This document shows, piece after piece, positions 1-64,000 of a stretch of 64,000 nucleotides of DNA; within the stretch, counting starts at the first letter, position 1, and every line of letters starts with the position of its first letter. The DNA comes from an uncultured Smithella sp. Its GTDB lineage: Bacteria > Desulfobacterota > Syntrophia > Syntrophales > Smithellaceae. The stretch spans positions 498 to 64,497 of the forward strand of contig CAYMYR010000007.1 of the NCBI GenBank assembly GCA_964394715.1. Direction: 5' to 3'. A program made the position numbers and the translations under genes. The notes beneath the pieces are model-generated. The model saw only the letters and a program-made list of their open reading frames with translations, was not told the DNA's origin and did no database searches.

Positions 1-1057
1 CCACACTGTATTCAAGAACCGGGATGCCGTTCGGCGGCGCCGTATTATAGGCTCTGACGGTCCGGGAGAGGGCCCGGCACGTCTCGACTTTTGCAAACAT
101 CTCCGCCAGACGCTGCCGGACTGAATTGTGTTCGACAATGGGTTTACCGCCCTGAACTCGCACCTTTGCAAAGTTCAACGCCTCTTCAAATGACGCCCTG
201 GCCAGTCCTGTGGCAATATTGCCCATGACGGCGTTGGCGTTGCTCAAAATGGCGCTGTGAAGGAACATCAACATGTCCGCTCCGAACAAGAGATAATCCG
301 CTGGAATCCGAGCGTTGTCGAAAAAGATTTCGCCCTGGTTCAAATCACGCTGGCCCATTTTTTCGAGGGGCTTGCCCTTGGTCACACCGGTGATGTCCAG
401 AGGGCAGAAGAACACACCGCCTCCGGCAATCCCTTTGGATGCATCCATCTCGGCAAACAAGAGAGCGTAATTGGCAATGGTGCCGCCGGATACCCACGCT
501 GCTTTTTGACCATTGATGACCCATTCCGCGCCCTCTTGTCTAGCCTTGACATTCCAGCGCACGTCCGGTTTACAAAAGATTTGTTCTTCGCAGGCAATCA
601 GGTCCGACCCGTGTTCAACTTCAGTTATGGCCCAGCAACCGCGCATGGAGCCGTCTTTACATTCGCAGAAAGGTCTTACAAAGCTCTCGGCAAGGGTCAT
701 GTCGCCTGTAAGCATCGCCCTTGCGGCGATGAGCGCAAACGGCATGCTGATGACGCTTAAAAGTACTGTCAAACCGAAGCTGCCCCATCCCAGCTCCTCG
801 GTCACGATATGGGACTGGAGAGGACTCAGACCTGTTCCGCCGACTTCAGATGGCAAGTAGAAACAGTGATACCCCTGCTCGAAGGCGGCTTTGAGGAAAT
901 CCCACAATGGAGAATCTTTTGCTATCGCTTCTTCAGCGCTCATGCCGTCCAATTTTTTCGCGACCGGCCGCATGACTTCCGCCGCAAATTTGTGCGCCGT
1001 CTGCCGGAGTGCCATATCTTCTGCTGTGACACTCAAATCCAGATCCAGGTAATCCAT
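1..1057 (-). CDS. Acyl-CoA dehydrogenase family protein (first ~352 codons; 3' end lies beyond the left edge)
   Basis: Absent from the ORF track because it has no stop inside the window. Hand translation of the minus strand from ATG at 1057 (AAGGAGG 6 nt upstream) stays open to position 1. It reads MDYLDLDLSVTAEDMALRQTAHKFAAEVMRPVAKKLD...CWAITEVEHGSDL...KMGQRDLNQGEIFFDNARIP...VRVQGGKPIVEHNSVRQRLAEM, a typical ACAD domain order. Confidence 0.8.
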   Translation of the reverse strand, partial: MDYLDLDLSVTAEDMALRQTAHKFAAEVMRPVAKKLDGMSAEEAIAKDSPLWDFLKAAFEQGYHCFYLPSEVGGTGLSPLQSHIVTEELGWGSFGLTVLLSVISMPFALIAARAMLTGDMTLAESFVRPFCECKDGSMRGCWAITEVEHGSDLIACEEQIFCKPDVRWNVKARQEGAEWVINGQKAAWVSGGTIANYALLFAEMDASKGIAGGGVFFCPLDITGVTKGKPLEKMGQRDLNQGEIFFDNARIPADYLLFGADMLMFLHSAILSNANAVMGNIATGLARASFEEALNFAKVRVQGGKPIVEHNSVRQRLAEMFAKVETCRALSRTVRAYNTAPPNGIPVLEYSV

Positions 1058-1098
1058 GCTGGTCCTCCTTACGGTTAGGACTTGAATCCATGCGATCG

Positions 1099-1896
1099 TT
1101 AATCCGGGCGCATGGCGTCAAGTTTCATGAAGCCAAAGGGAGCAAATGCTTGCGGGTCCGCTTCCGCGACAATGGCGCCCGGCATCATCGTGTTATCCCC
1201 TACCGTGTAAACAGCCCCTAAGACTCGAACGATTTCCACATCGCCCCAAAAATCGTGTTTTGATGAACGGAAAGTCATTTCTGCCTGTCCCATCTTCATG
1301 GACTTGGGACGCATTTGAACCGTTTCGCGCATCAGGCGGGGATTGTAATCAAAACCATTCCTCTCCGGCGCATGAAAATATTTGAAGTTGTAGACAACCG
1401 TGTCCGGCTGGGTGGCCTGTCTTTCCATCAGCACCTGCTGGATGGCCTCATCGTTGAACTTTCCGGTCATCGTGGCTTTGATCTCCATAAAGCGCGTGCC
1501 ATGACGTTCCGTCCATCCTTCGAGCCGATCGCCATCCTGCTTCAGCAAAATATTCGCAATTTTCTTAGGATAACCGAAAACCTCCCGACCAAGGACCAAA
1601 GCCATATCGTTGGTGACAGGCATGGAGAGGCAATAAACCCCCTCAACGCCATCGTATTCCGTCAACAAGAATAGGGCGCTCTCCAAATAAGCGACGCCAA
1701 AATTCGTCCGCGGGTAATTGGCAACAAAAGCCGCGCCGATCGGCATCAGGGCCGGCTTCAAAGGGGCGGGAAGCATCCGTGCGACGACCTCCGGTTTTGT
1801 TTCAAAATAAACGGTTAACATTTCCGCGCCATAAAATTCGACTTGCGGCACTTCATAGAAAGCCATCTCTTCCTTGGATTTGACAAAGCCCATCAT
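1099..1896 (-). CDS. Acetoacetate decarboxylase (ADC)-family protein, function unknown
   Basis: 265-aa ORF. Its length and overall pattern resemble the ADC-like beta-cone family, including a GREVFGYPKK block with adjacent lysines as in the ADC active site (from memory). The stop lies 41 nt upstream of the ACAD start at 1057 on the same strand. Confidence 0.65.
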   Translation of the reverse strand: MMGFVKSKEEMAFYEVPQVEFYGAEMLTVYFETKPEVVARMLPAPLKPALMPIGAAFVANYPRTNFGVAYLESALFLLTEYDGVEGVYCLSMPVTNDMALVLGREVFGYPKKIANILLKQDGDRLEGWTERHGTRFMEIKATMTGKFNDEAIQQVLMERQATQPDTVVYNFKYFHAPERNGFDYNPRLMRETVQMRPKSMKMGQAEMTFRSSKHDFWGDVEIVRVLGAVYTVGDNTMMPGAIVAEADPQAFAPFGFMKLDAMRPD

Positions 1897-2182
1897 CGAC
1901 CTCCTTTTTTTTGATTATGCTGAGTGGAATTTTTGTTTAATTAACCTTAATTTCGAGAGGAATACTATCACGATTTACGTTCGAAGTCATATATCTTCAT
2001 CAAGGGCGACGTTTACCGCTTAACAGGAAGAACATCGTACGTATAGTAGAAAGAAGTTATGAGTTGTGATTGTCTTAACATCTTATATCAGGGAAACTCC
2101 GTCCAACGACAGATGAGGCTTGAAGAATGTACGTCTTCAAATGCCGCAATCCATTTGATATATCTTTATCAGTGGCGCTCCA

Positions 2183-4585
2183 TCACCGGCCCACCAGTGT
2201 GCTCCGCCTGATGATTTCGTCCTTCATGGCCGGCGACAGGTCGTTGAAGTAGGCAGAATATCCTGACACCCGCACCAGCAGGTTCGGATAGAGGGAGGGA
2301 TTGTTCCTCGCTTCGATAAGCACCGAGGGGTCCAGCACATTTATCTGGACCTGCATGCCTCCCCGTGAGAAATAGGTCCTTATTAGTGCCTGGAGGGCGC
2401 CGGCCCCCTCGGGACCGCGCAGGGTGTGCGGGTCGAACTTCAGATTGAAATTCAGACCGTTCCCGACCCTGGTCGTGTCGAGGCGGTTCACTGAATTCAG
2501 CAGCGCCGTGGGCCCCCTGAGGTCCTTTCCATTTTCCGGCGATATGCCGGAGGCAAAACTCTCTCCTTTCCTCCGGCCATGGGGGAGGGCGCCCGTAATC
2601 CTTCCAAAATACTCGTGGGCTGTTACTGAGTATAGGCCCATCACATAATCGCCGCCCCTGGTATTCTTCCCCATTGAGGTTAGCACCTTCTCAAAGGTAT
2701 CTGCCACATACCGGGTCCAGCGATCGGCCTCCATGTTGTCGTTGCCGAATTTCACGATGCCGGCGAGATAGGCCCTGTCTTTTTCATCGGGAATATTCTT
2801 CTTTAGGATCTCAACGAGTTCATCGAGGGTGTAGCGCTTGTCCTGGAATACGGACTTTTCAATTGCCCGAAGGGCATCTCCCGTGTCGGCCGGGGCCACG
2901 CACTGGACGCCGGAGAAATTGTACAGGGCGCCGCCGGCTGTGCTGCAGCTTCCTTTCTCGAGGCACCCACGGATCAGCATGCTGGTCAGCGGCGTGGGAT
3001 GATACAGCCGGTTGGCCGTTTCGACTGCGCGCAGGTCGCGGACGAGACTTCCCAACAAAGTGCGGAGCTGCGTCTCGAAGGCTGATAGCAAATCATCCAT
3101 GGAAGACATGGACTTCGGACCCGGGGTGGACGCCCCGGATCTGAATATCTTCCCGAATCGCTTCCCCCTGTTCAGGGCGATCTCAAGGACACCGGGAACG
3201 TTGAATATGGCCGCGTCGGTGGACGAAAAGCTTTTGCCCTGTGAAACCGGCTCCACGCAGCCCACGCCGGTGTAGTCCCTCGCGTCGCACGGATCGTAGC
3301 CGTGTTTCACCATGGACGCAACGATTGCCTCGTCGCCGTAGAGGGCGGGGGAATTGCTTCCCGCCGCCAGCATTGCCGTGATCGACGCGAGGTACTGCGC
3401 CGGTGAACCGCGGTGCACCCGGGCATGGTAATTGGGCTGCCGCATCCTGAGCTCATTCATTATTTCCAGGAAGATATATGAGAGCTCGTTGGTGGAATCG
3501 TTTCCTTCGCCGTCGGTCCCACCTACGGTCACTACCTGGCCGTTGAACATCCCCCCGTGGAAATTGGTGAGGTGGCGGGAAAAGACCGGGATGATCTCGG
3601 ACATCTTTATGGAAAAGCAGGAAAGCATCTCCTTTGCCGATTCTCGGTCCAGTTTTCCCGACTGCAGGTCCCTGCTGTAATAGGGATACAGGTATTGGTC
3701 CATCCGTCCGGGACACACCGAGTTGTCGAGGCTCTCAAGGTTCAGGGCGATCTGCGCGAAAAAGAGTGACTGGAGAGCCTCGCGGAACGTCCGGGCCCCG
3801 AACCGGGGAACCCGGCGGCACACATGGGCAATTTCCATCAGCTCCCGCCGGCGTGCGTTGTCTTCCTCGGCCGAGGCCATCTCCTCGGCGAGGACCGCAT
3901 ACCGCTCGCCGAAGCGTGCCAGACCCTCGCAGATGATCTTTACGCCTTCGTAAAAATTCCATTCCCCCGAACCCGGTTTCGTTCCTGCCTGAAGCCCGGA
4001 TGCCTTGTGCCTGTACCCATCCGTACCGATGGCGAGGAGCGTTTCATAGTCGGGGGCGAAGTGGGATATGCCCCCGGATTCATTGATCAGGTACCATCGG
4101 GCCTTGAGCTGGTCGAGAATGAACCTCGCCTTGGCGAACGGCGAACGGAAAGCCCTGAAGCCCAGGAAGCGGAAGAGCCAGAAGGGGATGATCCGGAAGA
4201 GCTTTCGTTTTTCTTTAGGCGATATCCCGAGGGGGTTCGTTTCTCTACTGGTGAAGGTGAAGAGGTCGAGGAGCACCGGGATACCGTGGAGCTCGGGGAA
4301 AATGGAACCGCCGACGCGCTTCGATGTGTAATTGCCGACGATGAGTTCGTGGGGGTATATTCTGACGCTCTTCGCTGCAAGTACGCCGGAAAGCGCCTCG
4401 GCAATGGCGACAGGCGCCGGTTTTTTCCTGTTGGACCGCTGGCGGTAATACTCCGTCCAGAGAAGGGCGCGCTCCGTGCAGATGCCGGGCCGGCAATCCG
4501 TCACGGCTTTTTTCAGCTCCGCTATTCTTTCGGTTACCCCTTTGTCGTTTTCGTTGTATGCTTTCTCAGCTGTACACGATTGCAT
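2183..4585 (-). CDS. Glycyl radical enzyme, PFL2/glycerol-dehydratase-like clade, substrate unknown
   Basis: ORF 2183..4591, with the start moved to ATG 4585 (GAAGGAGG 6 nt upstream). Has the C-terminal glycyl-radical motif LVRVSGYSAYFNDL and a Cys loop GVGCVEP (Cys-x-Glu). About 800 aa. Confidence 0.9.
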   Translation of the reverse strand: MQSCTAEKAYNENDKGVTERIAELKKAVTDCRPGICTERALLWTEYYRQRSNRKKPAPVAIAEALSGVLAAKSVRIYPHELIVGNYTSKRVGGSIFPELHGIPVLLDLFTFTSRETNPLGISPKEKRKLFRIIPFWLFRFLGFRAFRSPFAKARFILDQLKARWYLINESGGISHFAPDYETLLAIGTDGYRHKASGLQAGTKPGSGEWNFYEGVKIICEGLARFGERYAVLAEEMASAEEDNARRRELMEIAHVCRRVPRFGARTFREALQSLFFAQIALNLESLDNSVCPGRMDQYLYPYYSRDLQSGKLDRESAKEMLSCFSIKMSEIIPVFSRHLTNFHGGMFNGQVVTVGGTDGEGNDSTNELSYIFLEIMNELRMRQPNYHARVHRGSPAQYLASITAMLAAGSNSPALYGDEAIVASMVKHGYDPCDARDYTGVGCVEPVSQGKSFSSTDAAIFNVPGVLEIALNRGKRFGKIFRSGASTPGPKSMSSMDDLLSAFETQLRTLLGSLVRDLRAVETANRLYHPTPLTSMLIRGCLEKGSCSTAGGALYNFSGVQCVAPADTGDALRAIEKSVFQDKRYTLDELVEILKKNIPDEKDRAYLAGIVKFGNDNMEADRWTRYVADTFEKVLTSMGKNTRGGDYVMGLYSVTAHEYFGRITGALPHGRRKGESFASGISPENGKDLRGPTALLNSVNRLDTTRVGNGLNFNLKFDPHTLRGPEGAGALQALIRTYFSRGGMQVQINVLDPSVLIEARNNPSLYPNLLVRVSGYSAYFNDLSPAMKDEIIRRSTLVGR

Positions 4586-5492
4586 CGACACCCTCCTTCT
4601 GAAAAAGAGATTTCAGTTCTTCCATTTTATCCCGCTCCTGTGCCTCGATGACCTGCGGCCTTTGACTGGTATTGATCCATGGGAGCTTGTCCCTGACGAG
4701 GGGATTATAGGGCAGGCAGTGGATCGTGCGGATTCCTTTTGAGAGAATGAAGGATGCGCAGTGCCTGATGTTTTCGATGTTATCGTTCATGCCGGGTATG
4801 ACCGGTATCCGCGGCTGGAGACAGCCGTGAGTGGTGGCGAGGGCGGAGAAGTTATCGAGGATGCGCAAATTGTCCCGGCCGGTGAGCTCCCGGTGTTTTT
4901 CACTGTCCATGTGTTTCAGGTCGTAATAGATGAAATCAGCGGACCGTACCAACATATCCATGAGGGACCTGTCGAAAAAGCCGCATGTTTCGACCGTAAC
5001 GGTGATGCCCCGCTTGTGGAGAAGCTGGCAGGCCTGCTCAAGAAAAGCAGGATACATAAGAGGCTCGCCGCCGGAGAAGGTGACGCCGCCGCCGGACTCC
5101 CGGAAAAAATCTATATCCATGGCAAGCTCGGCAGCAAGATCATTGGGCCTCCATTCCTCACCGATAAGGGTGAGGGCGCCGCCGGGGCACGCCTTCGCGC
5201 AATCGCCGCAGGCGTTGCACCGCGAATAATCTATGCGCCGGTCATTGCCCCGGATGATGGCCCCGCATTGGCATGCCGCCTGGCACGAGCCGCACCCGAT
5301 GCAGCGTTCATGCCTGAAGGAGATTTCGGGTTTGGCTGAAAGGGTTTCCGGGTTCTGGCACCAGATGCACCGGAGGGGACAGCCTTTGAGGAATACAGTT
5401 GTCCGGATACCCGGTCCGTCATGGAGGGAAAACCGCTGGATATTGCTGATGATGGCCTTCTCAAGGCCTTCTGATGAAGGTTTTGTGCTCAT
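4566..5492 (-). CDS. Glycyl-radical enzyme activating protein (radical SAM) with ferredoxin-type insert
   Basis: LHDGPGIRTT followed by CPLRCIWC (CX3CX2C). Two extra cluster motifs follow: CIGCGSCQAAC and CNACGDCAKAC. The 3' end overlaps the GRE start by 20 nt. Confidence 0.9.
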   Translation of the reverse strand: MSTKPSSEGLEKAIISNIQRFSLHDGPGIRTTVFLKGCPLRCIWCQNPETLSAKPEISFRHERCIGCGSCQAACQCGAIIRGNDRRIDYSRCNACGDCAKACPGGALTLIGEEWRPNDLAAELAMDIDFFRESGGGVTFSGGEPLMYPAFLEQACQLLHKRGITVTVETCGFFDRSLMDMLVRSADFIYYDLKHMDSEKHRELTGRDNLRILDNFSALATTHGCLQPRIPVIPGMNDNIENIRHCASFILSKGIRTIHCLPYNPLVRDKLPWINTSQRPQVIEAQERDKMEELKSLFQKEGVDAIVYS

Positions 5493-5634
5493 AGTGCACG
5501 CATTTAAAAAATGCCGGATGATCTTGTTTAATAATAAATTGTTTGAATGTCAATAAGATCATGGGGACGCCAATTGCCTCAAAAAAATGTTCCAGAGGGG
5601 GTGGATAAAAGAAGGCGGATCCAGATCCGTTCTG

Positions 5635-6687
5635 TCAGGGATTGGTCTTCCGATAGCTGCCGGGTGTAGTACCGGTCCAGGCTTTGAAGGCATGATAGAA
5701 GTTTGCCACATTCTGATAACCTAACTCGGTTGCAATTTTTTCTATCGGCAGACTCGTTGAAGCAAGGAGATCGAGAGCCTTCTTTTTCCGGATCTCATTG
5801 GAAAGATTTTTGAATGATATGCCTTCTGCGGACAGGTGTCGCCTCAGCGTTCGGGTCGACATGTTCATCCTCCGGGCCAGTTTATCGAAACCGGGAGACT
5901 CGGCCTGCGGAAACAGCAGTTCCTCTTGTATCTTGTCCAAAGTCGACTTTTTCTCATTCAGGCGCGCATAGGCACAATTGCATTCTTTTTCATACATGTC
6001 TTTGGTCAGGGCATTGGCGAGGGGCAAACGGGTGGTCAAATAGTTTTTATCGAAAATGATCTGAAATTTGTCTGCATTGAAGGTAACCGGGCAGCGGAAC
6101 ATATCCTGATAGGTCCTGGCGTATTCAGGCCGGGGATACGTCAGCGTTATCCCTTTCAGAATGAAAGGAGCGCCCAAAGCATTGCAGGCCAGGGTATAGG
6201 CGGACGCCAAATCACGCTCGCATAGGAAGCGCCTCAGATCGCCAAACACGACCAGTTCCCTGCAGCTCATCATGGCGAGATCGTCTTTGACGATCAGTTC
6301 ATATTGGCAATAGGTCTGTGTGAGATCAATGTACTTGAACATGATGCGAAATGCATCAAGGGCTGTTTCACAAAACATGGCCGGTATGGCAACCCGACTC
6401 ATGGCGCTGGCATTGTGCAGTTTGCCTATTTCCAGCCCGAGCTTCGGGTCGGGAATGAGAGAGATGGCTCTCCGGAAGATCTTCAGTTCCTCCTGCGGGG
6501 TGATGAACATTTCGGGATCGGTCAGGTCACTGGTATTCAGCATGCTGCCATACAACAGCACCTCGGCCGGGATGCTGAACTTCTTTGCGTAATCGGCCAG
6601 TATTCTTATGCTGTATATGGACCGCCGAAGCTGCAGACGGTCTGTTGACTTGATATGAATTCTGCTGAGATCGATTGGTTGTTTCAT
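5635..6687 (-). CDS. AraC-family transcriptional regulator
   Basis: C-terminal AraC-type double HTH (RTLRRHLSAEGISFKNLSNEIRKKKALDLL...IATELGYQNVANFYHAFKAWTGTTPGSYR). The start is uncertain: ATG 6687 (MKQPIDL) or the track start 6750. Neither has a clear SD. Confidence 0.8.
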   Translation of the reverse strand: MKQPIDLSRIHIKSTDRLQLRRSIYSIRILADYAKKFSIPAEVLLYGSMLNTSDLTDPEMFITPQEELKIFRRAISLIPDPKLGLEIGKLHNASAMSRVAIPAMFCETALDAFRIMFKYIDLTQTYCQYELIVKDDLAMMSCRELVVFGDLRRFLCERDLASAYTLACNALGAPFILKGITLTYPRPEYARTYQDMFRCPVTFNADKFQIIFDKNYLTTRLPLANALTKDMYEKECNCAYARLNEKKSTLDKIQEELLFPQAESPGFDKLARRMNMSTRTLRRHLSAEGISFKNLSNEIRKKKALDLLASTSLPIEKIATELGYQNVANFYHAFKAWTGTTPGSYRKTNP

Positions 6688-7196
6688 AAGCAACGATCGA
6701 TGGAGCACCCTTTCTTCACAATTGAAGAGGACCCTCGAACAACGCATCACAGGAAAGGCCTCATCTGAAAGTCAGCCGTCCGATACTAACAACTTATCCG
6801 TCAACGAAGCAACATACTGTTAAGTTTTTTATACTATACAATTTATTACTACAATAGAGAATATGATTAAAGGCCATATATATTGTGATTAGCGGTCACG
6901 GGCCTATGAGTGTTCGCCATCGCCAGACGCCATGCGGTGGTCCAACTGTGCCGGAAAACCCTACTGAATTTCAACTGTATCATTCATCCGATATTTTTTT
7001 TACTCTCGTGGAACACTGAGATCTCCGGACAGAGGACACCCCGGTGACCGAAACTCACAAATGAAATGACCCCTCGGCAATATTGTTTTGGGCAACCCCG
7101 CCTGATATTGAAGCATACACAAGAAAATCAGGCAACATAAACATGTGAACAGGGATCGATGGCTTATCTTTCAATGCTGGAAAGGAGAGTTATCCA

Positions 7197-9644
7197 ATGG
7201 CAACAAACAGCAAATGGAGTTATCTCAGTGATCCGCCCGTTAAGGGAAGCCCCTTTAGCATTATCCTGGATGAGGACAAGTGCATCGGCTGTGGCATGTG
7301 CGTCAAGCAATGTCCTGCCCAGACTATCGGGATGGAGGATCGAGAGCCATCCATTCACCAGGAGCCGGCCTGCCAGCATCAATGCCCCGCCGGAATCGAT
7401 GTCCGGCGTTACCTCCATCTCCTCACCCATGGCGGGTCTTTTGAAGACGCATGGAAGGTCATCACGGAAGCAAACCCGCTGCCGGCCACAACGGGCAGGG
7501 TCTGCCCCCACCCCTGCGAATCGGGATGCAACCGGAATGCTGTCGACGAATCCCTGAGCATCAACAGTGTCGAGCGGTTTATCGGCGATTACGCCATAGA
7601 GAAAAAACTCCGCTTCCCCAAAAAGAATCTTTTGTCGGGTAACAAAGTGGCGGTCATCGGGTCGGGACCTTCCGGATTGTCCTGCGCCTACCACCTGTCG
7701 CTTGCCGGACATCCCGTTACCATATTCGAATCCCAATCCCAGCCCGGAGGTATGCTGCGATATGCCATCCCCTCCTACCGGCTGCCCAAATCTGTCCTGG
7801 ATGAAGAAATAAAAAGGATCGTCGATCTTGGCGTCGAAATCCGCTGCAACGCGGAAGTGGGCAAAACCTTATCGCTGGAAGATCTCCGGAAAGACTTCAG
7901 GGCCGTTTACGTGGCGATTGGTTGCCAGGACACAAGCAAGCTCGGGATTGACGGAGAAAACGAAGAGCTTGTCCATTCCGGGCTGGAATTTCTGAAGCAA
8001 GCCGCACGGGGATGCAGCGATTTTCCGGGAAAGCAGGTCATTGTTGTCGGCGGCGGCAATACGGCCATTGATGCGGCCCGCTCCCTGAGGCGCATGGGCG
8101 CCAACGTTACTGTACTTTACAGGCGGACGATAAAGGACATGCCGGCCCATGAAACAGAGGTCGCCGAGACGCAGGAGGAAGGTATTACCCTGCAGTTTCT
8201 CTGTGCCCCCGTCGGGATAAAAAGAAACAATACATCCATCACTGTGACCTGCATCAAGATGGAAAGCGGAGAAAAAGACGCTTCGGGAAGGGCACGGCCC
8301 GTTCCTGTTGCCGGAAGTGAATTCACGGTGGAAGCGGACGTGGTGATATCGGCGATCGGACAGGTTATCGCATCGGAAGGATTGACCAGCCTGATCAACG
8401 GAAAGAAAGTCATCGAGGCCGGCTCCAATGGCTTCACAGGTATGAAAGGCGTGTTTGCCGGAGGCGATGCGGTCTCGGGACCGGCAACCGTTACAGCGGC
8501 AATCGGCGCCGGACGCAGAGCGGCTGAAGCTATCGATGCCTATGTTCAGGGCAGAGAACTCTCGGACGGCGAAAAGCTGGAAATCTCATACAAGGACATG
8601 CCCTTTAACGAATACGAAAAAATTCCCCGCAGCCACGCCCCGCTGCTGCCCGTTGCCGAACGGTTCAAAAACATCGGCACGGAGGTTCATCTCCCGCTTC
8701 ATGCCGATCAGGTCATGGCGGAAGCCAGACGGTGCATCCGCTGCGGCAGCTCAAAACCGGCATTTGTCGGTATGCCTTACTTCGGGAAAATCTGCCTGGC
8801 CTGCCGCGACTGCGAAGCAGTGTGCCCGAATCAGGCCCTCCATTTCCCCCATTACTATTTTGTTGAAAAGGGCCGCTGGCATTATGAGTTCGATTACCCC
8901 AAAAAGACGGGAGGCGGATATCCCAATCCCCTTCGGGCGGCAGAGGCGCCTTCGTTCAGTACTATCGCCTCCCAGCTGACCGAAACGGAAAAGGTGATCT
9001 ATCAGCGGAGGTCCACGCGGATCTATAAGCCCGACCAGGTGCCTGATGATATGCTTCACCGGATTCTGGAGGCAGGAAGGTTTGCCCCTTCGGCGGGCAA
9101 CTGCCAGGGATGGAAATTCACCGTACTTCAAGACCGGGCTTTGATGGACGAAATCAGTGATGGAACTAGGAAGTTCCTCCATACTTTTTCCAGACTCTAC
9201 CAGGGCAAAAGCCTGCCACGCACTCTATTGAAAAATATGCTGGCTGTCTTAAAGCCGGATGGCATCGACCAGCGTCCCATGCTGGCCATCCAGGCTCTGA
9301 TGACCCCCAAGTACAGGAAAGAGCCGCAAAGCGTCTTCTTCAATGCCCCCACAGTCATTCTCATTCTTGGTCATAAGCAATACATTTCGGACATGGCCTT
9401 CGGAACCGGAGTCTGTGGCCAGAATATCGTCCTGGCCGCACACTCCCTGGGCCTGGGCACCTGTTACGTGGGATTCGCCACTTCCGCGTTGAACATGGAT
9501 CCGAGAATGAAGAGATACAAAGAACGGCTGGGCATCATCTGGCCTTATGAAACCGTGGCGGAGATCATCGCTGTCGGCTATCCGGCGGTACAGACGGATC
9601 GTGTTGTTGAGAGGGAGTTTCCCAAAATCGTCTGGGTGAAATGA
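7197..9644 (+). CDS. Multidomain oxidoreductase: 4Fe-4S ferredoxin + GltD-like NAD(P)H/FAD oxidoreductase + ferredoxin + nitroreductase domain
   Basis: Domains in order: CIGCGMCVKQCP; a GltD-type cluster region (CQHQCPAGIDV...GRVCPHPCESGCNR); two Rossmann motifs (VAVIGSGPSGLSCAY, VIVVGGGNTAIDAARS); CLACRDCEAVCP; and a nitroreductase block (RRSTRIYKPDQVPDDMLHRILEAGRFAPSAGNCQGWKF). SD GGAAAGGAGAG lies upstream of the ATG. Confidence 0.8.
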   Translation: MATNSKWSYLSDPPVKGSPFSIILDEDKCIGCGMCVKQCPAQTIGMEDREPSIHQEPACQHQCPAGIDVRRYLHLLTHGGSFEDAWKVITEANPLPATTGRVCPHPCESGCNRNAVDESLSINSVERFIGDYAIEKKLRFPKKNLLSGNKVAVIGSGPSGLSCAYHLSLAGHPVTIFESQSQPGGMLRYAIPSYRLPKSVLDEEIKRIVDLGVEIRCNAEVGKTLSLEDLRKDFRAVYVAIGCQDTSKLGIDGENEELVHSGLEFLKQAARGCSDFPGKQVIVVGGGNTAIDAARSLRRMGANVTVLYRRTIKDMPAHETEVAETQEEGITLQFLCAPVGIKRNNTSITVTCIKMESGEKDASGRARPVPVAGSEFTVEADVVISAIGQVIASEGLTSLINGKKVIEAGSNGFTGMKGVFAGGDAVSGPATVTAAIGAGRRAAEAIDAYVQGRELSDGEKLEISYKDMPFNEYEKIPRSHAPLLPVAERFKNIGTEVHLPLHADQVMAEARRCIRCGSSKPAFVGMPYFGKICLACRDCEAVCPNQALHFPHYYFVEKGRWHYEFDYPKKTGGGYPNPLRAAEAPSFSTIASQLTETEKVIYQRRSTRIYKPDQVPDDMLHRILEAGRFAPSAGNCQGWKFTVLQDRALMDEISDGTRKFLHTFSRLYQGKSLPRTLLKNMLAVLKPDGIDQRPMLAIQALMTPKYRKEPQSVFFNAPTVILILGHKQYISDMAFGTGVCGQNIVLAAHSLGLGTCYVGFATSALNMDPRMKRYKERLGIIWPYETVAEIIAVGYPAVQTDRVVEREFPKIVWVK

Positions 9645-9701
9645 TTGAATTGATCACGGGTGCAGACATAATTCCGAAAAACATGAGAAAGGATCGATAA
9701 G

Positions 9702-10943
9702 ATGGAAAACATTTACATTATCGGTGTCGGGATGATCCGGTTTGGAAAATATCCGGATCAGACGGTGCAGACCATGGCGCACGAAGCCATTGAACTGGCC
9801 CTGAAGGATGCGGGACTGGCGACGGAGGACATTGAGGCGGTATTCTTTGCCAACACTTTCTGGGGAATGTTTGACAACCAGCATTCCATCCGCGGGGAGG
9901 TGGTCATGCGGAACATGGGCGTCGGGTCAATCCCCGTCACCAACGTGGAAAACGCCTGTGCAGGCGGGTCGACAGCATTGCACATGGCCTGCACGGGAAT
10001 TAAGGCGGGCATGTACGATGTGGCCCTGGCCGTGGGTTCTGAAAAGATTACGAATCCGAACAAGGCTCTTTCTCTGGGAGCTTATGCCACGTGCATGGAT
10101 GTGGGCAACTTTGAAAAACACATTAATAACATCATGGAACTGAGTAAAACCTTCACGGTGAAGCTCCCGGAGGATCAGTCGGCACCCGGAGAAGGCCGCA
10201 GCATTTTCATGGATGCCTATGCGCTGGGCGCACGGTGGCACATGAGCCGTTTCGGTTCAACCCAGCAACAGCTGGCGGTGATCTGCGCCAAGAATCATTT
10301 CCATGGGTCGCTCAACCCCCTGGCCCAGTATCAGCATAAGATGACCATGGCGGAAGTTCTGGCGGACAAGGCGGTCGCCTACCCGTTAACGCGGGCAATG
10401 TGTGCCCCGGTCGGCGATGGGGCTGCCGCAGCCGTTGTCTGCACGAAAGAATACCTCAAGAAACTGGTAAACGCCCGGCCGGTCCGGATCCGGGCATCGA
10501 TACTTGGCAGCGGCGCCGACCGTGATATCAATGCGCCGGACATCGGAGAGCGTCTGTCTAAGAAGGCTTACAATGCGGCGGGGATCGGCCCGGAAGAAAT
10601 TGACTTTGCCGAGCTCCATGATGCCACATCCTGGGGAGAACTCCATCAGACGGAGTCAATGGGTTTTTGCCCCATGGGGGAAGGTGGACCGTTTGCGGAA
10701 TCCGGGGCCACAAAATTGGGCGGGAAAATGCCGATCAACACCAGTGGCGGCCTGGAATGCAAGGGGCACCCCATCGGGGCTTCCGGCCTCTCCCAGATTC
10801 ATGAGCTGGTCCTCCAGCTCCGGGGCGATGCCGGAAACCGGCAGGTAGACGGGGCCAGAATCGGACTGGCGGAAAACGGCGGAGGCAACATTGGTGTGGA
10901 AGAGGCAGCGATGGGAATCCATATCCTGGAAAAAGTGAAATAA
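9702..10943 (+). CDS. Thiolase-like protein (SCP-x / nonspecific lipid-transfer-type thiolase)
   Basis: VENACAGGSTAL active-site Cys block and C-terminal CKGHPIGASG...ENGGGN, at typical thiolase-superfamily length (413 aa). Confidence 0.8.
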   Translation: MENIYIIGVGMIRFGKYPDQTVQTMAHEAIELALKDAGLATEDIEAVFFANTFWGMFDNQHSIRGEVVMRNMGVGSIPVTNVENACAGGSTALHMACTGIKAGMYDVALAVGSEKITNPNKALSLGAYATCMDVGNFEKHINNIMELSKTFTVKLPEDQSAPGEGRSIFMDAYALGARWHMSRFGSTQQQLAVICAKNHFHGSLNPLAQYQHKMTMAEVLADKAVAYPLTRAMCAPVGDGAAAAVVCTKEYLKKLVNARPVRIRASILGSGADRDINAPDIGERLSKKAYNAAGIGPEEIDFAELHDATSWGELHQTESMGFCPMGEGGPFAESGATKLGGKMPINTSGGLECKGHPIGASGLSQIHELVLQLRGDAGNRQVDGARIGLAENGGGNIGVEEAAMGIHILEKVK

Positions 10944-11023
10944 CATGAATCGAAAAGCCCGAACGGGCTTGAAGAAAAAACAAAACATCATATGAGTCGT
11001 TTAACGCAATAACGGAGGTTGCT

Positions 11024-12628
11024 ATGCAGGAAGAAAAGGTACAGGGATTATTTTCCTATGAGATTCAGTCAAAATATGAAGAGAAACCGGATTTCAGGGT
11101 GCTGACATTTGAAAACGGCGATTGGCCCGAGGAAACTGTCACCTACGCGGACATTTTTCAGAAAGGGTGTAAACTGGCGACGGCCATGAAGGAGGCCGGC
11201 ATCGGCAGGGGCGACCGGTTCAGCGTCGTTATGAAGAATCATCCAGAATTTGTTTACTGCATGATGGCCGCTTCGCTGATCGGCGCCGTTATTGTTCCCA
11301 TCGATCCGCGGTCGAAAGGAAACAAGCTTACCTACCAGGTCCGGGACTCCAATTCCAAAGGAATCATTTTCAGCAACGAGTATGCGCCGGAAGTGATAAA
11401 AACGCTGGAAGAAATTCCCCAGGTGAAAGTCATCGGAATCTTGTACAAACCCGGCTTTGAAATGCCACGCCGCGATCAGTATCCGGACCTGGCCGCTTTC
11501 CTGAACGGCCCGAATGCAGATCCACCCGCGGATCGCAACCGCGATCCCCGTTCACCGTTCGAGATCATCTATACCTCGGGCACCACGGGAGATCCCAAGG
11601 GGGTTGTCGTCAAGTCCGACCGTCTTCCCATGTTTAAGCTGCTTGCCCAGCTTATCTGGCAATACACCAATGATGATGTTCTGTACACCGGGCTGTCCAT
11701 GTCGCACGGCAACGCCCAGTCCGTGACCCTGAGCCCGGCGCTCCTTCTCGGCATTCCCGCCATTGTCAGCCGGTCATTCACCAAGAGCCGTCTATGGGAC
11801 ATCTGCCGCAAGTACGGTGTAACGAGCTTTTCCCTGCTGGGCGGCATGATGATGGGCATTTACAGTGAGAAGAAAAAAGATAACGACGGGAATAATCCCG
11901 TCCGCAAGGTCCTCAGCGCCGGCACGCCCCTGCCGATCTGGAAGGATTTCGAAGAGCGCTTCCAGGTCAAAATTCACGAATGGTACGGCGCCGTGGAGGG
12001 AGGCTTTGCCCACAACGCTCCGGGCACCGGACCCGTTGGTTCCTTCGGCAAACCGATTGAAGGGATCATGGAAATGAAGGTGGTCCATGAAGACGACACG
12101 GAGTGCAAGCCCGGCGAAATCGGGGAACTGATTTGCCGGATGGTTGGCTCCAAGAAAGAGGAAGTGGAATACCACGGCAAGAAAGACGCATCGGCGGCAA
12201 AGACCCGCGGTGGCTGGCTGCGCACGGGCGATATGTGCCACCGGGACGCCGAAGGCTGGTTATATTTTGACTTCCGCAAGGGTGGCGGGCTCCGGCGTCA
12301 CGGGGATTTCATCCTTCCCGAATACGTCGAAAAGGCCCTGGCCGATCTTCCGGAAGTGAACGATGTCTGTGTTTATGGCATTCCCTCCAGCACCGGCGCC
12401 CCCGGCGAGAGTGACATCGTGGCGGCCATCGTCCCGGCCCATGGAAGCTCAGACATCGATGCGAAGAAAATCCAGACGGCTTTGGCAAAAAGCCTGGAGA
12501 AGAATTCGATTCCTTCCTATCTTCAGATTGTATCTGAAATTCCCAAAACCGCGTCGGAAAAAAATCTCGACAGAATTCTCCGGGATGAATTCCAGCCCGA
12601 TGCACCCAATGTCATCAGCCTGGGGTGA
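11024..12628 (+). CDS. AMP-dependent acyl-CoA synthetase/ligase
   Basis: AMP-binding motif YTSGTTGDPKGV, later WLRTGD, and C-terminal PKTASEKNLDR. SD GGAGG lies upstream. Confidence 0.85.
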   Translation: MQEEKVQGLFSYEIQSKYEEKPDFRVLTFENGDWPEETVTYADIFQKGCKLATAMKEAGIGRGDRFSVVMKNHPEFVYCMMAASLIGAVIVPIDPRSKGNKLTYQVRDSNSKGIIFSNEYAPEVIKTLEEIPQVKVIGILYKPGFEMPRRDQYPDLAAFLNGPNADPPADRNRDPRSPFEIIYTSGTTGDPKGVVVKSDRLPMFKLLAQLIWQYTNDDVLYTGLSMSHGNAQSVTLSPALLLGIPAIVSRSFTKSRLWDICRKYGVTSFSLLGGMMMGIYSEKKKDNDGNNPVRKVLSAGTPLPIWKDFEERFQVKIHEWYGAVEGGFAHNAPGTGPVGSFGKPIEGIMEMKVVHEDDTECKPGEIGELICRMVGSKKEEVEYHGKKDASAAKTRGGWLRTGDMCHRDAEGWLYFDFRKGGGLRRHGDFILPEYVEKALADLPEVNDVCVYGIPSSTGAPGESDIVAAIVPAHGSSDIDAKKIQTALAKSLEKNSIPSYLQIVSEIPKTASEKNLDRILRDEFQPDAPNVISLG

Positions 12629-12754
12629 CAGGAAGAAAATAGAGGCCCGGTGATGACCCGCCCTTTGTTGAAGTGAAGCATAACGGTTTACCCGGCACCC
12701 TGTGATGAAATGAAAATCTTCGACGCAAACATAATGATTGGGAAAGGAGGAGGT

Positions 12755-14260
12755 ATGCTGAACAGATCGGAGGTGAAATCCTATATATCGCGGTTTCCCC
12801 GGTTCGAGGATGAAACCCTGGCGCTTTATTATGCGCCGCGTATGCCCAAGGCCATAATCAAAGAAACGGAGAAAGTGGTTGCGCTGGCACGCAAGTTTAA
12901 TGACGAGGTTGCCAGGCCCCTGTGCCTCGAAATCGATCGCAAGACCCACGAAGATCCGGATTACTTTCCCTTGGAACTGGTGAAAAAGGCAAATGAATGG
13001 GGGTTCTACACCCTGTGGATACCAAAACTTTTCGGGGGAAAGGGCTACAACATGCCCTCCTTGTCTTATTTCCTCGAGGAGATCGGATCGGTCTGTGTCG
13101 GCATCTCCAATGTGATCGGTGTGCATTATCTCGGCATGGCAGCCTGCATGATGCTATGCAACACCAAAGTCATAAAAAAGGTACTAAGCGAGGTGGCCGA
13201 AGGCGAGAAAGCGGGTGATCCATGCCTCATTTCCTATGCCATTACCGAACCCGGTGCCGGCACAGACGTTGAAGAGGTGGAGCTGGAGGCAAAGGGCAGG
13301 CTCGGCTGCCAGGCTAAAAAGGTGAACGGCGGATACCTTCTTAATGGCAGCAAGGTTTTTATCTCCAATGGTCACCTTTCGAAGTGGTCTGTCGTTTATG
13401 CATACACTGACTTGAAAAGGGGTGCAGATACCAAGGTGGCTTTGATGGTGAAGCAGGGCATGAAAGGTTTTTCCCTCGGCAGACACGAGAATAAGATGGG
13501 CCAGAGGGCCTGCCCGGCCAGTGTGCTCAACTTCGAGGACTGCTTTGTCCCGGACGAACTGGTGGCTGTGGATGCCGATTCAATCAAATCCTTTACGAAG
13601 AAGTCTCCCCGCGACATGAACATGCAGCACATCGATTATGTCTTTTCCCTTTCCAGGGCGGGAGTGGGAGCATTCGGCATCGGGGCAGCGCGCGGCGCCT
13701 TCGAGGCCGCCCTACGGTATGCGAACGAGACAGAGATCGATGGTAAGCCCATGGTCTGCTACGAATGGGTCCAGTGTAGACTGGCCGAGATGTACGCCAA
13801 TGTCAGGCTTGGCAGGCTCGCCTATAACGAGGCCAACCTGGCCAACCAGCACCGGGGGACCTATAACCTCCTCCAGATGAAGCCGATTTACTACTACCTG
13901 AAGTATACGCCCTTGCCCTTTTTCAGCAAGATTATTTCGCCTCTGCTCAACACATCCTTCGCCACCTGGCTTTTGAGTAAATGGTACATCGACTGGCAAA
14001 AGCCCGGGGACCAGCACCTGACGACAGGCCTGGCTTCCATGGCAAAATTTTCCTGCACGGATTTCGGAGTCAGGAACTGCCAGATGGCCCTTGAGCTTAT
14101 GGGTAAGACAGGTCTCAGACAGGACAACGGCGCGGAGAAGATCCTGCGCGACGCCAAACTCCTCCAGATTTATGAGGGCACCAACCAGCTTAACCGGATC
14201 AATCTTTTCAAATCCATTATCGCCACTGCCAGTCCCAAGGCAGCATTCTTTGAAGAATAG
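12755..14260 (+). CDS. Acyl-CoA dehydrogenase (long form, catalytic Glu motif present)
   Basis: Start moved to ATG 12755 (GGAAAGGAGGAGG directly upstream). Motifs AITEPGAGTDV, KVFISNG and C-terminal LLQIYEGTNQLNRINLF. Confidence 0.85.
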   Translation: MLNRSEVKSYISRFPRFEDETLALYYAPRMPKAIIKETEKVVALARKFNDEVARPLCLEIDRKTHEDPDYFPLELVKKANEWGFYTLWIPKLFGGKGYNMPSLSYFLEEIGSVCVGISNVIGVHYLGMAACMMLCNTKVIKKVLSEVAEGEKAGDPCLISYAITEPGAGTDVEEVELEAKGRLGCQAKKVNGGYLLNGSKVFISNGHLSKWSVVYAYTDLKRGADTKVALMVKQGMKGFSLGRHENKMGQRACPASVLNFEDCFVPDELVAVDADSIKSFTKKSPRDMNMQHIDYVFSLSRAGVGAFGIGAARGAFEAALRYANETEIDGKPMVCYEWVQCRLAEMYANVRLGRLAYNEANLANQHRGTYNLLQMKPIYYYLKYTPLPFFSKIISPLLNTSFATWLLSKWYIDWQKPGDQHLTTGLASMAKFSCTDFGVRNCQMALELMGKTGLRQDNGAEKILRDAKLLQIYEGTNQLNRINLFKSIIATASPKAAFFEE

Positions 14261-14274
14261 TGAAGGAGGACGCC

Positions 14275-15408
14275 ATGCTGACTGCATTGAACAAAGACCT
14301 GAAACCGTTTGAAGAGCTCATTACCTCGTTTTCCAGGGGGGAACTCAAACCGCATGTCGAGGAGCACGACCGGTTTCCCTTCGGCACCCTTGACGTCAAT
14401 CTCATTGAGGATGCCTTCCGTAAGATTTTCGATCTGGGGTTTCTCGGCATCATGCTGCCCGAAAAATTCTCAGGCATAGGCCAGGGGATCAGCGCCATGT
14501 GCATGATGCTGGGTCACGTCGCAGAGGTGGACGCATCCTACTCCCTGATCATCCTGACAAGCTCCCTGTCCCAGCAAATCATTCTCAATGCCGGTGCCGA
14601 AGAGATCGCGGAAAAGGTCTACCCCTCCGCAAACAGCGCGCGGGAATATCTCATCTCCTTTCCGTCATTCACCGATCCCGGTCAGGCAGCAATTCTGCCG
14701 CAGGTTTCATCAGGACGTGAAGGCTATACGATTACCGGCAAGCTTGATTATCTCGTTCTGGGCAACTTCTCGAAATGGGCTGTCCTGCCGGCCCGGACTG
14801 CCGGCAGCAGGGCCTATTCCTTCTTCCTGGTGAATCTCAATGATCAGGGTGTCACGAAGAGCAACCCCATCTTCAGCCTAGGACTGCATGCCTGTCCCAT
14901 TGTCGATATTGCCCTCGACAACGTCAGCGCCCGGATCATCGGCGAGGAAGGACAAGGACAAAAGTATTTTGATATGACATCCAGAATCATGCATGTGGCC
15001 ACTGCCGCCATTAACGCGGGCATCATGAGGGGCTCCCTCAAGGAAGCCATTGAATACACAAAGGAGCGGGAACAGGGAGGAAAAGCTGTCATCAACTGGT
15101 CAGAAGTGAGAATGCTTCTGGCCAACATGGCGATCAAGTCCAAGGCCGCAGAGCTTTGCGTGACCCAGACCTGCAAAGCTATCGATGAAAACCTCAGGGA
15201 CTGGGGTTGGATCAGCATTGCTTCCACGCTGCATGTTCATGATCTTGCCTGCGACGTCGTCACCGATGGCGTTCAGTTGCTGGGCGGCTACGGGTACATG
15301 AAGGATTACGGTCAGGAGAAACGCTACCGGGACGCCAGACAGGTCCAGGCCCTTCTCGGTTTGGTTCCGCTCAAGAAGCTGGCGCTCATCAATGAACACA
15401 TCGCGTGA
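14275..15408 (+). CDS. Acyl-CoA dehydrogenase-like protein lacking the usual YEGT catalytic-Glu motif
   Basis: Start moved to ATG 14275 (GAAGGAGG 5 nt upstream). Has the ACAD C-terminal pattern LLGGYGYMKDYGQEKRYRDARQ, but the following segment reads VQALLGLVP where ACADs have I/QIYEGT. Confidence 0.75.
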   Translation: MLTALNKDLKPFEELITSFSRGELKPHVEEHDRFPFGTLDVNLIEDAFRKIFDLGFLGIMLPEKFSGIGQGISAMCMMLGHVAEVDASYSLIILTSSLSQQIILNAGAEEIAEKVYPSANSAREYLISFPSFTDPGQAAILPQVSSGREGYTITGKLDYLVLGNFSKWAVLPARTAGSRAYSFFLVNLNDQGVTKSNPIFSLGLHACPIVDIALDNVSARIIGEEGQGQKYFDMTSRIMHVATAAINAGIMRGSLKEAIEYTKEREQGGKAVINWSEVRMLLANMAIKSKAAELCVTQTCKAIDENLRDWGWISIASTLHVHDLACDVVTDGVQLLGGYGYMKDYGQEKRYRDARQVQALLGLVPLKKLALINEHIA

Positions 15409-15416
15409 AGGGATTT

Positions 15417-16376
15417 ATGAAGAACATTCTGATTACCGGTGTTTCAGGATACTTCGGGCAAAAGATAGTCTCTTTTTTTGAGAATAAAAAAGAAATTGAA
15501 AGCATATGCGGGATCGATATCAAACCACCCGCGTTCCATTCAACCAAGTTGTCATTTGTCAAATGCGATGTCAGGGCCGATCTTAAGGAGGTATTCAACG
15601 GAAGAAAGATAGACTGTGTGATTCACACCGCTTATATCCTGCCTCCTATCCACGACACAGCCTTGATGGAAGACATCAATGTGAATGGCACAAAAAATGT
15701 CATGAATGCGGCAGCCGTCCATGGCGTCGGACAGATTCTGGATTGTTCTTCGGGCACCGCTTACGGGTTTCATCCCGATAATCCCAAATACCTGGTCGAG
15801 GAAAGCCCGCTGAGGGGCAACGACGATTTCACATATGCCAAAAACAAGAAGGAGATTGAGGCATGGATAAGGGGTTTCGAAAAGGAGCATCCCGACATCC
15901 TCCTGACCACAATCCGCCCCTGTTTTGTGGTGGGGCCGGGGTTCACCAACCCCCTGGCGCGGCACCTGTGCAAAAAGATCTGCATCCTTCCTGACAAAAC
16001 GGCACCCTTTCAGTACATCCACGAAGATGATCTGGTAGATATCATGTACCATCTGCTGAAGAAGAGAAAGAAAGGGATATACAATCTGGCTGCGGACGGG
16101 ACCATGACCTTCGATGAAATGATCCGTATCCTCGGCGGATATCCCCTGAAAATGCCAGCAAGGCTTTTGTGGCCATTAAACCATTTGGCGTGGCGTCTTC
16201 GTTTGTCCTTTATGACCGAGTTTCCGAGTCCCTGCCTGAACATGATTCGTTACCCGTGGATCGTGAGCAACGCGAAGATCAAAAAGGACCTGGGATACCG
16301 TTTCAAATACACGACCCGAGAGGCCTTTGAGGATTTTGTCCGCCATGTGAAGTCATCGGGCCATTTGCGGGCGTAA
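15417..16376 (+). CDS. NAD-dependent epimerase/dehydratase family (extended SDR)
   Basis: N-terminal ILITGVSGYFGQ Rossmann motif and YAKNK (YxxxK). Start taken at ATG 15417 rather than GTG 15405. Confidence 0.75.
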   Translation: MKNILITGVSGYFGQKIVSFFENKKEIESICGIDIKPPAFHSTKLSFVKCDVRADLKEVFNGRKIDCVIHTAYILPPIHDTALMEDINVNGTKNVMNAAAVHGVGQILDCSSGTAYGFHPDNPKYLVEESPLRGNDDFTYAKNKKEIEAWIRGFEKEHPDILLTTIRPCFVVGPGFTNPLARHLCKKICILPDKTAPFQYIHEDDLVDIMYHLLKKRKKGIYNLAADGTMTFDEMIRILGGYPLKMPARLLWPLNHLAWRLRLSFMTEFPSPCLNMIRYPWIVSNAKIKKDLGYRFKYTTREAFEDFVRHVKSSGHLRA

Positions 16377-16427
16377 CCCGGTATGTGAACGATTCGAACA
16401 AGGATTTACAAATAAAAGGAGATTAAT

Positions 16428-17294
16428 GTGGCGCTGATACTGAAGGGGAAAAACGTCCTGGTCACCGGCTCCGCCATGGGCATTGGCAGGGGATTGTCGG
16501 AATGTTTTGCGCGGCAGGGGGCAAACATTGTTTTGGTGGATCTTCCCGCACAGAAAAAGAACCTTGAAAGCTGGGCTGCGGAGCTTCAAAATACGTTTCA
16601 GATAAAAACCTGGACCTTTTACACAGATCTTACAGGATCTGACGGTCCCGAACGGTTACATGAGAATATCATGGAGCAGGTGAGCGAAGTCCATGTTCTG
16701 GTAAACAACGCTGGAGTCTGCTGGTTCGGGCGGTATTCGGAGATGCCCCTGGAAAGACTGTCCGGCATGATTCTACTCAACTGCCTGGCCTATGCCAAAA
16801 TGATTCGGCTGTTTCTTCCCGCCATGATCAAACGCAATAATGGAGGGGTTCTGAATATTTCTTCTGTCTCGGCATTCCAGCCAGTACCGACCCTCGGGCT
16901 TTACGCCGCCACCAAGGCCTTTACGCAAAGCCTGACTGAAGCGGTCAGGGCAGAACTTCCTGCAGGAAGCAAAGTAACGGTATCGACACTCAACCCGCCT
17001 TTCACCAGAACGCACCTTATCGACGATGCCGGTGTCCCCTCTGATTATATACCCATTAAAATGTCCTTCATGGGTATTGAGGAAGTCGTGTCGTCAGGGG
17101 TTAAGGCGTTCATACGCGGCAAAGAACGGTATGTCCCCGGTTTGCACAACCGGATTTTATATCTCGGTTTATCCAGGCTTATCCCTCACCGTTTATCCAA
17201 TAAACTCTCCCGGTTGCTTACCCGCCGGCTGTCCGATTTTGTTCCCGCAATGCTTGCGTCTTTCTTCAGTCGTCAAAAATCGAACGGGCGCTGA
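16428..17294 (+). CDS. Short-chain dehydrogenase/reductase (classical SDR)
   Basis: VTGSAMGIGRG, NNAG and YAATKAF (YxxxK). GTG start with AAGGAG upstream. Confidence 0.85.
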   Translation: MALILKGKNVLVTGSAMGIGRGLSECFARQGANIVLVDLPAQKKNLESWAAELQNTFQIKTWTFYTDLTGSDGPERLHENIMEQVSEVHVLVNNAGVCWFGRYSEMPLERLSGMILLNCLAYAKMIRLFLPAMIKRNNGGVLNISSVSAFQPVPTLGLYAATKAFTQSLTEAVRAELPAGSKVTVSTLNPPFTRTHLIDDAGVPSDYIPIKMSFMGIEEVVSSGVKAFIRGKERYVPGLHNRILYLGLSRLIPHRLSNKLSRLLTRRLSDFVPAMLASFFSRQKSNGR

Positions 17295-17333
17295 ACACAC
17301 CCATGTAGAAATACGTTTTAAAAAATAGAATAA

Positions 17334-17365
17334 GGCACAAAACAACATGACTGTGCCGTTTTTTT
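17334..17365 (+). terminator. Probable Rho-independent terminator of the 7197-17294 operon
   Basis: GGCACA (17334-17339) pairs with TGTGCC (17352-17357), followed by a run of 7 T (17359-17365). A second TGTGCC at 17365-17370 allows an alternative pairing. Confidence 0.5.
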
Positions 17366-17793
17366 GTGCCTATCAGGCCAGATAATATTCCGAAGATAGC
17401 AGAATCCAGCAGACATGAAGTGATCCTCATCTTTTTTGCTCTTATGATCCCTCGGAGCCTGCGTCTGTGTCGGTTCAATTCTCACTCCATGTACCAAGTA
17501 ATATCAATAGCATATATAGTTTTATTAGGCTGGTAAGCCTTTTTTATTTTCTTTGCAATGCCAAACTTTGACAGGAATACGCGGCGTATGGTTTACTTCG
17601 ACTCACTGGCGTAGAAACAGGCTGCGGCGTGACCATCAACCCGGCGCTCTTTTACACTTATAAAGCCCTGCTCTCTGTCCGAAGAGCATAGACCACCTCA
17701 ATATGGTCAAAGAACTTTTCACGATGTCTTGGCAATCAAAAGATAACCATTAGAGCATCAATATCCAAATAACGATTGACAGTTATTTATTTG

Positions 17794-17837
17794 TTTGATA
17801 GGTAACACATGTTGCGTAACAAATGTTGCCTATCAAA
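17794..17837. promoter_or_regulatory. Composite operator-like inverted/direct repeat upstream of the TetR gene
   Basis: TTTGATAGGTAACA (17794-17807) versus the reverse complement of TGTTGCCTATCAAA (17824-17837) matches 13/14. Inside lie two tandem 14-nt repeats, GTAACACATGTTGC / GTAACAAATGTTGC (17802-17829), each with an AACA-NN-TGTT core. It ends 15 nt before the GTG start at 17853. Confidence 0.5.
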
Positions 17838-17852
17838 TGAAAGGGAAATGCT

Positions 17853-18455
17853 GTGGCTCCAAAAAATAGTGTTACCAGAGAGGAAATCATCGAAACGGCT
17901 TTTGCGATTGTTCAGCGAGAAGGGATGACATCTCTTACAGCGAGAAATGTCGCCCAAAAGCTGGGGCTATCCACGAGGCCTGTCTATTCCCACTTTGCCT
18001 CCATGAAAGATCTTCAGCAAGAGGCGATGCGTAAAGCAGGGGAGCTTATGCTGGCTTATGTTTCCAAATGCTATACAGATGATATGTTCTTGAATATGGG
18101 TACGGGGGCAGCGTTTTTTGCCAGAGATCACAAGGTGCTCTATCGGATCCTGTTCATGGAAAACAACGATTTCAAGGATCTCTTAAATGATTTCCGGATG
18201 GACCTCAGCCGGCAAATGAGAAAAGATGAAAGATTTTCGCGGATGACCCAGAAAGAACGGGATGCTTTGCTCAATAAAATGTGGATCTTCACACACGGTT
18301 TGGCTTCATTCATCTGCGTTGGCCTGCTTGAGGAGGACTCTGATCTCTATATCATTGAGACGATGAACAAAATGGGTTCGATCGTCGGTACCGCAGCCGT
18401 CAAGGAGAGCCTTCACTATAAAAAAACTGTAAGAACAAGGAGGAACAATGAGTGA
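17853..18455 (+). CDS. TetR-family transcriptional regulator
   Basis: N-terminal HTH LTARNVAQKLGLSTRPVYSHFASMKDL. 200 aa. Confidence 0.85.
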   Translation: MAPKNSVTREEIIETAFAIVQREGMTSLTARNVAQKLGLSTRPVYSHFASMKDLQQEAMRKAGELMLAYVSKCYTDDMFLNMGTGAAFFARDHKVLYRILFMENNDFKDLLNDFRMDLSRQMRKDERFSRMTQKERDALLNKMWIFTHGLASFICVGLLEEDSDLYIIETMNKMGSIVGTAAVKESLHYKKTVRTRRNNE

Positions 18456-19944
18456 TTATGATGTGATCGTAATAGGCGCCGGAAACGGCGGGCTCACGGC
18501 TGCCGCCGGTCTTGCCAAAAACGGGCATAAGACGCTGCTGCTGGAAAGACATAATGTTCCGGGCGGATGCGCTACAAGCTTTATCAGGGGTAGATTTGAA
18601 TTTGAAACGGCCCTTCACCAGTTGAGCGGAATTGGTCTTCCGGAATTTCCAGGGCCTTTGCATGGCGTTCTAAGCAATCTGGGTGTTGTCGACAAAATTA
18701 AGTTCATACAACAGAAAAACCTTTACCGGTTTGTTATTCCCGGGAAAGTGGATATCAACCTGAAAGCTGAAAGAGCGGCGGCGGAACAGGCACTGATGGA
18801 AAGCTTTCCATCCGAGAAGGAAGGAATTAAAAAGTTTTTTGAACTTTTATATGCGTTTTGCATGGAGATGGTGAGTGCGCTGTATATGAAGGACCCGGAG
18901 GCAAGCCCCGAGAAGTATCCGCTCTTTTTCAAACTGGCCCTAAAGGATTCCCAGGACATTCTCGATGAATACTTCAAAGACCCCGTCCTGCAGCAAATCG
19001 TTAGCATATACTGGAGCTATGCCGGACAGCCGCCAAGCAGGCTCAGTTTTATGGATCTTGCCATGATGCTCTGGGCGTATCTCGAATTCAAACCGTGGCA
19101 TATGAAGGGAGGGTCGCAGGCAATGTCCAACGCAATATGTGACGCCTTCATCAATTTCGGCGGAGATACAAGGTTCAATTGCGCGGCAAAAAAGATTAAC
19201 GTCGCCAACGGCAAAATCAAATCCGTTTTCACGGAAGACGGAGATGAGATATCAACAAAGTTTGTTGTTTCCAACGCCGATCCGATAACAACATTAATTG
19301 ATATGGTCGGCGCGGATAAATGCCCCGCGGATGAGCTCAGGACACTCAATGCAAAAACGATCGGAGTATCCGCGTTCACTCTTTATATGGGGTTCGACTG
19401 CAATCCGGAGGATATTGGAATAGAGAAGGCGACAAACTTCATCGGCAAGGCGACCACGAGCCCCGATTCAGTATACTTAACAATGAAAACCCTGGAAGCA
19501 CCGGAATTTGCCATGATGACCTGCTATGACGTGGATGACCCTGAATTTTCACCCCAGGGTTCGTGTCAGGCCTCGCTTGTTACGCTTCAGTATGGCCAGC
19601 CGTGGCTGAGCGTTCCATCTACAAAATATTATGACACGAAATACCGCTTTGCCGAGAATTTGTTGAATCTTGCTGAAACGGTTTTCCCTGATCTCCGGAA
19701 GCATCTTGAGGAAGCGGAGCCGGCGACACCGCTTACGCATATGCGCTATCTCGGCCATCCGGGTGGTTCGATTTATGGGACGGACCACTTTAAAAGAGAG
19801 ACGGCCGTCTTTGTGGATTCAAAGTCGATGATTCAGGGTTTGTTTTTCGCGGGTGCTTGGAATGGCGCCGGTGGTTTTGAGCCGACTCTTGAGTCGGGCG
19901 CTTCTGTCGCCAGGCAGGTTTCACGACTTCTTAAAAAGCAATAG
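18448..19944 (+). CDS. FAD-dependent oxidoreductase, phytoene-desaturase (CrtI)-like family
   Basis: DYDVIVIGAGNGGLTAAAGLAKNGHKTLLLERHNVPGGC dinucleotide-binding fold. 498 aa. The start overlaps the TetR stop by 8 nt, with AGGAGG upstream. Confidence 0.75.
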   Translation: MSDYDVIVIGAGNGGLTAAAGLAKNGHKTLLLERHNVPGGCATSFIRGRFEFETALHQLSGIGLPEFPGPLHGVLSNLGVVDKIKFIQQKNLYRFVIPGKVDINLKAERAAAEQALMESFPSEKEGIKKFFELLYAFCMEMVSALYMKDPEASPEKYPLFFKLALKDSQDILDEYFKDPVLQQIVSIYWSYAGQPPSRLSFMDLAMMLWAYLEFKPWHMKGGSQAMSNAICDAFINFGGDTRFNCAAKKINVANGKIKSVFTEDGDEISTKFVVSNADPITTLIDMVGADKCPADELRTLNAKTIGVSAFTLYMGFDCNPEDIGIEKATNFIGKATTSPDSVYLTMKTLEAPEFAMMTCYDVDDPEFSPQGSCQASLVTLQYGQPWLSVPSTKYYDTKYRFAENLLNLAETVFPDLRKHLEEAEPATPLTHMRYLGHPGGSIYGTDHFKRETAVFVDSKSMIQGLFFAGAWNGAGGFEPTLESGASVARQVSRLLKKQ

Positions 19945-19956
19945 AGGAGAGGAAAA

Positions 19957-21114
19957 ATGACTCGAAAAGAAATATTCAAAAAAGTTGAAGGATATCATGA
20001 AATCATGAAGGAGAGTTCTATCCTTGAGAAATATGGTTTTGACTATCAGACAAGAAAGGGGGAAGTCAAAAGCATCATCGATGCACTTCACCCGCAAAGG
20101 CTTGACCTGACTGTATCGGAAATGACTCAGGAGACGGCAAGCGCCAAATCCATTAAACTTGTAAACGAAAGTGGCTGTCAGCCGCCGTTTCAATCCGGAC
20201 AGTATATTAATATTTTTGTGGATGCGGGAGGGGTCAGGACAAGCAGGCCATACAGCATTGCATCTTCTCCGACGCAAATAGGCCATTATGAGATCACGGT
20301 CCGAAAGGTGGAAGACGGGTTTGTCTCTGATTACCTGCTGAATGAGTTGAAACCAGGTGATAAAATCAGCAGTTCATCGCCGTCTGGCAATTTCCATTAC
20401 AATCCGCTTTTTCACGGCAATCAATTGGCATTGATCGCAGGCGGCAGCGGCATCACTCCTTTCATGAGCATGATTCGGGAGCTTTCTGATAAAAACCTGA
20501 ACCGCAGGTTGCACCTGTTTTACGGATGCAGGGTGGAGGACGATGTAATATACAGGACCGAGCTTGACAGAATTGCATCAGCCCACAAGAACTTCACCTG
20601 GGATTTGATTGTATCCGAACCCACATCCTCTTATTGCGGGCATGCGGGATTCATCAATGCTGATCTCATCAAGGAAAGGTTGGATGGCCTTGACTGGACA
20701 TTCTTTATATGCGGACCACCGGCCATGTATCAATTTTGTGTTCCTGAACTCGAAAAGCTGCAGATACCGTCAAGAAAGATAAAAGTTGAAGTCATGGGTG
20801 CATTGAAAAATATAACAGCGTATCCCGGCTGGCCCGAAAATGTAAAGGCCGACGATGTTTTCAAGGTAGCGGTAAAAGGGAAAAGGACAATCAGCGCGTC
20901 TGCCCGGGAGCCGCTTATGATATCTCTGGAGAGGGCGGGCATGGTGATTCCCGCCTTGTGCCGCTCAGGGGAATGCAGTCTCTGCAGGACCAAACTGCTT
21001 TCGGGAAAGGTATATCAGCCAAATGACGTAAAGCTGAGAAAATCCGATCGAAGTTTTGGATATATACACCCCTGCATGGCGTATCCGACAACGGACATTG
21101 AAATCCTGCTTTAG
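19957..21114 (+). CDS. Ferredoxin-NAD(P)+ reductase-like flavoprotein with C-terminal plant-type 2Fe-2S ferredoxin domain
   Basis: RPYSIAS (FAD-binding RxYS), LIAGGSGITP (NAD-binding) and C-terminal CRSGECSLCRTKLL...HPC. Confidence 0.8.
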   Translation: MTRKEIFKKVEGYHEIMKESSILEKYGFDYQTRKGEVKSIIDALHPQRLDLTVSEMTQETASAKSIKLVNESGCQPPFQSGQYINIFVDAGGVRTSRPYSIASSPTQIGHYEITVRKVEDGFVSDYLLNELKPGDKISSSSPSGNFHYNPLFHGNQLALIAGGSGITPFMSMIRELSDKNLNRRLHLFYGCRVEDDVIYRTELDRIASAHKNFTWDLIVSEPTSSYCGHAGFINADLIKERLDGLDWTFFICGPPAMYQFCVPELEKLQIPSRKIKVEVMGALKNITAYPGWPENVKADDVFKVAVKGKRTISASAREPLMISLERAGMVIPALCRSGECSLCRTKLLSGKVYQPNDVKLRKSDRSFGYIHPCMAYPTTDIEILL

Positions 21115-21252
21115 ATGACTCCGAATATTCGTGGGATGATTAAATCCAATCTTGCGGATTAAGGGCGGATTACGCGGACATAACACTTAATTAATTGTGA
21201 AAGGTATATTTTGCTAGATCAATCATGCTGATTGATCTTTCACAATTTCTCA

Positions 21253-21288
21253 GCGGTTGGAGTATTTTTATTCAACCGCCTTTTTGTT
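21253..21288 (+). terminator. Probable Rho-independent terminator
   Basis: GCGGTTG (21253-21259) pairs with CAACCGC (21273-21279) across a 13-nt loop, followed by CTTTTTGTT. Confidence 0.5.
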
Positions 21289-21420
21289 CTTCATTATTTT
21301 AGGGGTAGGCCCTTCGGCAAGCTCAGGGTAAACGCCAGACAGATCAGAAGACGTGGTTCTCTTGCTAAAAGCGTGTTACATGATCACGCCGGTATTCGTC
21401 ATACCCCTCTGTTATTCTCT

Positions 21421-21449
21421 TTGACCTTGGTCGATGTTTGACCTATAAT
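21421..21449 (+). promoter_or_regulatory. sigma70-type promoter for the 21491 gene
   Basis: TTGACC (21421-21426), a 17-nt spacer, then TATAAT (21444-21449). It lies 42 nt upstream of the TTG start, which has AAGGAG upstream. Confidence 0.5.
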
Positions 21450-21490
21450 TATCATACAATGTGCCGGTATTTTAAACAAGGAGAACAACA

Positions 21491-22123
21491 TTGTATTTGA
21501 AGTCAAGGAATGCTTGTCTATCATTGTTTATAGTCATCTTGATCCTCTTATGTGTTCCAGTCTCTTCTTACGCCTTTTCATCAAAGAAAATTACAAAAAC
21601 GAAGATCATCAGGTTTATTCCATTAATTCCTACAGAAAAAAGAGAAGGTTCCTGCTGGACCAATTCCACTATTATTGAACGGTCAGATGCCTGGCGATGT
21701 ATGATAGGCAATGAGATTTTTGACCCGTGCTATGCCGCCCGGGACAAAACAACTATTGTCTGCGGCTCCAAACCTGACGTAGAAAAACCAACGGGATTCG
21801 TCCTTAAGCTTACCGAACCGTTACCGACACCTTATGTTTCCAGGGGTCCTTCTTCATCCGCATCGATGATTGAACTGGAAGATGGAACAATCTGTGATGC
21901 TATCTTTGGCGCTTCGGGTGCCACCGATGGTGTCATAACGGAGAGAATCAGCTATTCCTGTCGAATGAGCAGCAAGAATATGGTAATTTTTGGTGATATA
22001 AAACCGGGAAGAGTCTGGATCGCAGAAAAAGGCATTCTCGTTGAACAAAAGACAAAGGATGATCTGCCGCCCATGCTGGTAAAGGATCTTCGGAAGGTAA
22101 AAATCAGAACCGCCTGGCAGTGA
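21491..22123 (+). CDS. Secreted hypothetical protein
   Basis: N-terminal signal peptide (LSLFIVILILLCVPVSSYAFS). No motif recognised. Low GC (19 of 60 nt in line 21481). Confidence 0.6.
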   Translation: MYLKSRNACLSLFIVILILLCVPVSSYAFSSKKITKTKIIRFIPLIPTEKREGSCWTNSTIIERSDAWRCMIGNEIFDPCYAARDKTTIVCGSKPDVEKPTGFVLKLTEPLPTPYVSRGPSSSASMIELEDGTICDAIFGASGATDGVITERISYSCRMSSKNMVIFGDIKPGRVWIAEKGILVEQKTKDDLPPMLVKDLRKVKIRTAWQ

Positions 22124-22194
22124 TATAATGTGATTCTACCCGGTTTAGAAAGTGGTGGTATCACGTTGGAATTATCTTTTCAAAGAAAGGAGTA

Positions 22195-22386
22195 ATGCCT
22201 GTGAAGCCTGTAACAACCATTGTCGTTATCCTTCTGCTTGTCATCTCTTTCGCACAACTGCTGAGGCTTATTTTTCAGGTCGAGGTCATTGCGGCAGGAT
22301 TTCACGTTCCGGTCTGGTTGAGTGTCTTCGGGGTCATCATTCCGGCCCTGCTGGCTTTCCTGCTATGGAGGGAGAATAAAAAATAG
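22195..22386 (+). CDS. Small two-TM membrane protein (63 aa), hypothetical
   Basis: AAAGGAG SD 5 nt upstream of the ATG and two clear hydrophobic helices. Preferred over the overlapping ORF 22152..22379. Confidence 0.5.
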   Translation: MPVKPVTTIVVILLLVISFAQLLRLIFQVEVIAAGFHVPVWLSVFGVIIPALLAFLLWRENKK

Positions 22387-22473
22387 TTTACGATGAAGAT
22401 CGCACCGATAAAAATAGTTGTTTGACACACCAACTCACGATCGAAAAAGAAGCAAAAAGAAAGCCCGCCAGCC

Positions 22474-23424
22474 ATGACCCGGAAGCGAATCATCACATCC
22501 AGAATTTTGCCGCTGCCATCAAAGAGTTCCCTTGAGTGCTACCTGGCCGGCAGATTTTCCTATCTGACACAGAATCAATGGAGGGATGAGATTTCCCACG
22601 GCAGGATATTGCTGGATGGCTTTATCGTTACCGATCCTGTAACACCGATCAATGGCGGTGAAACACTGGCCTGGGATGGAAGCCGGCTCATTGAACCGGA
22701 CATCGATAAAAATATTTCTGTTCTCTATGAAGACGAATGCCTGATTGCCGTCAACAAAACAGGCAATCTGCCGGTGCACCCCGCTGGACGGTATTTCAAC
22801 AACACACTCGTTGCCATACTGGAAGACCGTTACGGGCGCAAGGTTTATCCGGCACACCGTATTGATCGCGAAACATCTGGCGTGATTCTCCTTGCCTTTG
22901 ACGGAAAATGCGCAGGTGCACTTTCTGACTCGCTGGCGAAGGGTTCAAAAGAGTACCTGGCGCTGGTACATGGATTGTTCCCCGGGGAGGAGATGATTGT
23001 TGATTTGCCTTTAGGATCCGACAGTGAATCCGCCGTTGGCAAGAAACGCAAGGCAAAAGCGGGCGGGACAGAAACGGCCCTTACGCGATTTCGAAAAGTC
23101 CTTTGGGCCGGGCAGTTTTCCCTTGTCCGGTGTTTTCCGGAAACAGGGCGGCTGCATCAGATCCGCGCCCATCTGGAAGCCGCGGGTTATCCCGTTGTCG
23201 GTGATAAACTCTATGGCAGGGACAAAACCGCTTTTCTTGACTTTATCAGGCATGGATACACTTCCGAAATGGAAAAGCGTCTTCTCCTGCCGCGTTCGGC
23301 GCTGCATGCCGCCAGGCTGGTTTTTTTGCACCCGCAGACCGGGAGAAAAATGATCGTACGTGCACCGCTTCCAAAGATGTTTGCGGATTTTATTTGTTCA
23401 CAAAAAAACAGGACGGATCTGTAA
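22474..23424 (+). CDS. RluA-family pseudouridine synthase
   Basis: S4-like N-terminus and the catalytic-Asp motif HRIDRETSGVILLA, followed by HQIRAHL. Confidence 0.85.
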   Translation: MTRKRIITSRILPLPSKSSLECYLAGRFSYLTQNQWRDEISHGRILLDGFIVTDPVTPINGGETLAWDGSRLIEPDIDKNISVLYEDECLIAVNKTGNLPVHPAGRYFNNTLVAILEDRYGRKVYPAHRIDRETSGVILLAFDGKCAGALSDSLAKGSKEYLALVHGLFPGEEMIVDLPLGSDSESAVGKKRKAKAGGTETALTRFRKVLWAGQFSLVRCFPETGRLHQIRAHLEAAGYPVVGDKLYGRDKTAFLDFIRHGYTSEMEKRLLLPRSALHAARLVFLHPQTGRKMIVRAPLPKMFADFICSQKNRTDL

Positions 23425-23517
23425 AGGATCATCATTAAGTATCCGCTCCTTGATGCTTGCCGAAAAGGCTGGAAAGGTTTATATATATTTGGAGAATTAC
23501 AACTGATTGGCAGGAAA

Positions 23518-26238
23518 ATGAAAATGAAAAAAAATATGAATCTCGAAAAGTACACGCAGGCCATTGCCCTGAAGGACGGTTCAATGATCAATTTGAGAGC
23601 CATCAGGGTTGATGATGAAGAAAAACTGATTGCTTTTGTTAATCGTCTCAGCGATCGCAGCAAATTTCTCCGTTTTTCCGGGATGACTGCCTTTACCCCT
23701 GAAGATGCCCGTCGCAGTGCAACCGTTGATTACCATGACCGTTTTGCCATGGTGGCTGTCCGTGGAGAGGGGGCGGATGAAAAGATCATCGGGGTCGGGC
23801 GGTATCATAGGATAGACAATTCCAATAAAGCGGAAACATTCGCTGTCGTTGAAGATTGCTATCAAAAAATGGGAATCGGGACACATCTGTTTGTGATGCT
23901 GGCTTACGCGGCAAAGGAACGCGGTGTTGATTTTTTCGAAGTGGAGATTCTTCGCGAGAATACAGAAGTAATCAAAACGATGCAGAGAAGTGGCCTTGAG
24001 CTGGTCGGCAAGTCGGAGAAGAACGACAAATGGAGAGCTACTTACCGTCTTGTACCAACGCTTTCTGCAGAAATTAAGCAGGAAGAACACGAGAAAATAT
24101 CCTCTGTTGCTTCCATTACAAGATTTATGAGACCAAAGTCCATAGCCGTACTGGGAGCATCTAATAAGCCCGGCATCGGCAATGAGTTTATCAAAAACCT
24201 GATTGGTTACGGTTATAAGGGAGTCATCTACCCTATTAATCCCCGGGCAGAATATATTTCATACATCAAAACGTATCCTTCCATTATGGATGTGCCGGGC
24301 GATGTCGATCTTGCGGTAATGGTTGTTGCCAGCGAAAAGGTGCAGCCGCTGGTTGAAGAATGCGCGAGAAAGGGCGTAAAGGCACTGGTGGTGATAACGG
24401 CCGGATTTTCGGAAATGGGCGGGGAGGGTATCGAAAGAGAAAAAAAGCTGATCAGCGCCGCCCGGGCTTATGGCATGCGCATTATCGGCCCCAACTGTCT
24501 CGGCATTATCAACAACGATCCCGATGTCATCATGAATGCATCATTTGCAGGCGGTGGCAACGTGCGATTTGGCAAAATTGCGTTGGGGTCGCAAAGCGGA
24601 GCTCTGGGTGGGGCTCTCCTGCTCTACTGCAGAAACATCGGTATGGGACTTTCCAGTTTCTTCAGCATCGGTAACCGTGCGGATGTGTCCGACAATGAGC
24701 TTTTACAATACTGGGCGGAAGATAAGAATACCAATGTTATCCTGCTTTATCTTGAGTCCTTTAAAGAACCACGCAGATTCGCACGCATTGCCCGTGAAAC
24801 CACGCTAAAAAAACCTATCCTTGTCGTAAAGAGCGGGCGTTCTTCCGTGGGGGCCCGTGCCGCGGCATCGCATACAGGAGCGATGATGTCGGATGACATC
24901 GCCAGTGATGCACTCTTCAGACAAGCAGGCATTTTACGGTGCGACACCCTGGAGGAATTCTTTAATGCGGCCATTTTGCTGGATTACCAACCCCTTCCGA
25001 AAGGCAATAAAGTAGCGGTGCTGACCAATGGAGGCGGCGCGGGCATTATGGCTGCTGACGCGCTCTCTGCCAAAGGTTTTCAGTTTCCGGTATTGTCGGA
25101 AAAGACAAGAAACGAATTAAAGTCGTTCCTGCCATCCAAGTCAAGCTATGTGAACCCGATCGACACGACAGCAGGAGTTATGCCTGACCAATATGCAAGA
25201 ACGATGAAACTATTACTGGAAGAAGATATCGATGCCCTCATTGTGATTTATATCCGGCCAATCCCGGAACTGTTGGAACCCATGATTCAGGCTATCCGGC
25301 AGGTTGCGCCTGAATTCCGTAAGAAGGGTATCCCTGTCATGCTTTCTTTGCTGGGTGCAGACCCGAAATACAAACTGATCGGGTCCCCGGAAGAAGGTTA
25401 TATCCCCGAATACACTTTTCCCGAGGCAACCGCGTTTTCCCTGGCCAAAGCGTATGAATACTATGAATACACAAGACAACCGAAAGGCAAAATACCAAAA
25501 TTCGATGAAATCAATAAAAAGGCCGCTGAAGCCATTATTAAAGCAGCCCTGGAAAGAAGCCGTTCTGCTCAGACATGGCTGGACTCGGATGAGATTGCTA
25601 ACCTGTTTGATATTTACGGTATCCGCTCTGCCGGTTCCAGAATCGCCCTGACGGCTCAAGAAGCCGCACAGACCGCAGAGCGCATCGGTTATCCGGTGGC
25701 GGTGAAGCTCTACTCTCCGACGATAACCCACAAAACCGATGTGGGAGGTGTCATTCTGAATTTAAAATCAGCGGATGCTGTAATCGACGCCTACAATCAG
25801 GTCCGTAAGAACCTCGATCAAATATCCAGAGGAAATGAAATGAAAGGCGTTACGGTCCAAAAAATGCTTGCAGGCGGTGTGGAACTCATTGTTGGTGTAA
25901 CCCAGGACAAAAACTTCGGTCCGTTAATCATGTTCGGGTTAGGTGGTGTCTACGCTGAACTCTTTAAAGATGTCACTTTTAGAATTCATCCGTTGACGGA
26001 TGTTGATGCAGATAGCATGATCAATGCTTTTAGATCTCATAAAATCCTGGATGGCTGGAGAGGCGCTCCTCCTTCGGATATTCACGCCATCAAGGAACTG
26101 CTGCTGAGGATCTCAGCCCTGATAGAAGATATTCCCGAGATACAGGAAATGGACTTGAATCCGATTATGGCCATGGGAACCGGTCAGGGCTGCTGCGTGG
26201 CGGATGCCCGCATATCGATCATGCCCGTTAATGAATAA
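23518..26238 (+). CDS. GNAT acetyltransferase fused to ADP-forming acetyl-CoA synthetase-like (CoA-binding + ligase + ATP-grasp) protein
   Basis: N-terminal GNAT domain (YQKMGIGTHL). CoA-binding domain (SIAVLGASNKPG...YPINP). ATP-grasp domain (GYPVAVKLYSPTITHKTDVGGV). 906 aa. Confidence 0.8.
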   Translation: MKMKKNMNLEKYTQAIALKDGSMINLRAIRVDDEEKLIAFVNRLSDRSKFLRFSGMTAFTPEDARRSATVDYHDRFAMVAVRGEGADEKIIGVGRYHRIDNSNKAETFAVVEDCYQKMGIGTHLFVMLAYAAKERGVDFFEVEILRENTEVIKTMQRSGLELVGKSEKNDKWRATYRLVPTLSAEIKQEEHEKISSVASITRFMRPKSIAVLGASNKPGIGNEFIKNLIGYGYKGVIYPINPRAEYISYIKTYPSIMDVPGDVDLAVMVVASEKVQPLVEECARKGVKALVVITAGFSEMGGEGIEREKKLISAARAYGMRIIGPNCLGIINNDPDVIMNASFAGGGNVRFGKIALGSQSGALGGALLLYCRNIGMGLSSFFSIGNRADVSDNELLQYWAEDKNTNVILLYLESFKEPRRFARIARETTLKKPILVVKSGRSSVGARAAASHTGAMMSDDIASDALFRQAGILRCDTLEEFFNAAILLDYQPLPKGNKVAVLTNGGGAGIMAADALSAKGFQFPVLSEKTRNELKSFLPSKSSYVNPIDTTAGVMPDQYARTMKLLLEEDIDALIVIYIRPIPELLEPMIQAIRQVAPEFRKKGIPVMLSLLGADPKYKLIGSPEEGYIPEYTFPEATAFSLAKAYEYYEYTRQPKGKIPKFDEINKKAAEAIIKAALERSRSAQTWLDSDEIANLFDIYGIRSAGSRIALTAQEAAQTAERIGYPVAVKLYSPTITHKTDVGGVILNLKSADAVIDAYNQVRKNLDQISRGNEMKGVTVQKMLAGGVELIVGVTQDKNFGPLIMFGLGGVYAELFKDVTFRIHPLTDVDADSMINAFRSHKILDGWRGAPPSDIHAIKELLLRISALIEDIPEIQEMDLNPIMAMGTGQGCCVADARISIMPVNE

Positions 26239-26285
26239 CTGGATGGACTTGCGGTCAAGCAGGCTGTATTTCTGCCCCTGCCTTT

Positions 26286-26951
26286 TTAATGTCGGGACTG
26301 TTTTCGCAGTCCGTCCAGAAATCTGTCCAGTGTTTCCGCGTATAGAGATCGGTATTCATCTTTTCCCAGGATGGTCTTCTCCAGTTTTTTTAACTGGATG
26401 ACTCCGTTAAACGCGCTCCACAGAATGATCGCCTGCCTCCGGGGATCCACCGGCTTGAACTCGCCGTTGTCGATGCCTTCCCGGATGGCCGCGGCAAGCA
26501 TGGAGATGCTGGCGTTGCCGTGCTCGTCAATGACTTTCTTCAAGTTCGGAGGGAAAATGGTTTCGGGAGACGTCAGAAAGTAAGTGATGATATCAAAATA
26601 ACTTTTGTGATCCTCACTGAACCTCAGGTAGGCCAATGCGATCGAGCGGATTTTTTTCTCCGGGGTCGGTTTTTTAGCGACTGCCTGACGAACCGCATGA
26701 TGGAGCAACTCCAGCCCTTCCAGCTGAAGGGCCGCGAAGAGTTCTTCTTTGTCCTTGAAATAAAAATAGATAGCTCCAACGCTTAATTCGGCACGTTTGG
26801 CAATCTGATTAATGGATGTGGCGTTCATTCCCTTTCCCAGAAGCAGTTCTCTTGCCGCGTCCAGGATATGACTCTTTCTCTGTTCTTTTTCTCTTTCCCG
26901 TCGTTCCTTGGCGCCCATCATACAGTCCTTTACATATTCTTTGTTTTTCAC
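26286..26951 (-). CDS. TetR-family transcriptional regulator
   Basis: HTH TSINQIAKRAELSVGAIYFYFKDKEELF. 221 aa. Confidence 0.85.
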   Translation of the reverse strand: MKNKEYVKDCMMGAKERREREKEQRKSHILDAARELLLGKGMNATSINQIAKRAELSVGAIYFYFKDKEELFAALQLEGLELLHHAVRQAVAKKPTPEKKIRSIALAYLRFSEDHKSYFDIITYFLTSPETIFPPNLKKVIDEHGNASISMLAAAIREGIDNGEFKPVDPRRQAIILWSAFNGVIQLKKLEKTILGKDEYRSLYAETLDRFLDGLRKQSRH

Positions 26952-27062
26952 TGGTCGGTTTTCCTGCTTACTCCATCCCAGGCTGATTAAATCAAAAAAT
27001 GAATTGCTCTTCTTGTCGCGATCGAAAGATCAGCATACCATAAACCTCATTGGAAAAGTTCC

Positions 27063-27314
27063 TTACTCCGATTCTTCCGGTTTCCGTACGTCTCGAATTT
27101 CAAACCATGGCTTCTGACGCTTGAAGGGGCACCAGGCTGCCTTGCAGTAATGCACAGGGTCTTCGGGAGGTGCTTTTACGGTACGTGATGTCGCCTGCCG
27201 GTTTTCCCTGAGCCACGCCTCGGCTTCAGCCAGTGTGTTCACATATCCCGCAGAATAAGTCGTCCTGCCGCGGCAATGGACAAAACCATAAATAAGTTCA
27301 TATTGCTCAGGCAT
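27063..27314 (-). CDS. Hypothetical protein (83 aa)
   Basis: An ORF only, starting 14 nt after the ADH stop on the same strand. No motif recognised. Confidence 0.35.
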   Translation of the reverse strand: MPEQYELIYGFVHCRGRTTYSAGYVNTLAEAEAWLRENRQATSRTVKAPPEDPVHYCKAAWCPFKRQKPWFEIRDVRKPEESE

Positions 27315-27328
27315 ATGGTATCCATTTC

Positions 27329-28351
27329 CTAGAATTCCTCACCGATCCGGAACAGTACTTTTGTGACCAAACCGGTATCAATTTTTTCACGATAAACGGC
27401 AGGCAGGCGTTCCAGGGGTTCAATATCGGAGATCATCGGCCGCGCGTCAATCTTCCCTTCGTCCATCCATTGCAGACACTGGATATTTTCCTGGTGCGAA
27501 TTGGAGATGGACGTTGTCAAACGGATTTCCTTGAGATTCATGAGGAACGGCGCGGAGATGGTGAGCGGAGAAAAGATCATGCTCACGATGCAGATTTCCC
27601 CGTTGTCCATTGAAAGATTGATTGCACGGTCAATATTGGATTTGATGCCGGAGCATTCAAAGATTTTCTGAAATCCGCCGGGAGCAATTGTTGCGGCCTG
27701 TGCGTCTGTATCTTTTTCGAGGGGGTTGAAGACATGGTCGGCCCCATAAAGGAGGGCGATATCCCGCTTTGCCTTTATCGGTTCGAACAGCACGATCGGG
27801 CCATAACCCAGGATTTTGAGAATGCGAACCGCGCAAAGGCCGATGGGGCCGCCTCCCATAACCAGAACAGAGCCTTTTGCACCGCTTGTGCAATGAATCG
27901 CATGCAGCGCTGCGGCAAATGTTTCTGCGAGTGCGGCGTTACGGGAATCGACCCCCTCCGGAATGGGGATCAGCATCTGCGGATAGACCTTAACGTACTC
28001 GGCAAACCCACCCGGTAAATCGCCAATCCCCGTGGTCCGCCTGTGCACACGACAGAGGTGTTCTTTACCGGAGAGGCAGCTTGCACATTTACCGCAGTAT
28101 GTCGGTCTGATGCAAACTTTTGTGCCCACGGCGGGGCCTCCCGCCTGTTCGCCTTTTTCTACAACCACTCCACTGATTTCATGACCGATGATATAGCCCT
28201 CGGGCAGAAGCCCGCCGGTCACCAGGGAATGATCGGAACCGCAAAAACCCGTATTGGCCACCTTGACCAGCACTTCGTCTTCAGCAACTTTATAATCAGG
28301 CACGTCTTCATAAACCAGTCCCTGTGCCTTTCGAAATACAACAGCTTTCAT
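27329..28351 (-). CDS. Zinc-dependent alcohol dehydrogenase (MDR family, threonine/sorbitol/butanediol-DH-like)
   Basis: GFCGSDHS, GHEISG, structural-zinc motif CGKCASCLSGKEHLC, and Rossmann motif VMGGGPIGL. Confidence 0.85.
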   Translation of the reverse strand: MKAVVFRKAQGLVYEDVPDYKVAEDEVLVKVANTGFCGSDHSLVTGGLLPEGYIIGHEISGVVVEKGEQAGGPAVGTKVCIRPTYCGKCASCLSGKEHLCRVHRRTTGIGDLPGGFAEYVKVYPQMLIPIPEGVDSRNAALAETFAAALHAIHCTSGAKGSVLVMGGGPIGLCAVRILKILGYGPIVLFEPIKAKRDIALLYGADHVFNPLEKDTDAQAATIAPGGFQKIFECSGIKSNIDRAINLSMDNGEICIVSMIFSPLTISAPFLMNLKEIRLTTSISNSHQENIQCLQWMDEGKIDARPMISDIEPLERLPAVYREKIDTGLVTKVLFRIGEEF

Positions 28352-28381
28352 GATTTTCCTCCCGGTTCCGGAATGCCGCTG

Positions 28382-29671
28382 CTAGTCTTCATGTTCCAGG
28401 GTAATTCTTTCCACCTTGGCCAAATCCCTTTTATAGAAGAAGGAGCCAATAAAGAAAAGGCCCGATGCCGCCACAAGAAACAACGGCAGCATCGCTACCG
28501 CCGTAGCGATTCCGTATTTGTCGGACATGGCACCGATGAAGACCGGCCCTACGGATGCTCCCAGGAGGTTCTGCACGATGACGCAAAAGGCGTATGAAAC
28601 CGCGCGAAGTCCCGGATGGACCACGTCCTGGGTGACCGCTGCGGCGGCCGGCACGAAGGTCATCACAGTCAGTCCGCCGGCCAAAAGAAGAATATACTGG
28701 GTGGAGCCGGTGAACAATACAAAGGCCATGTAGAAGATGACAGCGGACAGGATGGCGGAGAGGGCGGACAGCAGAAGGCGAGCGTTTTCGCGCTTTTTCG
28801 TCCACATGTCGGCCAAAAAGCCTCCCAGGGGAGCGCCCACGATGGCCATCATCATGATGATGCCAACCTTCATTCCTGCCTGATCTACGGGGATGTTGTA
28901 GACGCGGTTCAGATAACTGGGAAGCCATGTCATCAGCGACGAGGTCACAAAGACCATGGCGGCAAATCCGAAGTAGGTCAAAATCAGCGAGGGCGTGTGG
29001 AGAAATTCACGCGCGATTTCGCCGGTTTTCATTTTGACCTTGGCGGAGGTTTCCTTGACCGTTTTCGTCAATTCAACGGTTTTATAGTCTTTGACGAAGA
29101 AAAAGAGAATTGCGACGATCAGTCCCGGAAGCGCCACCAGTCCGAAGGCATGGCGCCATCCCCAGTGGGTGGCGATGATTCCTCCCAGAGCAATTCCCAC
29201 GGCGCTTCCCAGGGGGATCGACATGTTCCAGATTCCCATCATGCGGGATCTCTTTTCCTCCGGATAAAGGCCGGCAATCATGGCAGTTCCCCCCGGAGCA
29301 TAGCCCGCCTCCCCGATGCCGATCAACATTCTGGCTGCCCGAAGCTGCGAGAAGCTCCGGGTAAGGGCGCAGGCCGCCGTGGCCAGACTCCATATGATCG
29401 CCATCAAACCGATGCTCTTCTTGCGGCTCCAGCGGTCCACGAGGATGGAGACGGGAAAAGTAAAAATGACGATCGACCAGTAAACCGCGGAAACCAGCAT
29501 GCCGCACTGTGCGTCGGTTATTCCCCAATCCGCTTTGATGAAGGGAAACAGAGACGTAACCACCAACCTGTCCACGTAGTCAAAAAAGTAGAGTAGGAAC
29601 AACAGGATAAAGATGTAGTTGGTGTACCCTTTTGATAGCTTGTATTCCTTGGGCGAAGTCAAGTTATTCAT
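28382..29671 (-). CDS. MFS transporter, anion:cation-symporter-like
   Basis: About 12 hydrophobic segments. N-terminal FFDYVDRLVV pattern and MFS motif A (LVDRWSRKKS). Confidence 0.8.
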   Translation of the reverse strand: MNNLTSPKEYKLSKGYTNYIFILLFLLYFFDYVDRLVVTSLFPFIKADWGITDAQCGMLVSAVYWSIVIFTFPVSILVDRWSRKKSIGLMAIIWSLATAACALTRSFSQLRAARMLIGIGEAGYAPGGTAMIAGLYPEEKRSRMMGIWNMSIPLGSAVGIALGGIIATHWGWRHAFGLVALPGLIVAILFFFVKDYKTVELTKTVKETSAKVKMKTGEIAREFLHTPSLILTYFGFAAMVFVTSSLMTWLPSYLNRVYNIPVDQAGMKVGIIMMMAIVGAPLGGFLADMWTKKRENARLLLSALSAILSAVIFYMAFVLFTGSTQYILLLAGGLTVMTFVPAAAAVTQDVVHPGLRAVSYAFCVIVQNLLGASVGPVFIGAMSDKYGIATAVAMLPLFLVAASGLFFIGSFFYKRDLAKVERITLEHED

Positions 29672-29735
29672 ACGAATTCCTCATTTTATTTAAAAGGTTT
29701 GGCTTGCCAGGCCGTTCGAAACAGTAAATCCCAAC

Positions 29736-31433
29736 TTACTGACATTTATATCCTCCGAGATTGGCCAGGGCAACGCTGCCGGGGCTGATCACAGACGAAT
29801 CTACCTTGACGTTGATGCAGGCCGTTTTCCCGGAGGCAAAGGCCGCTTCGAGCGCAGGCCGGATGTCTTCCGGTTTTTCAACAAAGGTGCCGAAGCCTCC
29901 CAAAACCTCCACCATCTTATGGTAATCCACCCAGCCCAGTTCCGTTCCATTCGGGATGCTGTGCCCCAGACGCAGCTGCTGGCTGTGCGCGATCATTCCC
30001 CAGGACTGATCATTGGCGATTACGACCACGATGGGCAGCTTCTTGCGGATCGCCGTATGAAACTCCATGAAGTTGAAACCGGCCGATCCGTCGCCCATAA
30101 CCAAGAGTACGCGCCTGTCCGGGTGTTTGAGCTTGGCCGCATTGGCGTAAGGGATGCCGACGGCCAGGCAGCCGTAAAGACCGTAATCCAGATAGGTCCC
30201 ACCTTTGACAACGGTCCGGGTCATGCCCATCCAGGTGGATGTGTCGCCGCCGTCGGCGACAACGATGTCATCTTCCCGGTCCATGAATTTATTGATTTCA
30301 TTGGCCAGACGCATGGGATGCATGGGCAGGGTTGCGCACTCCCACAAGGGTTGTGCTTCTTTTTTGCCGGCATCATGGGCGGTTCGGACGGTAGCCAGCC
30401 AGGGCTGGTACTGTGCCTTGAGAGTGTCGGCGATCTTTTGTTCATCGAGGTTAGCGTTGAGCTCCTTGAGGAATGACTTGGTGTCGCTTACGATACCGAG
30501 ATCAATCGTCCGGTTGCGCCCGATTTCATCCGGGGCGATGTCAACCTGAATAAATTTCGCCGTCGACGGGAAAATTTCACCGAAGATATAAAACAGACTC
30601 AACCGACCGCCCAGGAAGAGCACCAGGTCCGTGGTCATCAGCGTGATCATGGCCGAGCCGGGGCGGATGGCCAGAGAACCTTCAAAGCAAAGGGGATGGG
30701 TATCGGGGATAACGCCTCTTCCGGCGCCTGCCGTATAAATCGGGATACCGATCTTTTCCACGAATTCGATAATCTCTTTTTCCGCATCCGAATACCACAG
30801 ACCGCTTCCGCCGATCACAATCGGGTTTTTGGCCGCCTTGAGCAGGTCGACCACCTTCAGGGTATTCTCACGGTCAACGGGTTTGGATGAAAGCGTTGTG
30901 CGGGGCTTCTTGACAGCTGCCATATCCACCCTGGCATTCAGGACATTGCAGGGGAACTCCAGGTAGACCGGTCCGGGCCGTCCGCTCATGGCCGCCCGGA
31001 AGGCCATATCGACGTATTCGGGGATGCGTTCCGGAACATAGCAGACGAAGGCCTTCTTCACCATCGGCTCAATAACCGGTAGCTGTGTCATATCCTGCAG
31101 GTCCAGTTTTTCCGCTGCTTCGGTTCCCACGCAGCCGGCAATCAAAATGACCGGTGCGTTGGAGAGCCTGGCGCTGGCGATGCCGCTCAGGGCATTGGTG
31201 AATCCCGGTCCGGCCGTAACCATAGCCACCGCGGGCTTACGGTTCATCCGGGCCGAGGCCTCGGCCATAAAGACCGCCGCCTGTTCATGGCGAACGTCAA
31301 AAATCGTGATGGGTGTATTCTCCAGATACTGGTAAATCGGCGTAATATGCCCGCCGCTCAGGGAATAGATGTAATCCACACCCCGGTCGACCAAAGCATC
31401 CGCGACGAGCTTGCCACCAATAATGTTTTCCAT
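29736..31433 (-). CDS. Thiamine-diphosphate enzyme, acetolactate synthase / oxalyl-CoA decarboxylase superfamily, substrate unknown
   Basis: Start moved to ATG 31433 (AGGAGG 8 nt upstream). Motifs VRHEQAAVFMAEA, GPGFTNA and the TPP motif GDGSAGFNFMEFHTAIRKKLPIVVVIANDQSWG. Confidence 0.85.
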   Translation of the reverse strand: MENIIGGKLVADALVDRGVDYIYSLSGGHITPIYQYLENTPITIFDVRHEQAAVFMAEASARMNRKPAVAMVTAGPGFTNALSGIASARLSNAPVILIAGCVGTEAAEKLDLQDMTQLPVIEPMVKKAFVCYVPERIPEYVDMAFRAAMSGRPGPVYLEFPCNVLNARVDMAAVKKPRTTLSSKPVDRENTLKVVDLLKAAKNPIVIGGSGLWYSDAEKEIIEFVEKIGIPIYTAGAGRGVIPDTHPLCFEGSLAIRPGSAMITLMTTDLVLFLGGRLSLFYIFGEIFPSTAKFIQVDIAPDEIGRNRTIDLGIVSDTKSFLKELNANLDEQKIADTLKAQYQPWLATVRTAHDAGKKEAQPLWECATLPMHPMRLANEINKFMDREDDIVVADGGDTSTWMGMTRTVVKGGTYLDYGLYGCLAVGIPYANAAKLKHPDRRVLLVMGDGSAGFNFMEFHTAIRKKLPIVVVIANDQSWGMIAHSQQLRLGHSIPNGTELGWVDYHKMVEVLGGFGTFVEKPEDIRPALEAAFASGKTACINVKVDSSVISPGSVALANLGGYKCQ

Positions 31434-31466
31434 AATCAATCCTCCTAATGATCGGTACATTGACCG

Positions 31467-32306
31467 TTATAATTCCATACATTGCCCGCCATCAATATTA
31501 ATGGCCTGTCCGGTAATATAGCGCGAAGCGTCTGAGCCAAGGAAGGCAACCAGATCGGCCACTTCACGGGGTGGTCCGATGTAGCCCAGCGGAATCGTTT
31601 TGCACATTTCTTTTTCCCGCTCTTCAATTGTCGTTCCGAAAAAAGACGCCTCCAGTCCGAAACGCCACTTCTCCAGATCCGTGGCGATTTGCCCCGGACA
31701 GATAGCGTTCACACGAATGCCGCTTCCACCCATCTCTTTAGCCATGGTCTTTGTCAGCATGATGACGCCGGCCTTGGCCACCGCATAGGCACTGTTAAAA
31801 ATGGGAGGGACCTTGCCGGCCCGGGAGGCCGTGTTGATGATGCTTGCGGGTTTACCCGTCATAAGTGGGATGACAGCACGCGAGACGCGAAAGACCGAAA
31901 ACAGGTTTACGTCAATCGTTTTGATCCACGCCGCTTCATCATATCCCAGAACCGTATTGGGCACGCCGAAGGAAGCCCCCGCATTGTTGCAGAGAATATC
32001 GACATGGTCAAAACTGTCCGTGATGGTTTTCACCATTTCGGCAATGGCCTGATGGTTCGTAAGGTCGACGGGCACAGCCAGCGTCCGGACGCCGTAAGTC
32101 TTTGCCAGTTCGACGGCAATAGCCGTCATCTCTTCACTCGTAGCAGATTTCAAAGATTGGTCCGACGGCGGCGCGATGCCCAGATCGGCGATGACGATAT
32201 TGCAGCCGCAGGACGCCAGTTTTTGCGCAATTGCATAGCCAATGCCCGTTTTCTTGCCGGATCCTGTGACAATGGCTGTCTTTTCTTTCAAATCACTATA
32301 AATCAT
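31467..32306 (-). CDS. Short-chain dehydrogenase/reductase (FabG-like)
   Basis: Start moved to ATG 32306 (GAAGGAGG 5 nt upstream), overlapping the upstream gene's stop by 11 nt. Motifs [17 protein letters not shown] and YAVAKAG. Confidence 0.85.
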
Positions 32307-34059
32307 CGGTTCCTCCTTCATCGTACCAGTTATGATGGTCCAGGTGAGCGTACTTGGGCAGAAAACGGGTCGGCAAAGCCAATGCATCTTTCCGGAAAGG
32401 CGGGGCCAGCTGCTTGCCATCCACCAGAAATTCGAGAACCGTGGGCTTGCGGCTTTTCAGGCAGGCATCCAATGCTCCCCGGATATCCGCAGGCTTGCTG
32501 ACCTGCATACTGTTGGCGCCCATCGCCTTTGCCACAGGGACAAAGCTTTCCGGATTGGGAATATCGACGCCAATGAAACGGTTATTGTAAAAGTCCACCT
32601 GGTTTTTCGCCTCGGCGCCCCACCACATGTTGCGGAAAACACAGGCAACGACGGGCAGGTTGTGTTCAACGGCCGTGCTTACCTCATGGAGGCTCATGCC
32701 CCACGCACCATCGCCGATGATCGCGATGACCGGTGCCTTGCGTCGGGCGATCTGTGCGCCCAGGGCCGCGGGATAAGCAAAACCCGTATTGCCGAAAGTG
32801 AGCGCCGCGATATGCTGCCGGGGGTGATTGAACTTCAGGTAACTGTTGGCCGTGGAGGCGACGTTTCCGATATCCGTCGTGACAATGGCATCCTCCGGGA
32901 GGGCCCTGGAGATTTCCAGTAGGACACGGCGGGGATTCATGGGATTGCCCTCCACCATTGCCAGAGAGACAATCTCTTTTTCCCAGATCTTTTTTTCCCT
33001 CGCGACGGCGGCCAGACGTTTTTCATTGGGCTTACGTTTCCCGTCCACGGCCTTGAGGCGCTTCAGGATTTCCACCGTGGCCTCCTTTGCGTCACCGATA
33101 ATGCCGACCTCGATGGGATGGGTCCGCGCGATATGCTTGGGATTGATGTCAATCTGAATAATCTTCGCATTCTCCGGGAAGTAGTTGATATCATACTGGG
33201 GCAGCGTCCCAAAGACAGAGAGGCGTGTGCCGATGGCCAGCATAACGTCGGCCCTGGCCAATGTCTTCATGGCCGCCTTGGAGCCCATGTAGCCGATGGG
33301 ACCGACGAACAGCGGATGGTTTCCGTAAAACGCGTCGTTGTGGAGATAGGTCACGGCAACGGGGGCCGTCAGGTGTTCGGCGATCGCCTTCACGATATCG
33401 AGCGCGTCGGCATCCACGACACCGCGTCCGGAAACGATAACGGGGTTTTTGGCTTTGGAAAGCAGTTCGGCGGCCCGGTTCAGCTGTTCCATGGAACCAC
33501 AGCCGCGGTCGTCTACACGGTACTGCGAGGGTTTCAGGATTTTATCCTCCAGTTCGCCATAGAAGTAGTCGCGCGGGATGTCATACAGGACGGCACCGCG
33601 ATCGGCATAGGCGATGCGGAAGGCCGTCCGCAGACAATCAGCCGCGCGTTTGGGATGCGGCACACGGACAACCGCCTTCGTTACCGAACGGAAAACGGAC
33701 ATCTGGTCGCACTCCTGGAAGCCGTCCCAGCCGATTGTGGGTGTTCCGGCCGAGGGCGAAATAATCACCAGGGGCGTATGGCCCATGTTTGCCGCGGCAA
33801 CTGACGTCACCATGTTCGTAATGCCGGGGCCGTTCTGGCCTGTGACGACGCCGCAGCGGCCGGATATGCGGCTGTACGCATCTTCCATGTGGGCGGCGCT
33901 CTGTTCATGACGGACGGGGATGAACTTGATCCCGGCCGTCGGGAAGAGGTCAAGCATGTCCATGAACGCTGATCCGACGATGCCGCATACATGATCCACG
34001 CCTTCCGCAAGCAGCGTCTCAACGATGGCTTCGCTGGGTGTCATTTTAATCTTTTTCAT
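32296..34059 (-). CDS. xsc: TPP enzyme, probable sulfoacetaldehyde acetyltransferase (Xsc-like)
   Basis: Start moved to ATG 34059 (GGAGGT 7 nt upstream), giving 587 aa. The blocks [61 protein letters not shown] and [17 protein letters not shown] match my memory of characterised Xsc better than IlvB or Gcl. The TPP-enzyme call is secure. The Xsc assignment is tentative and was not checked by alignment. Confidence 0.6.
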
Positions 34060-34127
34060 TTTGATTACCTCCACTATCGATTCATTGTTGAATGGTTGAA
34101 AAACGCGGTCGTTCACGGCCCGTTTCA

Positions 34128-35324
34128 TTATTTCCGTAAAACCGCCCAGGATTCCTCGGCGATCATTTTCTCTTCATCCGTCGGTATGACGAAAACATTG
34201 ATCTTTGATTCCTGCGTGGATATGATCCTTTCGTCATCACCCCTGTCATTTTTGTCTTCATCAATGATGATGCCCAGCCAGGACAAGAAAGTGCAGATCC
34301 GCTGGCGCGTTTGCGGCGAGTGCTCACCGATCCCTGCCGTGAAGGCCAGGGCATCCAGTCCGTCGATGGCCGGAATGAGGGAACCTATACCCCGGGCCAC
34401 ACTGTATGCAAAAACGGTCAGTGCAAGGTGCGCCCGCTCATGGCCTTCGGCGGCCGCCTTTTCCAGGTCGCGAAAGTCAGGGGACAGGCCGGAAATACCC
34501 AGTACGCCGCTCTGCCGGTTCAGGATATCCATAACGCCGGCCATGGAGGATCTTTCCTTTTCCATGATGAACGAAACGACTGCCGGATCGATGTCTCCCG
34601 AGCGCGTACCCATGACGAGTCCCGACAACGGCGTAAATCCCATCGATGTATCCAGCGACTTGCCTCCCGCAACGGCGCAGAGACTGGAGCCGGCGCCGAG
34701 ATGACAGGTGATGATTCTCGGTGTTGCGGTCTTATCCTGCAGGAGTGCCGCCGTGCGGCGGGCGACATACCGGTGTGACGTTCCATGGAAACCGTAGCGA
34801 CGGATATGGTCCTCTGTATAATAACGATAAGGGATCGCGTAGGTGAAAGCATGCGCGGGCATGCTCTGGTGAAAAGCTGTATCGAACACCGCCACCTGGG
34901 GTACGCCGGGCATCAGGTTTGTGCAGACATCGATCCCCATCAGGTTCGGCGGATTATGGAGCGGCGCAAGTTTCTTCGTTGATTCGAGTATTTTGCGTAT
35001 GGCGGGATCGACGACAACAGAGGTGCGGAAATGTTCACCGCCGTGAACGACACGGTGCCCGACACCACCAATTTCCTTCATATCCGTCAGAATGCCTTGC
35101 CTGCCGTCAACCAGATGGGTCAGCAAGGCATGCACCGCATCATGATGGCTGGAAAGAGGCGTTTTGTCCAGAAAGGTTTCACGTCCCTGCACGTCATGTT
35201 GAAACAAGGCATCGGGCAGACCGATGCGGTCCGCCTGGCCCTGGGCCAGGACTTGGCTTGTCTCCATCTCGTAGAGCTTGTATTTGAGAGATGAGCTTCC
35301 GCAATTCAAGACCAGTATCTTCAT
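34128..35324 (-). CDS. ackA: Acetate kinase
   Basis: [35 protein letters not shown] and AFTAGIGE. The start lies 15 nt after the dsrP stop. Confidence 0.92.
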
Positions 35325-35339
35325 AAGATATAAACCTCA

Positions 35340-36527
35340 TTACTTTCCATTTGCAACAGGCCGGTTATCGTCACTGCCCGTTTCACTGTATACGCTGATA
35401 AAAATCTTATAAAGCAGGGTCAAAATCAGAAAACCTATCGCCCATACCCCTGCGGTAATGGCGATTTCCGCCCCCGTCGGGAAATATTCGGTAACGGTTT
35501 CCAGCGGCGAGGGGATGAAACCGGTTACGACCAGACCGAGGCCCTTTTCAATCCAGAGAGAAACAAATACAAAAACACAGGCGATGGCAAGCCACTCTTC
35601 CCTGCGGCGGATGGACGGGATGATCAGCATCGTCAGAGCGGCAAAGGCCAGTACGGCGGATGTCCACATCCAGGGCACAAGATTATGATGGTCATCCAGA
35701 CCTGCAAAAAGGTACTGGAAATGACGGGTTTGTTCCGGGATCTGACTGTAAAAGGCGGTAAACAGTTCCATGAGGACAAAAAAGATGCTTGCCGCCAGAG
35801 CATAAACCACGATCTTGGAAAGGGCCTGAATGGCCCTGTCGCCGGCGTCAAACCGTCCATAACGTTTCAGGATCAGGCAGAAAAGAATCAACAGAGCCGG
35901 ACCCGAAGCAAAGGCGGAAGCCAGGAATCGTGGTGCCATAATCGCTGTCAGCCAGAAACTTCTGCCGGGAAGACCTGCATAGATGAAGGCCGTTACCGTG
36001 TGGATGCTGATCGCCCAGGGAATCGAGAGATAGATCAGGGGCTTGATCCAGCCGGGGGGAGGGACTTCCCTTCGATTACAGGACAGGATCATCCAACCGG
36101 TAATGATGTTGATCAGGAGATAACCGGAAAGGACGATCATGTCCCAGAAAAGGATGGAGGTCGGCTGCGGATGCAGCAGGACATTCATGACGCGGGATGG
36201 CTGGCCGAGATCAACGAAGACGAACAGTATGCACATGATGACGGCGGCGACAGCCAGGAACTCACCCAGCACGGTGATCTTTCCGAATGCCTTGTAGTCA
36301 TGCAGGTAGTAGGGCAGTACCAGCATAACGGCCGACGCAGCAACACCTACCAGGAACGTGAACTGGGCGATATAAAGCCCCCAGGAAACGTCCCGGCTCA
36401 TTCCCGTAACGCCCAGACCGTAATCGAGCTGGTGCAGATAGAAGAGAACTCCTATTGTCATCATCACAAGCAGGAAGATGATCCAGATCCAGTATCCGCG
36501 GCTGCCTTTCAAGGCTTTTTCCAGCAT
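35340..36527 (-). CDS. dsrP: DsrP, NrfD/PsrC-like integral membrane subunit of DsrMKJOP
   Basis: 395 aa with about 10 hydrophobic helices. Positioned directly after dsrO. Confidence 0.85.
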   Translation of the reverse strand: MLEKALKGSRGYWIWIIFLLVMMTIGVLFYLHQLDYGLGVTGMSRDVSWGLYIAQFTFLVGVAASAVMLVLPYYLHDYKAFGKITVLGEFLAVAAVIMCILFVFVDLGQPSRVMNVLLHPQPTSILFWDMIVLSGYLLINIITGWMILSCNRREVPPPGWIKPLIYLSIPWAISIHTVTAFIYAGLPGRSFWLTAIMAPRFLASAFASGPALLILFCLILKRYGRFDAGDRAIQALSKIVVYALAASIFFVLMELFTAFYSQIPEQTRHFQYLFAGLDDHHNLVPWMWTSAVLAFAALTMLIIPSIRRREEWLAIACVFVFVSLWIEKGLGLVVTGFIPSPLETVTEYFPTGAEIAITAGVWAIGFLILTLLYKIFISVYSETGSDDNRPVANGK

Positions 36528-36534
36528 GGTGCCC

Positions 36535-37314
36535 TCATAATATATAATAAATCTGCGGCGCTGTGCCTAAATGCGCTTTTCTCCGCAGGTTAAAACGTTT
36601 TCCAATCAGCTTGCGGATGTCCGAAGTGGAATCATTCAGATCGCCAAACAAAATGGCGTTTTGCCGGCAGGCCAGAACACAGGCCGGCAGCTTTCCTTGA
36701 GCCAGCCTTTCTGCGCAGAAGTTGCACTTCTCCACGACACCTTTGGTACGCGTCGGGAAGTCGGGATTGATCTTCGTAATAAACGGCCGCGGGTCACGGA
36801 AATTCATGCTTCTTGCTCCGTAAGGGCAGGCGGCCATGCAAAGCCTGCAACCGATACAGCGGTGATAATCCATCATGACGATGCCATCGGGCCTCCGGAA
36901 TGTGGCCTTCGTGGGGCAGACCCGGACGCAGGGCGGATTTTCGCAGTGGTTGCATAAGACGGGCAGGCGCATCTTCTGCAGGCCCTGCTCCCGGTAGGGA
37001 TGATTTTCGTCGGGGAACACAGCGGCAAAAGGTTCGGTCCAGATCCATTTGACTTCATCTTTGGGGTTCCCGAAGTCCGGGACATTATGCACTGTATGGC
37101 AGGCGGTGATGCAGTCGGTGCAATCAGGGGGACATTTGGAGGCGTCAATCACCATGGCCCAGCGTTTGGCCATAAGTGCTTTCACGGGCGTGAAATCCTG
37201 ACCAGGAATCCGCACGGTCTCTCTGGCCCAAAGAGGGCTCAAAAGCGACGGCGTGACCAGTGTGAGGGCAGAGGCCCCAGCGATTTTTAAAAATTCTCGA
37301 CGGTTCGTGGTCAT
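36535..37314 (-). CDS. dsrO: DsrO, periplasmic 4Fe-4S ferredoxin-like subunit
   Basis: Start moved to ATG 37314 (an ATGA overlap with the dsrJ stop). Tat signal NRREFLK. Cluster motifs CNHCENPPCVRVCP, CIGCRLCMAACP and CNFCAERL. Confidence 0.88.
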   Translation of the reverse strand: MTTNRREFLKIAGASALTLVTPSLLSPLWARETVRIPGQDFTPVKALMAKRWAMVIDASKCPPDCTDCITACHTVHNVPDFGNPKDEVKWIWTEPFAAVFPDENHPYREQGLQKMRLPVLCNHCENPPCVRVCPTKATFRRPDGIVMMDYHRCIGCRLCMAACPYGARSMNFRDPRPFITKINPDFPTRTKGVVEKCNFCAERLAQGKLPACVLACRQNAILFGDLNDSTSDIRKLIGKRFNLRRKAHLGTAPQIYYIL

Positions 37315-37715
37315 TTTTTCACCTCTCCGGGAATCACGTGGCAATCAAAACAGGTGGGCTTGGCACCCACATAGTTATGGCAGCGGTCGCAGAACTGTTC
37401 CTTGTTCGAGTGGCACTGGATGCAGGTTCCGGTCAGGCTTTTTTCGAATCTGCGGCCGTCTTTCGCGGTGTATTCTCGCTTTCCTTCGCGGACGACCTCG
37501 TCGCGCCAGGCATTGAGCAGCTTCATATGGTTGGCGCGCATGAACGCCGTATCCTCCACACAGCGCTTTTCCTTCAATTGAGCAATGGCTGGCGTATCAA
37601 GGCTGAGCAGCACAGGAGCTATCGATTTCCCCCTGCCGTACCAGAAGGGGAAGGTGATCCCGATAAGAAAGATCACGAGTCCCAATGCTATCATGCCCCA
37701 TTTTTTATTTTTCAT
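37311..37715 (-). CDS. dsrJ: DsrJ, membrane-anchored triheme cytochrome c
   Basis: N-terminal hydrophobic anchor and three CxxCH motifs (CIQCH, CDRCH, CFDCH) within 134 aa. Confidence 0.88.
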   Translation of the reverse strand: MKNKKWGMIALGLVIFLIGITFPFWYGRGKSIAPVLLSLDTPAIAQLKEKRCVEDTAFMRANHMKLLNAWRDEVVREGKREYTAKDGRRFEKSLTGTCIQCHSNKEQFCDRCHNYVGAKPTCFDCHVIPGEVKK

Positions 37716-37777
37716 CTTTTCTATTTCCCGACGTAAAAACCCAGGTCGTCATTCCCTGCAAATCCATCTACCGTTCA

Positions 37778-39379
37778 CTATCCACTAATCCCATCCCCAC
37801 GCAGGTCCGTCGTTCTTTTCTTTTCTCCCGTCATGATTAGGGCATTGGCCAACAGTTCGTGAATACCCATGACGGAAACACCCGGGACCCAGTAGTCCAT
37901 AAGGGTGGTGAGCGTCGCCCGGTCAATCGCGCAGATGCAACCCAGGCGGTTCACACCGTGTTTTTTAACAACGTCCCGCACGGCCATGGCCCGCGGCATT
38001 CCACCGCGCATCCTCATTTCCATGTTTTCATCGTTGCCCAGCCCCGCCCCTGCGCCACAGCAGAAGGTTTTTTCGCGGATGGTGTCTTCGGCCATCTCAA
38101 AGAAATGGTTGCAGGCATTTTTAATAATATATCTCGGTTCCTCGAAAAGCCCCATGGCCCGCGCCGGGTTGCACGAATCATGGAAAGTCAGGCGGATATG
38201 ATCATTTCTCCGGGGATCTAATTTTAACTTCCCGTTCGCGATCAGGTCTGCCGTGAATTCGGTAATATGAACCATCTTTGTGGCCCGTGCGTTTTCAAAG
38301 CGTGTCCCCGTTATCGGGGAGACGGGTCCCGTGAGAAAATCAGCCGGCCCGTTCATCGTGTCCATGTACTGGTGAATTACGCGCCACATATGGCCGCACT
38401 CACCGCCGAGGATCCACTTTACGCCGAGGCGCTTCGCCTCCGCGTAAATCTTGGCGTTAAGGCGCTTGATCATGTCGTGGGATGTAAAGAGACCGAAATT
38501 GCCTCCTTCCGAGGCATAGGTGCTGAAGGTGTAATTGAGGCCGATTTCATGGAAAAGCATCATGTAGCCCATGCAGGTGTATGTGCCGGGGTCGGCAAAG
38601 TAGTCGGCGGACGGCGTAATGAAAAGAATGTCGGCACCCTTTTTGTTGAGGGGAACGTCCACCCGAACGCCCGTGCGGTCTTCGATATCATCGGCCATAA
38701 ACTCCAGCATGTCCTTGATCCCGCCGGGTTGGATGCCGAGGTGGTTGCCCGTCCGGAAGCAATTTGCTGCGGGTTCCAGAACCCAGTTGATGTTGCAGCC
38801 CACAAGGTTGAGCAGTTCACGGCCGATCATCGTGATTTCCGCCTGGTCGATGCCGTAGGGGCAGAAGACGGAGCAGCGCCGGCACTCTGTACACTGGTAG
38901 AAGTAGTAGAACCATTCCTTCAGGACGTCGACGGTCAGGTCCCTTGCGCCAACCAGTTTTCCGAAGCGTTTGCCCGACATCGTGAAGTAGCGCCGGTATA
39001 CGGAACGCAAGAGCTCGGCGCGCAGCACGGGCATGTTTTTGGGATCACCGGAACCGATATAAAAATGGCACTTGTCCGCGCAGGCTCCACAGCGCACGCA
39101 GATGTCCATGAACAGGCGGAAGGAACGGTACTTCTCCAGCCGCTCTTTCATGCCGTCTAAAATAATCTGTTTCCAGTTTTCCGGTAGTTTCCAGTCTTCG
39201 TCCGTGGGTTGCCAGGCCCGTGGATTGGGCAGGCCAAGGCTCACCAGATTCTTCGCGGCGGTGCTGTAGCTCCACGTTCCCGGACGGAAATCGACGGGCG
39301 TCTTCGTCCACTCGGACGCAGGCGGCGCGTAGTCGATGTTTATCAAGTCATCCGGTTTGGGTATCTTGGCAAATGACAT
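37778..39379 (-). CDS. dsrK: DsrK, HdrD-like catalytic Fe-S subunit
   Basis: CVRCGACADKC and CTECRRCSVFCP ferredoxin motifs, plus a C-terminal CCG domain (FCCGAGAGLG). Follows dsrM with a 2-nt gap. Confidence 0.9.
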   Translation of the reverse strand: MSFAKIPKPDDLINIDYAPPASEWTKTPVDFRPGTWSYSTAAKNLVSLGLPNPRAWQPTDEDWKLPENWKQIILDGMKERLEKYRSFRLFMDICVRCGACADKCHFYIGSGDPKNMPVLRAELLRSVYRRYFTMSGKRFGKLVGARDLTVDVLKEWFYYFYQCTECRRCSVFCPYGIDQAEITMIGRELLNLVGCNINWVLEPAANCFRTGNHLGIQPGGIKDMLEFMADDIEDRTGVRVDVPLNKKGADILFITPSADYFADPGTYTCMGYMMLFHEIGLNYTFSTYASEGGNFGLFTSHDMIKRLNAKIYAEAKRLGVKWILGGECGHMWRVIHQYMDTMNGPADFLTGPVSPITGTRFENARATKMVHITEFTADLIANGKLKLDPRRNDHIRLTFHDSCNPARAMGLFEEPRYIIKNACNHFFEMAEDTIREKTFCCGAGAGLGNDENMEMRMRGGMPRAMAVRDVVKKHGVNRLGCICAIDRATLTTLMDYWVPGVSVMGIHELLANALIMTGEKKRTTDLRGDGISG

Positions 39380-39381
39380 GG

Positions 39382-40383
39382 CTACTCCTTCTCCACCGGC
39401 AGACCGGCCGCCTTCATTTTATCCCGGAACTCGTCTTCATATTCTACATAAGTGTGCACCTTCACGGGAGCATTCCAGGGATTGATATGACGCTTCATCC
39501 GGCTTGTGTTGGCCAGGTTACGTGCAGGGCTCATGAATACGCCACCCATATGCATCAGTTTGCTGAAAGGCAGCCAGGCCATCAAAATAAAGACAAAACA
39601 AAGATGGATATAAAAAATAACGCTGATGTTTCCCGAAGCCACAGGGGCAAAGGTGACCCAGCCCATGGCCATGGTTTTCAACGCGTTGAGATCGACGGGG
39701 AAAAAGTGCCGCATCAAAAGCCCCGTGACGGCCACACCCGCGATTAACAACAGTACAACATAGTCCGTAACCAGCGAAATGTAGCGCAGTTGCGGAATGA
39801 TCACCCGACGCAGGAAAAGGAACGTGAGTCCGGCCAGAAGCGCGATGTCGCTCAGGTAGAGTGTGGGAACCCCGATTTCCAGAAATCCGTCCAGTGCGGA
39901 AACCATGCCGACACAGGGGGTGACCGGTTCGGTGAAAAAGCGCAGATGGCGGATGGCGACAATCAATAGTGAAAAATGAAACATCAGGCCGAATAACCAA
40001 AGCCACTTGGCGCCGTCGTATACGGGCCGTCCGCCGATAATCTTCACGGATGTGTTCCTGAACAATGACCGGAACAGAAATATCTCCTGCGCCATCCTTC
40101 CTAAGACACCCGGGGGGCCGGCGGGATTCTCCACCGGATTGGCTTTGATCCATGGCAACGATTTTTCCTGGCCGCATGTCGTGGGAATACGGAAAGGCAC
40201 GGGGGCTTTTCCCCATATTACAATGCGATACGCAAACCCGGCAAGCAGGATCACAAAAACAACATAAGGGATAACGCCGGTCAGAACTGAGATCATGGCC
40301 GGACTCATGGAAATCCCCAAAGCCAGCAGGATAACGATGGGAATCACCGTAACGGATATCAAGAATTTTGTCATAAATTTCAT
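39382..40383 (-). CDS. dsrM: DsrM, NarI-like dihaem b membrane subunit
   Basis: Start moved to ATG 40383 (MKFMTKF). Multi-TM protein with the conserved C-terminal segment LPFSKLMHMGGVFMSPARN typical of DsrM/HmeC. Confidence 0.88.
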   Translation of the reverse strand: MKFMTKFLISVTVIPIVILLALGISMSPAMISVLTGVIPYVVFVILLAGFAYRIVIWGKAPVPFRIPTTCGQEKSLPWIKANPVENPAGPPGVLGRMAQEIFLFRSLFRNTSVKIIGGRPVYDGAKWLWLFGLMFHFSLLIVAIRHLRFFTEPVTPCVGMVSALDGFLEIGVPTLYLSDIALLAGLTFLFLRRVIIPQLRYISLVTDYVVLLLIAGVAVTGLLMRHFFPVDLNALKTMAMGWVTFAPVASGNISVIFYIHLCFVFILMAWLPFSKLMHMGGVFMSPARNLANTSRMKRHINPWNAPVKVHTYVEYEDEFRDKMKAAGLPVEKE

Positions 40384-40393
40384 TTTCCTGCCT

Positions 40394-42004
40394 TCATCCC
40401 CATGAAGGTTTATCACCGAAACGGACGATCGGTTTCTTCATGCCGTCCAGAGCGTTAACAATCAGTTCGACCAGGCCTCCGTAATAGAGATTGCTGCGTT
40501 CGCCGGCATGGTAGTAGTCAATGATATCACGGATGGCTCCCTTGCAGTTCGAGCAGGGAGCACAGACATATTTCGGAACTTCCCGGGGTTCATCACGGAA
40601 GGCTTCCAGAATCTGTAAAAATTTTTTGCGGCTGCTCACCAGATTTCGCCATTCGGCAAAGTTATATCCGGACATGATCGCAAAACCGGAACCGCCGCCA
40701 CAGCAATAGTTTTCGACGCCATGCGGTGTCATTTCCCGGAATTGAGGCGCAATTTTTCTTAGGATTCTTCTTTGCGGCTCAACAATTCCCATGGCCCGAA
40801 CGACATTGCAGGGATCATGCAGTGTGACGGGAAAATTGTTTTTGCCGGGGTCAAATTTCAGCTTTCCGCTCATCACGATGTTTTCCAGGGTGACCATCGC
40901 CGATTCCCGGGGAATGTTGAGACTGCCCGAAAGCAGGCGGTCGGCAATGACGGTAAGCGCTTTATGCGCGTGACCGCATTCTCCAACAACAATCTTTTTG
41001 ACTCTGAGCCTGCGTGCAATTTCAGCGTGCCGGATGGCAACGCGCGCCAGTTGAACATCATCATACCACAGGCCGTAGTTGACGCCGTCATAGCCGACTT
41101 CTTCAGAAGATAAGGTCCAGGAAATGCCGGCGACCTGAAAAATAATGGCAAAGGCCCCGACATTTTCCGGCCAGGAAAGGATCTCTCCTGCATTGTGAAT
41201 CAGCAGAATATCCGCTCCTTTAACGTCCCATGGGATATCAACTTTATAACCTGTAATTTCTTCCATCTCCTCCTGAATGAATTCCATGCTGTCCCTGGCG
41301 GCCGGGGGTTTCATTCCGGTTGTCGAACCGACCCGTAAATGCTGAACGGTCCCTTTTTCATGGAGTTCCTTGGGAGCAATGCCCATCTCCTGGGAAAAGA
41401 GCTTCCGGATTTCGTGATTAATAAGTCCATTATCAACGCCGATGGGACAAACCGTGGCACAACGCCGGCAAAGCGTGCAGCGATAGGATAATTCGGCCAG
41501 GCGGGCAATGGTTGTCCAGTTCAGATCAATGTCACCGGTCAACCGGGCCGTGATCTTTCCGCCGGGTTTTAAATATTTCCGATATATTCGACGCAATACT
41601 TCCGACCGGAAGATGGGCCGGTAAATTTCCTTCCGGCCACTCATCTCATAGACGGGACAAGCATCGGAGCAGGTGTGACATCTGGCGCAGTGTTCCATCG
41701 AAAGCATCAGCGGCTGTAAAAACGTCCAGTTGTTTTTCTTTTCAAAAAGTCTTTTCAGACCGGAAAGAAATTGCGCAACGAGTGCCTCTTCTTCCTCTAT
41801 ACCTGCGGGCCTGGGAAGGCCGATAGCCACGGTGTCGTCCAGGGAGGATTCAATATTTTTTGTCTTTTCAGGTTTCAAAGGCAGCAGCGTCGTCTGATTG
41901 AAATCTTCGTATGGAGACGGCAGAGGCGAAAGCTCGCCGGACTCAATGTGACACAGGCATTCGGACGCATTGGCGATATCGGAAGGTTTCAGGAGAGTTT
42001 TCAT
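40394..42004 (-). CDS. Second DsrK/HdrD-like Fe-S protein (paralogue)
   Basis: CARCHTCSDACP, CTLCRRCATVCP and the CCG motif YCCGGGSGF. 536 aa. The start overlaps the upstream membrane gene in an ATGA arrangement. Confidence 0.8.
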   Translation of the reverse strand: MKTLLKPSDIANASECLCHIESGELSPLPSPYEDFNQTTLLPLKPEKTKNIESSLDDTVAIGLPRPAGIEEEEALVAQFLSGLKRLFEKKNNWTFLQPLMLSMEHCARCHTCSDACPVYEMSGRKEIYRPIFRSEVLRRIYRKYLKPGGKITARLTGDIDLNWTTIARLAELSYRCTLCRRCATVCPIGVDNGLINHEIRKLFSQEMGIAPKELHEKGTVQHLRVGSTTGMKPPAARDSMEFIQEEMEEITGYKVDIPWDVKGADILLIHNAGEILSWPENVGAFAIIFQVAGISWTLSSEEVGYDGVNYGLWYDDVQLARVAIRHAEIARRLRVKKIVVGECGHAHKALTVIADRLLSGSLNIPRESAMVTLENIVMSGKLKFDPGKNNFPVTLHDPCNVVRAMGIVEPQRRILRKIAPQFREMTPHGVENYCCGGGSGFAIMSGYNFAEWRNLVSSRKKFLQILEAFRDEPREVPKYVCAPCSNCKGAIRDIIDYYHAGERSNLYYGGLVELIVNALDGMKKPIVRFGDKPSWG

Positions 42005-42945
42005 TTCGTCTCCTTCGGGTCTGCTGAGGCAATGTCACGCCAGGATTTCTGTCCGTCCGCTCCGATATGTTTGGCCTGCCAGGTCGGTTTATATTGCATA
42101 TTCTGCATGGTTGCCGATTCGATGCGCGTGCCGGGCCTGCTGGGCTCATCGTCCCATTTGACGCTGTGGTAAAGAAAATACTTCATAAACATATGCGACA
42201 TGTGTGTGAGCGGGATATATGCGACGAGCAGCGAGGCCAGCACTATGGTCAGGGCGCCGGAGACCGTCTGTCCCGGCGCATAGGCCCTGCCGGTTTCGCC
42301 TGCGGTCAGCAGGTCGAGTACGTAAGCCTTGGCCCCGTCCAGGAAGGGGTCGCCGGGGAGGGCGGCAAGGATTGCGATCAGGAAGAAAAGGAGAATCGCG
42401 CCGAGATTGGCGTAGTCGGCAAACGTCGAATAGCTTTTCAAGTCAGGATCGGTCAGCCGCCGGTACAGGAGCCCCAGGCTCCCGACCGTTCCGGCAATCA
42501 TTCCGGTCCAGCCGGAGAAAGCAATCAGGTAATCCATCCATGGTCTGAAGGCGCCGCCTGCGGCAAAGGACGGAAATCCCCACAGGGTAAAGCCGGCGTT
42601 GAGCAGCATCAGGATGAACGTGACAGTCATCAGGTACAGTCCCAGATGGAAGGGAAAAGAGACGTACCACAGTCGTTTGTTTGCCTTCCTAAGACCCTTC
42701 AGGAGCAAAATCTCCGGTGCCATGTATTTCAATTCGTTGAGCCGGGACGTTTCATAGGGACGATTCCACCAGTCCATGTTTTCCATGTAGGAACCGCCGT
42801 AAACATTTCTTGGATTGGTTTCATGACGCACCGGGTAGATCTCCCAGCGCACATGCAGCGGAAGGGTCAGGTGCCTGTATAATCGGCAGCCGGCCGCTAC
42901 AGCGAAAACGGCAACGCAAAAATATGTAAAAATAAAATATGCCAT
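42001..42945 (-). CDS. Second DsrM/NarI-like membrane protein (divergent paralogue)
   Basis: Start moved to ATG 42945 (MAYFIFTYF), because the track start 43074 would overlap dsrC. Has 5-6 hydrophobic helices, a conserved IPLTHMSHMFMKYF segment and a hydrophilic C-terminal tail. Confidence 0.7.
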   Translation of the reverse strand: MAYFIFTYFCVAVFAVAAGCRLYRHLTLPLHVRWEIYPVRHETNPRNVYGGSYMENMDWWNRPYETSRLNELKYMAPEILLLKGLRKANKRLWYVSFPFHLGLYLMTVTFILMLLNAGFTLWGFPSFAAGGAFRPWMDYLIAFSGWTGMIAGTVGSLGLLYRRLTDPDLKSYSTFADYANLGAILLFFLIAILAALPGDPFLDGAKAYVLDLLTAGETGRAYAPGQTVSGALTIVLASLLVAYIPLTHMSHMFMKYFLYHSVKWDDEPSRPGTRIESATMQNMQYKPTWQAKHIGADGQKSWRDIASADPKETK

Positions 42946-42997
42946 AGGGTGTTCCCTTTTGCTCACCTGATGCAGGCGACCGGCATAGTTGATCCGG

Positions 42998-43318
42998 TCA
43001 GACGCAACCTGTCGGCTTCGAAAGGCCTGCGAGTTTGCAGGCGCCTTTGGCCGGGCCGGTAGGAAAGAGCTCATAGAGCTTTTTCATATCAATCTTCAGG
43101 TCCTTGCAGATCTTCCGGATCATCGGCGCAATGCCGAACTGCTGGAAATAATCGCGCAGGTAGTTGATTACCCGCCAATGTTCTTCCGTCAGCTCTCCTT
43201 CAATCTCTTCCGTATGGGCGTAAGCATTGGCAAATTCTTCGCTCCACTTGTCGAGTTCCTGCAGAAATCCGTCTTCATCCACTTCATACGTTTTGCCTGC
43301 TAATTCAATCTGCGGCAT
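42998..43318 (-). CDS. dsrC: DsrC, sulfur-carrier/trisulfide protein of sulfite reduction
   Basis: 106 aa ending CKLAGLSKPTGCV, which has both conserved cysteines on the C-terminal arm. Confidence 0.92.
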   Translation of the reverse strand: MPQIELAGKTYEVDEDGFLQELDKWSEEFANAYAHTEEIEGELTEEHWRVINYLRDYFQQFGIAPMIRKICKDLKIDMKKLYELFPTGPAKGACKLAGLSKPTGCV

Positions 43319-44819
43319 AGTTAAAACCTCCTCTTTTCATCGATCTTATTGTGTGGTCCGCCCATCCGCCTGCAAGCGGAGTCACGTCGGGCCTGTCCAG
43401 GACACCGGCGCGGGCTTGATTTAGCTTAGTCTGGCGATACTCTCTGGCTCTGTCGATAAGTGCATCGGCCCATGCGGGCGTTCCCAGGGCATGCACATGT
43501 GTGAAGCTCCCCAGGATGTTATTTCTGCAAAGCCCCTCGCGACGGCCGTCAATACCCGTACCTTTCAACACGTTGAATGCGGTGCGCATGTCGCTGTCCC
43601 GGCCAGACAGAATCCGGCAGTAATGAAATTCGTGGCCGGTGATCGTCTGGCCGACGGGGAAAAAGGGATTATCCTGGTCTGCCACAAGCCTGGTGTAACC
43701 GTGTCCCTGCGGACGTTTCTCCAGGCAAAACGCCAGCGGCAGTGCGCCGGCCATCGGGTAGCGGTTGTCGCCGATCGAAAGGTATTCACCCAGGTACACG
43801 AAGCCCCCGCATTCTGCATAAATCGGCAGGCCGGCATCGCCGGCTTTTTTCACGGAATTGCGGAAGGATTCATTGGCGGCAAGCTCTCCTGCCTGTGTTT
43901 CGGGAAATCCTCCTCCGATGTACAGAGCATCAACGGGCGGCAGTGTTTTCTGCGAAAGGGCGCTGATAAAAACAACCCGGATGCCGCGGTCGGCGAGTGC
44001 TTCAATGTTATCCTCATAGTAGAACTGAAACGCCGTATCCCTGATGACGCCGATGGTAAGGGGATCATTTACCGTTTCGCAAGAGCATGAAGGCTTTGGG
44101 AAGGCGTCAATCTTCCAGGGTGGAGCGCTTCGGGCGACATCGAGCAGAGCGGGGATGTCCAGGTAGTCGCGGGCCATGGCGGACGCCCGTTCAAGCGCCT
44201 GATGGATGGAGCCATGCTCGTCGGGGGGAACAAGCCCCAGGTGCCGCTGCACGAAAGGCAGGTCCGGCAGGCGCGGTACGGTTCCGTAAACGGGCAGGCC
44301 GGTGTTGTCTTCAATGGATCGGCGGGTCACTGAGGCATGGCGCTGTCCGTTCACCCGGCTCAGGATCACCCCCCGGATGTCCACGGCGGGATCGAGATGC
44401 AGGCAGCCCAGAACCATTGCCGCCGCTGTTCGCGTTACCTTGTCGCAGTCGACAACCAAAATGACCGGAGCCTGAAGAAGTTTGGCAAGTTGGGCCGTGC
44501 TGAATTCCCCGGCGGCATTGACGCCGTCGAAAAGCCCCCGACTGCCTTCAATGATGGAAACGGCGCCTTCCACGGCGTGGCGCGAAAAGGAGCGGACGAC
44601 CTGATCGTTGCCCATGAGAAAGGTGTCCAGGTTATAGCAGTTGCCGGATGCCGCCTGAGACAACCAGGCAGCGTCGATGTAGTCCGGTCCCTTTTTGAAA
44701 GGGGCAACTGGAATGCCCTGCCTGCGCAGGGCGACGGCCATCGCCACGGACAAGGTCGTTTTTCCCGCCCCACCACGCAGGGCGGCCACAACGAAACGCG
44801 GGCATTGTCTGTTCATCAT
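43305..44819 (-). CDS. dsrN: DsrN, cobyrinic acid a,c-diamide synthase-like (siroheme amidase)
   Basis: N-terminal ALRGGAGKTT nucleotide-binding loop and a C-terminal glutamine amidotransferase domain (IYAECGGFVYLG, GHEFHY). Positioned between dsrD and dsrC. Confidence 0.85.
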   Translation of the reverse strand: MMNRQCPRFVVAALRGGAGKTTLSVAMAVALRRQGIPVAPFKKGPDYIDAAWLSQAASGNCYNLDTFLMGNDQVVRSFSRHAVEGAVSIIEGSRGLFDGVNAAGEFSTAQLAKLLQAPVILVVDCDKVTRTAAAMVLGCLHLDPAVDIRGVILSRVNGQRHASVTRRSIEDNTGLPVYGTVPRLPDLPFVQRHLGLVPPDEHGSIHQALERASAMARDYLDIPALLDVARSAPPWKIDAFPKPSCSCETVNDPLTIGVIRDTAFQFYYEDNIEALADRGIRVVFISALSQKTLPPVDALYIGGGFPETQAGELAANESFRNSVKKAGDAGLPIYAECGGFVYLGEYLSIGDNRYPMAGALPLAFCLEKRPQGHGYTRLVADQDNPFFPVGQTITGHEFHYCRILSGRDSDMRTAFNVLKGTGIDGRREGLCRNNILGSFTHVHALGTPAWADALIDRAREYRQTKLNQARAGVLDRPDVTPLAGGWADHTIRSMKRGGFNYAAD

Positions 44820-44836
44820 CCTTCACCCCGGGTTCA

Positions 44837-45061
44837 TCATTCCTTCGGAAAGAATTCCGCAAGCATGATGTAAGTTGAGCTGCCGCTCGACCAGTATTTC
44901 AACACTTCTTCATCCAAAAGCTCCTTTACGACGTTCTGCACGGCGTGGCGATCCTCGTCGGGGAGCCACTTCGTGACATCACGTATGTAAAACATCTTTT
45001 TGTCGCCCCGGGACTTCTCCCGGAACAGGTTCGTGACGCGTACCTTCAGGTCCTCGCTCAT
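44837..45061 (-). CDS. dsrD: DsrD, small winged-helix protein of the dsr operon
   Basis: Start moved to ATG 45061 (GGAGG 6 nt upstream, 2 nt after the dsrB stop), giving 74 aa. Lys-rich KSRGDKKMFYIRD segment. Position immediately after dsrB. Confidence 0.85.
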   Translation of the reverse strand: MSEDLKVRVTNLFREKSRGDKKMFYIRDVTKWLPDEDRHAVQNVVKELLDEEVLKYWSSGSSTYIMLAEFFPKE

Positions 45062-45063
45062 AA

Positions 45064-46125
45064 CTACCTCCATTTGAACTGCGCAGACGTTCGGAACGTC
45101 TCCGTAGCCAGGTCAAAGTCATCGATGTGCTGGTCCGTAAACGGGATGCCCGTCAGACTGAAAAAACGTTCCCAGCCCACACGATTGATCCACTCACCGA
45201 TGCGTTCATGCTTCCGGGCATGGGTCGCGTATACTTCAATGATATTCTTGACCGCATGCACGACTTCCGGCCAGCGCGGCGGGTTGTTTGGGAGAAACGG
45301 AATCGCCAGCTTGGAGAACATGGGGGCGCTACGGGCATTCGATACCTTGCCGCCAACCCAGATGGAGATCCCGTCGTTGTCGGGATCGGCAATCGGCATC
45401 GCCGGGCAAACCGTGTAGCAGTTGCCGCAGTACATGCATTTCTCTTCATTGACGGCGACGCTTTTGTTCTTCATGTCGCCCCGGATGGCTCCCGTCGGGC
45501 AGGAGGCCACGGTCGATGGAATCTCGCAGACGTTGGGAACGCGTGCGTTGTCGACTTTGGGGACCGTCCGGTGGATGCCCAGGATGGCAATGTCGGAGCA
45601 GTGTACGGCGCCGCACATATTCAGGCAGCAGGCCAGCGCAATCCGCACGTGCGCAGGCAGTGTCGCCGTCACAAAGTAGTCGTAAATTTCGTCCATCAGC
45701 GCTTTAACAGGGCCGGAGGCGTCCGTCGCCGGTGTGTGACAGTGCACCCACCCCTGCGTATGGACGATGTTGGAGATGGAGTGTCCTGTACCGCCCACCG
45801 GGTAGCCCCGGTTTTTTAGTTCTTCGATCAGAGGTTCGATCCTATTCTTGTCATCCAGAAGAAACTCGATGTTGTGACGGCTGGTGAATCGCAGGAAACC
45901 ATCACAGTATTTTTCGGCGATGTCGCAGATTTCGCGGATGTGATCCGTGGAAACCAGCCGGGGTGATCCGGCGCGTATACTGTAGAGCGCCTCTCCGGAT
46001 TGGGAGATGTGCATCAGGACGCCCGGTTTCAGGATTTCGTGGTAGAGCCATTTCCCGTAATTTCTCTGGATGACGGGAGGCAGCATGGTCTTATAATCAG
46101 GGGGTCCGATGTCCGTTTTTGCCAT
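45064..46125 (-). CDS. dsrB: Dissimilatory sulfite reductase beta subunit
   Basis: [16 protein letters not shown] siroheme/cluster region, [11 protein letters not shown], and the ferredoxin insert CPTGAIRG...[12 protein letters not shown]. Confidence 0.93.
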
Positions 46126-46126
46126 T

Positions 46127-47314
46127 TTACTTCACCTCCTTCTTAATGTCTTCCGGCCAGAAAAAGACGTAGGGATTCGTCCGCGGCGCCTTAACCATCT
46201 GGGGTACCGCTTGAAGCCCAACAGCTTTCAAAAAGACGCGCATGCCCAGCCGGGTGATGAGCTCGCCCAGCCGCTCACGCGATTTACCGTTTTCGTCCCA
46301 CCAATCCTGGATGCGTTCAATGAGGCTTTTCAGTTCACCGTAGGGCGGTTCAAGCTTCATGAACGGTACAATGACCCAGGACAGGAGCGCGCCCTTGACA
46401 ATTGGTGCCTTGCCGCCGACAAGTATGGTTGCGCCTTTTTCCTTCCCGGGCCGCAGGGCCTTCGGCATCAGGTTGATGCAGTGCATGCAGCGTGTGCAGT
46501 CCTCGTTGTAGATTTTCAGATCCCTGCCGTTCCATTCCATGCAGCGTGTCGGGCACAGATCACAGACTTCTTTTTGGATGTTGATCCTTGAAGCATAGGC
46601 TAGGACTTCCTGTGGATTGATCTGAATATCGTCCTTCCAGGTTCCGATGATCGACAGGTCGGAGCGGGCGATGGAGGCCACGCAGTCGTTCGCGCATGCG
46701 GAAACTTTGATCTTGAATTTGTAGGGGAACATGGGACGATGGATTTGGTCCTGGTACGTCATCGTGATGTCGTAACAGATGTCGAGGCTGTCGATGCAGG
46801 CCCATTCGCAGCGGGCCGGCCCGACACAGGCGCTGGGTGTGCGCAGGGCCGAACCGGATCCGCCGAGGTCAAAGCCGGCTGAAGAGAGATCGTCAAAGCA
46901 GGCCTGGAGATGGTTCGTTGTTGTTCCCAGCAGAATGGCGTCGCCTGTGGAGCCGTGCATGTTCGTGAGTCCGCTGCCGTGCTTGTCCCAGATGTCGCAG
47001 AGTTTGCGCAGAGTGTCCGTCCTGTAGAACCAGCCGGTCGGGTGATTGACCCGCATTGTGTGGAAGGCCTGAACATTCGGAAACAGGTCCGGGCGGTCAG
47101 AATAGCGCCCGATGACACCGGCGCCGTAGCCCTTGACGCCCACGATGCCTCCGTGCTTCCAATGGCCGATCTTATCCCTGTATGACAGCTCCAACTGCTG
47201 AACAAGATCCCTGGCCATGGCATTCTTCTGTGCGGCCTGTTTCATATCCTTGACGAAGCTTGGCCATTTTCCATCTTCCAGTTCATCGAGCAAGGGTGTG
47301 TCTGATTTCGACAT
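46127..47314 (-). CDS. dsrA: Dissimilatory sulfite reductase alpha subunit
   Basis: [19 protein letters not shown]-terminus, [12 protein letters not shown] and SACANDC cluster motifs, and a ferredoxin insert CDLCPTRC...CTRCMHC. AGGAGG SD lies upstream of the ATG. There is a 1-nt gap to dsrB. Confidence 0.93.
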
Positions 47315-47391
47315 GTTTATCCTCCTTTTTATACAAATTCAATGGGTTAGGAGTATTAAATACATAAAATTGAATACCATTCATAATTTGA

Positions 47392-47419
47392 ATAGTACTA
47401 TTTTTGTGAAATATGTCAA
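47392..47419 (-). promoter_or_regulatory. Candidate sigma70-type promoter of the dsr array
   Basis: Read on the minus strand: TTGACA (47419-47414), a 16-nt spacer, then TACTAT (47397-47392). This implies a 5' UTR of about 70 nt before dsrA. Confidence 0.4.
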
Positions 47420-47762
47420 GTAAAAGGTGCCGTAACCTGCGTGCCACCCGCATGCCCGGAAAGGTGTCTGGATTTTTGGCCATGAACATCATCCATGGAT
47501 CGGGTTCATGAAAAGAAGAGTTGTGTTGTCCTTTGATTAAATACAAAAAGTTGCGTTATCTCTATTTCCCCGGAGCCCGCAGAATCGGAAGAGGCCTGGA
47601 TCGATTAGGAATAATGATGCCACAAGTGAAGGAGAGGTCATGCCGCGTGAGAAAAGCTCATTCGGAAAGAGGGAAGATTGCCCGTTTCCTTGATCGAGTT
47701 TATTTATTCTACACTGATGATGAAAATAATCAAAGTGATTTATTGGAAAGTTCATGAACGCC

Positions 47763-47791
47763 TTGACATATAAAACTGCATTTTCTATACT
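47763..47791 (+). promoter_or_regulatory. sigma70-type promoter for the 47842 gene
   Basis: TTGACA (47763-47768), a 17-nt spacer, then TATACT (47786-47791). Confidence 0.5.
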
Positions 47792-47841
47792 TTGATTGAT
47801 TAAAAAGATTTCTGATCATTATCAATCCGGCACAGGAAACG

Positions 47842-48819
47842 TTGATTCCGGCAAAGAGTGACCCTATGATATATAAAGGCATCACCTGGTTTGTCCTCTA
47901 TATACTTCTGGCGATAGGATTCACTGTTTGGTTCTTTCAGTTCTTTCCCACTGCATCACCCGGAGACGCTCTTCCGGAAGCATCATTCCGGATCAAGAAA
48001 GCGCTTATCGGCGGATTCGTGATAGCCATCCCCGCCTGGTTAGTGCTCTGCCAGCTCAGTGGTGTCTGGTTGCGTGTGCAGGAGCGTCAACAGCTGGTCC
48101 AGGCATCGAAAGGTCATTTTCTCGCCGATGGCGAGAGAGGCGTGTTCTATGGCCAGATCCAACGTGACGGTCCGCCATTGACAGCGCCGCTCAGCCAAAG
48201 GAACTGCCTTCTGTACCGGTACACGATTACTCATAATGAAAGCCGGCCCTCACGACTGAAATCCAACGATTCTTCGAACGATTCCACAGTCTATGATGCG
48301 GAAGGCTTTGCCCTCACACCTTCAACTATCCATACAGCCAGCGGCTCTCTGAAGCTTCTGACACCCGTTACGCCAAAATTCAAGGCCGATCACATCCCTG
48401 CTGATCAGGCTATAGAAAACTACAAAAAATTTTTGACCGCAACCACCTTACAGGGTGCCGGCAGCCTGGACATGTTCCCGTCTCTTAAAAGCTCCATCAT
48501 GAATAAGACGGATGGCGCCATCCGCTACGACCTGGGCACAGGACAACTCGATCCGACGGATCAGCTGTATATCCAGGAGCACATTGTCCAAGACGGAGAA
48601 ACCGTAGCGGTGTTCGGAAAGTACTCGGCTTCTTTGGGTGGCATCGTTTTTGATCCGGTTGGTTATGAAGTGCTTCTGTACAAGGGAACACTTGAGTCGA
48701 TGAAGAAAGACCTCCTGCGGGGGGCCAAATGGTATGCGTTCGGGGCCATTGTCTTATGTGTGGTGACGGCGGTTGGCGCCTGGGTATTCTTCAAGTATGG
48801 GCCATTACACATCTGGTAA
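47842..48819 (+). CDS. Hypothetical membrane protein (two N-terminal TM segments + one C-terminal TM segment)
   Basis: Hydrophobic segments WFVLYILLAIGFTVWFF, GGFVIAIPAWLVLCQL and FGAIVLCVVTAVGAWVFF. No catalytic motif recognised. The start is uncertain (TTG 47842 or ATG 47866). Confidence 0.55.
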   Translation: MIPAKSDPMIYKGITWFVLYILLAIGFTVWFFQFFPTASPGDALPEASFRIKKALIGGFVIAIPAWLVLCQLSGVWLRVQERQQLVQASKGHFLADGERGVFYGQIQRDGPPLTAPLSQRNCLLYRYTITHNESRPSRLKSNDSSNDSTVYDAEGFALTPSTIHTASGSLKLLTPVTPKFKADHIPADQAIENYKKFLTATTLQGAGSLDMFPSLKSSIMNKTDGAIRYDLGTGQLDPTDQLYIQEHIVQDGETVAVFGKYSASLGGIVFDPVGYEVLLYKGTLESMKKDLLRGAKWYAFGAIVLCVVTAVGAWVFFKYGPLHIW

Positions 48820-48855
48820 AAAGGTTGCATCTTTTTTTGAAAAAGGGGGGGCGAA

Positions 48856-49416
48856 ATGAAAGCGCGTGTAGCCATGAAGAAAATACCGCTCAGGAAAGCA
48901 TTCACGCTGATGGAATCAGGGCCGGTTGTCCTTGTGACAACAAACGATGGCGGGAAGAACAACATCATGACCATCTCCTGGACCATGGTAGTGGACTTCA
49001 CACCGCAGTTTGCCATCACCACGGGGCCATGGAACTTTTCCTATGCGGCGCTTCGGAAATCCAGGGAATGTGTAATTGCCATTCCTGCTGTTGACATGAT
49101 TGATCAGGTTGTTGGCGTGGGAACGTGTTCCGGTTCCGATACAGACAAATTTGAAAAGTTTGGATTGACTCCGTTGACGGGAAAACATGTCAGGTCTCCC
49201 CTGATTAAAGAATGCCTGGCAAATATCGAATGTAAAGTTACTGATATCATCAGGAAGCACAACATCATTGTCCTTGAAACTGTTGCTGCATACTTCGACA
49301 TCTCTCGCAAAGAAAAGCGAACCATTCACGCAATCGGCGATGGCACCTTCGTGATCGATGGGCGTATGTTAAATCGAAGGAAAATGATGCAGTCAAAGCT
49401 TCCGGATGGCGTGTGA
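48856..49416 (+). CDS. Flavin reductase-like FMN-binding domain protein
   Basis: PVVLVTTNDGGKNNIMTISWTMVV...AIPAVD pattern typical of the flavin-reductase split-barrel family. 186 aa. Confidence 0.7.
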   Translation: MKARVAMKKIPLRKAFTLMESGPVVLVTTNDGGKNNIMTISWTMVVDFTPQFAITTGPWNFSYAALRKSRECVIAIPAVDMIDQVVGVGTCSGSDTDKFEKFGLTPLTGKHVRSPLIKECLANIECKVTDIIRKHNIIVLETVAAYFDISRKEKRTIHAIGDGTFVIDGRMLNRRKMMQSKLPDGV

Positions 49417-49467
49417 TTCATTGGTATAAACCCGACAGCCTGACCTATGATTTATTAAGGAGGCATC

Positions 49468-50565
49468 ATGAAAAAGCTATTTTTGACGATTGTGGTCCTT
49501 CTGTTGTTGCTGACCGCTTATTTGACCCTCTGGCCGGTGCCGATTAAGCCTGTCAGCTGGAATGCCCCTGTGCAGACCGGCTATACCGGAGCACATGCCG
49601 TCAATACAAAACTTGCCGACCTCAAGATGATTTCCCTGGGCAAGGAAGAGGGGCCTGAGCACATCGCTATCGGTAAAGATGGCAAACTATACACCACAGT
49701 TACCAGCGGCAACATTCTTCGCATGAATCCGGATGGCAGCAGTCAAGAGGTGTTTGTAAACACAGGTGGACGGGTGCTGGGTTTTGACTTTGATAAATCC
49801 GGAAACATGATTGCTGCGGACGCAGCGAAAGGACTGCTTTCAATCAACCCAGACAAAAAAATCACCCTATTGACCGATAGGGTAAATGGCGATCCCATCA
49901 GATATGCTGATGCGGTGGTGGTGGCCAAATCCGGCAAGATATACTTTAGTGATGCATCAACCCGTTTTACGCCTAAGGAGTGGGGCGGCGTGTTTGAATC
50001 CAGCATTTTAGACATTATGGAGGGATCGTCCACCGGCCGCATTCTGGAATACGACCCGGCAAGCAGATCGACCCGCGTTGTGGCGAAAGGTTTTTGTTTT
50101 GCAAACGGTGTAGCCTTGAGCAAGGATGAAAAGACTTTGTTCGTCAATGAAACTGGCAAGTACAGAGTATGGAAGATATCGGTAATTGCGAAAGATCTGG
50201 ATATATCTGTTCCCGGAGATCAGGCTATACGGCTGTTTGACAATTTGCCGGGTTATCCCGATAACCTGATGCGGGGACTGGAAGGAAAAATCTGGCTTGG
50301 CCTCGTAAAGCCGCGTAACCACGCCGCCGACAAGCTAGCCACCAAACCGTTCATGCGGAAGCTCACCCTGCGTCTACCGCGCTCAATGTGGCCGGTTCCG
50401 AAAGCCTACGGCCATGTGATAGCGTTCAAGGAAGACGGCAAAGTGGTGGCTGATTTGCAGGACCCCAGCGGTGCTTACCCGGAAACGACAGGGGTAACAG
50501 AGACCAAAGACCGACTCTACATCCAGAGTCTGCACGCAAAGGGTTTGGGCTGGATGCTTAAATAA
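49468..50565 (+). CDS. Strictosidine synthase-like / SMP-30-gluconolactonase-LRE family beta-propeller protein
   Basis: N-terminal signal/anchor followed by GPEHIAIGKDGKLYT, GRVLGFDFDKSGNMIAAD and YADAVVVAKSGKIYFSDAS repeats. Confidence 0.7.
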   Translation: MKKLFLTIVVLLLLLTAYLTLWPVPIKPVSWNAPVQTGYTGAHAVNTKLADLKMISLGKEEGPEHIAIGKDGKLYTTVTSGNILRMNPDGSSQEVFVNTGGRVLGFDFDKSGNMIAADAAKGLLSINPDKKITLLTDRVNGDPIRYADAVVVAKSGKIYFSDASTRFTPKEWGGVFESSILDIMEGSSTGRILEYDPASRSTRVVAKGFCFANGVALSKDEKTLFVNETGKYRVWKISVIAKDLDISVPGDQAIRLFDNLPGYPDNLMRGLEGKIWLGLVKPRNHAADKLATKPFMRKLTLRLPRSMWPVPKAYGHVIAFKEDGKVVADLQDPSGAYPETTGVTETKDRLYIQSLHAKGLGWMLK

Positions 50566-50607
50566 AGTGTATTAATTATCCCTATCCGCCCCGCAAAGGA
50601 GGTCATT

Positions 50608-51477
50608 TTGGACGATTTTCACGTCGATCCGGTTACACCCCCGGATTCAGTTTACACAACATCGTTGGTTAGCGTAGAGAATGATGTCCGCTTGCGGGTC
50701 ATGATCTGGCGGCCGATAAAACCTGTAACACAAAATCCGATCATCTTTGTGGCCGGGTGGGTATCCGCCGTATCCGGATGGGCTCCCTTGCTTAAGGTCA
50801 TGGCTGCCAGAAGGCCGGTTTATTATATTGAAACACGGGAAAAGAAATCAGCCCTCGTTGAGAAAAGAAAACTGAAGCCGGAGGATTTCAGCATTGGCCG
50901 TATGGCGCAGGACCTGATTGCCGTTTGCCGCCAGCTGGGAATCGCATCGCCGACTTCAACCGTTATCGGCAGTTCCCTGGGTGCAACCGCCCTGCTGGAG
51001 GCCCTGAAAGGAGGGCGGTTAACCGCGGGAGCAGCATTTTTAATTGCACCCAATAGTGAGTTCAAGGCGCCATGGTACTTACAGTGGCTGCTATTTCTCC
51101 CGGCGTTTCTGTATCACGGGATTAAATATTTTGTTCTCTGGTATATAAAGACTTTCATGGTCGATGTCAAAAACGAACCCGAACAGATGATGCGTTATAA
51201 TGAAACGCTGCAGGCAGCCCACCCTCAGAGGATCAAGCTTTCAGCTATATCCTCTATAAGAGGGTACTACCAGGTCTGGCCACATTTGGACAGCGTGCAA
51301 ATACCCGTCGCTTTGGCTTATGCTCCCACCGATATGCTGCATTCCTCCACAAATATCCGCAACATGGTGGGCAGGCTGCCTCAGGCAACTGTCGTTACCT
51401 GTCCGTCAAACCGATATATGCACAATGCGGAGGTGATGCAGGATATTGAAGCATTTATATGCAAGGCTATAAAATAA
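50608..51477 (+). CDS. Alpha/beta-fold hydrolase
   Basis: Nucleophile elbow VIGSSLGA (GxSxG). TTG start with AAAGGAGG upstream. Confidence 0.7.
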   Translation: MDDFHVDPVTPPDSVYTTSLVSVENDVRLRVMIWRPIKPVTQNPIIFVAGWVSAVSGWAPLLKVMAARRPVYYIETREKKSALVEKRKLKPEDFSIGRMAQDLIAVCRQLGIASPTSTVIGSSLGATALLEALKGGRLTAGAAFLIAPNSEFKAPWYLQWLLFLPAFLYHGIKYFVLWYIKTFMVDVKNEPEQMMRYNETLQAAHPQRIKLSAISSIRGYYQVWPHLDSVQIPVALAYAPTDMLHSSTNIRNMVGRLPQATVVTCPSNRYMHNAEVMQDIEAFICKAIK

Positions 51478-51533
51478 ATTTTAGGCATTACCACAGCAGG
51501 AGCGAATAGTAGTCTTTTATTTTATTACGAAGA

Positions 51534-52190
51534 TTATTCATTATCAGTTGTCGACATCCAGAGCTCTTTGCCCTTTGTTGTCAAGAAGGCCTCAAACATC
51601 CCCAGACTCATTTTGATCAGGGCCTCAGTGGCTTCCTCACGTGAGTACTTTTTTTCGACGATATAACTGTGCACAATCTGCATCCCCATCCCCAGAAATG
51701 CGTGGCTCAAAAGTACCGGGGTAACTCCCTCAATGATTCCCTCCTGCAGCCATTTATCCACATCTTCGGCAAAGTCGCCGGCCCAGGCGCTAAACGCCCC
51801 CCATGTTGCTTGATCGAAGGCCTCGTCTACTCCATAGCCGCGACGGAGCATGATGAGAAAGATGTGGGGGTTGGCATCAATATAATCGAAAAGGACCGTG
51901 TAGGTTTCCCGAAGAATTTTAATCCGATCAATCCGATCCCTTACATTAAACGAACTTCGGACTTCGCGGATGTGTGTTCGGACATTCTCCAGGTTTTCCT
52001 TGGTGATCCGCTCAAAGATATCGCGTTTGTCTTTAAAATAATTATAGAAGGTTCCGGCGGAGATGCCGGCTGACCTTGCGATGTCCATGACTTGAGTGTT
52101 ATGATAGCCTTGTTTGCTGAAAATTTCTGATGCAGCTTCTATGATACAGTTCAGTGTCTGCTGCCGTCTCAGTTCCGAAACCTTTGACAC
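51534..52190 (-). CDS. TetR-family transcriptional regulator
   Basis: HTH TQVMDIARSAGISAGTFYNYFKDKRDIF. Divergent from the efflux operon. Confidence 0.85.
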   Translation of the reverse strand: MSKVSELRRQQTLNCIIEAASEIFSKQGYHNTQVMDIARSAGISAGTFYNYFKDKRDIFERITKENLENVRTHIREVRSSFNVRDRIDRIKILRETYTVLFDYIDANPHIFLIMLRRGYGVDEAFDQATWGAFSAWAGDFAEDVDKWLQEGIIEGVTPVLLSHAFLGMGMQIVHSYIVEKKYSREEATEALIKMSLGMFEAFLTTKGKELWMSTTDNE

Positions 52191-52355
52191 ACCTGCCTCC
52201 CCCGGAAAGGATTTTTGAAGATTCGAGAAAACCTTTTATCCAGAAACTGGAAATCATAACTATTTATTTTTAGCATATTTTCCCTCGGTGGTCTCTTTTT
52301 TTTTATAAAAGTTTCTATCTTCCTCTTGACAGAGAATTGCGATTATGGTTTATGG

Positions 52356-52397
52356 ATAATGAAATGTCATTACTATATAATAATGACATTTCATTAT
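52356..52397. promoter_or_regulatory. Perfect 17-bp inverted repeat, probable TetR operator
   Basis: ATAATGAAATGTCATTA (52356-52372), an 8-nt spacer, then TAATGACATTTCATTAT (52381-52397), an exact reverse complement. It lies in the TetR/efflux intergenic region, about 25 nt downstream of a TTGACA at 52326-52331. Confidence 0.55.
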
Positions 52398-52656
52398 TAT
52401 ATATAAATATATGAAATATTATGTGATTTATAGACAGTAACTAAAATATTTGGTTCAATAAAAATGGTCTTTTGATGAGATCTTTGTCTATGGGGAACAA
52501 GAGGAAAACAAAGCGCAAACAGTTTGTTTTCTGTTCTTTGGCCACCATGATTATTGAATGTTTGACGCTTGCCAGATGCGAAAGAAACGGACAGGCGTTT
52601 GGTTTGTCTAAACCTTGGTCCGCCGGTTGTAAAAGAAATAGAAAGATGGAGGGTGG

Positions 52657-53640
52657 ATGAACATGACATTTACGATAAACGTAAGACTCATGAAAAAGAT
52701 CGTTAGCATTGCCGCTTTAATCATCATCATCGGAGCCCTGTGCGGATACATTTCATACAGTAAAGACAAGAACGCTGCTCCCAGAGGTTTCGTCATGGGC
52801 AATGGACGTGTTGAGGCCACGGAGATCGACATTGCAACAAAATACCCTGGACGCCTCTGCCAGGTCTTTGTCAGGGAGGGGGACACGGTGAGGGCAGACC
52901 AGGTGGTAGCAAAGATGGACACAAGCACCCTTGAGGCGCAATTGATGCAGGCCGAGGCGGAAATCCACCGAGCCCGGGAATCTCGTAAAACGGCAATCTC
53001 GAGGGTCAGGGAAAGCGAAAGTCGCCTCGATCTGGCTTACCGGGAACTGGAACGATCCCAAAGGCTCGTGGCAAAGGGTTTTATCACCCGGCAAAAATAC
53101 GACTACGACCAGACTGCCGCGGAGAGTTTTGAAGCCCAGAATGCAGCAGCCAGAGCCATGGTGGGCGAAGCCGGCGCTGCGGTTGAATCCGCAAGTGCTT
53201 TGGCAAAACGTTTGAGGGCGGAAATCAATGACTGTATTTTAAAGTCACCCCGCAACGGACAGGTCATGTCACGCCTTGCCGAACCCGGTGCGGTCCTGGG
53301 GGCAGGGGGTAAAATCCTGACAATCATCGATCGCGGGGACATGTACATGAATGTTTTCCTTCCCGCCAACGCCGCAGGGACTATTACCGTCGGATCTGAC
53401 GCCAGGGTGGTTCCCGATGCCTTCCCGAACGAGAACATCCCGGCAAAAGTGACTTTCGTTTCCGAAAAAGCGCAGTTCACCCCCAGGGAAGTAGAAGCTA
53501 CTGAAGAAAGACAGAAGCTGGTCTTCCGGGTTAAGGTCCATCTCCTAAGTGGAGAGGATAAGCGTCTGAAGCCGGGTCTCCCGGGTATAACCTATGTCCG
53601 CGTTGATCCTGCAGCCAGTTGGTCCGGTATTACCAGATGA
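52657..53640 (+). CDS. HlyD-family periplasmic adaptor (YhiI/YbhG-like)
   Basis: N-terminal TM segment, biotinyl/lipoyl-like and coiled-coil segments, and a C-terminal KPGLPG. GGAGG upstream. The stop overlaps the next start in an ATGA arrangement. Confidence 0.8.
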   Translation: MNMTFTINVRLMKKIVSIAALIIIIGALCGYISYSKDKNAAPRGFVMGNGRVEATEIDIATKYPGRLCQVFVREGDTVRADQVVAKMDTSTLEAQLMQAEAEIHRARESRKTAISRVRESESRLDLAYRELERSQRLVAKGFITRQKYDYDQTAAESFEAQNAAARAMVGEAGAAVESASALAKRLRAEINDCILKSPRNGQVMSRLAEPGAVLGAGGKILTIIDRGDMYMNVFLPANAAGTITVGSDARVVPDAFPNENIPAKVTFVSEKAQFTPREVEATEERQKLVFRVKVHLLSGEDKRLKPGLPGITYVRVDPAASWSGITR

Positions 53641-56393
53641 ACGACCAGGAAAATTCCCCGGAAGCGATCATCCAAATCGAAAGCCTGAAACATCTCTATG
53701 GGAAAAAGCATGCCCTGGAGGGCATCGATCTTAAGATTCCGGCGGGTGGCCGCATCGGTTTTATCGGTCCGGACGGCGTCGGGAAATCGACATTGCTCGG
53801 GGTAATCGCCGGGCTGAGAAAAATTCAGATCGGAAAGGTCCAGGTCTTGGGCGGCGACATGCGATCCGGCAACCACTGCCAGAGTGTATGCTCCAAGATC
53901 GCCTATATGCCGCAGGGACTGGGACAGAATCTCTATCCAACCCTTTCCGTCTTCGAAAACATCGACTTCTTCGGCCGCCTCTACAGCTTTTCCCGCAATG
54001 AGAGAGAAGAACGCATCCACCGTTTGCTGAAAGCCACAAACCTCGCCCCGTTTGCCGACAGACCCGCCGGAAAACTTTCCGGGGGAATGAAGCAGAAACT
54101 GGGGTTATGTTGTGCCCTGATCCATGACCCGGAACTACTTATTCTCGATGAACCGACGACCGGCGTTGACCCTCTTTCACGACGCCAGTTCTGGGAGCTT
54201 GTCAATGAAATCCGTCGGGAACTTCACGGAATGACTATCCTGGTAGCAACAGCCTATATGGAAGAAGCGGAGCATATGGACTGGCTGATCATGATGGAAG
54301 GGGGTAAAATTCTGGCCGTAGGTACCCAGGAAGAGTTGAAGGTCCAGACGGGAAGAGAATCCGTCGAGGAGGCCTACATCGCCCTGCTGCCGGAGGAAAA
54401 GCGCCGTGGTCACCGCGCATTTACTATACCACCGCGCGTTGCCGGCGACGGCGGCTTCGCCATTGAGGCCCGTAATCTCACCAAGTGCTTCGGCGATTTC
54501 ACCGCCGTGGACAACGTTTCCTTCGATATCCCTAGAGGAGAAATCTTCGGCTTTCTCGGCTCCAATGGCTGTGGAAAGACAACAACGATGAAGATGCTCA
54601 CGGGGCTCCTGCCCCCTACGGAAGGGGAGGCATTTCTTTTCGGGGAGACGATCGAGGCCGGCAGCATCAGCCTCCGCAAACGGCTGGGCTACATGTCCCA
54701 GTTGTTTTCCCTGTACGGGGAGTTGACGGTCAGGCAGAACCTGGAGCTTCACGCCCATCTCTTCGATCTCCCTGCCCGGGATGTCCGCAAACGCGTCATG
54801 GAGATGGTAGAGCAGTTCGACCTCCGGGAGGTCATCGATGATCAGGCGGAGCGGCTGCCCCTGGGTATCCGGCAGAGGCTGTCCCTGGCAGTCGCGGTCA
54901 TCCACGAACCGGAGATCCTGATCCTGGACGAACCGACATCCGGTGTTGACCCGGTAGCCCGGGACCAGTTCTGGGAGCTGATCATCAAGATCTCCCGGGA
55001 ACGCAATGTGACGATCTTCATAACCACGCACTATATGAACGAGGCCACCCGATGTGACCGTATCGCGCTGATGAGCATGGGGAAGGTCCTCGCCTGCGAC
55101 TCACCGGCCGAACTCATCCGGACCAGAAACTGCAAAACCCTGGAGGAGGCCTTCATTGAATGCATGCGGGAAGATATCGAAAGGAACAGCGAATTTACTC
55201 TGACGGGAAAGAGAAATGACGATGCTCCTTACACAGTTCACAAGACACATACGCAAAAGCAGAACCGAAGTTTTGACATTCATCGTCTGGCTGCGTTGGC
55301 CAGAAGGGAAACCATTGAATTGCTGCGCGATCCTGTCCGCCTTGTGACTTCCTTTGTTGTTGCCCCGCTCCTCCTTATCGTTTTCGGATACGGAATTTCG
55401 ACAGACGTGGACAACATCCGATACAGTACCCTTGATTACAACAGAACTTCTTCGAGCCGTTCCTACCTGGAATCTTTTTCCAGTTCTGCTTATTTGAACG
55501 AAAAACCGCCCCTGGAAAATCCGGTGGATATGGACAGGCATTTCCAGAAGCTGGATTATACCGCCGTCATCGAAATCCCCCCGGACTTCGACAAATCCAT
55601 CAAACAGGGCCATACATCGACCGTTGGCGTCTGGATCGATGGAAAGGTGCCGTTCCGTGCGGAGATCGCGAAGAACTTCATTGAAGCCGCCCATCTGACT
55701 TACCTGGCCGGGATACTGAAAGGTACCCCCTTCTCCCCGGAAAACCAGGCGGTACAGATCGAACCGCGCTACTGGTACAATCAGATGGTGCAGAGCCGCT
55801 ATTCCATCGTCCCCGGCATTCTCGCTGTTGTGCTGATGCTTGTCCCGGCCATGCTTACGGCCGTTGGCGTCGTCCGGGAAAAGGAATTTGGTTCCATTTC
55901 CAATCTCTATGCCAGTCCCACCACCCGTACCGAATTTCTCTGGGGGAAACAGGCGCCTTATATCATCCTGAGCGGAGCCAGCTTCTTTATCCTCGTTGTC
56001 CTCATTCTTTTTCTGTTCCAGGTCCCCTTCAAGGGCAGTATCATCGCCTTGTTTGTCGGCGTTTTTCTCTACATCCTGAACAGTACCGGGTTCGGACTCC
56101 TGGTGTCTACCTTTACCCAGACCCAGATCGCCGCCCTGGTCGGGGCCTTCGTCATAACGGTCATCCCTTCCGCCGCATTTTCCGGTCTGCTGACCCCGGT
56201 CTCGGCCATGGTCGGAGGGGCAAGGTTCATGGCGGACTACTTTCCCGCCCAGTATTTTCTGAACATCAGCGTCGGTACTTTCACCAAGGCCATCGGATTT
56301 CCGGAACTGATGAAAAATTACGTCATCCTCATCATCATGTACCTCGTTATCTATTCACTGTCAGTGATGCTGTTACAGAAACAGGATAAATAG
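53637..56393 (+). CDS. Fused ABC transporter: two ATPase domains + ABC-2 permease (RbbA/YhiH-like architecture)
   Basis: Start moved to ATG 53637. Walker A GPDGVGKST and GSNGCGKTT. Signature motifs LSGGMKQK and LPLGIRQR. Walker B LLILDEPT and ILILDEPT. About 6 TM helices at the C-terminus. Confidence 0.85.
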   Translation: MNDQENSPEAIIQIESLKHLYGKKHALEGIDLKIPAGGRIGFIGPDGVGKSTLLGVIAGLRKIQIGKVQVLGGDMRSGNHCQSVCSKIAYMPQGLGQNLYPTLSVFENIDFFGRLYSFSRNEREERIHRLLKATNLAPFADRPAGKLSGGMKQKLGLCCALIHDPELLILDEPTTGVDPLSRRQFWELVNEIRRELHGMTILVATAYMEEAEHMDWLIMMEGGKILAVGTQEELKVQTGRESVEEAYIALLPEEKRRGHRAFTIPPRVAGDGGFAIEARNLTKCFGDFTAVDNVSFDIPRGEIFGFLGSNGCGKTTTMKMLTGLLPPTEGEAFLFGETIEAGSISLRKRLGYMSQLFSLYGELTVRQNLELHAHLFDLPARDVRKRVMEMVEQFDLREVIDDQAERLPLGIRQRLSLAVAVIHEPEILILDEPTSGVDPVARDQFWELIIKISRERNVTIFITTHYMNEATRCDRIALMSMGKVLACDSPAELIRTRNCKTLEEAFIECMREDIERNSEFTLTGKRNDDAPYTVHKTHTQKQNRSFDIHRLAALARRETIELLRDPVRLVTSFVVAPLLLIVFGYGISTDVDNIRYSTLDYNRTSSSRSYLESFSSSAYLNEKPPLENPVDMDRHFQKLDYTAVIEIPPDFDKSIKQGHTSTVGVWIDGKVPFRAEIAKNFIEAAHLTYLAGILKGTPFSPENQAVQIEPRYWYNQMVQSRYSIVPGILAVVLMLVPAMLTAVGVVREKEFGSISNLYASPTTRTEFLWGKQAPYIILSGASFFILVVLILFLFQVPFKGSIIALFVGVFLYILNSTGFGLLVSTFTQTQIAALVGAFVITVIPSAAFSGLLTPVSAMVGGARFMADYFPAQYFLNISVGTFTKAIGFPELMKNYVILIIMYLVIYSLSVMLLQKQDK

Positions 56394-56395
56394 CA

Positions 56396-57511
56396 ATGAG
56401 AAGACTCTGGCACATCTATAGAATAGGATTGAAGGAACTGATCAGTTTCCGCTACGACTATACCCTGATCATCCTGCTCATCTATGCCTTTTCGATTATG
56501 GTGATCGTCCCTGCGAAGGAGGCCGGTGTCCAGGTTCGCAATGCCTCCGTGGGATTTGTTGATGAAGACAACTCCCGGCTATCCGAACGGATCCGGGATG
56601 CTGTCCAGCCTCCGCAATTCAAGACGGCCCAAACCGTATCCCTTGCAGACATCAATCGGGGCATGGACCGGGGAGAGTACACCTTTGTAATCCATATTCC
56701 CCCGGGATTTCAGAACGATGTCCTTTCCGGAAGGCGCCCCGTCGTCCGCATTGACGTTGACGCGACGGCCACAGGCCATGCCAAGCTCGGCACGAACTAT
56801 CTGCGCTATATCATTGCCGAAGAGACAAACCGCTATCTTTACGGAGTGCAGAAATTACCGGGATCGCCGGTCCAGCTTAACATTCGGGTAAAATACAACC
56901 CCAACCGTGAGAGCCATTGGTTCATGGGGATTGTCTTCCTGATGAAGATGATTACATTGCTGTCGGTTCTTCTGCCTGCGGCAGCCCTCATCCGCGAAAG
57001 GGAGCGGGGAACGGTCGAACACCTCCTTGTCATGCCCCTGACTCCCGCCGAGATCATTATTTCCAAGGTCTGGGCCAACAGCCTGGTGATCCTGAGCGGA
57101 GCAATGATCTCCCTCCTTCTGGCTGTCAGGTGGTTCCTTGGTGTTCCCCTCAGCGGTTCCATCCTGCTTTATGCTGTCGGGACAGTTGTTTATCTCTTTG
57201 CGACGACCGGCCTCGGAATCTTCCTCGGGACCATAGCCAAGAGCCAGCCCCAGATGGGTCTGCTCTGCCTCCCCATCGTCACTCCCATCGTAATGCTCTC
57301 CGGCGGGATGACACCTATCGAGGCCATGCCTTTGTGGCTGCAGAAGATTGTATCGTTTACCCCCACCTCCCATTACCTGGAGTTTGCAGCAACGGTTCTG
57401 ATCTGCAAGGCGGGGATTGATATTGTCTGGAAAGAACTGATCGTCATGATGGCCATTGGCACCGTACTCTTCACAGGCGCCATGCTGCGGTTCCGTAAAA
57501 CATTCCGATGA
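56396..57511 (+). CDS. ABC-2 type permease (YhhJ/YbhR-like)
   Basis: 371 aa with one N-terminal TM segment, a periplasmic loop, and 5 C-terminal TM segments. Confidence 0.8.
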   Translation: MRRLWHIYRIGLKELISFRYDYTLIILLIYAFSIMVIVPAKEAGVQVRNASVGFVDEDNSRLSERIRDAVQPPQFKTAQTVSLADINRGMDRGEYTFVIHIPPGFQNDVLSGRRPVVRIDVDATATGHAKLGTNYLRYIIAEETNRYLYGVQKLPGSPVQLNIRVKYNPNRESHWFMGIVFLMKMITLLSVLLPAAALIRERERGTVEHLLVMPLTPAEIIISKVWANSLVILSGAMISLLLAVRWFLGVPLSGSILLYAVGTVVYLFATTGLGIFLGTIAKSQPQMGLLCLPIVTPIVMLSGGMTPIEAMPLWLQKIVSFTPTSHYLEFAATVLICKAGIDIVWKELIVMMAIGTVLFTGAMLRFRKTFR

Positions 57512-57545
57512 GCCGCAACCAACAAACGACTGCGTTAACCGGGGA

Positions 57546-60500
57546 ATGATGACCATGCAGAAAAACGAAAGGAGGGAATCTCCAGCAACCGTGAGACAGA
57601 TTAATTTGATCCATCTGGCTCGCCTGTTCCTTCTGATGGCTTGCCTGATCCTTTTATGGAACACCGGTGCCAAAGTGGCATCAGGAGCCGGGTTCCCGGT
57701 TGATCAATTTGCCGGAAAGATCAAGGTGAATACCATCCAGGTCCTTGCGTCGCCGCGGAAAGAAGATGTCATCCAGGCTGCCCGTATTCTCGAGAGGGTG
57801 ATGGATGGTGTTTATATCAAGAAGGTCGCGGACCAGTATGTTCTGCTCATCGGTTCATTTCCCGATTCCAGAGAAGGAATTCAGGCGGGCCTCTCGGTTC
57901 TCGATGAAGTGAGGCAAGTCTATCCCAGGTCCTTTTTGCGGCCCGTCTGCAAAACACCGCAGTCTGATGCCCAAAATCGCCGCAGGGATTATCGTTGGTC
58001 CGACGGCGAACAATTAAGAAATCGGAAATTCCCGCCGCTCATCCAGGATCCGGATCCGATGTCTGAAGCAGAAAGATACGGCTACGGTTCATCACCCGGC
58101 CGCCGGCCGCCGGGTGATGAACGGAGATCCCTCTATCACCTGCGGGAAAGGAACATTCCATACGGGACCGGACATTCATACCACCCATCCGACGGGGAGT
58201 CCACTGACCGTGATGAAATCCGTTATGGTGATCGGATACCTGGATTTTATGGAAGCAGAAATTCTGTCGATCCTGAAGCCGGGGATGTGCTCAGGGTGGA
58301 TAGCGGGAAATCTCTGCGGGAAACGGATGAACTTCCGGATGGCTACACCGGCAGGGGGACGGAAAAAGAAAAATTCCAACACCTCCACTATATTCAACCG
58401 ATTCCCGTTACTCAAAATGCTGAACCGCAAATTGATCTCGAAGAGTACGGTTACGGATCCGCCGGCCGGCAGTTGGACGAAGGTATGCAATATGCACCCC
58501 ATCCTTCCATGGGAAGAGACGCCAGATATCCGGTCAGGCGATCATACCGGTCGTATGACCAGGGACCGCCCGGTCTTTACGAAAACCGTTCATACAAATC
58601 CGCAACAAGGTCTTATGGAAATAAAAAAGCCGTCGCACCTGAATCAGCGGAGACACGCCCGATCTACGGCCGGCCTTTGTCAAGGAATCCGGAGAATCCC
58701 CCAGAGGATTATTTCCCTGAGGCTGATTTAGGAAAAGAGAAAGAGGGACAGGCAACCATCAGCAATTCGTCTCCGTCCAGTTCTCCTGCGGAGATGTCTG
58801 AAGCAGACCTGATGGTTGCCCGTTCCCTTGAAAAAAGGCGTCCGGAATCAGGTTACGGCAGGGTGGACAACTTCGCTGTAAGGGGGGCCGACGAATATGA
58901 AGAACTGGGCGGTGCCACTGGACTGCGCCAAGAGAGCATGAAGAACCGGGAAAGGGTCTTTAAGGAAACATCCTCCGGCAAGCGGAAGGGTGACGACCGG
59001 TACTCCGTCATCAGGGGAGATGGCGCCGCCGTTAAACCAAAGTTTTCCTCTCCGATTCCGACGCCTTTCTATTCGGCAGCGGCAAGCCGTCGTCCCCACA
59101 GGAATGCTGCCGGATCATTGACCCTCCAGGAAAGCATCAGGATAGCCCTGAAGCAAAGCGTGGTCATTCAATCGGCTAAAGAAGGGGTCGTAGGAGCGCA
59201 GTATGCGAAAAAGGAAGCCTTCACCAATTTTCTCCCCAAGCTGAATACTTCGTACAATTACACCAGGCTCAATGAGCCGCCGGTTTTCCGGACACCGGAA
59301 ACCTCCATCTCTCTGACGACGTATGACAGGCGTCTCAGTATGGCAAATGCCTTTACAATCCCTTCTGTTGATATTCCCATGGGAACCAAGGATAACTATG
59401 CCTGGGCGCTGGAGGTTAAACAGCCTTTGTTTGCCGGTGGCGGGATTCTGTCCAACTACCTGGCAAACCGCACGGGTGAGGAAATCGCCCGAATGGAAGA
59501 GGTGACGGCCATCCAGGATGTGATTCAGGAGGTTATGGTCTCCTACTACAATGTTTTGAAGGCCCAGAGCCTTTACGATGTTGCCGTCAAGTCTCTTGAA
59601 CGCCTGAAGGCTCATCGTGACATGGCCGCAAATCACTTCAAGGTGGGCATGGTTGCTCTGAATGATTATCTCGCCACGGATGTCGAAGTTGCCAATGGGG
59701 AACAGAATCTGGTGAAGGCAGAAAACGCTGTCGAGATGGCCAGTGCCAAATTCAACACGGCTCTGCGCCGTCCCCTGAATACCCCTGTCGAACTCGTGGA
59801 TGCCCTGGAAGTTCGACCTGATAACAGGACCCTGGAGTTTTGTATTAACGAGGCGATGGACCGCCGTCCGGAAATCAAGGCCTATTCTTTGAAGGCCAAG
59901 CAGGCGGGACATCTCGTCGATGCCGCCAAAAGTGAATATTTTCCTACCGTCAGCTTCCTTGGGCACTATGAACTATCGGGAGATACGCCGGGAGTCAATG
60001 GGGCTGAATACTCGGAAACCTTTGCATCGGCCAGCATTCCCGGCAGCAGGGGCAATGTAACGGTCCATGGCAGCCAAACCAAGGATCGTGAGAGCTGGTA
60101 TCTGATGTTTATGCTTAGCTGGAATTTTTGGGAATGGGGAAAAACCCAATACCGTGTCGGTAACGCCCGCAGCCGGGAGATGCAGGTGAATTACGCCTTG
60201 GCCAACATTCGTGATCAGATCTCCCTTGATGTGAAAAATGCCTGGCTAAACCTGCGCCAGGCGGAAAAGCAGATTTCCGTGGCCAGGAAGGCCATCGATG
60301 AGGCGGAGGAAAGCTTCCTGATCAGCCTGGAGCGTTACCGGGAGAGCACAATCACCACGACAACCGTCCTGGATGCCCAAACGCGTCTCACCAAGGCAAA
60401 TTCCGATTACTATAACGCCCTGGGTGATTATCACATCGGCCTGGCGAAATTGGAACGGGCCATGGGTAACCTGTCGCCCGAAAACCGGACAGGTCAATAG
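57546..60500 (+). CDS. TolC-like outer-membrane efflux protein with N-terminal SPOR-like domain and long disordered linker
   Basis: Start probably ATG 57546 (track start 57456 overlaps the permease gene). Hydrophobic signal/anchor segment. SPOR-like block at about 57717-57941 (IQVLASPRKEDVIQAARILERV...YVLLIGSFPDSREGIQAGLSVL). A stretch of about 390 aa rich in R/Y/G/P/E/S follows. From about 59115 it is a canonical OEP/TolC two-repeat domain. Confidence 0.8.
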   Translation: MMTMQKNERRESPATVRQINLIHLARLFLLMACLILLWNTGAKVASGAGFPVDQFAGKIKVNTIQVLASPRKEDVIQAARILERVMDGVYIKKVADQYVLLIGSFPDSREGIQAGLSVLDEVRQVYPRSFLRPVCKTPQSDAQNRRRDYRWSDGEQLRNRKFPPLIQDPDPMSEAERYGYGSSPGRRPPGDERRSLYHLRERNIPYGTGHSYHPSDGESTDRDEIRYGDRIPGFYGSRNSVDPEAGDVLRVDSGKSLRETDELPDGYTGRGTEKEKFQHLHYIQPIPVTQNAEPQIDLEEYGYGSAGRQLDEGMQYAPHPSMGRDARYPVRRSYRSYDQGPPGLYENRSYKSATRSYGNKKAVAPESAETRPIYGRPLSRNPENPPEDYFPEADLGKEKEGQATISNSSPSSSPAEMSEADLMVARSLEKRRPESGYGRVDNFAVRGADEYEELGGATGLRQESMKNRERVFKETSSGKRKGDDRYSVIRGDGAAVKPKFSSPIPTPFYSAAASRRPHRNAAGSLTLQESIRIALKQSVVIQSAKEGVVGAQYAKKEAFTNFLPKLNTSYNYTRLNEPPVFRTPETSISLTTYDRRLSMANAFTIPSVDIPMGTKDNYAWALEVKQPLFAGGGILSNYLANRTGEEIARMEEVTAIQDVIQEVMVSYYNVLKAQSLYDVAVKSLERLKAHRDMAANHFKVGMVALNDYLATDVEVANGEQNLVKAENAVEMASAKFNTALRRPLNTPVELVDALEVRPDNRTLEFCINEAMDRRPEIKAYSLKAKQAGHLVDAAKSEYFPTVSFLGHYELSGDTPGVNGAEYSETFASASIPGSRGNVTVHGSQTKDRESWYLMFMLSWNFWEWGKTQYRVGNARSREMQVNYALANIRDQISLDVKNAWLNLRQAEKQISVARKAIDEAEESFLISLERYRESTITTTTVLDAQTRLTKANSDYYNALGDYHIGLAKLERAMGNLSPENRTGQ

Positions 60501-60571
60501 GGTGCATGCCGGTATGCCATGGCGGATAATGGGTGAGAAAATGGCCGGAACAGGATGCAAAAAAACTGGAT

Positions 60572-63500
60572 CTAACCATAACAGGTCCTGTTGATAATGA
60601 TCTTTTTCAAATCGTCGGAAAGGTCATTGAAGTATGAGCAGTAGCCGGCTACACGAACCAGCAGATGGGGGTATTTTCCCGGATGGTCATAGGCATCGAG
60701 CAAAATTTGTCTGTTAATGACGTTCGGCTGAAACTGCATACCGCCTTTATCAAAGTAAGCACGGATGATGCCGGAGAGGTTTCTGATTCCGTCCCTGCCC
60801 TGGAACAGCGCCGAGTCAACTGTGAATGTAACCGTGGTGCCGTTGGGGGCATAGTTTGCAAAGTCAACCCCGGCAACAGCATTCAGGGATGACAATAAAT
60901 CCGTTGTCTGCATTCCGTAATGGGGGGTAATGCTGTTGGCAAGAGAAACGCCGCCCAATCTGCCTGAGGGCAGCGCGGGCGTTTTCTTCCCGTAGACATC
61001 ATTGACATTCAAAGCATAATATCCTGCGGTATAGATTCCGCCTCTTGGACAGTTCGCAACCGAGTTCAGTGCGCTGACGTAAATCTGCAAGGTTTTGTTC
61101 ACCCATTCGGTTGCCTGATGCGAACCGTCATGACCAAATTTTGGAACTTCGAGTAATGCCGATCTTACCTTCTGAAAATATTCCCCCTCAAAGTTTTTGT
61201 TGACGGCGTCGATGACGTCATGGATGGAATAAAGCTTCTTCCGGTAGACCACCTCGTCAATGGCAAAGAGTGAATCCGCGACGTCCGTGATTCCTACAGC
61301 CTGAATGCCGCTGCTGTTGATTGTCGCGCCGCCTTCGCACAGGTCCCTTCCGCTCTCGATACAACCCTTGAAAAGGGAGGATGAGAGAGGGGTTGTGAAG
61401 TTTTCACGAATCACTTTCTCAATATTCTGGTGATCGGCCAGGATGGAGCTGGTCAGATGATTCAAACGCACCTGAAAGCGGCGAAGCAGTTCTTCCATGT
61501 TCGCAGGGGGCCTGGGTGTGGCCGTTCTTTTCTTTTTAAAACGGTTTCGGGCATGCATGTATTTTGTAAGGACATATCTGGAAAATGGATTGTCCCTGCG
61601 GCAGTTGTATTCGAAAAACTTCGTGGTCATTTTTTCCAGCTGATCGGTGAAACCGATGTTCCACAGATCTTCTTCTTCCCCTTTGAGGGCCTGCAGAAAA
61701 GGAAGGGCGACGTTCACGTTGGCGCAGTCGGTGTTGCCGAAATGATCATCGGACACATTGGGTTCAACGCATCCGATTACCGCGTAATTTCTCGCATCCT
61801 CCACGGGGGCTGAAGGGTAATGCTTTTTTAACGTTTCCAGGTAAATTTCATCGTTGTATAGGGCAGGCATGGGGGCGCCGTTGATATATACCTCGGCAAG
61901 CCTGTCCAGGTATTGTATGGGGCTGTCCTTGTGAATCCTTGCCGTCATGTTGCAGGCGTAAGGCTGCAATTCGCAGATATCGAGCAGCATGTAGGTAACG
62001 TCATTGGTGGCGTCCCTGCCGTCTCTGCCCAGACCTCCGGCGGTTACAGCCTGATCCGTTGACATTGTCTCAAAGAGTCTTCCTATTCTCAAATAGGTAT
62101 CGCCATCATTGACCAGGATGGCTTCGTCCATTTTGAGAATATACAAGGCCAGCAGTTCTTTTGCCTTGTCATAGTCCAGGATACCGGCCTCTTTGTCCCT
62201 TTTATAGTAAGGATATAATACCTGGTCGAGGCGTCCATGGGAGATTGCGTTTTCGTAGGATTCCGTGCAAATCGCAATCTGCAGAAACAGCATGCTTTGC
62301 AGTGCTTCATGATACGTGCGGGCAGGGTATTTGGGGACATGCCGGCAGATTGCGGCCATTCCTTCCAGCTCTTTGCGGCGTTCAGGATCCGCTTCCCGTA
62401 GATGGAGGCTTGACAGACTCTCGGCATAACGAGCGGCAAACGCCTCCAATCCCTGAAGTGCGAGGATGGCGCCTTCGTAAAAGTCCCGGGCATTGCCGGG
62501 CTTTTCTTTTTGCGCCGATTGAATTTCCCTGATGATCCCTGTGGTGCCAAGTTCAAGCATGCGCTCAAAGTTGACGGTAAAATGCGCAATGGCCGCCGTG
62601 TTGTTATTGAATCCGGCAACATTTTCGGAAGAGCGGGCCATGGTCAACATAAACTTGGGGATGGTATTATTCACCTTCATCAAAAGGCTGTGTTTCAGCC
62701 AGAAAGGAAGCGTTCTGAAAAAAAAGTCTAGTCTTTCCCTCCAGGAACACTTAAACGGAACCGGTTTCTGGCGATGGATCTGATGGAGAATCGAGGCGAA
62801 GAGAACGCCGTAGTGTTCCTCCCATATCTGTCCGCCGCATCGTTTGGCGGTAAAATTGCCGACGAGCAGTTCCCGGGGGTAAATAATAACACTCTTGTTT
62901 TTTAATACATAAGACAGGCGCTCTGCTCTGTGAATGGGGGTCGGTTTCTTAAATCCGTGCTTCCTGTAGTAATCTGTTTTCAGCCTGGAGACCTCAAAGC
63001 ACAGACTCCGGCCGCTTTCCCGGATAGCGTTTTGTATGTCATAAACGCGTCTGGAAAAGGCGGCTTTATGCCCGGGAGTATCCAGATCATAGCATTCGGC
63101 TTTGATGCCAAACGATTGGAACAGTAAGACAGCTTTCTTTACAGCGGCAAGGCTCTGCGCATCTGTGATATTCAACGGTTTAGACGTTAATCCAAGACGT
63201 CGGGCTTTCTCTTCATACATGCAGTGGTATTTCAGCAGCTCGATGGTGTCATGACGGACAGACTTCAGGAAATCAGCAGCCGCAGCCACACGGCTTTCAT
63301 CGTCATTGTAACCCGGCACTATCAGCATGCGGAATTTTATCCCGGCGTTCAGGGCAATCAGTTTACCGATGTTATCCAGGATGATTCTGCTGTCCTGCCC
63401 CGTGTATTTCTTATGGAGAGTTTCATCGCCGACAACTTTCAAATCAACAAGGAACAGATCGATGCAGGGTGCCAACTTCTCGATATTTTCCCATGGTACG

Positions 63501-63910
63501 TGAAGGGAAGTTTCAACGGCCACATGGATACCATCTCTTCTTAAGGGTTCCAGCAAAGATATCAGGGTGTCCGGGTCCTGTAATAGAGGATCGCCACCGC
63601 TCAGGGTTACCCCGCCGTTGGTCTGGCGGTAATAATCTTTGTCTCTGGAAACAAGTTCGATGATGTCGGGAATCGAATAATTTTCGTCAGGCACCGGGTC
63701 CGGATGGAAGGACAGCGCTTCCGGATTCTGGCACCACAGGCATCTCAATCTGCATCCCCGGAAAAAAATCGTTGTGCGGATGCCGGGGCCGTCATGAACG
63801 CAGGTACGCTGTATCTTCAGGACGTTCATCCCATCCGTGTGCAAGTTTTGGCGCTTATAAGATGAATCGTCCTGTAGTCTCAAAAGCTGATGGTTCTGAG
63901 CGGTTTCCAT
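60572..63910 (-). CDS. Fusion protein: radical-SAM GRE-activase domain (N-terminal) + PFL2-type glycyl radical enzyme (C-terminal)
   Basis: Uninterrupted 1112-codon ORF. The first ~280 aa carry VHDGPGIRTT, CRLRCLWC (CX3CX2C) and GGVTLSGGDP. The remainder parallels the GRE at 2183..4585 (IIYPRELLVGNF, Cys loop IGCVEP, C-terminal LVRVAGYCSYFNDL). An alternative start is ATG 63829. Neither start has a strong SD. Confidence 0.85.
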   Translation of the reverse strand: METAQNHQLLRLQDDSSYKRQNLHTDGMNVLKIQRTCVHDGPGIRTTIFFRGCRLRCLWCQNPEALSFHPDPVPDENYSIPDIIELVSRDKDYYRQTNGGVTLSGGDPLLQDPDTLISLLEPLRRDGIHVAVETSLHVPWENIEKLAPCIDLFLVDLKVVGDETLHKKYTGQDSRIILDNIGKLIALNAGIKFRMLIVPGYNDDESRVAAAADFLKSVRHDTIELLKYHCMYEEKARRLGLTSKPLNITDAQSLAAVKKAVLLFQSFGIKAECYDLDTPGHKAAFSRRVYDIQNAIRESGRSLCFEVSRLKTDYYRKHGFKKPTPIHRAERLSYVLKNKSVIIYPRELLVGNFTAKRCGGQIWEEHYGVLFASILHQIHRQKPVPFKCSWRERLDFFFRTLPFWLKHSLLMKVNNTIPKFMLTMARSSENVAGFNNNTAAIAHFTVNFERMLELGTTGIIREIQSAQKEKPGNARDFYEGAILALQGLEAFAARYAESLSSLHLREADPERRKELEGMAAICRHVPKYPARTYHEALQSMLFLQIAICTESYENAISHGRLDQVLYPYYKRDKEAGILDYDKAKELLALYILKMDEAILVNDGDTYLRIGRLFETMSTDQAVTAGGLGRDGRDATNDVTYMLLDICELQPYACNMTARIHKDSPIQYLDRLAEVYINGAPMPALYNDEIYLETLKKHYPSAPVEDARNYAVIGCVEPNVSDDHFGNTDCANVNVALPFLQALKGEEEDLWNIGFTDQLEKMTTKFFEYNCRRDNPFSRYVLTKYMHARNRFKKKRTATPRPPANMEELLRRFQVRLNHLTSSILADHQNIEKVIRENFTTPLSSSLFKGCIESGRDLCEGGATINSSGIQAVGITDVADSLFAIDEVVYRKKLYSIHDVIDAVNKNFEGEYFQKVRSALLEVPKFGHDGSHQATEWVNKTLQIYVSALNSVANCPRGGIYTAGYYALNVNDVYGKKTPALPSGRLGGVSLANSITPHYGMQTTDLLSSLNAVAGVDFANYAPNGTTVTFTVDSALFQGRDGIRNLSGIIRAYFDKGGMQFQPNVINRQILLDAYDHPGKYPHLLVRVAGYCSYFNDLSDDLKKIIINRTCYG

Positions 63911-64000
63911 TTTTCAGATCCATGAATAGGATTGAATCTGTAAACCGGGGGTTGGTCCGGTTTCCTGCCAGGCTGGGCGGTTAAGAAAAGGTTAGCCGAC

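Follow-up and report, generated by a model that had tools for sequence, protein, structure and literature searches.

The closest described relatives of the enzyme reported here are glycyl radical enzymes (GREs) of the CXE type, i.e. eliminases and isomerases defined by a glutamate two residues after the catalytic cysteine (PMC13450708). In glycerol dehydratase (GD), His164 is the proposed acid for the leaving group; for what Glu and His each do, the present analysis follows the same paper. GD is one of the oxygen-sensitive diol dehydratases, which include DhaB1 from Clostridium butyricum (1R8W) and the propanediol dehydratases (PD) from Roseburia (5I2A) and Raoultella (9RCO). Other CXE enzymes are the sulfonate lyases IslA, IseG and HpsG, which sulfite-respiring Deltaproteobacteria encode together with an activase as stand-alone pairs outside microcompartments, and the isomerases HplG, YbiW and PflD. 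The last two are 1,5-anhydro-hexitol-6-phosphate C-O lyases, a precedent for the opening of an ether C-O bond by the same machinery with no net loss of a small molecule. Furthermore, a 2026 review points out that entire GRE clades are still without an assigned function and that PFL2 from Archaeoglobus fulgidus has been debated for two decades.

The DNA analysed here, called the window, is a stretch of 64,000 nucleotides from an uncultured Smithella sp. Its minus strand carries, in the same direction, genes encoding an AraC regulator, a GRE activase and a GRE. GRE residues are numbered from the GTG at 4591 (802 aa if this GTG is used); the actual start is not this codon but the ATG at 4585, and an identical 800-aa protein is found in a public collection. 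The features are as follows.

1099..1896, minus strand: gene of the acetoacetate-decarboxylase (ADC) family (PF06314), which adjoins the system but is not part of it
2179..5678, minus strand: extent of the shared cassette (blastn), 92% nucleotide identity to the Smithellaceae chromosome OY821638.1
2183..4585, minus strand: GRE, 800 aa, with PFL-like and Gly_radical domains
2258..2272, minus strand: glycine loop RVSGY (Arg774-Tyr778) with the radical-storage Gly777, aligned with GD Gly763
3248..3262, minus strand: cysteine loop GCVEP (Gly444-Pro448) with the thiyl Cys445 and Glu447 of the CXE motif, aligned with GD Cys433 and Glu435
4061..4063, minus strand: codon of His177, at the position of GD His164, CutC Asp216 and HypD His160
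4094..4204, minus strand: cationic/aromatic helical segment Lys130-Trp166, 'KLFRIIPFWLFRFLGFRAFRSPFAKARF...', directly before the His177 strand
4566..4585, minus strand: overlap of 20 nt between activase stop and GRE start (translational coupling)
4566..5492, minus strand: GRE-activating radical-SAM enzyme, 308 aa (TIGR02494; Pfam rSAM and two Fer4)
5493..5634, minus strand: spacer between the AraC and activase genes, with a TTGACA at about 5546..5551 conserved in loci L005 and L036
5635..6750, minus strand: AraC-family regulator, 350 aa from the ATG at 6687 (Pfam Arabinose_bd and HTH_18)
60572..63910: fused activase-GRE paralogue, 35% identical to this GRE

The activase and GRE genes share exactly 20 nt (ATGCAATCGTGTACAGCTGA) behind a GGAGG, and this overlap recurs in the homologous loci L005-L009, L014, L039 and L053 (66-94% identity). 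The sequence-only reading had thus described the layout correctly, with its three co-directional genes, overlap and fused paralogue. The stretch 2179..5678 is the sole homologous one between the window and OY821638.1, with sharp edges and unrelated flanks; in another locus (L052), homology stops at 2164. The activase gene is the sole constant neighbour across about 45 GRE loci and lies directly upstream of the GRE gene in 35 of them. Conversely, a homologue of the ADC-like gene was found in none of 50 related loci; this gene is seen in the window only, and contigs with an identical activase carry PilZ, DinB-like and UPF0270 genes in its place. Linkage of the cassette to the CoA-ester operon is restricted to the closest relatives and stable only at strain level; a role in feeding this operon, the second hypothesis of the sequence-only reading, may or may not apply. 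These comparisons establish the boundaries of the cassette. We consider it somewhat probable (about 0.6) that 2179..5678 is a self-contained and horizontally mobile two-gene cassette for a radical 1,2-elimination whose hydroxylated substrate exceeds glycerol in size.

The sequence hallmarks of the GRE superfamily (PFL-like division) are present: a barrel and a glycyl radical domain (PF02901, E 7.7e-157; PF01228, E 4.3e-28), a glycine loop of the RVxG[FWY] type, the cysteine loop and an adjacent activase with a CX3CX2C motif (CPLRCIWC; Cys38, Cys42 and Cys45). The activase scores 309 bits with TIGR02494 (cut-off 174) and has eight additional cysteines, which form a ferredoxin-like insert of two CX2CX2CX3C motifs, as the sequence-only reading had announced. 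In the GRE, GD residues Cys433, Glu435, His164, Asp447, Tyr640 and Gly763 correspond to Cys445, Glu447, His177, Asp459, Tyr654 and Gly777. This whole set is invariant or nearly so among 120 homologues; GCVEP and RVSGY are invariant, and Cys445 and His177 are each found in 120/120. The alignment of the catalytic Cys and Gly, whose absence would have told against a GRE, is therefore in place, as is the CXE loop that had been recognised from the sequence; the Asp of SSTDAA, said to lie about 13 residues downstream, is Asp459, 14 residues past Cys445. His177, Asp459 and Tyr654 also reproduce the acid-base set of GD and PD.

This GRE reaches no NCBIfam equivalog cut-off, and no characterised family claims it, in keeping with its earlier description as an orphan. 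It is 38% identical to A. fulgidus PFL2 and 35% to GD. Its relatives form a large and distinct clade (100% bootstrap) with an invariant active-site signature, all members coming from metagenome-assembled genomes (MAGs) of Desulfobacterota, Spirochaetota (Leptospirales), Acidobacteriota and Bacteroidota. A phylogeny, proposed earlier as a check, covered this clade, the fused paralogue family, PFL2, GD, PD, YbiW, CutC and HypD; a 99% split sets the first three apart from the other five. The fused paralogues are a sister clade (96% bootstrap) from the same host lineages that shares GCVEP, the His, Asn-Thr-Asp and a similar hydrophobic PFW segment. They differ by an activase that is fused N-terminally and has no ferredoxin insert, by Glu-Asn, and by an Asp at the position of GD Tyr339. 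Two assignments were tried and rejected, namely choline TMA-lyase CutC (Asp216, Phe395 and Thr502 are His177, Gly351 and Asp459 here; TIGR04394, 402 bits versus 1050) and HypD (Asp278, Asp339 and Phe340 are Asn290, Asn350 and Gly351; NF043068, 456 bits versus 1100).

The AlphaFold model (AF2, pLDDT 89.2) superimposes best on 1r8w, 9rco and 2f3o, each with a TM score of 0.92 and an rmsd of 1.9. Besides this common fold, the catalytic positions and an activase with a ferredoxin insert, GD and PD differ from the present enzyme (33-36% identity) by the residues that line the pocket: His281 is replaced by Asn290 (next to Asp289), Tyr339 (Phe in PD) by Gly351, Trp445-His446 by Ser457-Thr458 and Pro641 by Ser655. 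Asn290, Gly351 and Ser457-Thr458 are invariant in the family, so that the pocket residues of GD and PD are not those of this clade. As judged from aligned residues, the pocket is predicted to be wider and lined differently than that of GD and PD, which suggests a substrate other than glycerol, propanediol, choline, hydroxyproline or a C2/C3 sulfonate, and probably a larger one; the residue-by-residue comparison was made without GRE decarboxylases. PFL2 (2F3O), the solved structure that comes closest in sequence (E 1.8e-151), shares the His, Glu-Gln/Asp-Asn, Ser-Ser/Thr-Asp and, where GD has Tyr339, a small residue. It lies on the same side of the 99% split, in a tree that has few reference classes, but is outside the subclade, with 37.7% identity, Glu-Gln instead of Asp-Asn, Asn instead of Gly351 and Ile instead of Pro448; it also lacks the basic charge of segment 134-166. 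The PFL2 structure paper of 2006 reportedly made the case for a dehydratase whose substrate is larger than glycerol. Altogether, the GRE belongs to a widespread clade that combines the catalytic residues of diol dehydratases with a different substrate pocket.

The proposed catalytic cycle would be that of a CXE-type radical 1,2-eliminase. The activase would reductively cleave S-adenosylmethionine to generate a radical on Gly777, which would be transferred to Cys445 as a thiyl radical. The latter would take a hydrogen from the carbinol carbon of the substrate, and Glu447 would deprotonate the substrate hydroxyl to give a ketyl radical. The adjacent carbon would then shed its leaving group, in all likelihood an oxygen function, which His177 would protonate with the support of Asp459 and Tyr654. 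Finally, the product radical would regain a hydrogen from Cys445 and an aldehyde or ketone would be released. The reaction type and the leaving group are deduced from residues common with enzymes that are only 35% identical, and HypD, which shows that neither the CXE Glu nor the His is bound to a single role, counts against such a deduction. An 'isomerase' variant with the same chemistry, opening a ring or an ether, is possible. YbiW, PflD and HplG have the CXE motif and a His in the same place, but they are only 31-33% identical, no sugar-phosphate genes lie near this cassette, and the Asp-Asn, Gly and Asp459 of this family correspond to Gly-His, Tyr and Gly in YbiW.

Expression would be substrate-inducible, probably under the control of AraC in this lineage and of a FadR-like GntR repressor in much of the family. 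The AraC gene, located between the cassette and the divergent CoA-ester operon, adjoins the cassette here and in its closest relatives only (L036 and contigs with an identical activase). The earlier placement of the cassette under this regulator holds to that extent but is weakened by the Smithellaceae locus L005 (94% identical), where just the final 44 nt of the AraC gene are left, by a weak terminator-like hairpin after it (5616..5629), by the spacer's own TTGACA and by the FadR-like regulators found elsewhere in the family. An inverted repeat in the spacer (5518-5528/5552-5562) is conserved in neither L005 nor L036 and is therefore probably not an operator. By contrast, the FadR-like repressor encoded beside the cassette in about 10 loci has a recognisable operator, TGGTA(A/T)TACCA, just downstream of a TTGACA hexamer: 14 sites occur in 9 of the 10 FadR-like loci versus one site elsewhere in 822 kb.

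These regulators bear on a more specific but unlikely alternative, in which a lipid-linked enzyme would use radical chemistry to cleave or dehydrate an amphiphilic hydroxylated substrate, for instance an ether of the 1-O-alkylglycerol type, a vicinal diol with a long chain or a hydroxyacyl thioester, with products entering beta-oxidation. The linked regulators are most like FadR and their operator is of the FadR-like form CTGGT-N3-ACCAG; a CoA-ligase/ACAD/thiolase operon lies beside the cassette here, as do FadD-like and enoyl-CoA hydratase genes in L005; and ether cleavage by GREs has precedents in YbiW and PflD. In addition, a cationic/aromatic segment specific to the family lies directly before the strand of the active site. 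This segment, flagged earlier as unusual, is indeed conserved family-wide, helical and confidently modelled: residues 134-166 have a net charge of +5.4 and 7.4 aromatics in the family, versus -1.7 and 4.5 in characterised eliminases. Since its length is that of the YWxGKT region of GD, it is a recomposed homologous region rather than an insertion. Taken furthest, the clade would be a new GRE class devoted to the anoxic attack on lipid-derived amphiphiles, with this segment as an amphiphile gate and an acyl-CoA-responsive FadR-like repressor as the switch, which we regard as improbable. Regulators of the FadR subfamily take many acids as ligands, and the matches stay below the FadR cut-offs; beta-oxidation genes are so abundant in these genomes that their proximity may be due to chance; the pocket conserves polar residues (Asp, Asn, Ser, Thr) and most loci have no lipid gene nearby.

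It is also improbable that sequence divergence alone distinguishes the GRE from ordinary B12-independent dehydratases of glycerol or 1,2-propanediol. These enzymes are its top structural matches, the His/Glu/Asp/Tyr set is kept and TIGR01774 (PFL2-3 subfamily) gives 649.0 bits, just under its cut-off of 678.2. However, identity is just 35%, the clade branches apart from GD and PD, and the residues that hold the third carbon or hydroxyl in GD (His281, Tyr339 and Trp445-His446) are invariantly changed. Moreover, the usual partners, i.e. a microcompartment, 1,3-propanediol dehydrogenase and aldehyde dehydrogenase, were found in none of the ~45 loci. In the window, unlike around GD and PD, the cassette has no microcompartment or downstream aldehyde-handling genes: neither microcompartment nor aldehyde dehydrogenase families matched any scanned ORF, and no small-subunit ORF was found on the coding strand after the GRE. 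The sequence-only reading had noticed these absences and the lack of a neighbour hinting at the substrate, a lack that extends to the ~45 loci.

The same reading had put forward a sulfonate C-S lyase of the isethionate or DHPS type feeding sulfite to Dsr. As it stated, the window encodes Xsc (841 bits, cut-off 676), DsrMKJOP and DsrAB, at about 32-47 kb; the CXE motif is shared, and IslA-type enzymes are likewise 'orphan' GREs outside microcompartments (PMC6386719). This hypothesis now appears very unlikely. The three structurally characterised sulfonate lyases have an Arg/Gln/Arg triad at Cys-279, Cys-275 and Cys+210 (IslA Arg189, Gln193 and Arg678). When mapped by offsets from the Cys and through the CutC/GD alignment, rather than by direct alignment with a lyase sequence, this triad is absent: the Gln position is the invariant His177, and the two strands that carry the triad in the lyases here lack any conserved Arg or Gln (165-181) and any Arg at all (645-663). 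IslA, IseG and HpsG are only 27-29% identical to the GRE and more distant than GD both by sequence (phmmer E 1e-92 to 1e-101 versus 1e-134) and by fold (rank 40-44), and with the HpsG/HpfG models it reaches about 431-434 where 1000 is required. Furthermore, the cassette lies about 28 kb from Xsc, which already provides the window with its own route to sulfite, and it also occurs in Leptospirales and Bacteroidota MAGs. Finally, hydrocarbon activation by an alkyl- or aryl-succinate synthase-like enzyme has been suggested for A. fulgidus PFL2/PflD. It would suit a host from the Smithellaceae, a family that includes alkane degraders, as well as the hydrophobic segment before beta-1 and the nearest solved relative, PFL2, debated between GD and MASS (PMC13450708), but is highly improbable here given that the fumarate-binding Arg at Cys+15 (BSS Arg508, MASS Arg492) is Ala460, that the CXE Glu is present, that no ORFs for beta, gamma or delta small subunits on the coding strand and no recurrent small neighbour were found, and that MasD (E 7e-67) and BSS (E 3e-49) are remote, with fold ranks of 47-50.

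The proposed cassette for 1,2-elimination on a larger hydroxylated substrate belongs to a tractable clade, since it consists of two compact genes with an invariant active-site signature, is spread over four phyla and has, in many loci, a dedicated repressor with a defined operator. Such a repressor offers a means of finding the inducer. The gain would be modest in the case of a variant diol dehydratase; if the lipid hypothesis were true, the clade would provide a missing enzyme for anaerobic turnover of ether lipids or diol lipids in sediments and digesters. Identification of the substrate would improve the annotation of hundreds of genes mislabelled 'formate acetyltransferase' and would add a reaction to anaerobic carbon cycling.

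The radical-SAM activase and the glycyl radical enzyme (GRE) form a two-gene cassette on the minus strand, transcribed in the order AraC regulator, activase, GRE. The window features considered here are the following:

1099..1896, minus strand: acetoacetate-decarboxylase-family (ADC-like) gene, 286 nt downstream of the GRE
2183..4591 from GTG (2183..4585 from ATG), minus strand: GRE, PFL-like and Gly_radical domains
4566..5492, minus strand: radical-SAM activase, 308 aa, matching a curated GRE-activase model
5635..6750 (6687 from the first ATG), minus strand: AraC-family regulator, Arabinose_bd and HTH_18 domains
27329..47314, minus strand: organosulfonate-to-sulfite respiration island (Zn-ADH, MFS transporter, ThDP enzyme, SDR, Xsc, acetate kinase and Dsr genes)
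60572..63910, minus strand: fused paralogue, 1112 aa, with a radical-SAM activase domain N-terminal to a CXE-type GRE (catalytic Cys, Glu two residues later)

The GRE matches the PFL-like (E-value 7.7e-157) and Gly_radical (4.3e-28) domains. Numbered from the GTG, it carries the GCVEP loop announced by the sequence-only reading (Cys445, Glu447), Asp459 at Cys+14, and an RVSGY motif (Gly777). The activase indeed has the ferredoxin insert that this reading described: besides CX3CX2C, it contains eight further Cys in two CX2CX2CX3C motifs, and it passes the GRE-activase cut-off (309 bits vs 174). The activase and GRE reading frames overlap, as claimed, by exactly 20 nt, with GGAGG located 5' of the GRE ATG. 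Homologous loci retain this overlap at identities as low as 66%, which suggests that the activase and the GRE are translationally coupled. No riboswitch or other RNA was found upstream of the cassette. The exact 800-aa ATG form of the GRE is present in the public protein collection, where its 90% cluster is named just 'formate acetyltransferase [Smithella sp./Smithellaceae]'.

The GRE belongs to no characterised family. It scores below every NCBIfam equivalog cut-off (HypD 456/1100, HpfG 434/1000, HpsG 431/1000, CutC 402/1050) and slightly under that of the broad PFL2-3 subfamily model (649/678). Among solved structures, its top sequence match is the Archaeoglobus fulgidus GRE PFL2 (2F3O; E-value 1.8e-151, 37.7% identity), followed by glycerol dehydratase (GD; 1R8W, 1.1e-134, 35.3%) and then by propanediol dehydratases (PD), whereas sulfonate lyases (1e-92 to 1e-101), MasD (7e-67) and BSS (3e-49) are weaker matches. 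The structure 9RCO is a Raoultella PD (PMC12756279). In a June-2026 review (PMC13450708), PFL2 still figures among the GREs with no assigned function, glycerol dehydratase and alkylsuccinate synthase being the debated options. AlphaFold2 gives a confident model from 63 family sequences (pLDDT 89.2, pTM 0.90), and its predicted fold is equally close to GD, PD and PFL2 (TM 0.92, rmsd 1.9); in the fold search, sulfonate lyases come at ranks 40-44 and X-succinate synthases at 47-50.

A search of 5.8 billion proteins revealed at least 120 clusters of this family (62-96% identity), all of about 800 aa and bearing default names only. Searching one genome per GTDB species gave 50 loci, all from MAGs. 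The hosts are Smithellaceae (94%), HGW-Deltaproteobacteria-1 (91%) and Leptospirales (82%), then, at 57-71%, many Desulfobacterales, Spirochaetota and Thermoanaerobaculia, and a Bacteroidota/Competibacteraceae group at roughly 50%. In a neighbour-joining tree (100 bootstraps), the family is monophyletic (bootstrap 100). Its nearest branches are an Acinetobacter plasmid GRE with the roughly 50% group (100) and then the fused-paralogue family (96); all of these and PFL2 are split from GD, PD, YbiW, CutC and HypD with a bootstrap of 99. The phylogeny with characterised GREs that had been proposed yields a separate clade. Its characterised references being these five enzymes, the tree indicates separation from them and not a full placement, which would extend to PFL, X-succinate synthases, decarboxylases and sulfonate lyases. 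A literature search retrieved no GRE glycol-ether lyase and nothing on this GRE family in Smithella.

To compare active sites, alignment columns were verified against published residues (CutC Asp216/Phe395; HypD His160/Asp278/Asp339/Phe340; GD His164/Tyr339). Invariant or nearly so in the family are His177, Leu288-Asp289-Asn290, Phe349-Asn350-Gly351-Gln352-Val353, Gly444-Cys-Val-Glu-Pro448, Ser457-Thr458-Asp459-Ala460, Gly652-Leu-Tyr654-Ser-Val-Thr657 and Ser776-Gly777-Tyr778. The GD mechanism uses Glu435 to deprotonate the C1 hydroxyl and His164 to protonate the hydroxyl that leaves (PMC13450708). Both have counterparts in the family, as do Asp447 and Tyr640; with these catalytic positions conserved, the family keeps the dehydratase machinery. 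The suggested check of diol-dehydratase residues gave a split answer: the acid/base His and the Asp are kept, but the pocket His281 is replaced by Asn, with a new Asp adjoining. Other GD/PD pocket residues are also exchanged (Tyr339/Phe for Gly, Trp-His for Ser-Thr, Pro641 for Ser). The strict active-site conservation argues for a single defined substrate across the clade, and the smaller pocket side chains for a substrate bigger than glycerol. Lehtiö et al. (2006) reportedly reasoned in a similar way toward a substrate larger than glycerol in their PFL2 structure paper. Our main reading, to which we give a probability of about 0.6, is that the GRE would catalyse a CXE-type radical 1,2-elimination (or an equivalent ether- or ring-opening isomerisation) of a hydroxylated, non-sulfonate substrate larger than glycerol.

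The sequence-only reading also noticed an unusual basic/aromatic segment common to the GRE and the fused paralogue. This segment is real, yet no insertion: the stretch 134-166 has the same length as its counterpart in GD, the YWxGKT region that precedes the His-bearing strand. Its mean net charge is +5.4 with 7.4 aromatics in the GRE family, versus -1.7 and 4.5 in characterised eliminases; the fused-paralogue family and the roughly 50% group are intermediate. It is confidently modelled as helical by AlphaFold2 and, since it lies directly ahead of the active-site strand, a role at the substrate entrance is plausible.

The sole constant neighbour of the GRE across 45 loci is the activase, directly upstream in 35 of them, most others being cut by contig ends. 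Pfam censuses of flanking proteins (114 for the family at >=57% identity, 58 for the roughly 50% group) detected no recurrent metabolic partner. A divergent GntR/FCD regulator recurs in 10 loci and a membrane SpoIIE phosphatase, a sensor, in five. The closest NCBIfam and PDB matches of these regulators are FadR proteins, below cut-off; the PDB matches cover both domains with E-values of 1e-16 to 1e-20. Their predicted operator is located as follows:

L006-L008, L012, L013, L015, L026, L031 and L046 (related GRE loci), about 900-1100 nt upstream of the GRE start, divergent: FadR-like GntR gene with operator palindrome

The palindrome is TGGTA(A/T)TACCA, extended to (A/T)(A/T)CTGGTA(A/T)TACCAG (candidate operator: TGGTAATACCA). 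Intergenic regions usually hold two copies, one close to the regulator gene and one ahead of the activase; the second lies about 20-25 nt 3' of a TTGACA hexamer and overlaps the predicted activase promoter. With 14 sites in nine of the 10 GntR loci versus one site elsewhere in 822 kb, the regulator and palindrome would constitute a dedicated repressor-operator pair. The most novel alternative, in which the substrate under this FadR-like control is a lipid-derived amphiphile, seems rather unlikely. An inverted repeat upstream of the activase was discarded as an operator, being conserved neither in L005 (the 94%-identical locus on the Smithellaceae chromosome OY821638.1) nor in L036, a close relative.

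A sulfonate C-S lyase role had been proposed for the GRE because the window encodes Xsc and Dsr machinery. These genes are indeed present at about 32-47 kb: Xsc exceeds its equivalog cut-off (841 bits vs 676), and DsrPOJKM comes immediately after acetate kinase, with a second DsrK-like/NarI-like pair, a CobB-like amidase and DsrBA next. Such an island is notable in a Smithellaceae-like, nominally syntrophic genome. C-S lyases, however, possess an Arg/Gln/Arg triad at Cys -279, -275 and +210 (PMC13450708), whose Gln is reported as exclusive to these lyases (PMC6386719, PMC6453916). Mapped by offsets from the catalytic Cys and by the CutC/GD alignment, the Gln position is occupied by the invariant His177; the family alignment lacks conserved Arg/Gln between residues 165 and 181, and 645-663 contains no Arg. 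The residues so mapped, sequence and fold scores lower than those of GD, and the genomic context give this role no support, and we reject it. An X-succinate synthase fails too, as the fumarate-binding Arg at Cys+15 (BSS Arg508, MASS Arg492) is Ala460 here and small-subunit ORFs are absent.

The cassette also has sharp boundaries. Its 92% nucleotide homology with OY821638.1 is confined to 2179..5678, a stretch running from the GRE through the activase and the spacer into AraC, of which it takes in the last 44 nt. On either side the two sequences are unrelated, FadD-like and enoyl-CoA hydratase genes being located upstream of the OY821638.1 cassette. Downstream, homology to every relative is lost no more than about 20 nt from the GRE stop codon (2164..2183), and the upstream break is equally sharp, inside the AraC 3' end (5678). 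Moreover, an IS200-type Y1 transposase gene lies immediately downstream of the GRE in one relative (L060), and five other loci carry IS200/Y1-like genes upstream of it. Together, these breaks and genes suggest that the cassette is mobile, and the homology limits and unrelated flanks point to the two-gene cassette as the unit that probably moves and persists. The ADC-like gene, absent beside the cassette in all related loci, reflects a strain-specific rearrangement and is not retained as a pathway partner. As for the control by AraC that had been claimed, the regulator and a divergent CoA-ester operon do adjoin the cassette in L036 and in each of the six contexts whose activase is identical, but only the last 44 nt of AraC are shared with OY821638.1; control by AraC is plausible, and would be specific to this lineage. 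Besides an SCP2-type thiolase, an AMP-ligase and two acyl-CoA dehydrogenases, the operon specifies an epimerase, an SDR and, as the product of its first gene (7197..9644, plus strand), an unusual 815-aa fusion protein. This gene is conserved with AraC in close relatives; the domains joined in its product are a 4Fe-4S ferredoxin, a FAD-NAD(P) oxidoreductase of GltD/DPD-like type and a nitroreductase.

Two other GREs deserve mention. One is carried by a mobilizable plasmid of Acinetobacter, a genus considered strictly aerobic:

Acinetobacter towneri plasmid p4SAAt401, NZ_CP127890.1 43672..47047: L004 GRE (49% identity to the window GRE) and following activase

It was not kept as a functional clue, since its pocket differs from that of the window GRE (Gly-Glu, and Trp at the GD Tyr339 position) and its surroundings, rich in IS elements, are uninformative. 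The other is the fused paralogue, whose activase domain lacks the ferredoxin insert. Its architecture is found in more than 120 clusters (67-99% identity) from Smithella, Desulfomonilia, Desulfobacterales, Myxococcales and CSSED10-310 MAGs, and the words 'fused' and 'fusion' do not occur in the 2026 GRE review (PMC13450708). This fusion family may surpass the orphan GRE cassette in novelty.

The GRE clade is genuine, well conserved and uncharacterised. Since many GRE clades remain unassigned, this is unsurprising in itself; the clade nevertheless merits an enzymologist's attention.

Follow-up and report, generated by a model that had tools for sequence, protein, structure and literature searches.

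A probable operon combining dsr, ackA and xsc

The window, a 64,000-nt stretch of contig from an uncultured Smithellaceae bacterium (Syntrophales), belongs to a family known for methane-linked syntrophy. On its minus strand it carries a unit of about 20 kb in the order dsrABDNC-M'K'-MKJOP-ackA-xsc-SDR-TPP2-MFS-ZnADH-orf83, followed by tetR (Table 1). As the initial annotation had stated, dsr genes lie upstream of ackA and xsc on the same strand, and they were found to comprise dsrA, B, D, N and C, a DsrM'K' pair and dsrMKJOP. The reductive set (DsrAB, DsrC, DsrD and DsrMKJOP) passed its family models, and the translated DsrC ends in ...ACKLAGLSKPTGCV, so that both C-terminal cysteines are there. 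DsrD, also present, has been described as activating DsrAB in organisms that reduce or disproportionate (Diao et al., 2023). Neither dsrEFH nor dsrL was seen within the operon. In the paralogue pair, DsrK' reaches 344 bits on the DsrK model, under the cut-off of 400, and DsrM' gives a weak Nitrate_red_gam Pfam match. Start codons of dsrM, K, J, O and P were taken from gene calls on an identical contig (L001).

Table 1. Features of the proposed operon and of the adjoining regulatory gene, in order of transcription (positions within the window)
Feature	Position	Strand	Basis
dsr promoter (TTGACA, 16 nt, TACTAT) and operator-like repeat (TATTCAA, 11 nt, TATTCAA)	47353..47419	-	sequence read
dsrA	46127..47314	-	TIGR02064, 562.6 bits (cut-off 392.85)
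dsrB	45064..46125	-	TIGR02066, 532 bits (cut-off 341.5)
dsrD	44837..45073	-	PF08679, 56.3 bits (cut-off 24.2)
dsrN-type cobyrinic acid a,c-diamide synthase homologue (siroheme amidase position)	43305..44819	-	NF002204, 421 bits; TIGR00379, 412 bits
dsrC	42998..43318	-	TIGR03342, 118.6 bits
DsrM'-DsrK' paralogue pair, 314 aa and 536 aa	40394..42945	-	synteny-conserved pair
dsrM	39382..40374	-	passes NCBIfam equivalog cut-off
dsrK	37778..39379	-	passes NCBIfam equivalog cut-off
dsrJ	37311..37715	-	passes NCBIfam equivalog cut-off
dsrO	36535..37314	-	passes NCBIfam equivalog cut-off
dsrP	35340..36527	-	NF045798 DsrP, 493 bits (cut-off 350)
ackA, acetate kinase, 398 aa	34128..35324	-	TIGR00016
xsc, sulfoacetaldehyde acetyltransferase, 587 aa	32296..34059	-	TIGR03457, NF005713, Xsc clade, conserved residues
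SDR oxidoreductase, 279 aa	31467..32306	-	start codon overlaps xsc stop by 11 nt
TPP2, benzaldehyde-lyase/HACL/Oxc-clade TPP enzyme, 565 aa	29736..31433	-	under every NCBIfam cut-off
MFS transporter, anion:cation symporter type (D-galactonate-transporter-like)	28382..29671	-	TIGR00893, 171 bits, under cut-off
Zn-dependent alcohol/polyol dehydrogenase (Zn-ADH), 340 aa	27329..28351	-	best matches threonine-3-, idonate-5- and iditol dehydrogenases
Conserved 83-aa ORF (orf83)	27063..27314	-	no family match
tetR-family regulator and promoter	26286..26996 (gene 26286..26951)	-	own conserved promoter

The genes are closely packed, with no gap above 68 nt between dsrA and orf83. A GAGG ribosome-binding site occupies the 15-nt spacer between dsrP and ackA, whose ATG is at 35324, and in the 68-nt spacer that follows ackA the sequence GGAGG lies 8 nt ahead of the xsc ATG at 34059. 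The xsc stop and the SDR start codon overlap by 11 nt, and the five genes past xsc are separated by at most 64 nt. All coordinates given in the initial annotation hold (dsrP stop at 35340, ackA start at 35324, a 587-aa TPP enzyme next); the unit that it drew from dsr, ackA and xsc is present but was too short, as those five genes follow. A sequence scan found no terminator-like site in any operon spacer, the fold of the ackA-xsc spacer is no better than that of shuffled sequence (z = +1.15), and consensus promoter matches are not commoner than in shuffles (10 versus 12.8). This layout suggests co-transcription of dsr with ackA-xsc and the downstream genes, and a single promoter/operator 5' of dsrA, some 40 nt ahead of its ATG, probably drives the whole of the roughly 20 kb from dsrA to orf83.

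Identification of Xsc and AckA

The 587-aa enzyme had been proposed to be Xsc, with the suggestion that it be placed against Xsc, IlvB, Gcl and Oxc. It scores 841.5 bits against the TIGR03457 equivalog model (cut-off 676.4) and 842.4 bits against NF005713 (cut-off 620), and the best non-Xsc model, AHAS, gives 399 bits and has a cut-off of 538. Models of acetolactate synthase, Gcl, Oxc and pyruvate oxidase were compared as alternatives, and the enzyme stayed under all of their cut-offs. In a neighbour-joining tree of 568 columns, the enzyme falls in an Xsc clade of 16 members, monophyletic with 100% bootstrap, that contains the Sinorhizobium meliloti pSymB, Rhodococcus (xsc-pta) and Paracoccus xsc products; IlvB/IlvI/Gcl (99%) and Oxc with TPP2 (97%) form groups apart from it. 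By profile and phylogeny the 587-aa enzyme is a true Xsc, as first proposed. A 610-aa ORF starting at 34128 is the same gene read in frame from further upstream.

Xsc is little characterised, and the residues named for it are Q125 and E510 of Q84H41 (PMC13327070). The window enzyme has the cofactor-activating Glu51 (VRHEQ), Gln115 (GFQECDQ), the TPP-binding GDG449-451 and Glu483 (WWGAE), none of which varies among the Xsc of Syntrophales, Firmicutes and Bacillaceae; Gln115 and Glu483 were matched to Gln125 and Glu510 of Q84H41 through the positions of their motifs rather than in a direct alignment. We found no solved Xsc structure for comparison. The ackA product passed the acetate/propionate kinase model TIGR00016 with 477.4 bits (cut-off 293.4) over residues 1-395.

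A downstream module with a second TPP enzyme

In 32 of 48 related genomes the SDR gene comes after xsc. Neither SDR, TPP2, MFS nor Zn-ADH reaches any curated family cut-off, all best matches of Zn-ADH lying under theirs, and the roles given to these four are putative. In the PDB, TPP2 comes nearest to HACL/S (279 bits) and benzaldehyde lyase (BAL; 267 bits). TPP2 retains equivalents of BAL His29 (GGH(I)) and Gln113 together with an NQSWG motif after GDG, and the His29 equivalent is kept also by a Syntrophomonadaceae homologue. Taken with its grouping with Oxc, these features assign TPP2 to the benzaldehyde lyase/HACL/Oxc clade, an assignment of clade membership only. It shares the fold family of BAL and HACL/S, but similarity to them is low, it is without the carbanion-protonating Glu that Xsc and actinobacterial HACL carry, and its partners are Xsc, SDR and an anion transporter. 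In view of these partners, benzoin or an acyl-CoA would be a less likely substrate than a small sulfonated compound. The SDR-TPP2 module conserves neither a CoA ligase nor a CoA transferase.

The MFS gene is conserved in this module, and a tetR gene accompanies SDR-TPP2-MFS even where the module stands alone. In the window, a 111-nt spacer contains the tetR promoter (TTGATT, 17 nt, TAGGAN with a TG extension), and the tetR product is a candidate regulator. Among the scanned window genes and the module, no model was matched for the sulfoacetaldehyde-forming enzymes Tpa, Toa, TauXY, SarD, IsfD, SauS or ComDE, so that substrate and feeder steps are conjecture. For the substrates initially listed (taurine, isethionate, sulfoacetate, sulfolactate and DHPS), the scanned genes thus hold no known sulfoacetaldehyde-forming enzyme.

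Conserved linkage and a shared promoter/operator

Linkage was followed in 37 related Syntrophales species genomes (GTDB species genomes in which Xsc identity is 82% or more and the sequence upstream extends for 3.5 kb or longer). In 31 of them dsrP lies at most 3.1 kb upstream of xsc on the same strand, and in six xsc is away from dsr. Adjacency of dsr and xsc is far beyond chance, and the dsrP-xsc linkage is kept while DsrJ and DsrO drop to 52-60% identity. Three genomes have xsc directly after dsrP, without ackA; in other relatives a CoADR-rhodanese or Zn-ADH gene is inserted. Two Syntrophomonadaceae MAGs carry MFS-dehydrogenase-TPP2like-xsc-SDR-tetR adjoining M'K'-dsrAB-dsrMK, in a different gene order, and judged by this arrangement we count their linkage as an independent origin.

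The element ahead of dsrA recurs. Its motif consists of TTGACATATTT-N9-AGTACNATTCAA with a YATTCMA repeat 18 nt further on (32 nt, 22 specified positions identical), and nine copies were found in 1.6 Mb of loci and the whole JGI metagenome collection: five upstream of dsrA, three upstream of ackA-xsc, one upstream of SDR-TPP2 and none elsewhere. Near-identical organisms are the source of three of the five dsrA-side copies (the window, L089 and L092). When every JGI metagenome contig was scanned for exact matches, five were obtained, four of them ahead of dsrA and the fifth ahead of an SDR-TPP2-MFS-tetR module standing by itself, and a profile search of 1.65 Mb of loci yielded no further copies. 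In L024, L030 and L036 the motif stands 5' of ackA exactly where a 370-435-nt spacer parts ackA from dsrP. Since ackA-xsc has its own promoter in these three relatives, the modules can be transcribed separately. The presence of the same promoter and putative operator before dsr, ackA-xsc and SDR-TPP2 when they are separate supports a common regulon. The early proposal of co-transcription or co-regulation with dsr thus gains in silico support from tiny spacers, the lack of a hairpin, conserved synteny and this common promoter/operator.

Proposed physiology and alternative explanations

We read the locus, with a probability of about 0.75, as an organosulfonate-respiration operon in which genes for sulfonate desulfonation and ATP formation are joined with the sulfite-respiration machinery. 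The MFS permease would import an anionic sulfonate, which SDR, Zn-ADH and the benzaldehyde-lyase-like TPP2 would convert to sulfoacetaldehyde; TPP2 in this way probably feeds Xsc. In the cytoplasm Xsc would then form acetyl phosphate and sulfite from sulfoacetaldehyde and phosphate, AckA would turn acetyl phosphate into acetate with the gain of one ATP, and DsrAB/DsrC would reduce sulfite to sulfide, a step that DsrMKJOP would tie to the quinone pool. That Xsc and AckA would yield ATP, acetate and sulfite for Dsr had been anticipated, and the family models bear out the gene identities. On such a scheme the sulfonate would be a six-electron sink as well as a source of substrate-level ATP, and a syntroph would gain an alternative to electron disposal via a methanogenic partner.

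A wider proposal, to which we give somewhat less than even odds, is that dsr in Smithellaceae and related Syntrophales is neither a relic of sulfate reduction nor one of its parts. It would form the last module of a dedicated regulon induced by sulfonates, under one promoter/operator that probably answers to the TetR of the module, and SDR and TPP2 would provide an undescribed way, dependent on TPP, of making sulfoacetaldehyde from a sulfonate of C3 or larger. The reactions could be the oxidation of sulfolactate to sulfopyruvate followed by decarboxylation, or C-C cleavage of DHPS/sulfolactaldehyde. In that case canonical methanogenic syntrophs would be able to change over to organosulfonate respiration, moving electrons from methane to sulfide.

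It is unlikely that dsr serves general sulfite, thiosulfate or sulfate respiration, with ackA-xsc and the genes after it an opportunistic addition that supplies only a minor share of the sulfite and was fused through gene-order drift or horizontal insertion at the 3' end. Such a history would fit the variable content past dsrP (an extra CoADR-rhodanese or Zn-ADH, ackA or SDR-TPP2 present or absent) and the six relatives with xsc elsewhere. Moreover, Syntrophales Xsc nests among Firmicutes Xsc in the tree, consistent with transfer, and G+C is 51-58% in the dsr-xsc block versus about 45-50% on either side of it (16-26 kb and 46-54 kb). However, all nine motif copies sit before dsrA, ackA-xsc or SDR-TPP2, and throughout lineages with Dsr proteins as diverged as described above, dsrP constantly has xsc as its partner. 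Furthermore, one Smithellaceae population has been reported, as a puzzle, to have dsrABD without other key sulfate-reduction genes (PMC10504345). The operon may explain a Smithellaceae sulfite reductase without the rest of that pathway, an absence that comes from one paper and one population.

The odds are longer against a module for fermenting sulfonates or gaining carbon and ATP, of the kind seen in Desulfonispora thiosulfatigenes, with Dsr only detoxifying sulfite and conserving no respiratory energy. Xsc and AckA by themselves yield ATP, taurine fermentation based on Xsc has precedent (cited in PMC10507020), and some relatives (L041) have ackA-xsc beside a YeiH/TauZ-type putative sulfate exporter in place of dsr. 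Against this, the co-encoded full DsrMKJOP, second M'K' pair, two-cysteine DsrC and DsrD form an energy-conserving respiratory set and not a minimal detoxifying reductase; six electrons per sulfite would be needless for a fermenter unless it had surplus reductant, which is the situation of a syntroph. We think it very improbable that the 587-aa enzyme is an Xsc-like paralogue acting on another substrate (a 2-oxo or aldehyde sulfonate, or phosphonoacetaldehyde), with no sulfite released from sulfoacetaldehyde here. The lack of a recognisable sulfoacetaldehyde-producing enzyme among the scanned nearby genes, the scant characterisation of Xsc, with no structure found against which to check substrate-binding residues, and identities of just 38-40% to proteobacterial and 50-51% to Rhodococcus xsc would agree with such a paralogue. 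Identity to Bacillaceae xsc is nevertheless 71-74%, the score is 165 bits over the equivalog trusted cut-off, the 16 Xsc sequences are monophyletic with full support, and the ackA partner is what an acetyl-phosphate-forming enzyme needs.

Comparison with known systems

The S. meliloti pSymB cluster tauABC-tauXY-xsc-tauZ-pta has an orthologous xsc (38-39% identity) and likewise an adjacent gene that handles acetyl phosphate, but there Pta takes the acetyl phosphate, AckA doing so in the window, and the neighbour is a putative sulfate/sulfite exporter (YeiH/TauZ family) instead of a reductase. In Bilophila wadsworthia and Desulfovibrio, isethionate is used through SarD and the IslAB isethionate sulfite-lyase, and DHPS through HpsG/HpfG, by oxygen-sensitive radical C-S cleavage. 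An organosulfonate is the sulfite donor for Dsr respiration there too, whereas cleavage in the window would fall to the TPP enzyme Xsc. The window has two glycyl radical enzymes (GREs), 28-30 kb away from xsc, both under the HpsG and HpfG cut-offs of 1000 (2183-4591, 431-434 bits; a fusion at 60572-63910, 339-343 bits), and the IslA model is absent among their matches. The initial suggestion of an Xsc route rather than, or besides, a GRE route agrees with these scores and with the confirmed Xsc.

Peatland Acidobacteriota are also uncultured dsrAB carriers with sulfite reduction genes only and an enzyme that frees sulfite from an organosulfonate (Hausmann et al., 10.1101/197269). In them desulfonation is by the sulfolactate sulfo-lyase SuyAB, xsc being explicitly absent, and what is reported is that the genes co-occur in the genome, not that they are fused in an operon or share a promoter (10.1101/197269).

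The closest parallel is Taurinivorans muris LT0009 (Desulfovibrionaceae), which respires taurine through tpa-ald-xsc-ackA-dsr: Xsc desulfonates sulfoacetaldehyde, AckA yields ATP, and intracellular sulfite is respired via DsrAB/DsrC/DsrMKJOP (Ye et al., 2023, PMC10507020). As biochemistry, supplying respiratory sulfite through Xsc was thus already known, but the xsc-dsr fusion does appear undescribed, as do the clade of its host, the promoter that the units share and the benzaldehyde-lyase-like TPP enzyme, a probable feeder of Xsc. The available text of PMC10507020 has the taurine genes of T. muris co-encoded with TRAP transporters and mentions no xsc-dsr operon, whereas in the window xsc-ackA is inside, or co-regulated with, the dsr operon. 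Sulfoacetaldehyde arises from taurine via Tpa and Ald in T. muris; the scanned window genes include no tpa or ald, and the feeder genes are SDR, TPP2, MFS and Zn-ADH, in a host of a Syntrophales syntroph lineage.

The dsr gene run continues through ackA and a TPP-enzyme gene

The ORF map and family scans revealed one unbroken run of minus-strand genes from dsrA through the gene for a 587-aa TPP enzyme (see the table). The dsrP stop codon is followed by 15 nt, including GAGG, and then by the ATG of the acetate kinase gene ackA; a further 68 nt separate the ackA stop from the ATG of the TPP enzyme at 34059, with GGAGG located 8 nt ahead of this ATG. A 610-aa ORF is merely the in-frame upstream extension of the same enzyme. 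These junctions agree with the initial annotation, which had placed both genes directly after dsrP. The unit that it proposed is present but was drawn too small, as the run goes well beyond xsc and is much larger than first stated. Contigs identical to that of the window were found in two public sequencing runs, and the nearest relatives are MAGs labelled Smithella, Smithellaceae or Syntrophaceae.

In Syntrophales the DsrM'K' paralogue pair is encoded within the dsr operon, between dsrC and dsrM; in Syntrophomonadaceae MAGs it lies immediately upstream of dsrAB (for example in L070, 13751-16265; L numbers denote relatives' loci that carry homologues). DsrK' of the window scores 344 bits against a DsrK cut-off of 400.

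Features of the window discussed in the text
Feature	Position	Strand	Remark
Promoter/operator element	47353-47419		upstream of dsrA
dsrA	46127-47314	minus	
dsrB	45064-46125	minus	
dsrD	44837-45073	minus	
dsrN-type amidase	43305-44819	minus	
dsrC	42998-43318	minus	both C-terminal cysteines present
DsrM'K' paralogue pair	40394-42945	minus	
dsrMKJOP	35340-40374	minus	
ackA	34128-35324	minus	
587-aa TPP enzyme (Xsc)	32296-34059	minus	
TPP2 (second TPP enzyme)	29736-31433		
83-aa ORF (orf83)	27063-27314		
GNAT/ADP-forming acyl-CoA synthetase	23518-26238		convergent
802-aa GRE and neighbours	1099-6750	minus	
815-aa flavoprotein-nitroreductase fusion	7197-9644		
1112-aa activase-GRE fusion	60572-63910	minus	single ORF

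The TPP enzyme is assigned to the Xsc family

The identification of this enzyme as sulfoacetaldehyde acetyltransferase (Xsc), originally proposed from conserved blocks, was borne out by curated models. The protein clears two of them, with 841.5 bits on the NCBIfam equivalog TIGR03457 (against a cut-off of 676.4) and 842.4 bits on NF005713 (against 620). The best non-Xsc family, biosynthetic acetolactate synthase, gives 399 bits and lies under its own cut-off, and TPP2, the second TPP enzyme of the operon, reaches just 242 bits on the Xsc model. No Xsc structure was found in the PDB, the closest solved relative being AHAS (226 bits). We built a neighbour-joining tree (568 columns, 100 bootstraps) with annotated plasmid xsc genes from S. 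meliloti pSymB (tauABC-tauXY-xsc-tauZ-pta), Rhodococcus (xsc-pta) and Paracoccus, and with gcl, oxc, ilvI, ilvB and poxB of E. coli. All 16 Xsc sequences form a single clade with 100% bootstrap support, apart from an IlvB/IlvI/Gcl cluster (99%), so the enzyme does not fall in an acetolactate synthase, glyoxylate carboligase or other non-Xsc clade; Oxc and TPP2 cluster together (97%). Glu51 (the cofactor glutamate), Gln115, GDG449-451 and Glu483 are invariant in the Xsc of Syntrophales, Firmicutes and Bacillaceae. By motif position, Gln115 and Glu483 correspond to Q125 and E510, residues listed for Xsc in a 2026 paper (PMC13327070). Model scores, tree and conserved residues thus all predict that the 587-aa enzyme is an Xsc.

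Within the tree, the Syntrophales Xsc nests inside a Firmicutes Xsc group (8-member clade, 100% bootstrap). The G+C content is 51-58% in the dsr-xsc block (28000-46000) as against approximately 45-50% in the flanks (16-26 kb and 46-54 kb). Taken together, the G+C contrast and the nesting are compatible with horizontal acquisition.

xsc is the constant partner of dsrP in related genomes

We scanned one genome for each GTDB species and obtained 80 loci, which were annotated by tblastn with the window proteins. Two limits, an Xsc identity of 82% or more and 3.5 kb or more of sequence upstream, left 37 genomes, of which 31 have dsrP on the same strand no more than 3.1 kb upstream of xsc, and the full dsrC-M'K'-MKJOP block is present in the longer loci. 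Gene order is kept although DsrJ and DsrO drop to 52-60% identity. The region between dsrP and xsc is variable: three genomes pass directly from dsrP to xsc without ackA (L015, L025 and L038), in eight Smithellaceae genomes dsrP and ackA are separated by a gene for a CoA-disulfide-reductase-like protein with a rhodanese domain, and three deeper Syntrophales have a Zn-ADH gene at this position. These variants indicate that xsc, rather than ackA, is the constant partner of dsrP. The inserted reductase-like protein is a 564-aa flavoprotein with a C-terminal rhodanese domain (L003, 7026-8720; also L017, L018, L023, L026, L028, L035 and L059), suggesting that a step in persulfide or thiol handling has been added.

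In two Syntrophomonadaceae MAGs (Bacillota) we observed the order AFOR-MFS-dehydrogenase-TPP2like-xsc-SDR, a divergent tetR and then M'K'-dsrAB-dsrMK. This is a second, differently built xsc-dsr linkage and an independent Firmicutes version. No dsr genes were found near the Bacillaceae xsc (71-74% identity). Among cultured bacteria, Desulforamulus ruminis, D. aeronauticus and Desulfofundulus thermobenzoicus have an Xsc of 77-78% identity.

Other settings of xsc were also encountered. A second xsc type, 87% identical, lies on a 4.77-Mb Smithellaceae contig (L006, 3837-11746), not adjoining dsr and preceded by genes for a molybdopterin oxidoreductase, an HcyBio-family protein and a CCG-domain (HdrD-like) Fe-S protein. 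In a Syntrophales MAG with no adjacent dsr (L041, 4708-9934), genes for a DASS-family transporter and a putative sulfate exporter of the YeiH/TauZ type lie ahead of ackA-xsc-SDR-TPP2, and genes for an SBF-family transporter and another SDR lie behind it. The module seems here to take an export form and not a respiratory one.

A common promoter motif precedes dsr, ackA-xsc and SDR-TPP2

No spacer between dsrA and the 83-codon ORF is longer than 68 nt, and several of the genes overlap. A consensus scan found no terminator-like sites in these spacers, and promoter consensus matches in the window were no commoner than in shuffles, although such scans say little alone. The ackA-xsc spacer folds no better than shuffled sequence (z = +1.15), and an Rfam scan of the whole window gave no match, hence no riboswitch or leader.

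More informative are three relatives, L024, L030 and L036, with a spacer of 370-435 nt between dsrP and ackA. In each case this spacer contains TTGACATATTT-N9-AGTACNATTCAA, 43-65 nt ahead of ackA, with all 22 specified bases the same as in the promoter motif of the window dsrA (47388-47419), which lies approximately 40 nt upstream of that gene. Every copy is followed 18 nt on by a second YATTCMA-like repeat. Even with four mismatches allowed, these four sites were the only matches in 1.62 Mb. Among all JGI metagenome contigs there are five exact matches, four of them 75-80 nt upstream of a Smithellaceae-type dsrA (DsrA 82-98% identical) and one upstream of a stand-alone SDR-TPP2-MFS-tetR unit. 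A profile from nine motif copies (the dsrA copies of the window, L089 and L092 stem from near-identical organisms and have limited independence) detected no further copies, including in the Firmicutes loci and the Syntrophales loci with xsc away from dsr. The occurrence of the motif at separated dsr, ackA-xsc and SDR-TPP2 units argues that a common promoter/operator heads all three when they are apart; in the window organism they appear to be fused behind one copy. We consider the separate ackA-xsc promoter of the relatives to be the strongest evidence for the predicted co-regulation of dsr and xsc.

The tetR gene (26286-26951 in the window) travels with the module in both phyla and its own promoter is conserved, making TetR the obvious candidate regulator of the shared operator. 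The palindrome TGATTTAATCA upstream of tetR was rejected as the TetR operator: it coincides with the −35 region that is conserved in the tetR promoter, the palindrome as such is not conserved, and its 11-mer shows no enrichment in the window (4 matches, 1.55 expected; 9 of 100 shuffles gave at least 4). The stand-alone SDR-TPP2 unit of L093 (2640-2920) has a leader of approximately 290 nt downstream of its dsr-type promoter. Within this leader is a long inverted repeat (GTCATTGCGAG ... CTCGCAATGAC), which may be a repeat element that was inserted there.

Genes downstream of xsc

The xsc stop overlaps the SDR start by 11 nt, and SDR is followed by TPP2 (565 aa), an MFS permease (anion:cation symporter type), a Zn-ADH (polyol/threonine dehydrogenase type), the 83-aa ORF and tetR, all of which stay below the curated family cut-offs. 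In 32 of 48 related genomes xsc is followed by SDR-TPP2, which also occurs as a stand-alone unit with MFS and tetR behind a dsr-type promoter. No match to the Tpa, Ald, TauXY, SarD, IsfD, SauS or ComDE models was found among the scanned window proteins. The 83-aa ORF matches no Pfam or NCBIfam family, includes several Cys and His residues (HC...YC...WC) and follows Zn-ADH at 60-76% identity in more than 20 genomes.

TPP2 belongs to the Oxc/HACL/benzaldehyde-lyase (BAL) clade, and its best 120 homologues carry generic names only and are all from Syntrophales where an organism is named. Residue-level alignment shows that TPP2 retains the equivalents of BAL His29 and Gln113 together with an NQSWG stretch, and that it lacks the carbanion-protonating Glu found in Xsc; the Syntrophomonadaceae homologue also has the BAL-type His. 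It is conceivable that SDR and TPP2, with Zn-ADH as an accessory, convert an imported sulfonate to sulfoacetaldehyde. The simplest chemistry would be oxidation of sulfolactate to sulfopyruvate and its decarboxylation to sulfoacetaldehyde, which would represent a non-orthologous replacement of ComDE; a ComDE route to Xsc occurs in Roseovarius nubinhibens. Alternatively, TPP2 may cleave an alpha-hydroxy-carbonyl such as oxidized DHPS or sulfolactaldehyde, a reaction for which the BAL-type His argues over decarboxylation. TPP2 was also considered as a CoA-dependent HACL (2-hydroxyacyl-CoA lyase) acting on sulfolactyl-CoA. However, the module has no conserved CoA ligase or transferase, the neighbouring acyl-CoA synthetase gene is convergent and absent from the other loci, and the top-scoring HACL/S structure (8vza) has proline where TPP2 has the BAL His. 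We regard the HACL reading as a minor possibility.

Implications for dsr genes in Smithellaceae

Smithella and Smithellaceae are described in the literature as propionate oxidizers and as members of methanogenic oil-degrading consortia. One Smithellaceae population is reported to have dsrABD without the remaining sulfate pathway, which was left unexplained (PMC10504345), and DsrABD and DsrKJO were reported from a Smithella MAG with no link made to sulfonates (PMC5946492). Diao et al. (2023) assigned the long-known uncultured DsrAB family lineage 6 to Syntrophales and did not mention xsc. Co-occurrence of xsc and reductive dsrAB within the same genome has been noted for subsurface MAGs (PMC12019592). 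The study PMC10507020 establishes Xsc-dependent sulfite respiration in Taurinivorans muris, with tpa-ald-xsc, AckA and DsrAB/DsrC/DsrMKJOP, and cites Xsc-based taurine fermentation in Desulfonispora. In peatland Acidobacteriota, dsr is paired with suyAB.

Our data support the interpretation as organosulfonate respiration, a biochemical idea that is already known, and we give the functional model of Xsc-fed sulfite respiration a probability of roughly three in four. The initial annotation had also raised the possible novelty of xsc-ackA within a dsr transcription unit; the biochemistry has its precedent in T. muris. In the literature searched, with subscription journals mostly outside its reach, we found no published description of TPP2, of the shared promoter or of xsc and dsr fused in one operon. 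Four things were found undescribed there: that the Xsc route is joined to dsr physically and in its regulation, that this arrangement is widely conserved among syntrophs whose dsr genes had been unexplained, that Firmicutes have an independent version of the linkage, and that a BAL-like TPP enzyme is apparently co-regulated with it. Bromoethanesulfonate offers no further guidance, because Smithella activity did not fall with this compound and did not fall with propynoic acid either (PMC4985588).

The Xsc-Dsr operon and regulon offer a concrete, testable answer to the dsr puzzle of Smithellaceae, namely respiration of organosulfonate-derived sulfite. If true, this would constitute a cryptic conversion of organic sulfur to sulfide in methanogenic habitats poor in sulfate and an electron sink competing with interspecies H2/formate transfer, and would flag two enzymes for biochemistry, a little-characterized Xsc subgroup and the BAL-like TPP enzyme. 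The shared promoter provides a simple means of searching complete genomes for further members of the regulon.

Glycyl radical enzymes and other genes of the window

The glycyl radical enzymes (GREs) of the window were considered as IslA or HpsG, that is, as a second desulfonation route, and rejected on curated cut-offs. The 802-aa GRE, encoded with an acetoacetate-decarboxylase-family protein, its activase and an AraC regulator, scores 649 bits against the generic PFL2-3 cut-off of 678 and is far under those for HYPD, HpfG, HpsG and CutC. The 1112-aa protein, in which a radical-SAM GRE activase (residues ~36-265) is fused to a GRE (~286-1109), is below every specific GRE cut-off. The 815-aa fusion combines a GltD-like NAD(P)H flavoprotein with Fe-S domains and a C-terminal nitroreductase domain, and adjoins thiolase-like, acyl-CoA synthetase and acyl-CoA dehydrogenase genes.

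Follow-up and report, generated by a model that had tools for sequence, protein, structure and literature searches.

A TolC-type outer membrane factor with a diverged SPOR domain on a long, predicted-disordered arm, encoded in an ABC-2 efflux operon

The last gene of a TetR/HlyD/RbbA-like/YhhJ-like ABC-2 efflux operon in an uncultured Smithella sp. encodes a TolC-family outer membrane factor (OMF) built of four parts: a putative signal peptide, an N-terminal domain of about 80 residues, a predicted-disordered segment of 387 residues and a complete TolC body. We conclude that this fusion of a diverged SPOR domain, a disordered arm and a TolC channel is real and conserved, and, from sequence comparison and structure models, that the efflux channel is probably tied to the cell wall by its SPOR arm. 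The reading that we favour, and hold to be likely on balance, is that the gene product serves a TetR-controlled tripartite ABC-2 exporter as its exit duct in the outer membrane and is wall-bound through this arm. The operon lies in a window of 64,000 nucleotides (Table 1), for which the original prediction had announced a TolC-family factor with a SPOR-like N-terminal domain and a disordered linker of about 390 residues. The sequence bears out the ORF, its coordinates and every motif quoted, and each of the three parts found support. A protein in a public collection (P0002) is 100% identical to the 984-residue product, and our literature search returned no paper on fusions of SPOR with TolC or on OMFs fused to wall-binding modules.

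The gene, its operon and the channel body

The order of the three genes upstream (HlyD adaptor, fusion of two nucleotide-binding domains with an ABC-2 permease, second ABC-2 permease) is repeated in five homologous loci, with the YhhJ-like permease in the same position, and by the Pfam domains of these ORFs it matches the YhiI-RbbA-YhhJ or YbhGFSR type of ABC-2 tripartite exporter. The RbbA-like product has 918 residues if the ATG overlapping the HlyD stop codon is used, and 918 residues in the homologous loci. A Shine-Dalgarno sequence, GGGGA, stands immediately upstream of the ATG at 57546 and 9 nt ahead of that at 57555 (M4). It fits the latter ATG better, which is possibly the true start.

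Table 1. Features discussed in the text, with positions in the window
Feature	Position	Strand	Details
Divergent TetR-family regulator	51534..52190	-	Pfam TetR_N, 1.6e-17; kept in homologous loci
HlyD-type periplasmic adaptor, YhiI/YbhG-like	52657..53640	+	327 aa; Pfam HlyD_3, HlyD_D23
Fused double ATPase and ABC-2 permease, RbbA-like	53637..56393	+	Pfam ABC_tran x2 and ABC2_membrane_3
ABC-2 permease, YhhJ-like	56396..57511	+	Pfam ABC2_membrane_3, 6.8e-43; directly upstream of the TolC gene
Whole gene, SPOR-linker-TolC outer membrane factor	57546..60500	+	984 aa from ATG at 57546; from ORF list and translation
Putative signal peptide (residues 1-48)	57546..57689	+	Basic n-region, h-region LARLFLLMACLILLW, small-residue sites AKVASGAG for signal peptidase I
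Diverged SPOR domain, by indirect comparison (residues 58-136)	57717..57953	+	Beta-alpha-beta-beta-alpha-beta; invariant Q65 in beta1
Predicted-disordered linker (residues 137-523)	57954..59114	+	387 aa; R/S/G/P/E/D/Y-rich; no net charge
Conserved core within linker (residues ~333-432)	58542..58841	+	Invariant columns cluster; kept in 5/5 close homologues
TolC-type channel body (residues 524-984)	59115..60497	+	Two OEP repeats, Pfam OEP (PF02321)

Pfam OEP scores the channel body at 199.7 bits (cut-off 22; 5e-59) in two stretches covering residues ~524-974, and the TIGR01844 alignment spans residues 524-981. The start of this domain had been placed near residue 554 of a frame tracked from a TTG codon, which is residue 524 when counted from the ATG, so the two agree. 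In the AlphaFold model the body has a pLDDT of 85-95, and Foldseek superposes it on E. coli TolC (1ek9) with a TM-score of 0.83 and an rmsd of 3.8 Å over 465 columns; 44 OMF chains were found at E<=1e-3. The NCBIfam subfamily models score below their cut-offs (TIGR01844 type_I_sec_TolC, 134.3 against 225 bits; TIGR01845 NodT lipoprotein, 48.1 against 210 bits, the typical lipobox context of the latter also being absent), and we therefore assign the channel to the OEP superfamily and to no finer group.

The N-terminal domain and its relation to SPOR

The N-terminal domain is modelled at a pLDDT of 75-85, with predicted strands at residues 61-69, 89-94 and 97-106, helices at 72-85 and 109-125, and a last strand thereafter. 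The original prediction had called this block SPOR-like and had let the claim hang on a significant SPOR hit. Taken literally, Pfam gives none: the SPOR model (PF05036; cut-off 21 bits) matches nothing at E<=1 on the whole protein or on residues 1-151, an NCBIfam scan of the same two queries yields no SPOR match, and a six-frame Pfam SPOR scan of the genome returns five matches and three canonical SPOR proteins, with the locus at 57546-60500 not among them. The homology is reached instead by indirect comparisons, by way of relatives, of profiles and of structure. In BLASTP the domain matches both SPOR domains of the metagenomic relative P0010, one at 38% identity (E 5e-15) and the other at 35% (E 3e-14). 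Those two reach 70 bits with the Pfam SPOR model (cut-off 21). The domain is also 54% identical to its counterpart in P0009. When a profile of eight N-terminal domains was aligned by hhalign with 33 canonical SPOR domains taken from relatives, the two matched in full register along 71 columns with a probability of 95% (E 3.5e-8); with the five close homologues alone the probability was 48%, rising to 95% once P0009 and P0010 were added. A custom SPOR HMM gave only 4-7 bits. Scanning 40 related genomes with the domain produced a sole match outside its own genome, in a TPR protein whose SPOR domain is Pfam-positive.

Structural comparison points the same way. With the MSA-based AlphaFold model, the first Foldseek matches that are not OMFs are the SPOR structures of DamX (2lfv) and CwlC (1x60; TM-score 0.68, rmsd 2.4 Å), at E-values of 0.3-0.5 that are weak because the query was the whole 984-residue model. 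The single-sequence model was not discriminating, as Foldseek ranked generic ferredoxin-like folds (PII/SbtB, ACT) ahead of SPOR. At residue level, Q65 is invariant in 8/8 N-terminal domains and aligns with the conserved beta1 glutamine of canonical SPOR domains, and the beta3 motif Y-x-L-x-I/V-G is likewise invariant. One highly conserved SPOR glutamine contacts the MurNAc/GlcNAc of the ligand (Alcorlo 2019, PMC6895207). In a hand alignment to FtsN, the site of the basic residue R285 is occupied by valine, and a basic patch would have to be drawn from K58, K60, K92, K93 and R132.

Wider searches returned little beyond the family itself. When 1.84 billion representative proteins were searched exhaustively with phmmer, the only matches were the domain's own family (P0006) and P0008, a junk repeat protein; a scan of GTDB species genomes gave no match. 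Against PDB sequences, phmmer returned artefacts only (RecA polyprotein hits in which six 5-bit repeats were summed, and one RuBisCO chain), and the profile returned weak chance matches only, RuBisCO small chains among them. By these searches the domain is rare and diverged, and by the comparisons above, taken together, we regard it as a diverged SPOR domain whose homology is established indirectly. Its size of about 80 residues makes it a compact object for testing, for which P0010 provides the canonical SPOR version.

Linker, homologues and rival explanations

The linker consists of R (11.6%), S (10.1%), G (9.8%), P (9.3%), E (8.8%), D (7.0%) and Y (6.5%) above all, with a net charge of 0 and a mean Kyte-Doolittle hydropathy of -1.27. 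AlphaFold gives it no secondary structure and a pLDDT of ~30, in agreement with the disorder that had been proposed for it, and the recurring motifs are all there: ERYGYGS (176), EEYGYGS (299), RRSYRSY (331), NRSYKSATRSYG (347) and ESGYGRV (434). A periplasmic disordered region of 387 residues that is Tyr/Arg/Gly-rich and net-neutral is unusual in itself. Within it lies a conserved core of 100 residues with the pattern SYRSY...ENR.Y.SA..SYGN..AV...RPIY.R.LSRN...YFP...LGKEK.GQA.ISN.SP.SSPAEMS, for which no structure is predicted; the linker with this core may hold short linear motifs for partners. By random-coil scaling, the Rg of the tether is ~7 nm and its ends lie ~15-20 nm apart. Its contour length is estimated at ~140 nm. 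Tandem DNA repeats were considered as the origin of the linker and rejected, as just two trivial micro-repeats were seen.

The fusion of SPOR and OEP recurs in homologues, among them P0010 and L058. In a tree that includes the plain OMFs of relatives the SPOR-bearing OMFs are monophyletic (100/98), so that the fusion arose once. Linker residues 182-332 and 443-486 are missing from some homologues, and in-frame linker indels range from 1 to ~180 residues. The linker grew stepwise after the fusion, total protein length rising from ~750 to ~980 residues. The dN/dS ratio is below 1 in every segment, namely 0.21-0.33 for SPOR, 0.47-0.60 for the linker and 0.16-0.18 for TolC. Most congeneric genomes have plain OMFs of 445-500 residues.

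These data bear directly on the explanation that the long ORF is artefactual, either because an assembly or frameshift error has merged two genes or because only the TolC part is translated, from an internal start behind a non-coding linker. Overlapping alternative-frame ORFs do occur in the linker (58114-58731, +, 205 aa), as do in-frame ATG or GTG codons at residues 423, 440 and 465. We nevertheless consider an artefact very improbable, as homologues from several separate assemblies and samples (ENA, Logan, JGI) share one long frame, five of the loci have the same operon, the indels are all multiples of three and the dN/dS of the linker is not near 1. The assembly error in the linker against which the original prediction had warned is thereby contradicted. 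Its other reservation, an internal start yielding the TolC part alone, fares no better: the internal starts have no Shine-Dalgarno sequence and no signal peptide downstream, the predicted export signal of the protein is present at the N-terminus only, and a product without it could not reach the outer membrane.

That N-terminal segment is the sole hydrophobic one in the protein (Kyte-Doolittle above 1.6 in 19-residue windows starting at residues 18-27), and if it stayed uncleaved it would be an inner membrane anchor. The protein would then form a covalent bridge between the inner and outer membranes, with the duct pre-positioned over the pump and the SPOR domain and linker in between. The long helix at residues 13-45 of the AlphaFold model would suit an anchor, as would the invariance of C33 within the segment and a linker contour far beyond what is needed to cross the periplasm; FtsN, DamX and DedD are likewise anchored in the inner membrane by an N-terminal TM helix that is followed by a disordered linker (PMC6895207). 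Set against this, the hydrophobic core of ~15 residues (L24-W38) has the length of a signal peptide, and small-residue motifs of the kind typical of signal peptidase I are conserved after it, AKVASGAG here and comparable A-x-A-type sites in relatives (NTAAGA in P0009, VMA|E in P0010). We also know of no precedent for the assembly of an outer membrane barrel from a chain that is still tethered to the inner membrane. We therefore regard an uncleaved anchor as improbable, and cleavage near residue 46-48, as read from the sequence, as probable. C33 was rejected as a lipobox cysteine, as it lies mid-helix within the hydrophobic core with LILLW directly after it.

A cleaved, exported arm could still be an evolutionary relic in which SPOR glycan binding has been lost, so that the arm is an inert spacer, an entropic bristle or functionless and the protein works as an ordinary TolC. 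The N-terminal domain is below every SPOR HMM threshold, and since its sequence has drifted, glycan binding could be lost or altered; in addition, the linker is highly variable in length (proteins of 754 to 984 residues in the clade) at a dN/dS of 0.5-0.6, and plain OMFs suffice in most congeneric genomes. However, purifying selection on the SPOR domain is near that on TolC, the domain has been kept across the whole clade since one fusion event, the ligand-contacting glutamine and the beta3 motif are invariant, and the linker core is likewise conserved. We consider a relic unlikely, though less remote than an uncleaved anchor.

A proposed wall-bound exit duct and its likeness to known systems

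The wall-bound duct that we favour would arise as follows. The precursor would be exported by Sec via its hydrophobic segment and cleaved, probably near the site given above, after which the C-terminal 461 residues would fold and assemble as a trimer, forming a normal TolC-type channel. In every protomer the N-terminus would emerge from the channel at its equatorial belt, roughly level with the peptidoglycan layer, and pass into the disordered tether of ~390 residues that bears the small diverged SPOR domain. The three SPOR domains of a channel may then bind peptidoglycan, the likely ligand being a glycan strand without stem peptides, stripped by amidases. The duct would then be expected to stay attached to the wall, or to sites that amidases have processed, for instance septa and new poles, with the dimensions of the tether setting the search radius. 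The genome has two Amidase_3 genes, which together with its three canonical SPOR proteins make a SPOR ligand plausible; since five OmpA-type wall binders are already present, a general need for tethering is not evident.

The geometry of the arm is taken from OprM, in which the N-terminus starts out from the equatorial domain, midway along the periplasmic barrel, and from the contact of the periplasmic part of OMFs with the peptidoglycan layer (PMC8277102). By extension of this geometry to other OMFs, the arm would leave the channel at the equatorial domain, and not at the periplasmic end where the original prediction had attached it, as it is joined to the N-terminus of the TolC body. For the suggested gating of the efflux complex by the arm we found nothing in support.

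Characterised SPOR domains recognise glycan that amidases have stripped of its stem peptides. The SPOR arm could be a targeting device that brings the duct to, or keeps it at, amidase-stripped wall such as division septa, new poles or local holes in the sacculus, and with it the whole ABC-2 exporter. We put this forward tentatively and hold it to be rather doubtful; if true, export by the pump would be spatially restricted.

Descriptions of TolC-family ducts usually present them as free-standing trimers. Their 7-nm-wide periplasmic barrel must traverse the peptidoglycan mesh. What is known of how such ducts relate to peptidoglycan comes, to our knowledge, solely from E. coli pumps, through tomography and modelling. 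The SPOR module, covalently attached to a duct, has been kept under purifying selection through the whole clade, which suggests that the placement or stability of such channels can depend on touching the wall or its amidase-processed parts. If the targeting reading is true, the repeated, independent fusions of wall modules to TolC-family ducts (N-terminal SPOR here, AMIN in P0026) would speak for a general, unrecognised need to position ducts relative to the peptidoglycan mesh.

Among known systems, E. coli TolC (1EK9), as a representative of the TolC-type factors that are not lipoproteins, shares with the protein two OEP repeats, the topology of a 12-strand barrel and alpha-barrel seen in the model, and an adaptor and an inner membrane ABC transporter as partners, here encoded alongside. 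It differs in sequence (~18% identity) and has no counterpart of the 475-residue N-terminal SPOR-plus-linker arm.

Most SPOR proteins consist of a membrane anchor, a disordered linker and a SPOR domain (PMC6895207). FtsN, DamX, DedD and RlpA resemble the present protein in that a long low-complexity tether joins a small SPOR domain of RNP fold to a membrane anchor, with the beta1 glutamine kept, and in RlpA, an outer membrane SPOR lipoprotein, the anchor is also in the outer membrane. The order is reversed here, however, with SPOR N-terminal and the anchor C-terminal, and the anchor is a predicted trimeric export channel in place of a TM helix or lipid. In contrast to classical SPOR domains, the domain described here is too diverged for Pfam, and its linker is Tyr/Arg/Gly-rich. 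Known SPOR linkers are more often rich in Pro, Gln, Ala or Lys.

P0010 and L058, metagenomic proteins of the same OMF clade, are likewise built from signal peptide, SPOR, linker and TolC in that sequence, with 35-38% identity in the SPOR domain. Their SPOR domains pass Pfam SPOR (70 bits) and occur in one or two copies, their linkers are short and by inspection Ala/Pro/Ser/Thr-rich, and they head MacA/MacB-type operons in which the partner pump is of the MacB type, whereas here it is of the ABC-2 type. The same logic of an outer membrane anchor bearing its own periplasmic wall-binding domain is found in OmpA, Pal and proteins of the OmpM/SLH type. Their binding domains (OmpA_C-like or SLH) are unrelated and their barrels differ, and none serves as an export duct.

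SPOR domain and TolC body

The N-terminal domain of P0001, the 984-aa protein of the window, is a diverged SPOR domain. The original prediction had recognised a SPOR-like pattern here, yet Pfam SPOR gave no match at E<=1 with either the whole protein or residues 1-151, and when the genome was scanned for SPOR in all six frames, three canonical SPOR proteins came up elsewhere but not the window locus. Taken literally, the lack of a significant Pfam hit counts against the assignment, but SPOR identity was borne out by five other lines: secondary structure, a genome scan, matches to a related protein, profile comparison and structural search. The predicted secondary structure is beta-alpha-beta-beta-alpha-beta (strand 61-69, helix 72-85, strands 89-94 and 97-106, helix 109-125 and a final strand), with an AlphaFold pLDDT of 75-85. 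When 40 related genomes were scanned with the domain, the sole match outside its own genome came from a TPR protein of genome G034 (E 1e-4); the matched domain itself scores 43.7 bits on Pfam SPOR. Among genomic relatives of the window domain, this SPOR-TPR domain is the nearest.

A homologue search with the TolC part, confined to long proteins, yielded P0009 (754 aa; TolC part 75% and N-domain 54% identical to those of P0001) and P0010 (750 aa; TolC part 54% identical). P0010 has two N-terminal domains with a combined Pfam SPOR score of 70 bits, and the window domain matches both (E 5e-15 and 3e-14; 38% and 35% identity over 80 residues). P0010 carries precomputed SPOR and OEP annotations, so that the architecture is already present in public protein collections. 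A profile of eight N-domains matched the aligned set of 33 canonical SPOR domains from the window genome and its relatives with 95% probability (E 3.5e-8) over 71 columns in full register, while the five close homologues alone gave 48%. In a Foldseek search with the MSA-based model, the first matches after 44 chains of TolC-type outer-membrane factors (OMFs) were the SPOR structures of DamX (2lfv) and CwlC (1x60), the latter with a TM of 0.68 and an rmsd of 2.4 A over 69 columns.

The sole highly conserved ligand side chain of SPOR domains is a beta1 Gln (RlpA Q270, FtsN Q251), contacts with the ligand being for the most part backbone-mediated and the basic patch being preserved in structure, not in sequence (Alcorlo et al. 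2019, PMC6895207). Q65, which aligns with this Gln, is invariant in all eight N-domain sequences. When aligned by hand, P0001 has Val in place of FtsN R285, and K58, K60, K92, K93 and R132 are a candidate basic patch.

The TolC body matched Pfam OEP with 199.7 bits in two stretches, and the alignment to NCBIfam TIGR01844 spans residues 524-981, so that the predicted beginning of the OEP region at about nt 59115 was exact; the TIGR01844 and NodT scores were each under their cut-offs. In the AlphaFold model, made from a 27-sequence alignment, residues 523-978 had a pLDDT of 85-95 with the expected strands and long helices. Foldseek matched E. coli TolC (1ek9; TM 0.83, rmsd 3.8 A, 465 columns), followed by OprM, OprN, CusC, CmeC, MtrE and VceC.

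Gene, operon and linker

The only Shine-Dalgarno-like sequence, GGGGA, abuts ATG 57546 and lies 9 nt ahead of ATG 57555; because of this spacing, M4 (ATG 57555) is probably the true start, and it is to M4 that the start of the homologue P0005 corresponds. For the RbbA-like gene of the same operon (window 53619-53640), the probable start is ATG 53637, which shares 4 nt (ATGA) with the HlyD stop. The product is then 918 aa long, the length called in every homologous locus, and not the 924 aa of the TTG frame. The activase fusion also adjoins the SPOR-TolC gene in the homologous loci L037, L038 and L052, and is absent there in L055.

Features at the SPOR-TolC locus (window coordinates)
Feature	Position	Orientation and remarks
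TetR gene	51534-52190	divergent, upstream of operon
HlyD-type adaptor	52657-53640	same strand as SPOR-TolC gene, preceding
Fused double-ATPase/ABC-2 permease (RbbA-like)	ending 56393	same strand as SPOR-TolC gene
Second ABC-2 permease	56396-57511	same strand, preceding SPOR-TolC gene
Open frame of SPOR-TolC gene	57456-60500	+
SPOR-TolC gene from ATG 57546	57546-60500	+, 984 aa (P0001)
Activase/glycyl-radical-enzyme fusion	60572-63910	-, convergent, 1112 aa

The predicted disordered linker of about 390 aa is indeed present at residues 137-523, where AlphaFold gave a pLDDT of about 30 and zero secondary structure. It is 64% disorder-promoting, with a mean hydropathy of -1.27, 6.5% Tyr and equal numbers of acidic and basic residues (61 each). 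In the five close homologues, which are 72-89% identical and 801-984 aa long, it carries in-frame deletions of up to about 180 aa with gap-free flanking domains, and a core of about 100 residues (333-432) is present in all five. Meaningful DNA tandem repeats were not found in the linker. A weak internal similarity at an offset of about 123 aa (window 57954-59114, residues 140-440; score 75; shuffles 39 +/- 8 with a maximum of 71) may be the trace of an ancient duplication inside the linker. ERYGYGS (176) and EEYGYGS (299) form a pair at this offset. The linker deletion of P0005 is 122 aa, equal in size, and given this there may have been an old repeat unit.

Three rival explanations of the long protein were considered. 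The first is that the long ORF is an artefact; an assembly error is contradicted by homologues in a number of separate assemblies (ENA, Logan and JGI), by the in-frame indels and by selection on the linker. The TetR/adaptor/ABC/ABC-2 operon lies upstream of the gene, as far as the contig reaches, in L037, L038, L052, L053 and L055, and L056 has a matching ORF pattern. Nor is a TolC-only product from an internal start favoured, since P0001 has a single hydrophobic segment (19-residue windows starting at residues 18-27) and the in-frame starts at residues 423, 440, 465, 525 and 539 have no Shine-Dalgarno and no signal peptide after them, so such a product could not be exported. Alternatively, the appendage could be a functionless relic. 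By the Nei-Gojobori method, dN/dS against three homologues was 0.16-0.18 in the TolC part, 0.21-0.33 in the SPOR domain and 0.47-0.60 in the linker. These values mark the linker as translated sequence on which purifying selection is relaxed. The N-terminal segment might also be an uncleaved inner-membrane anchor.

Origin and distribution of the fusion

In a maximum-likelihood tree of TolC parts that takes in plain 441-501-aa OMFs from same-genus and same-order genomes, the SPOR-bearing proteins form one clade (support 100/98), with P0010 branching off before P0009 and then the 801-984-aa group. By this phylogeny the fusion had a single origin, after which the SPOR domain of the window lineage drifted out of reach of HMM detection and total length rose from about 750 to about 980 aa. 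P0010 is at the head of a MacA/MacB-type operon, while P0009 and the window's group are located behind an ABC-2 pump.

The fusion is rare. The N-domain was found in none of 24 congeneric genomes, whose closest OMFs are about 50% identical and of normal length, and the scan of GTDB species genomes gave no match; JGI metagenomes gave three, and a library of 1.84 billion representative proteins returned its own family alone. The P0010 gene in locus L054 (1709-3961) has two SPOR-plus-linker units and the same gene in L058 (821-1636) has one, so that between these close relatives the entire unit was either duplicated in tandem or deleted. Directly upstream of these genes (L054:931-1533, L058:47-649) is a 200-aa secreted NlpC/P60-like Peptidase_C92 protein, possibly a stem-peptide hydrolase adjoining a duct with a domain for peptide-free glycans.

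Proposed function and comparison with other OMFs

The N-terminus of OprM is at the equatorial domain, and the periplasmic part of OMFs touches the peptidoglycan layer (PMC8277102). If, as we assume from OprM, the same position holds in other OMFs, three tethers would depart from each trimer at about wall depth, each capped by a SPOR domain and, by our own estimate from random-coil scaling, with an Rg of about 7 nm. Consistent with this position, the chain in the model joins the TolC body via a short strand and helix (524-537) ahead of the first long helix. With two Amidase_3 enzymes encoded in the genome, the usual ligand of SPOR domains is expected to be present. On the best-supported reading, the arm would tether the duct to the wall or target it to wall processed by amidases. 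A general need for tethering is not obvious given the five OmpA-type binders of the genome. Nothing was found in favour of the suggestion that the arm gates the efflux complex.

While the component families are known, the SPOR-linker-TolC combination is undescribed, full-text literature searches having returned no paper on a SPOR-TolC combination. P0007, a 1471-aa JGI protein, has AcrB-type (PF00873) and OEP annotations in one chain, which reflects either a fusion of an RND pump with TolC or a join introduced by gene calling or assembly. Relatives also encode proteins with a signal peptide, SPOR domain, linker and TPR (L018:1-1815, - strand; L007:1351-3237), and that of L018 also bears the 'NSDTKRYHLPGMPYY' module that P0018, a TolC protein, has at its N-terminus; this sharing suggests that TPR envelope proteins and OMFs have exchanged modules. 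Other modules are appended to OMFs of neighbouring clades (P0013-P0024, P0018/P0025, P0026): P0026 has an N-terminal AMIN domain, P0018 and P0025 begin with a 'YHLPGMPYY...' module (precomputed family PF27542), and a Cds6_C NTF2-like domain occurs at the C-terminus after a lengthy low-complexity tail. In these anaerobe metagenomes, TolC-family ducts with accessory periplasmic domains seem to be common.
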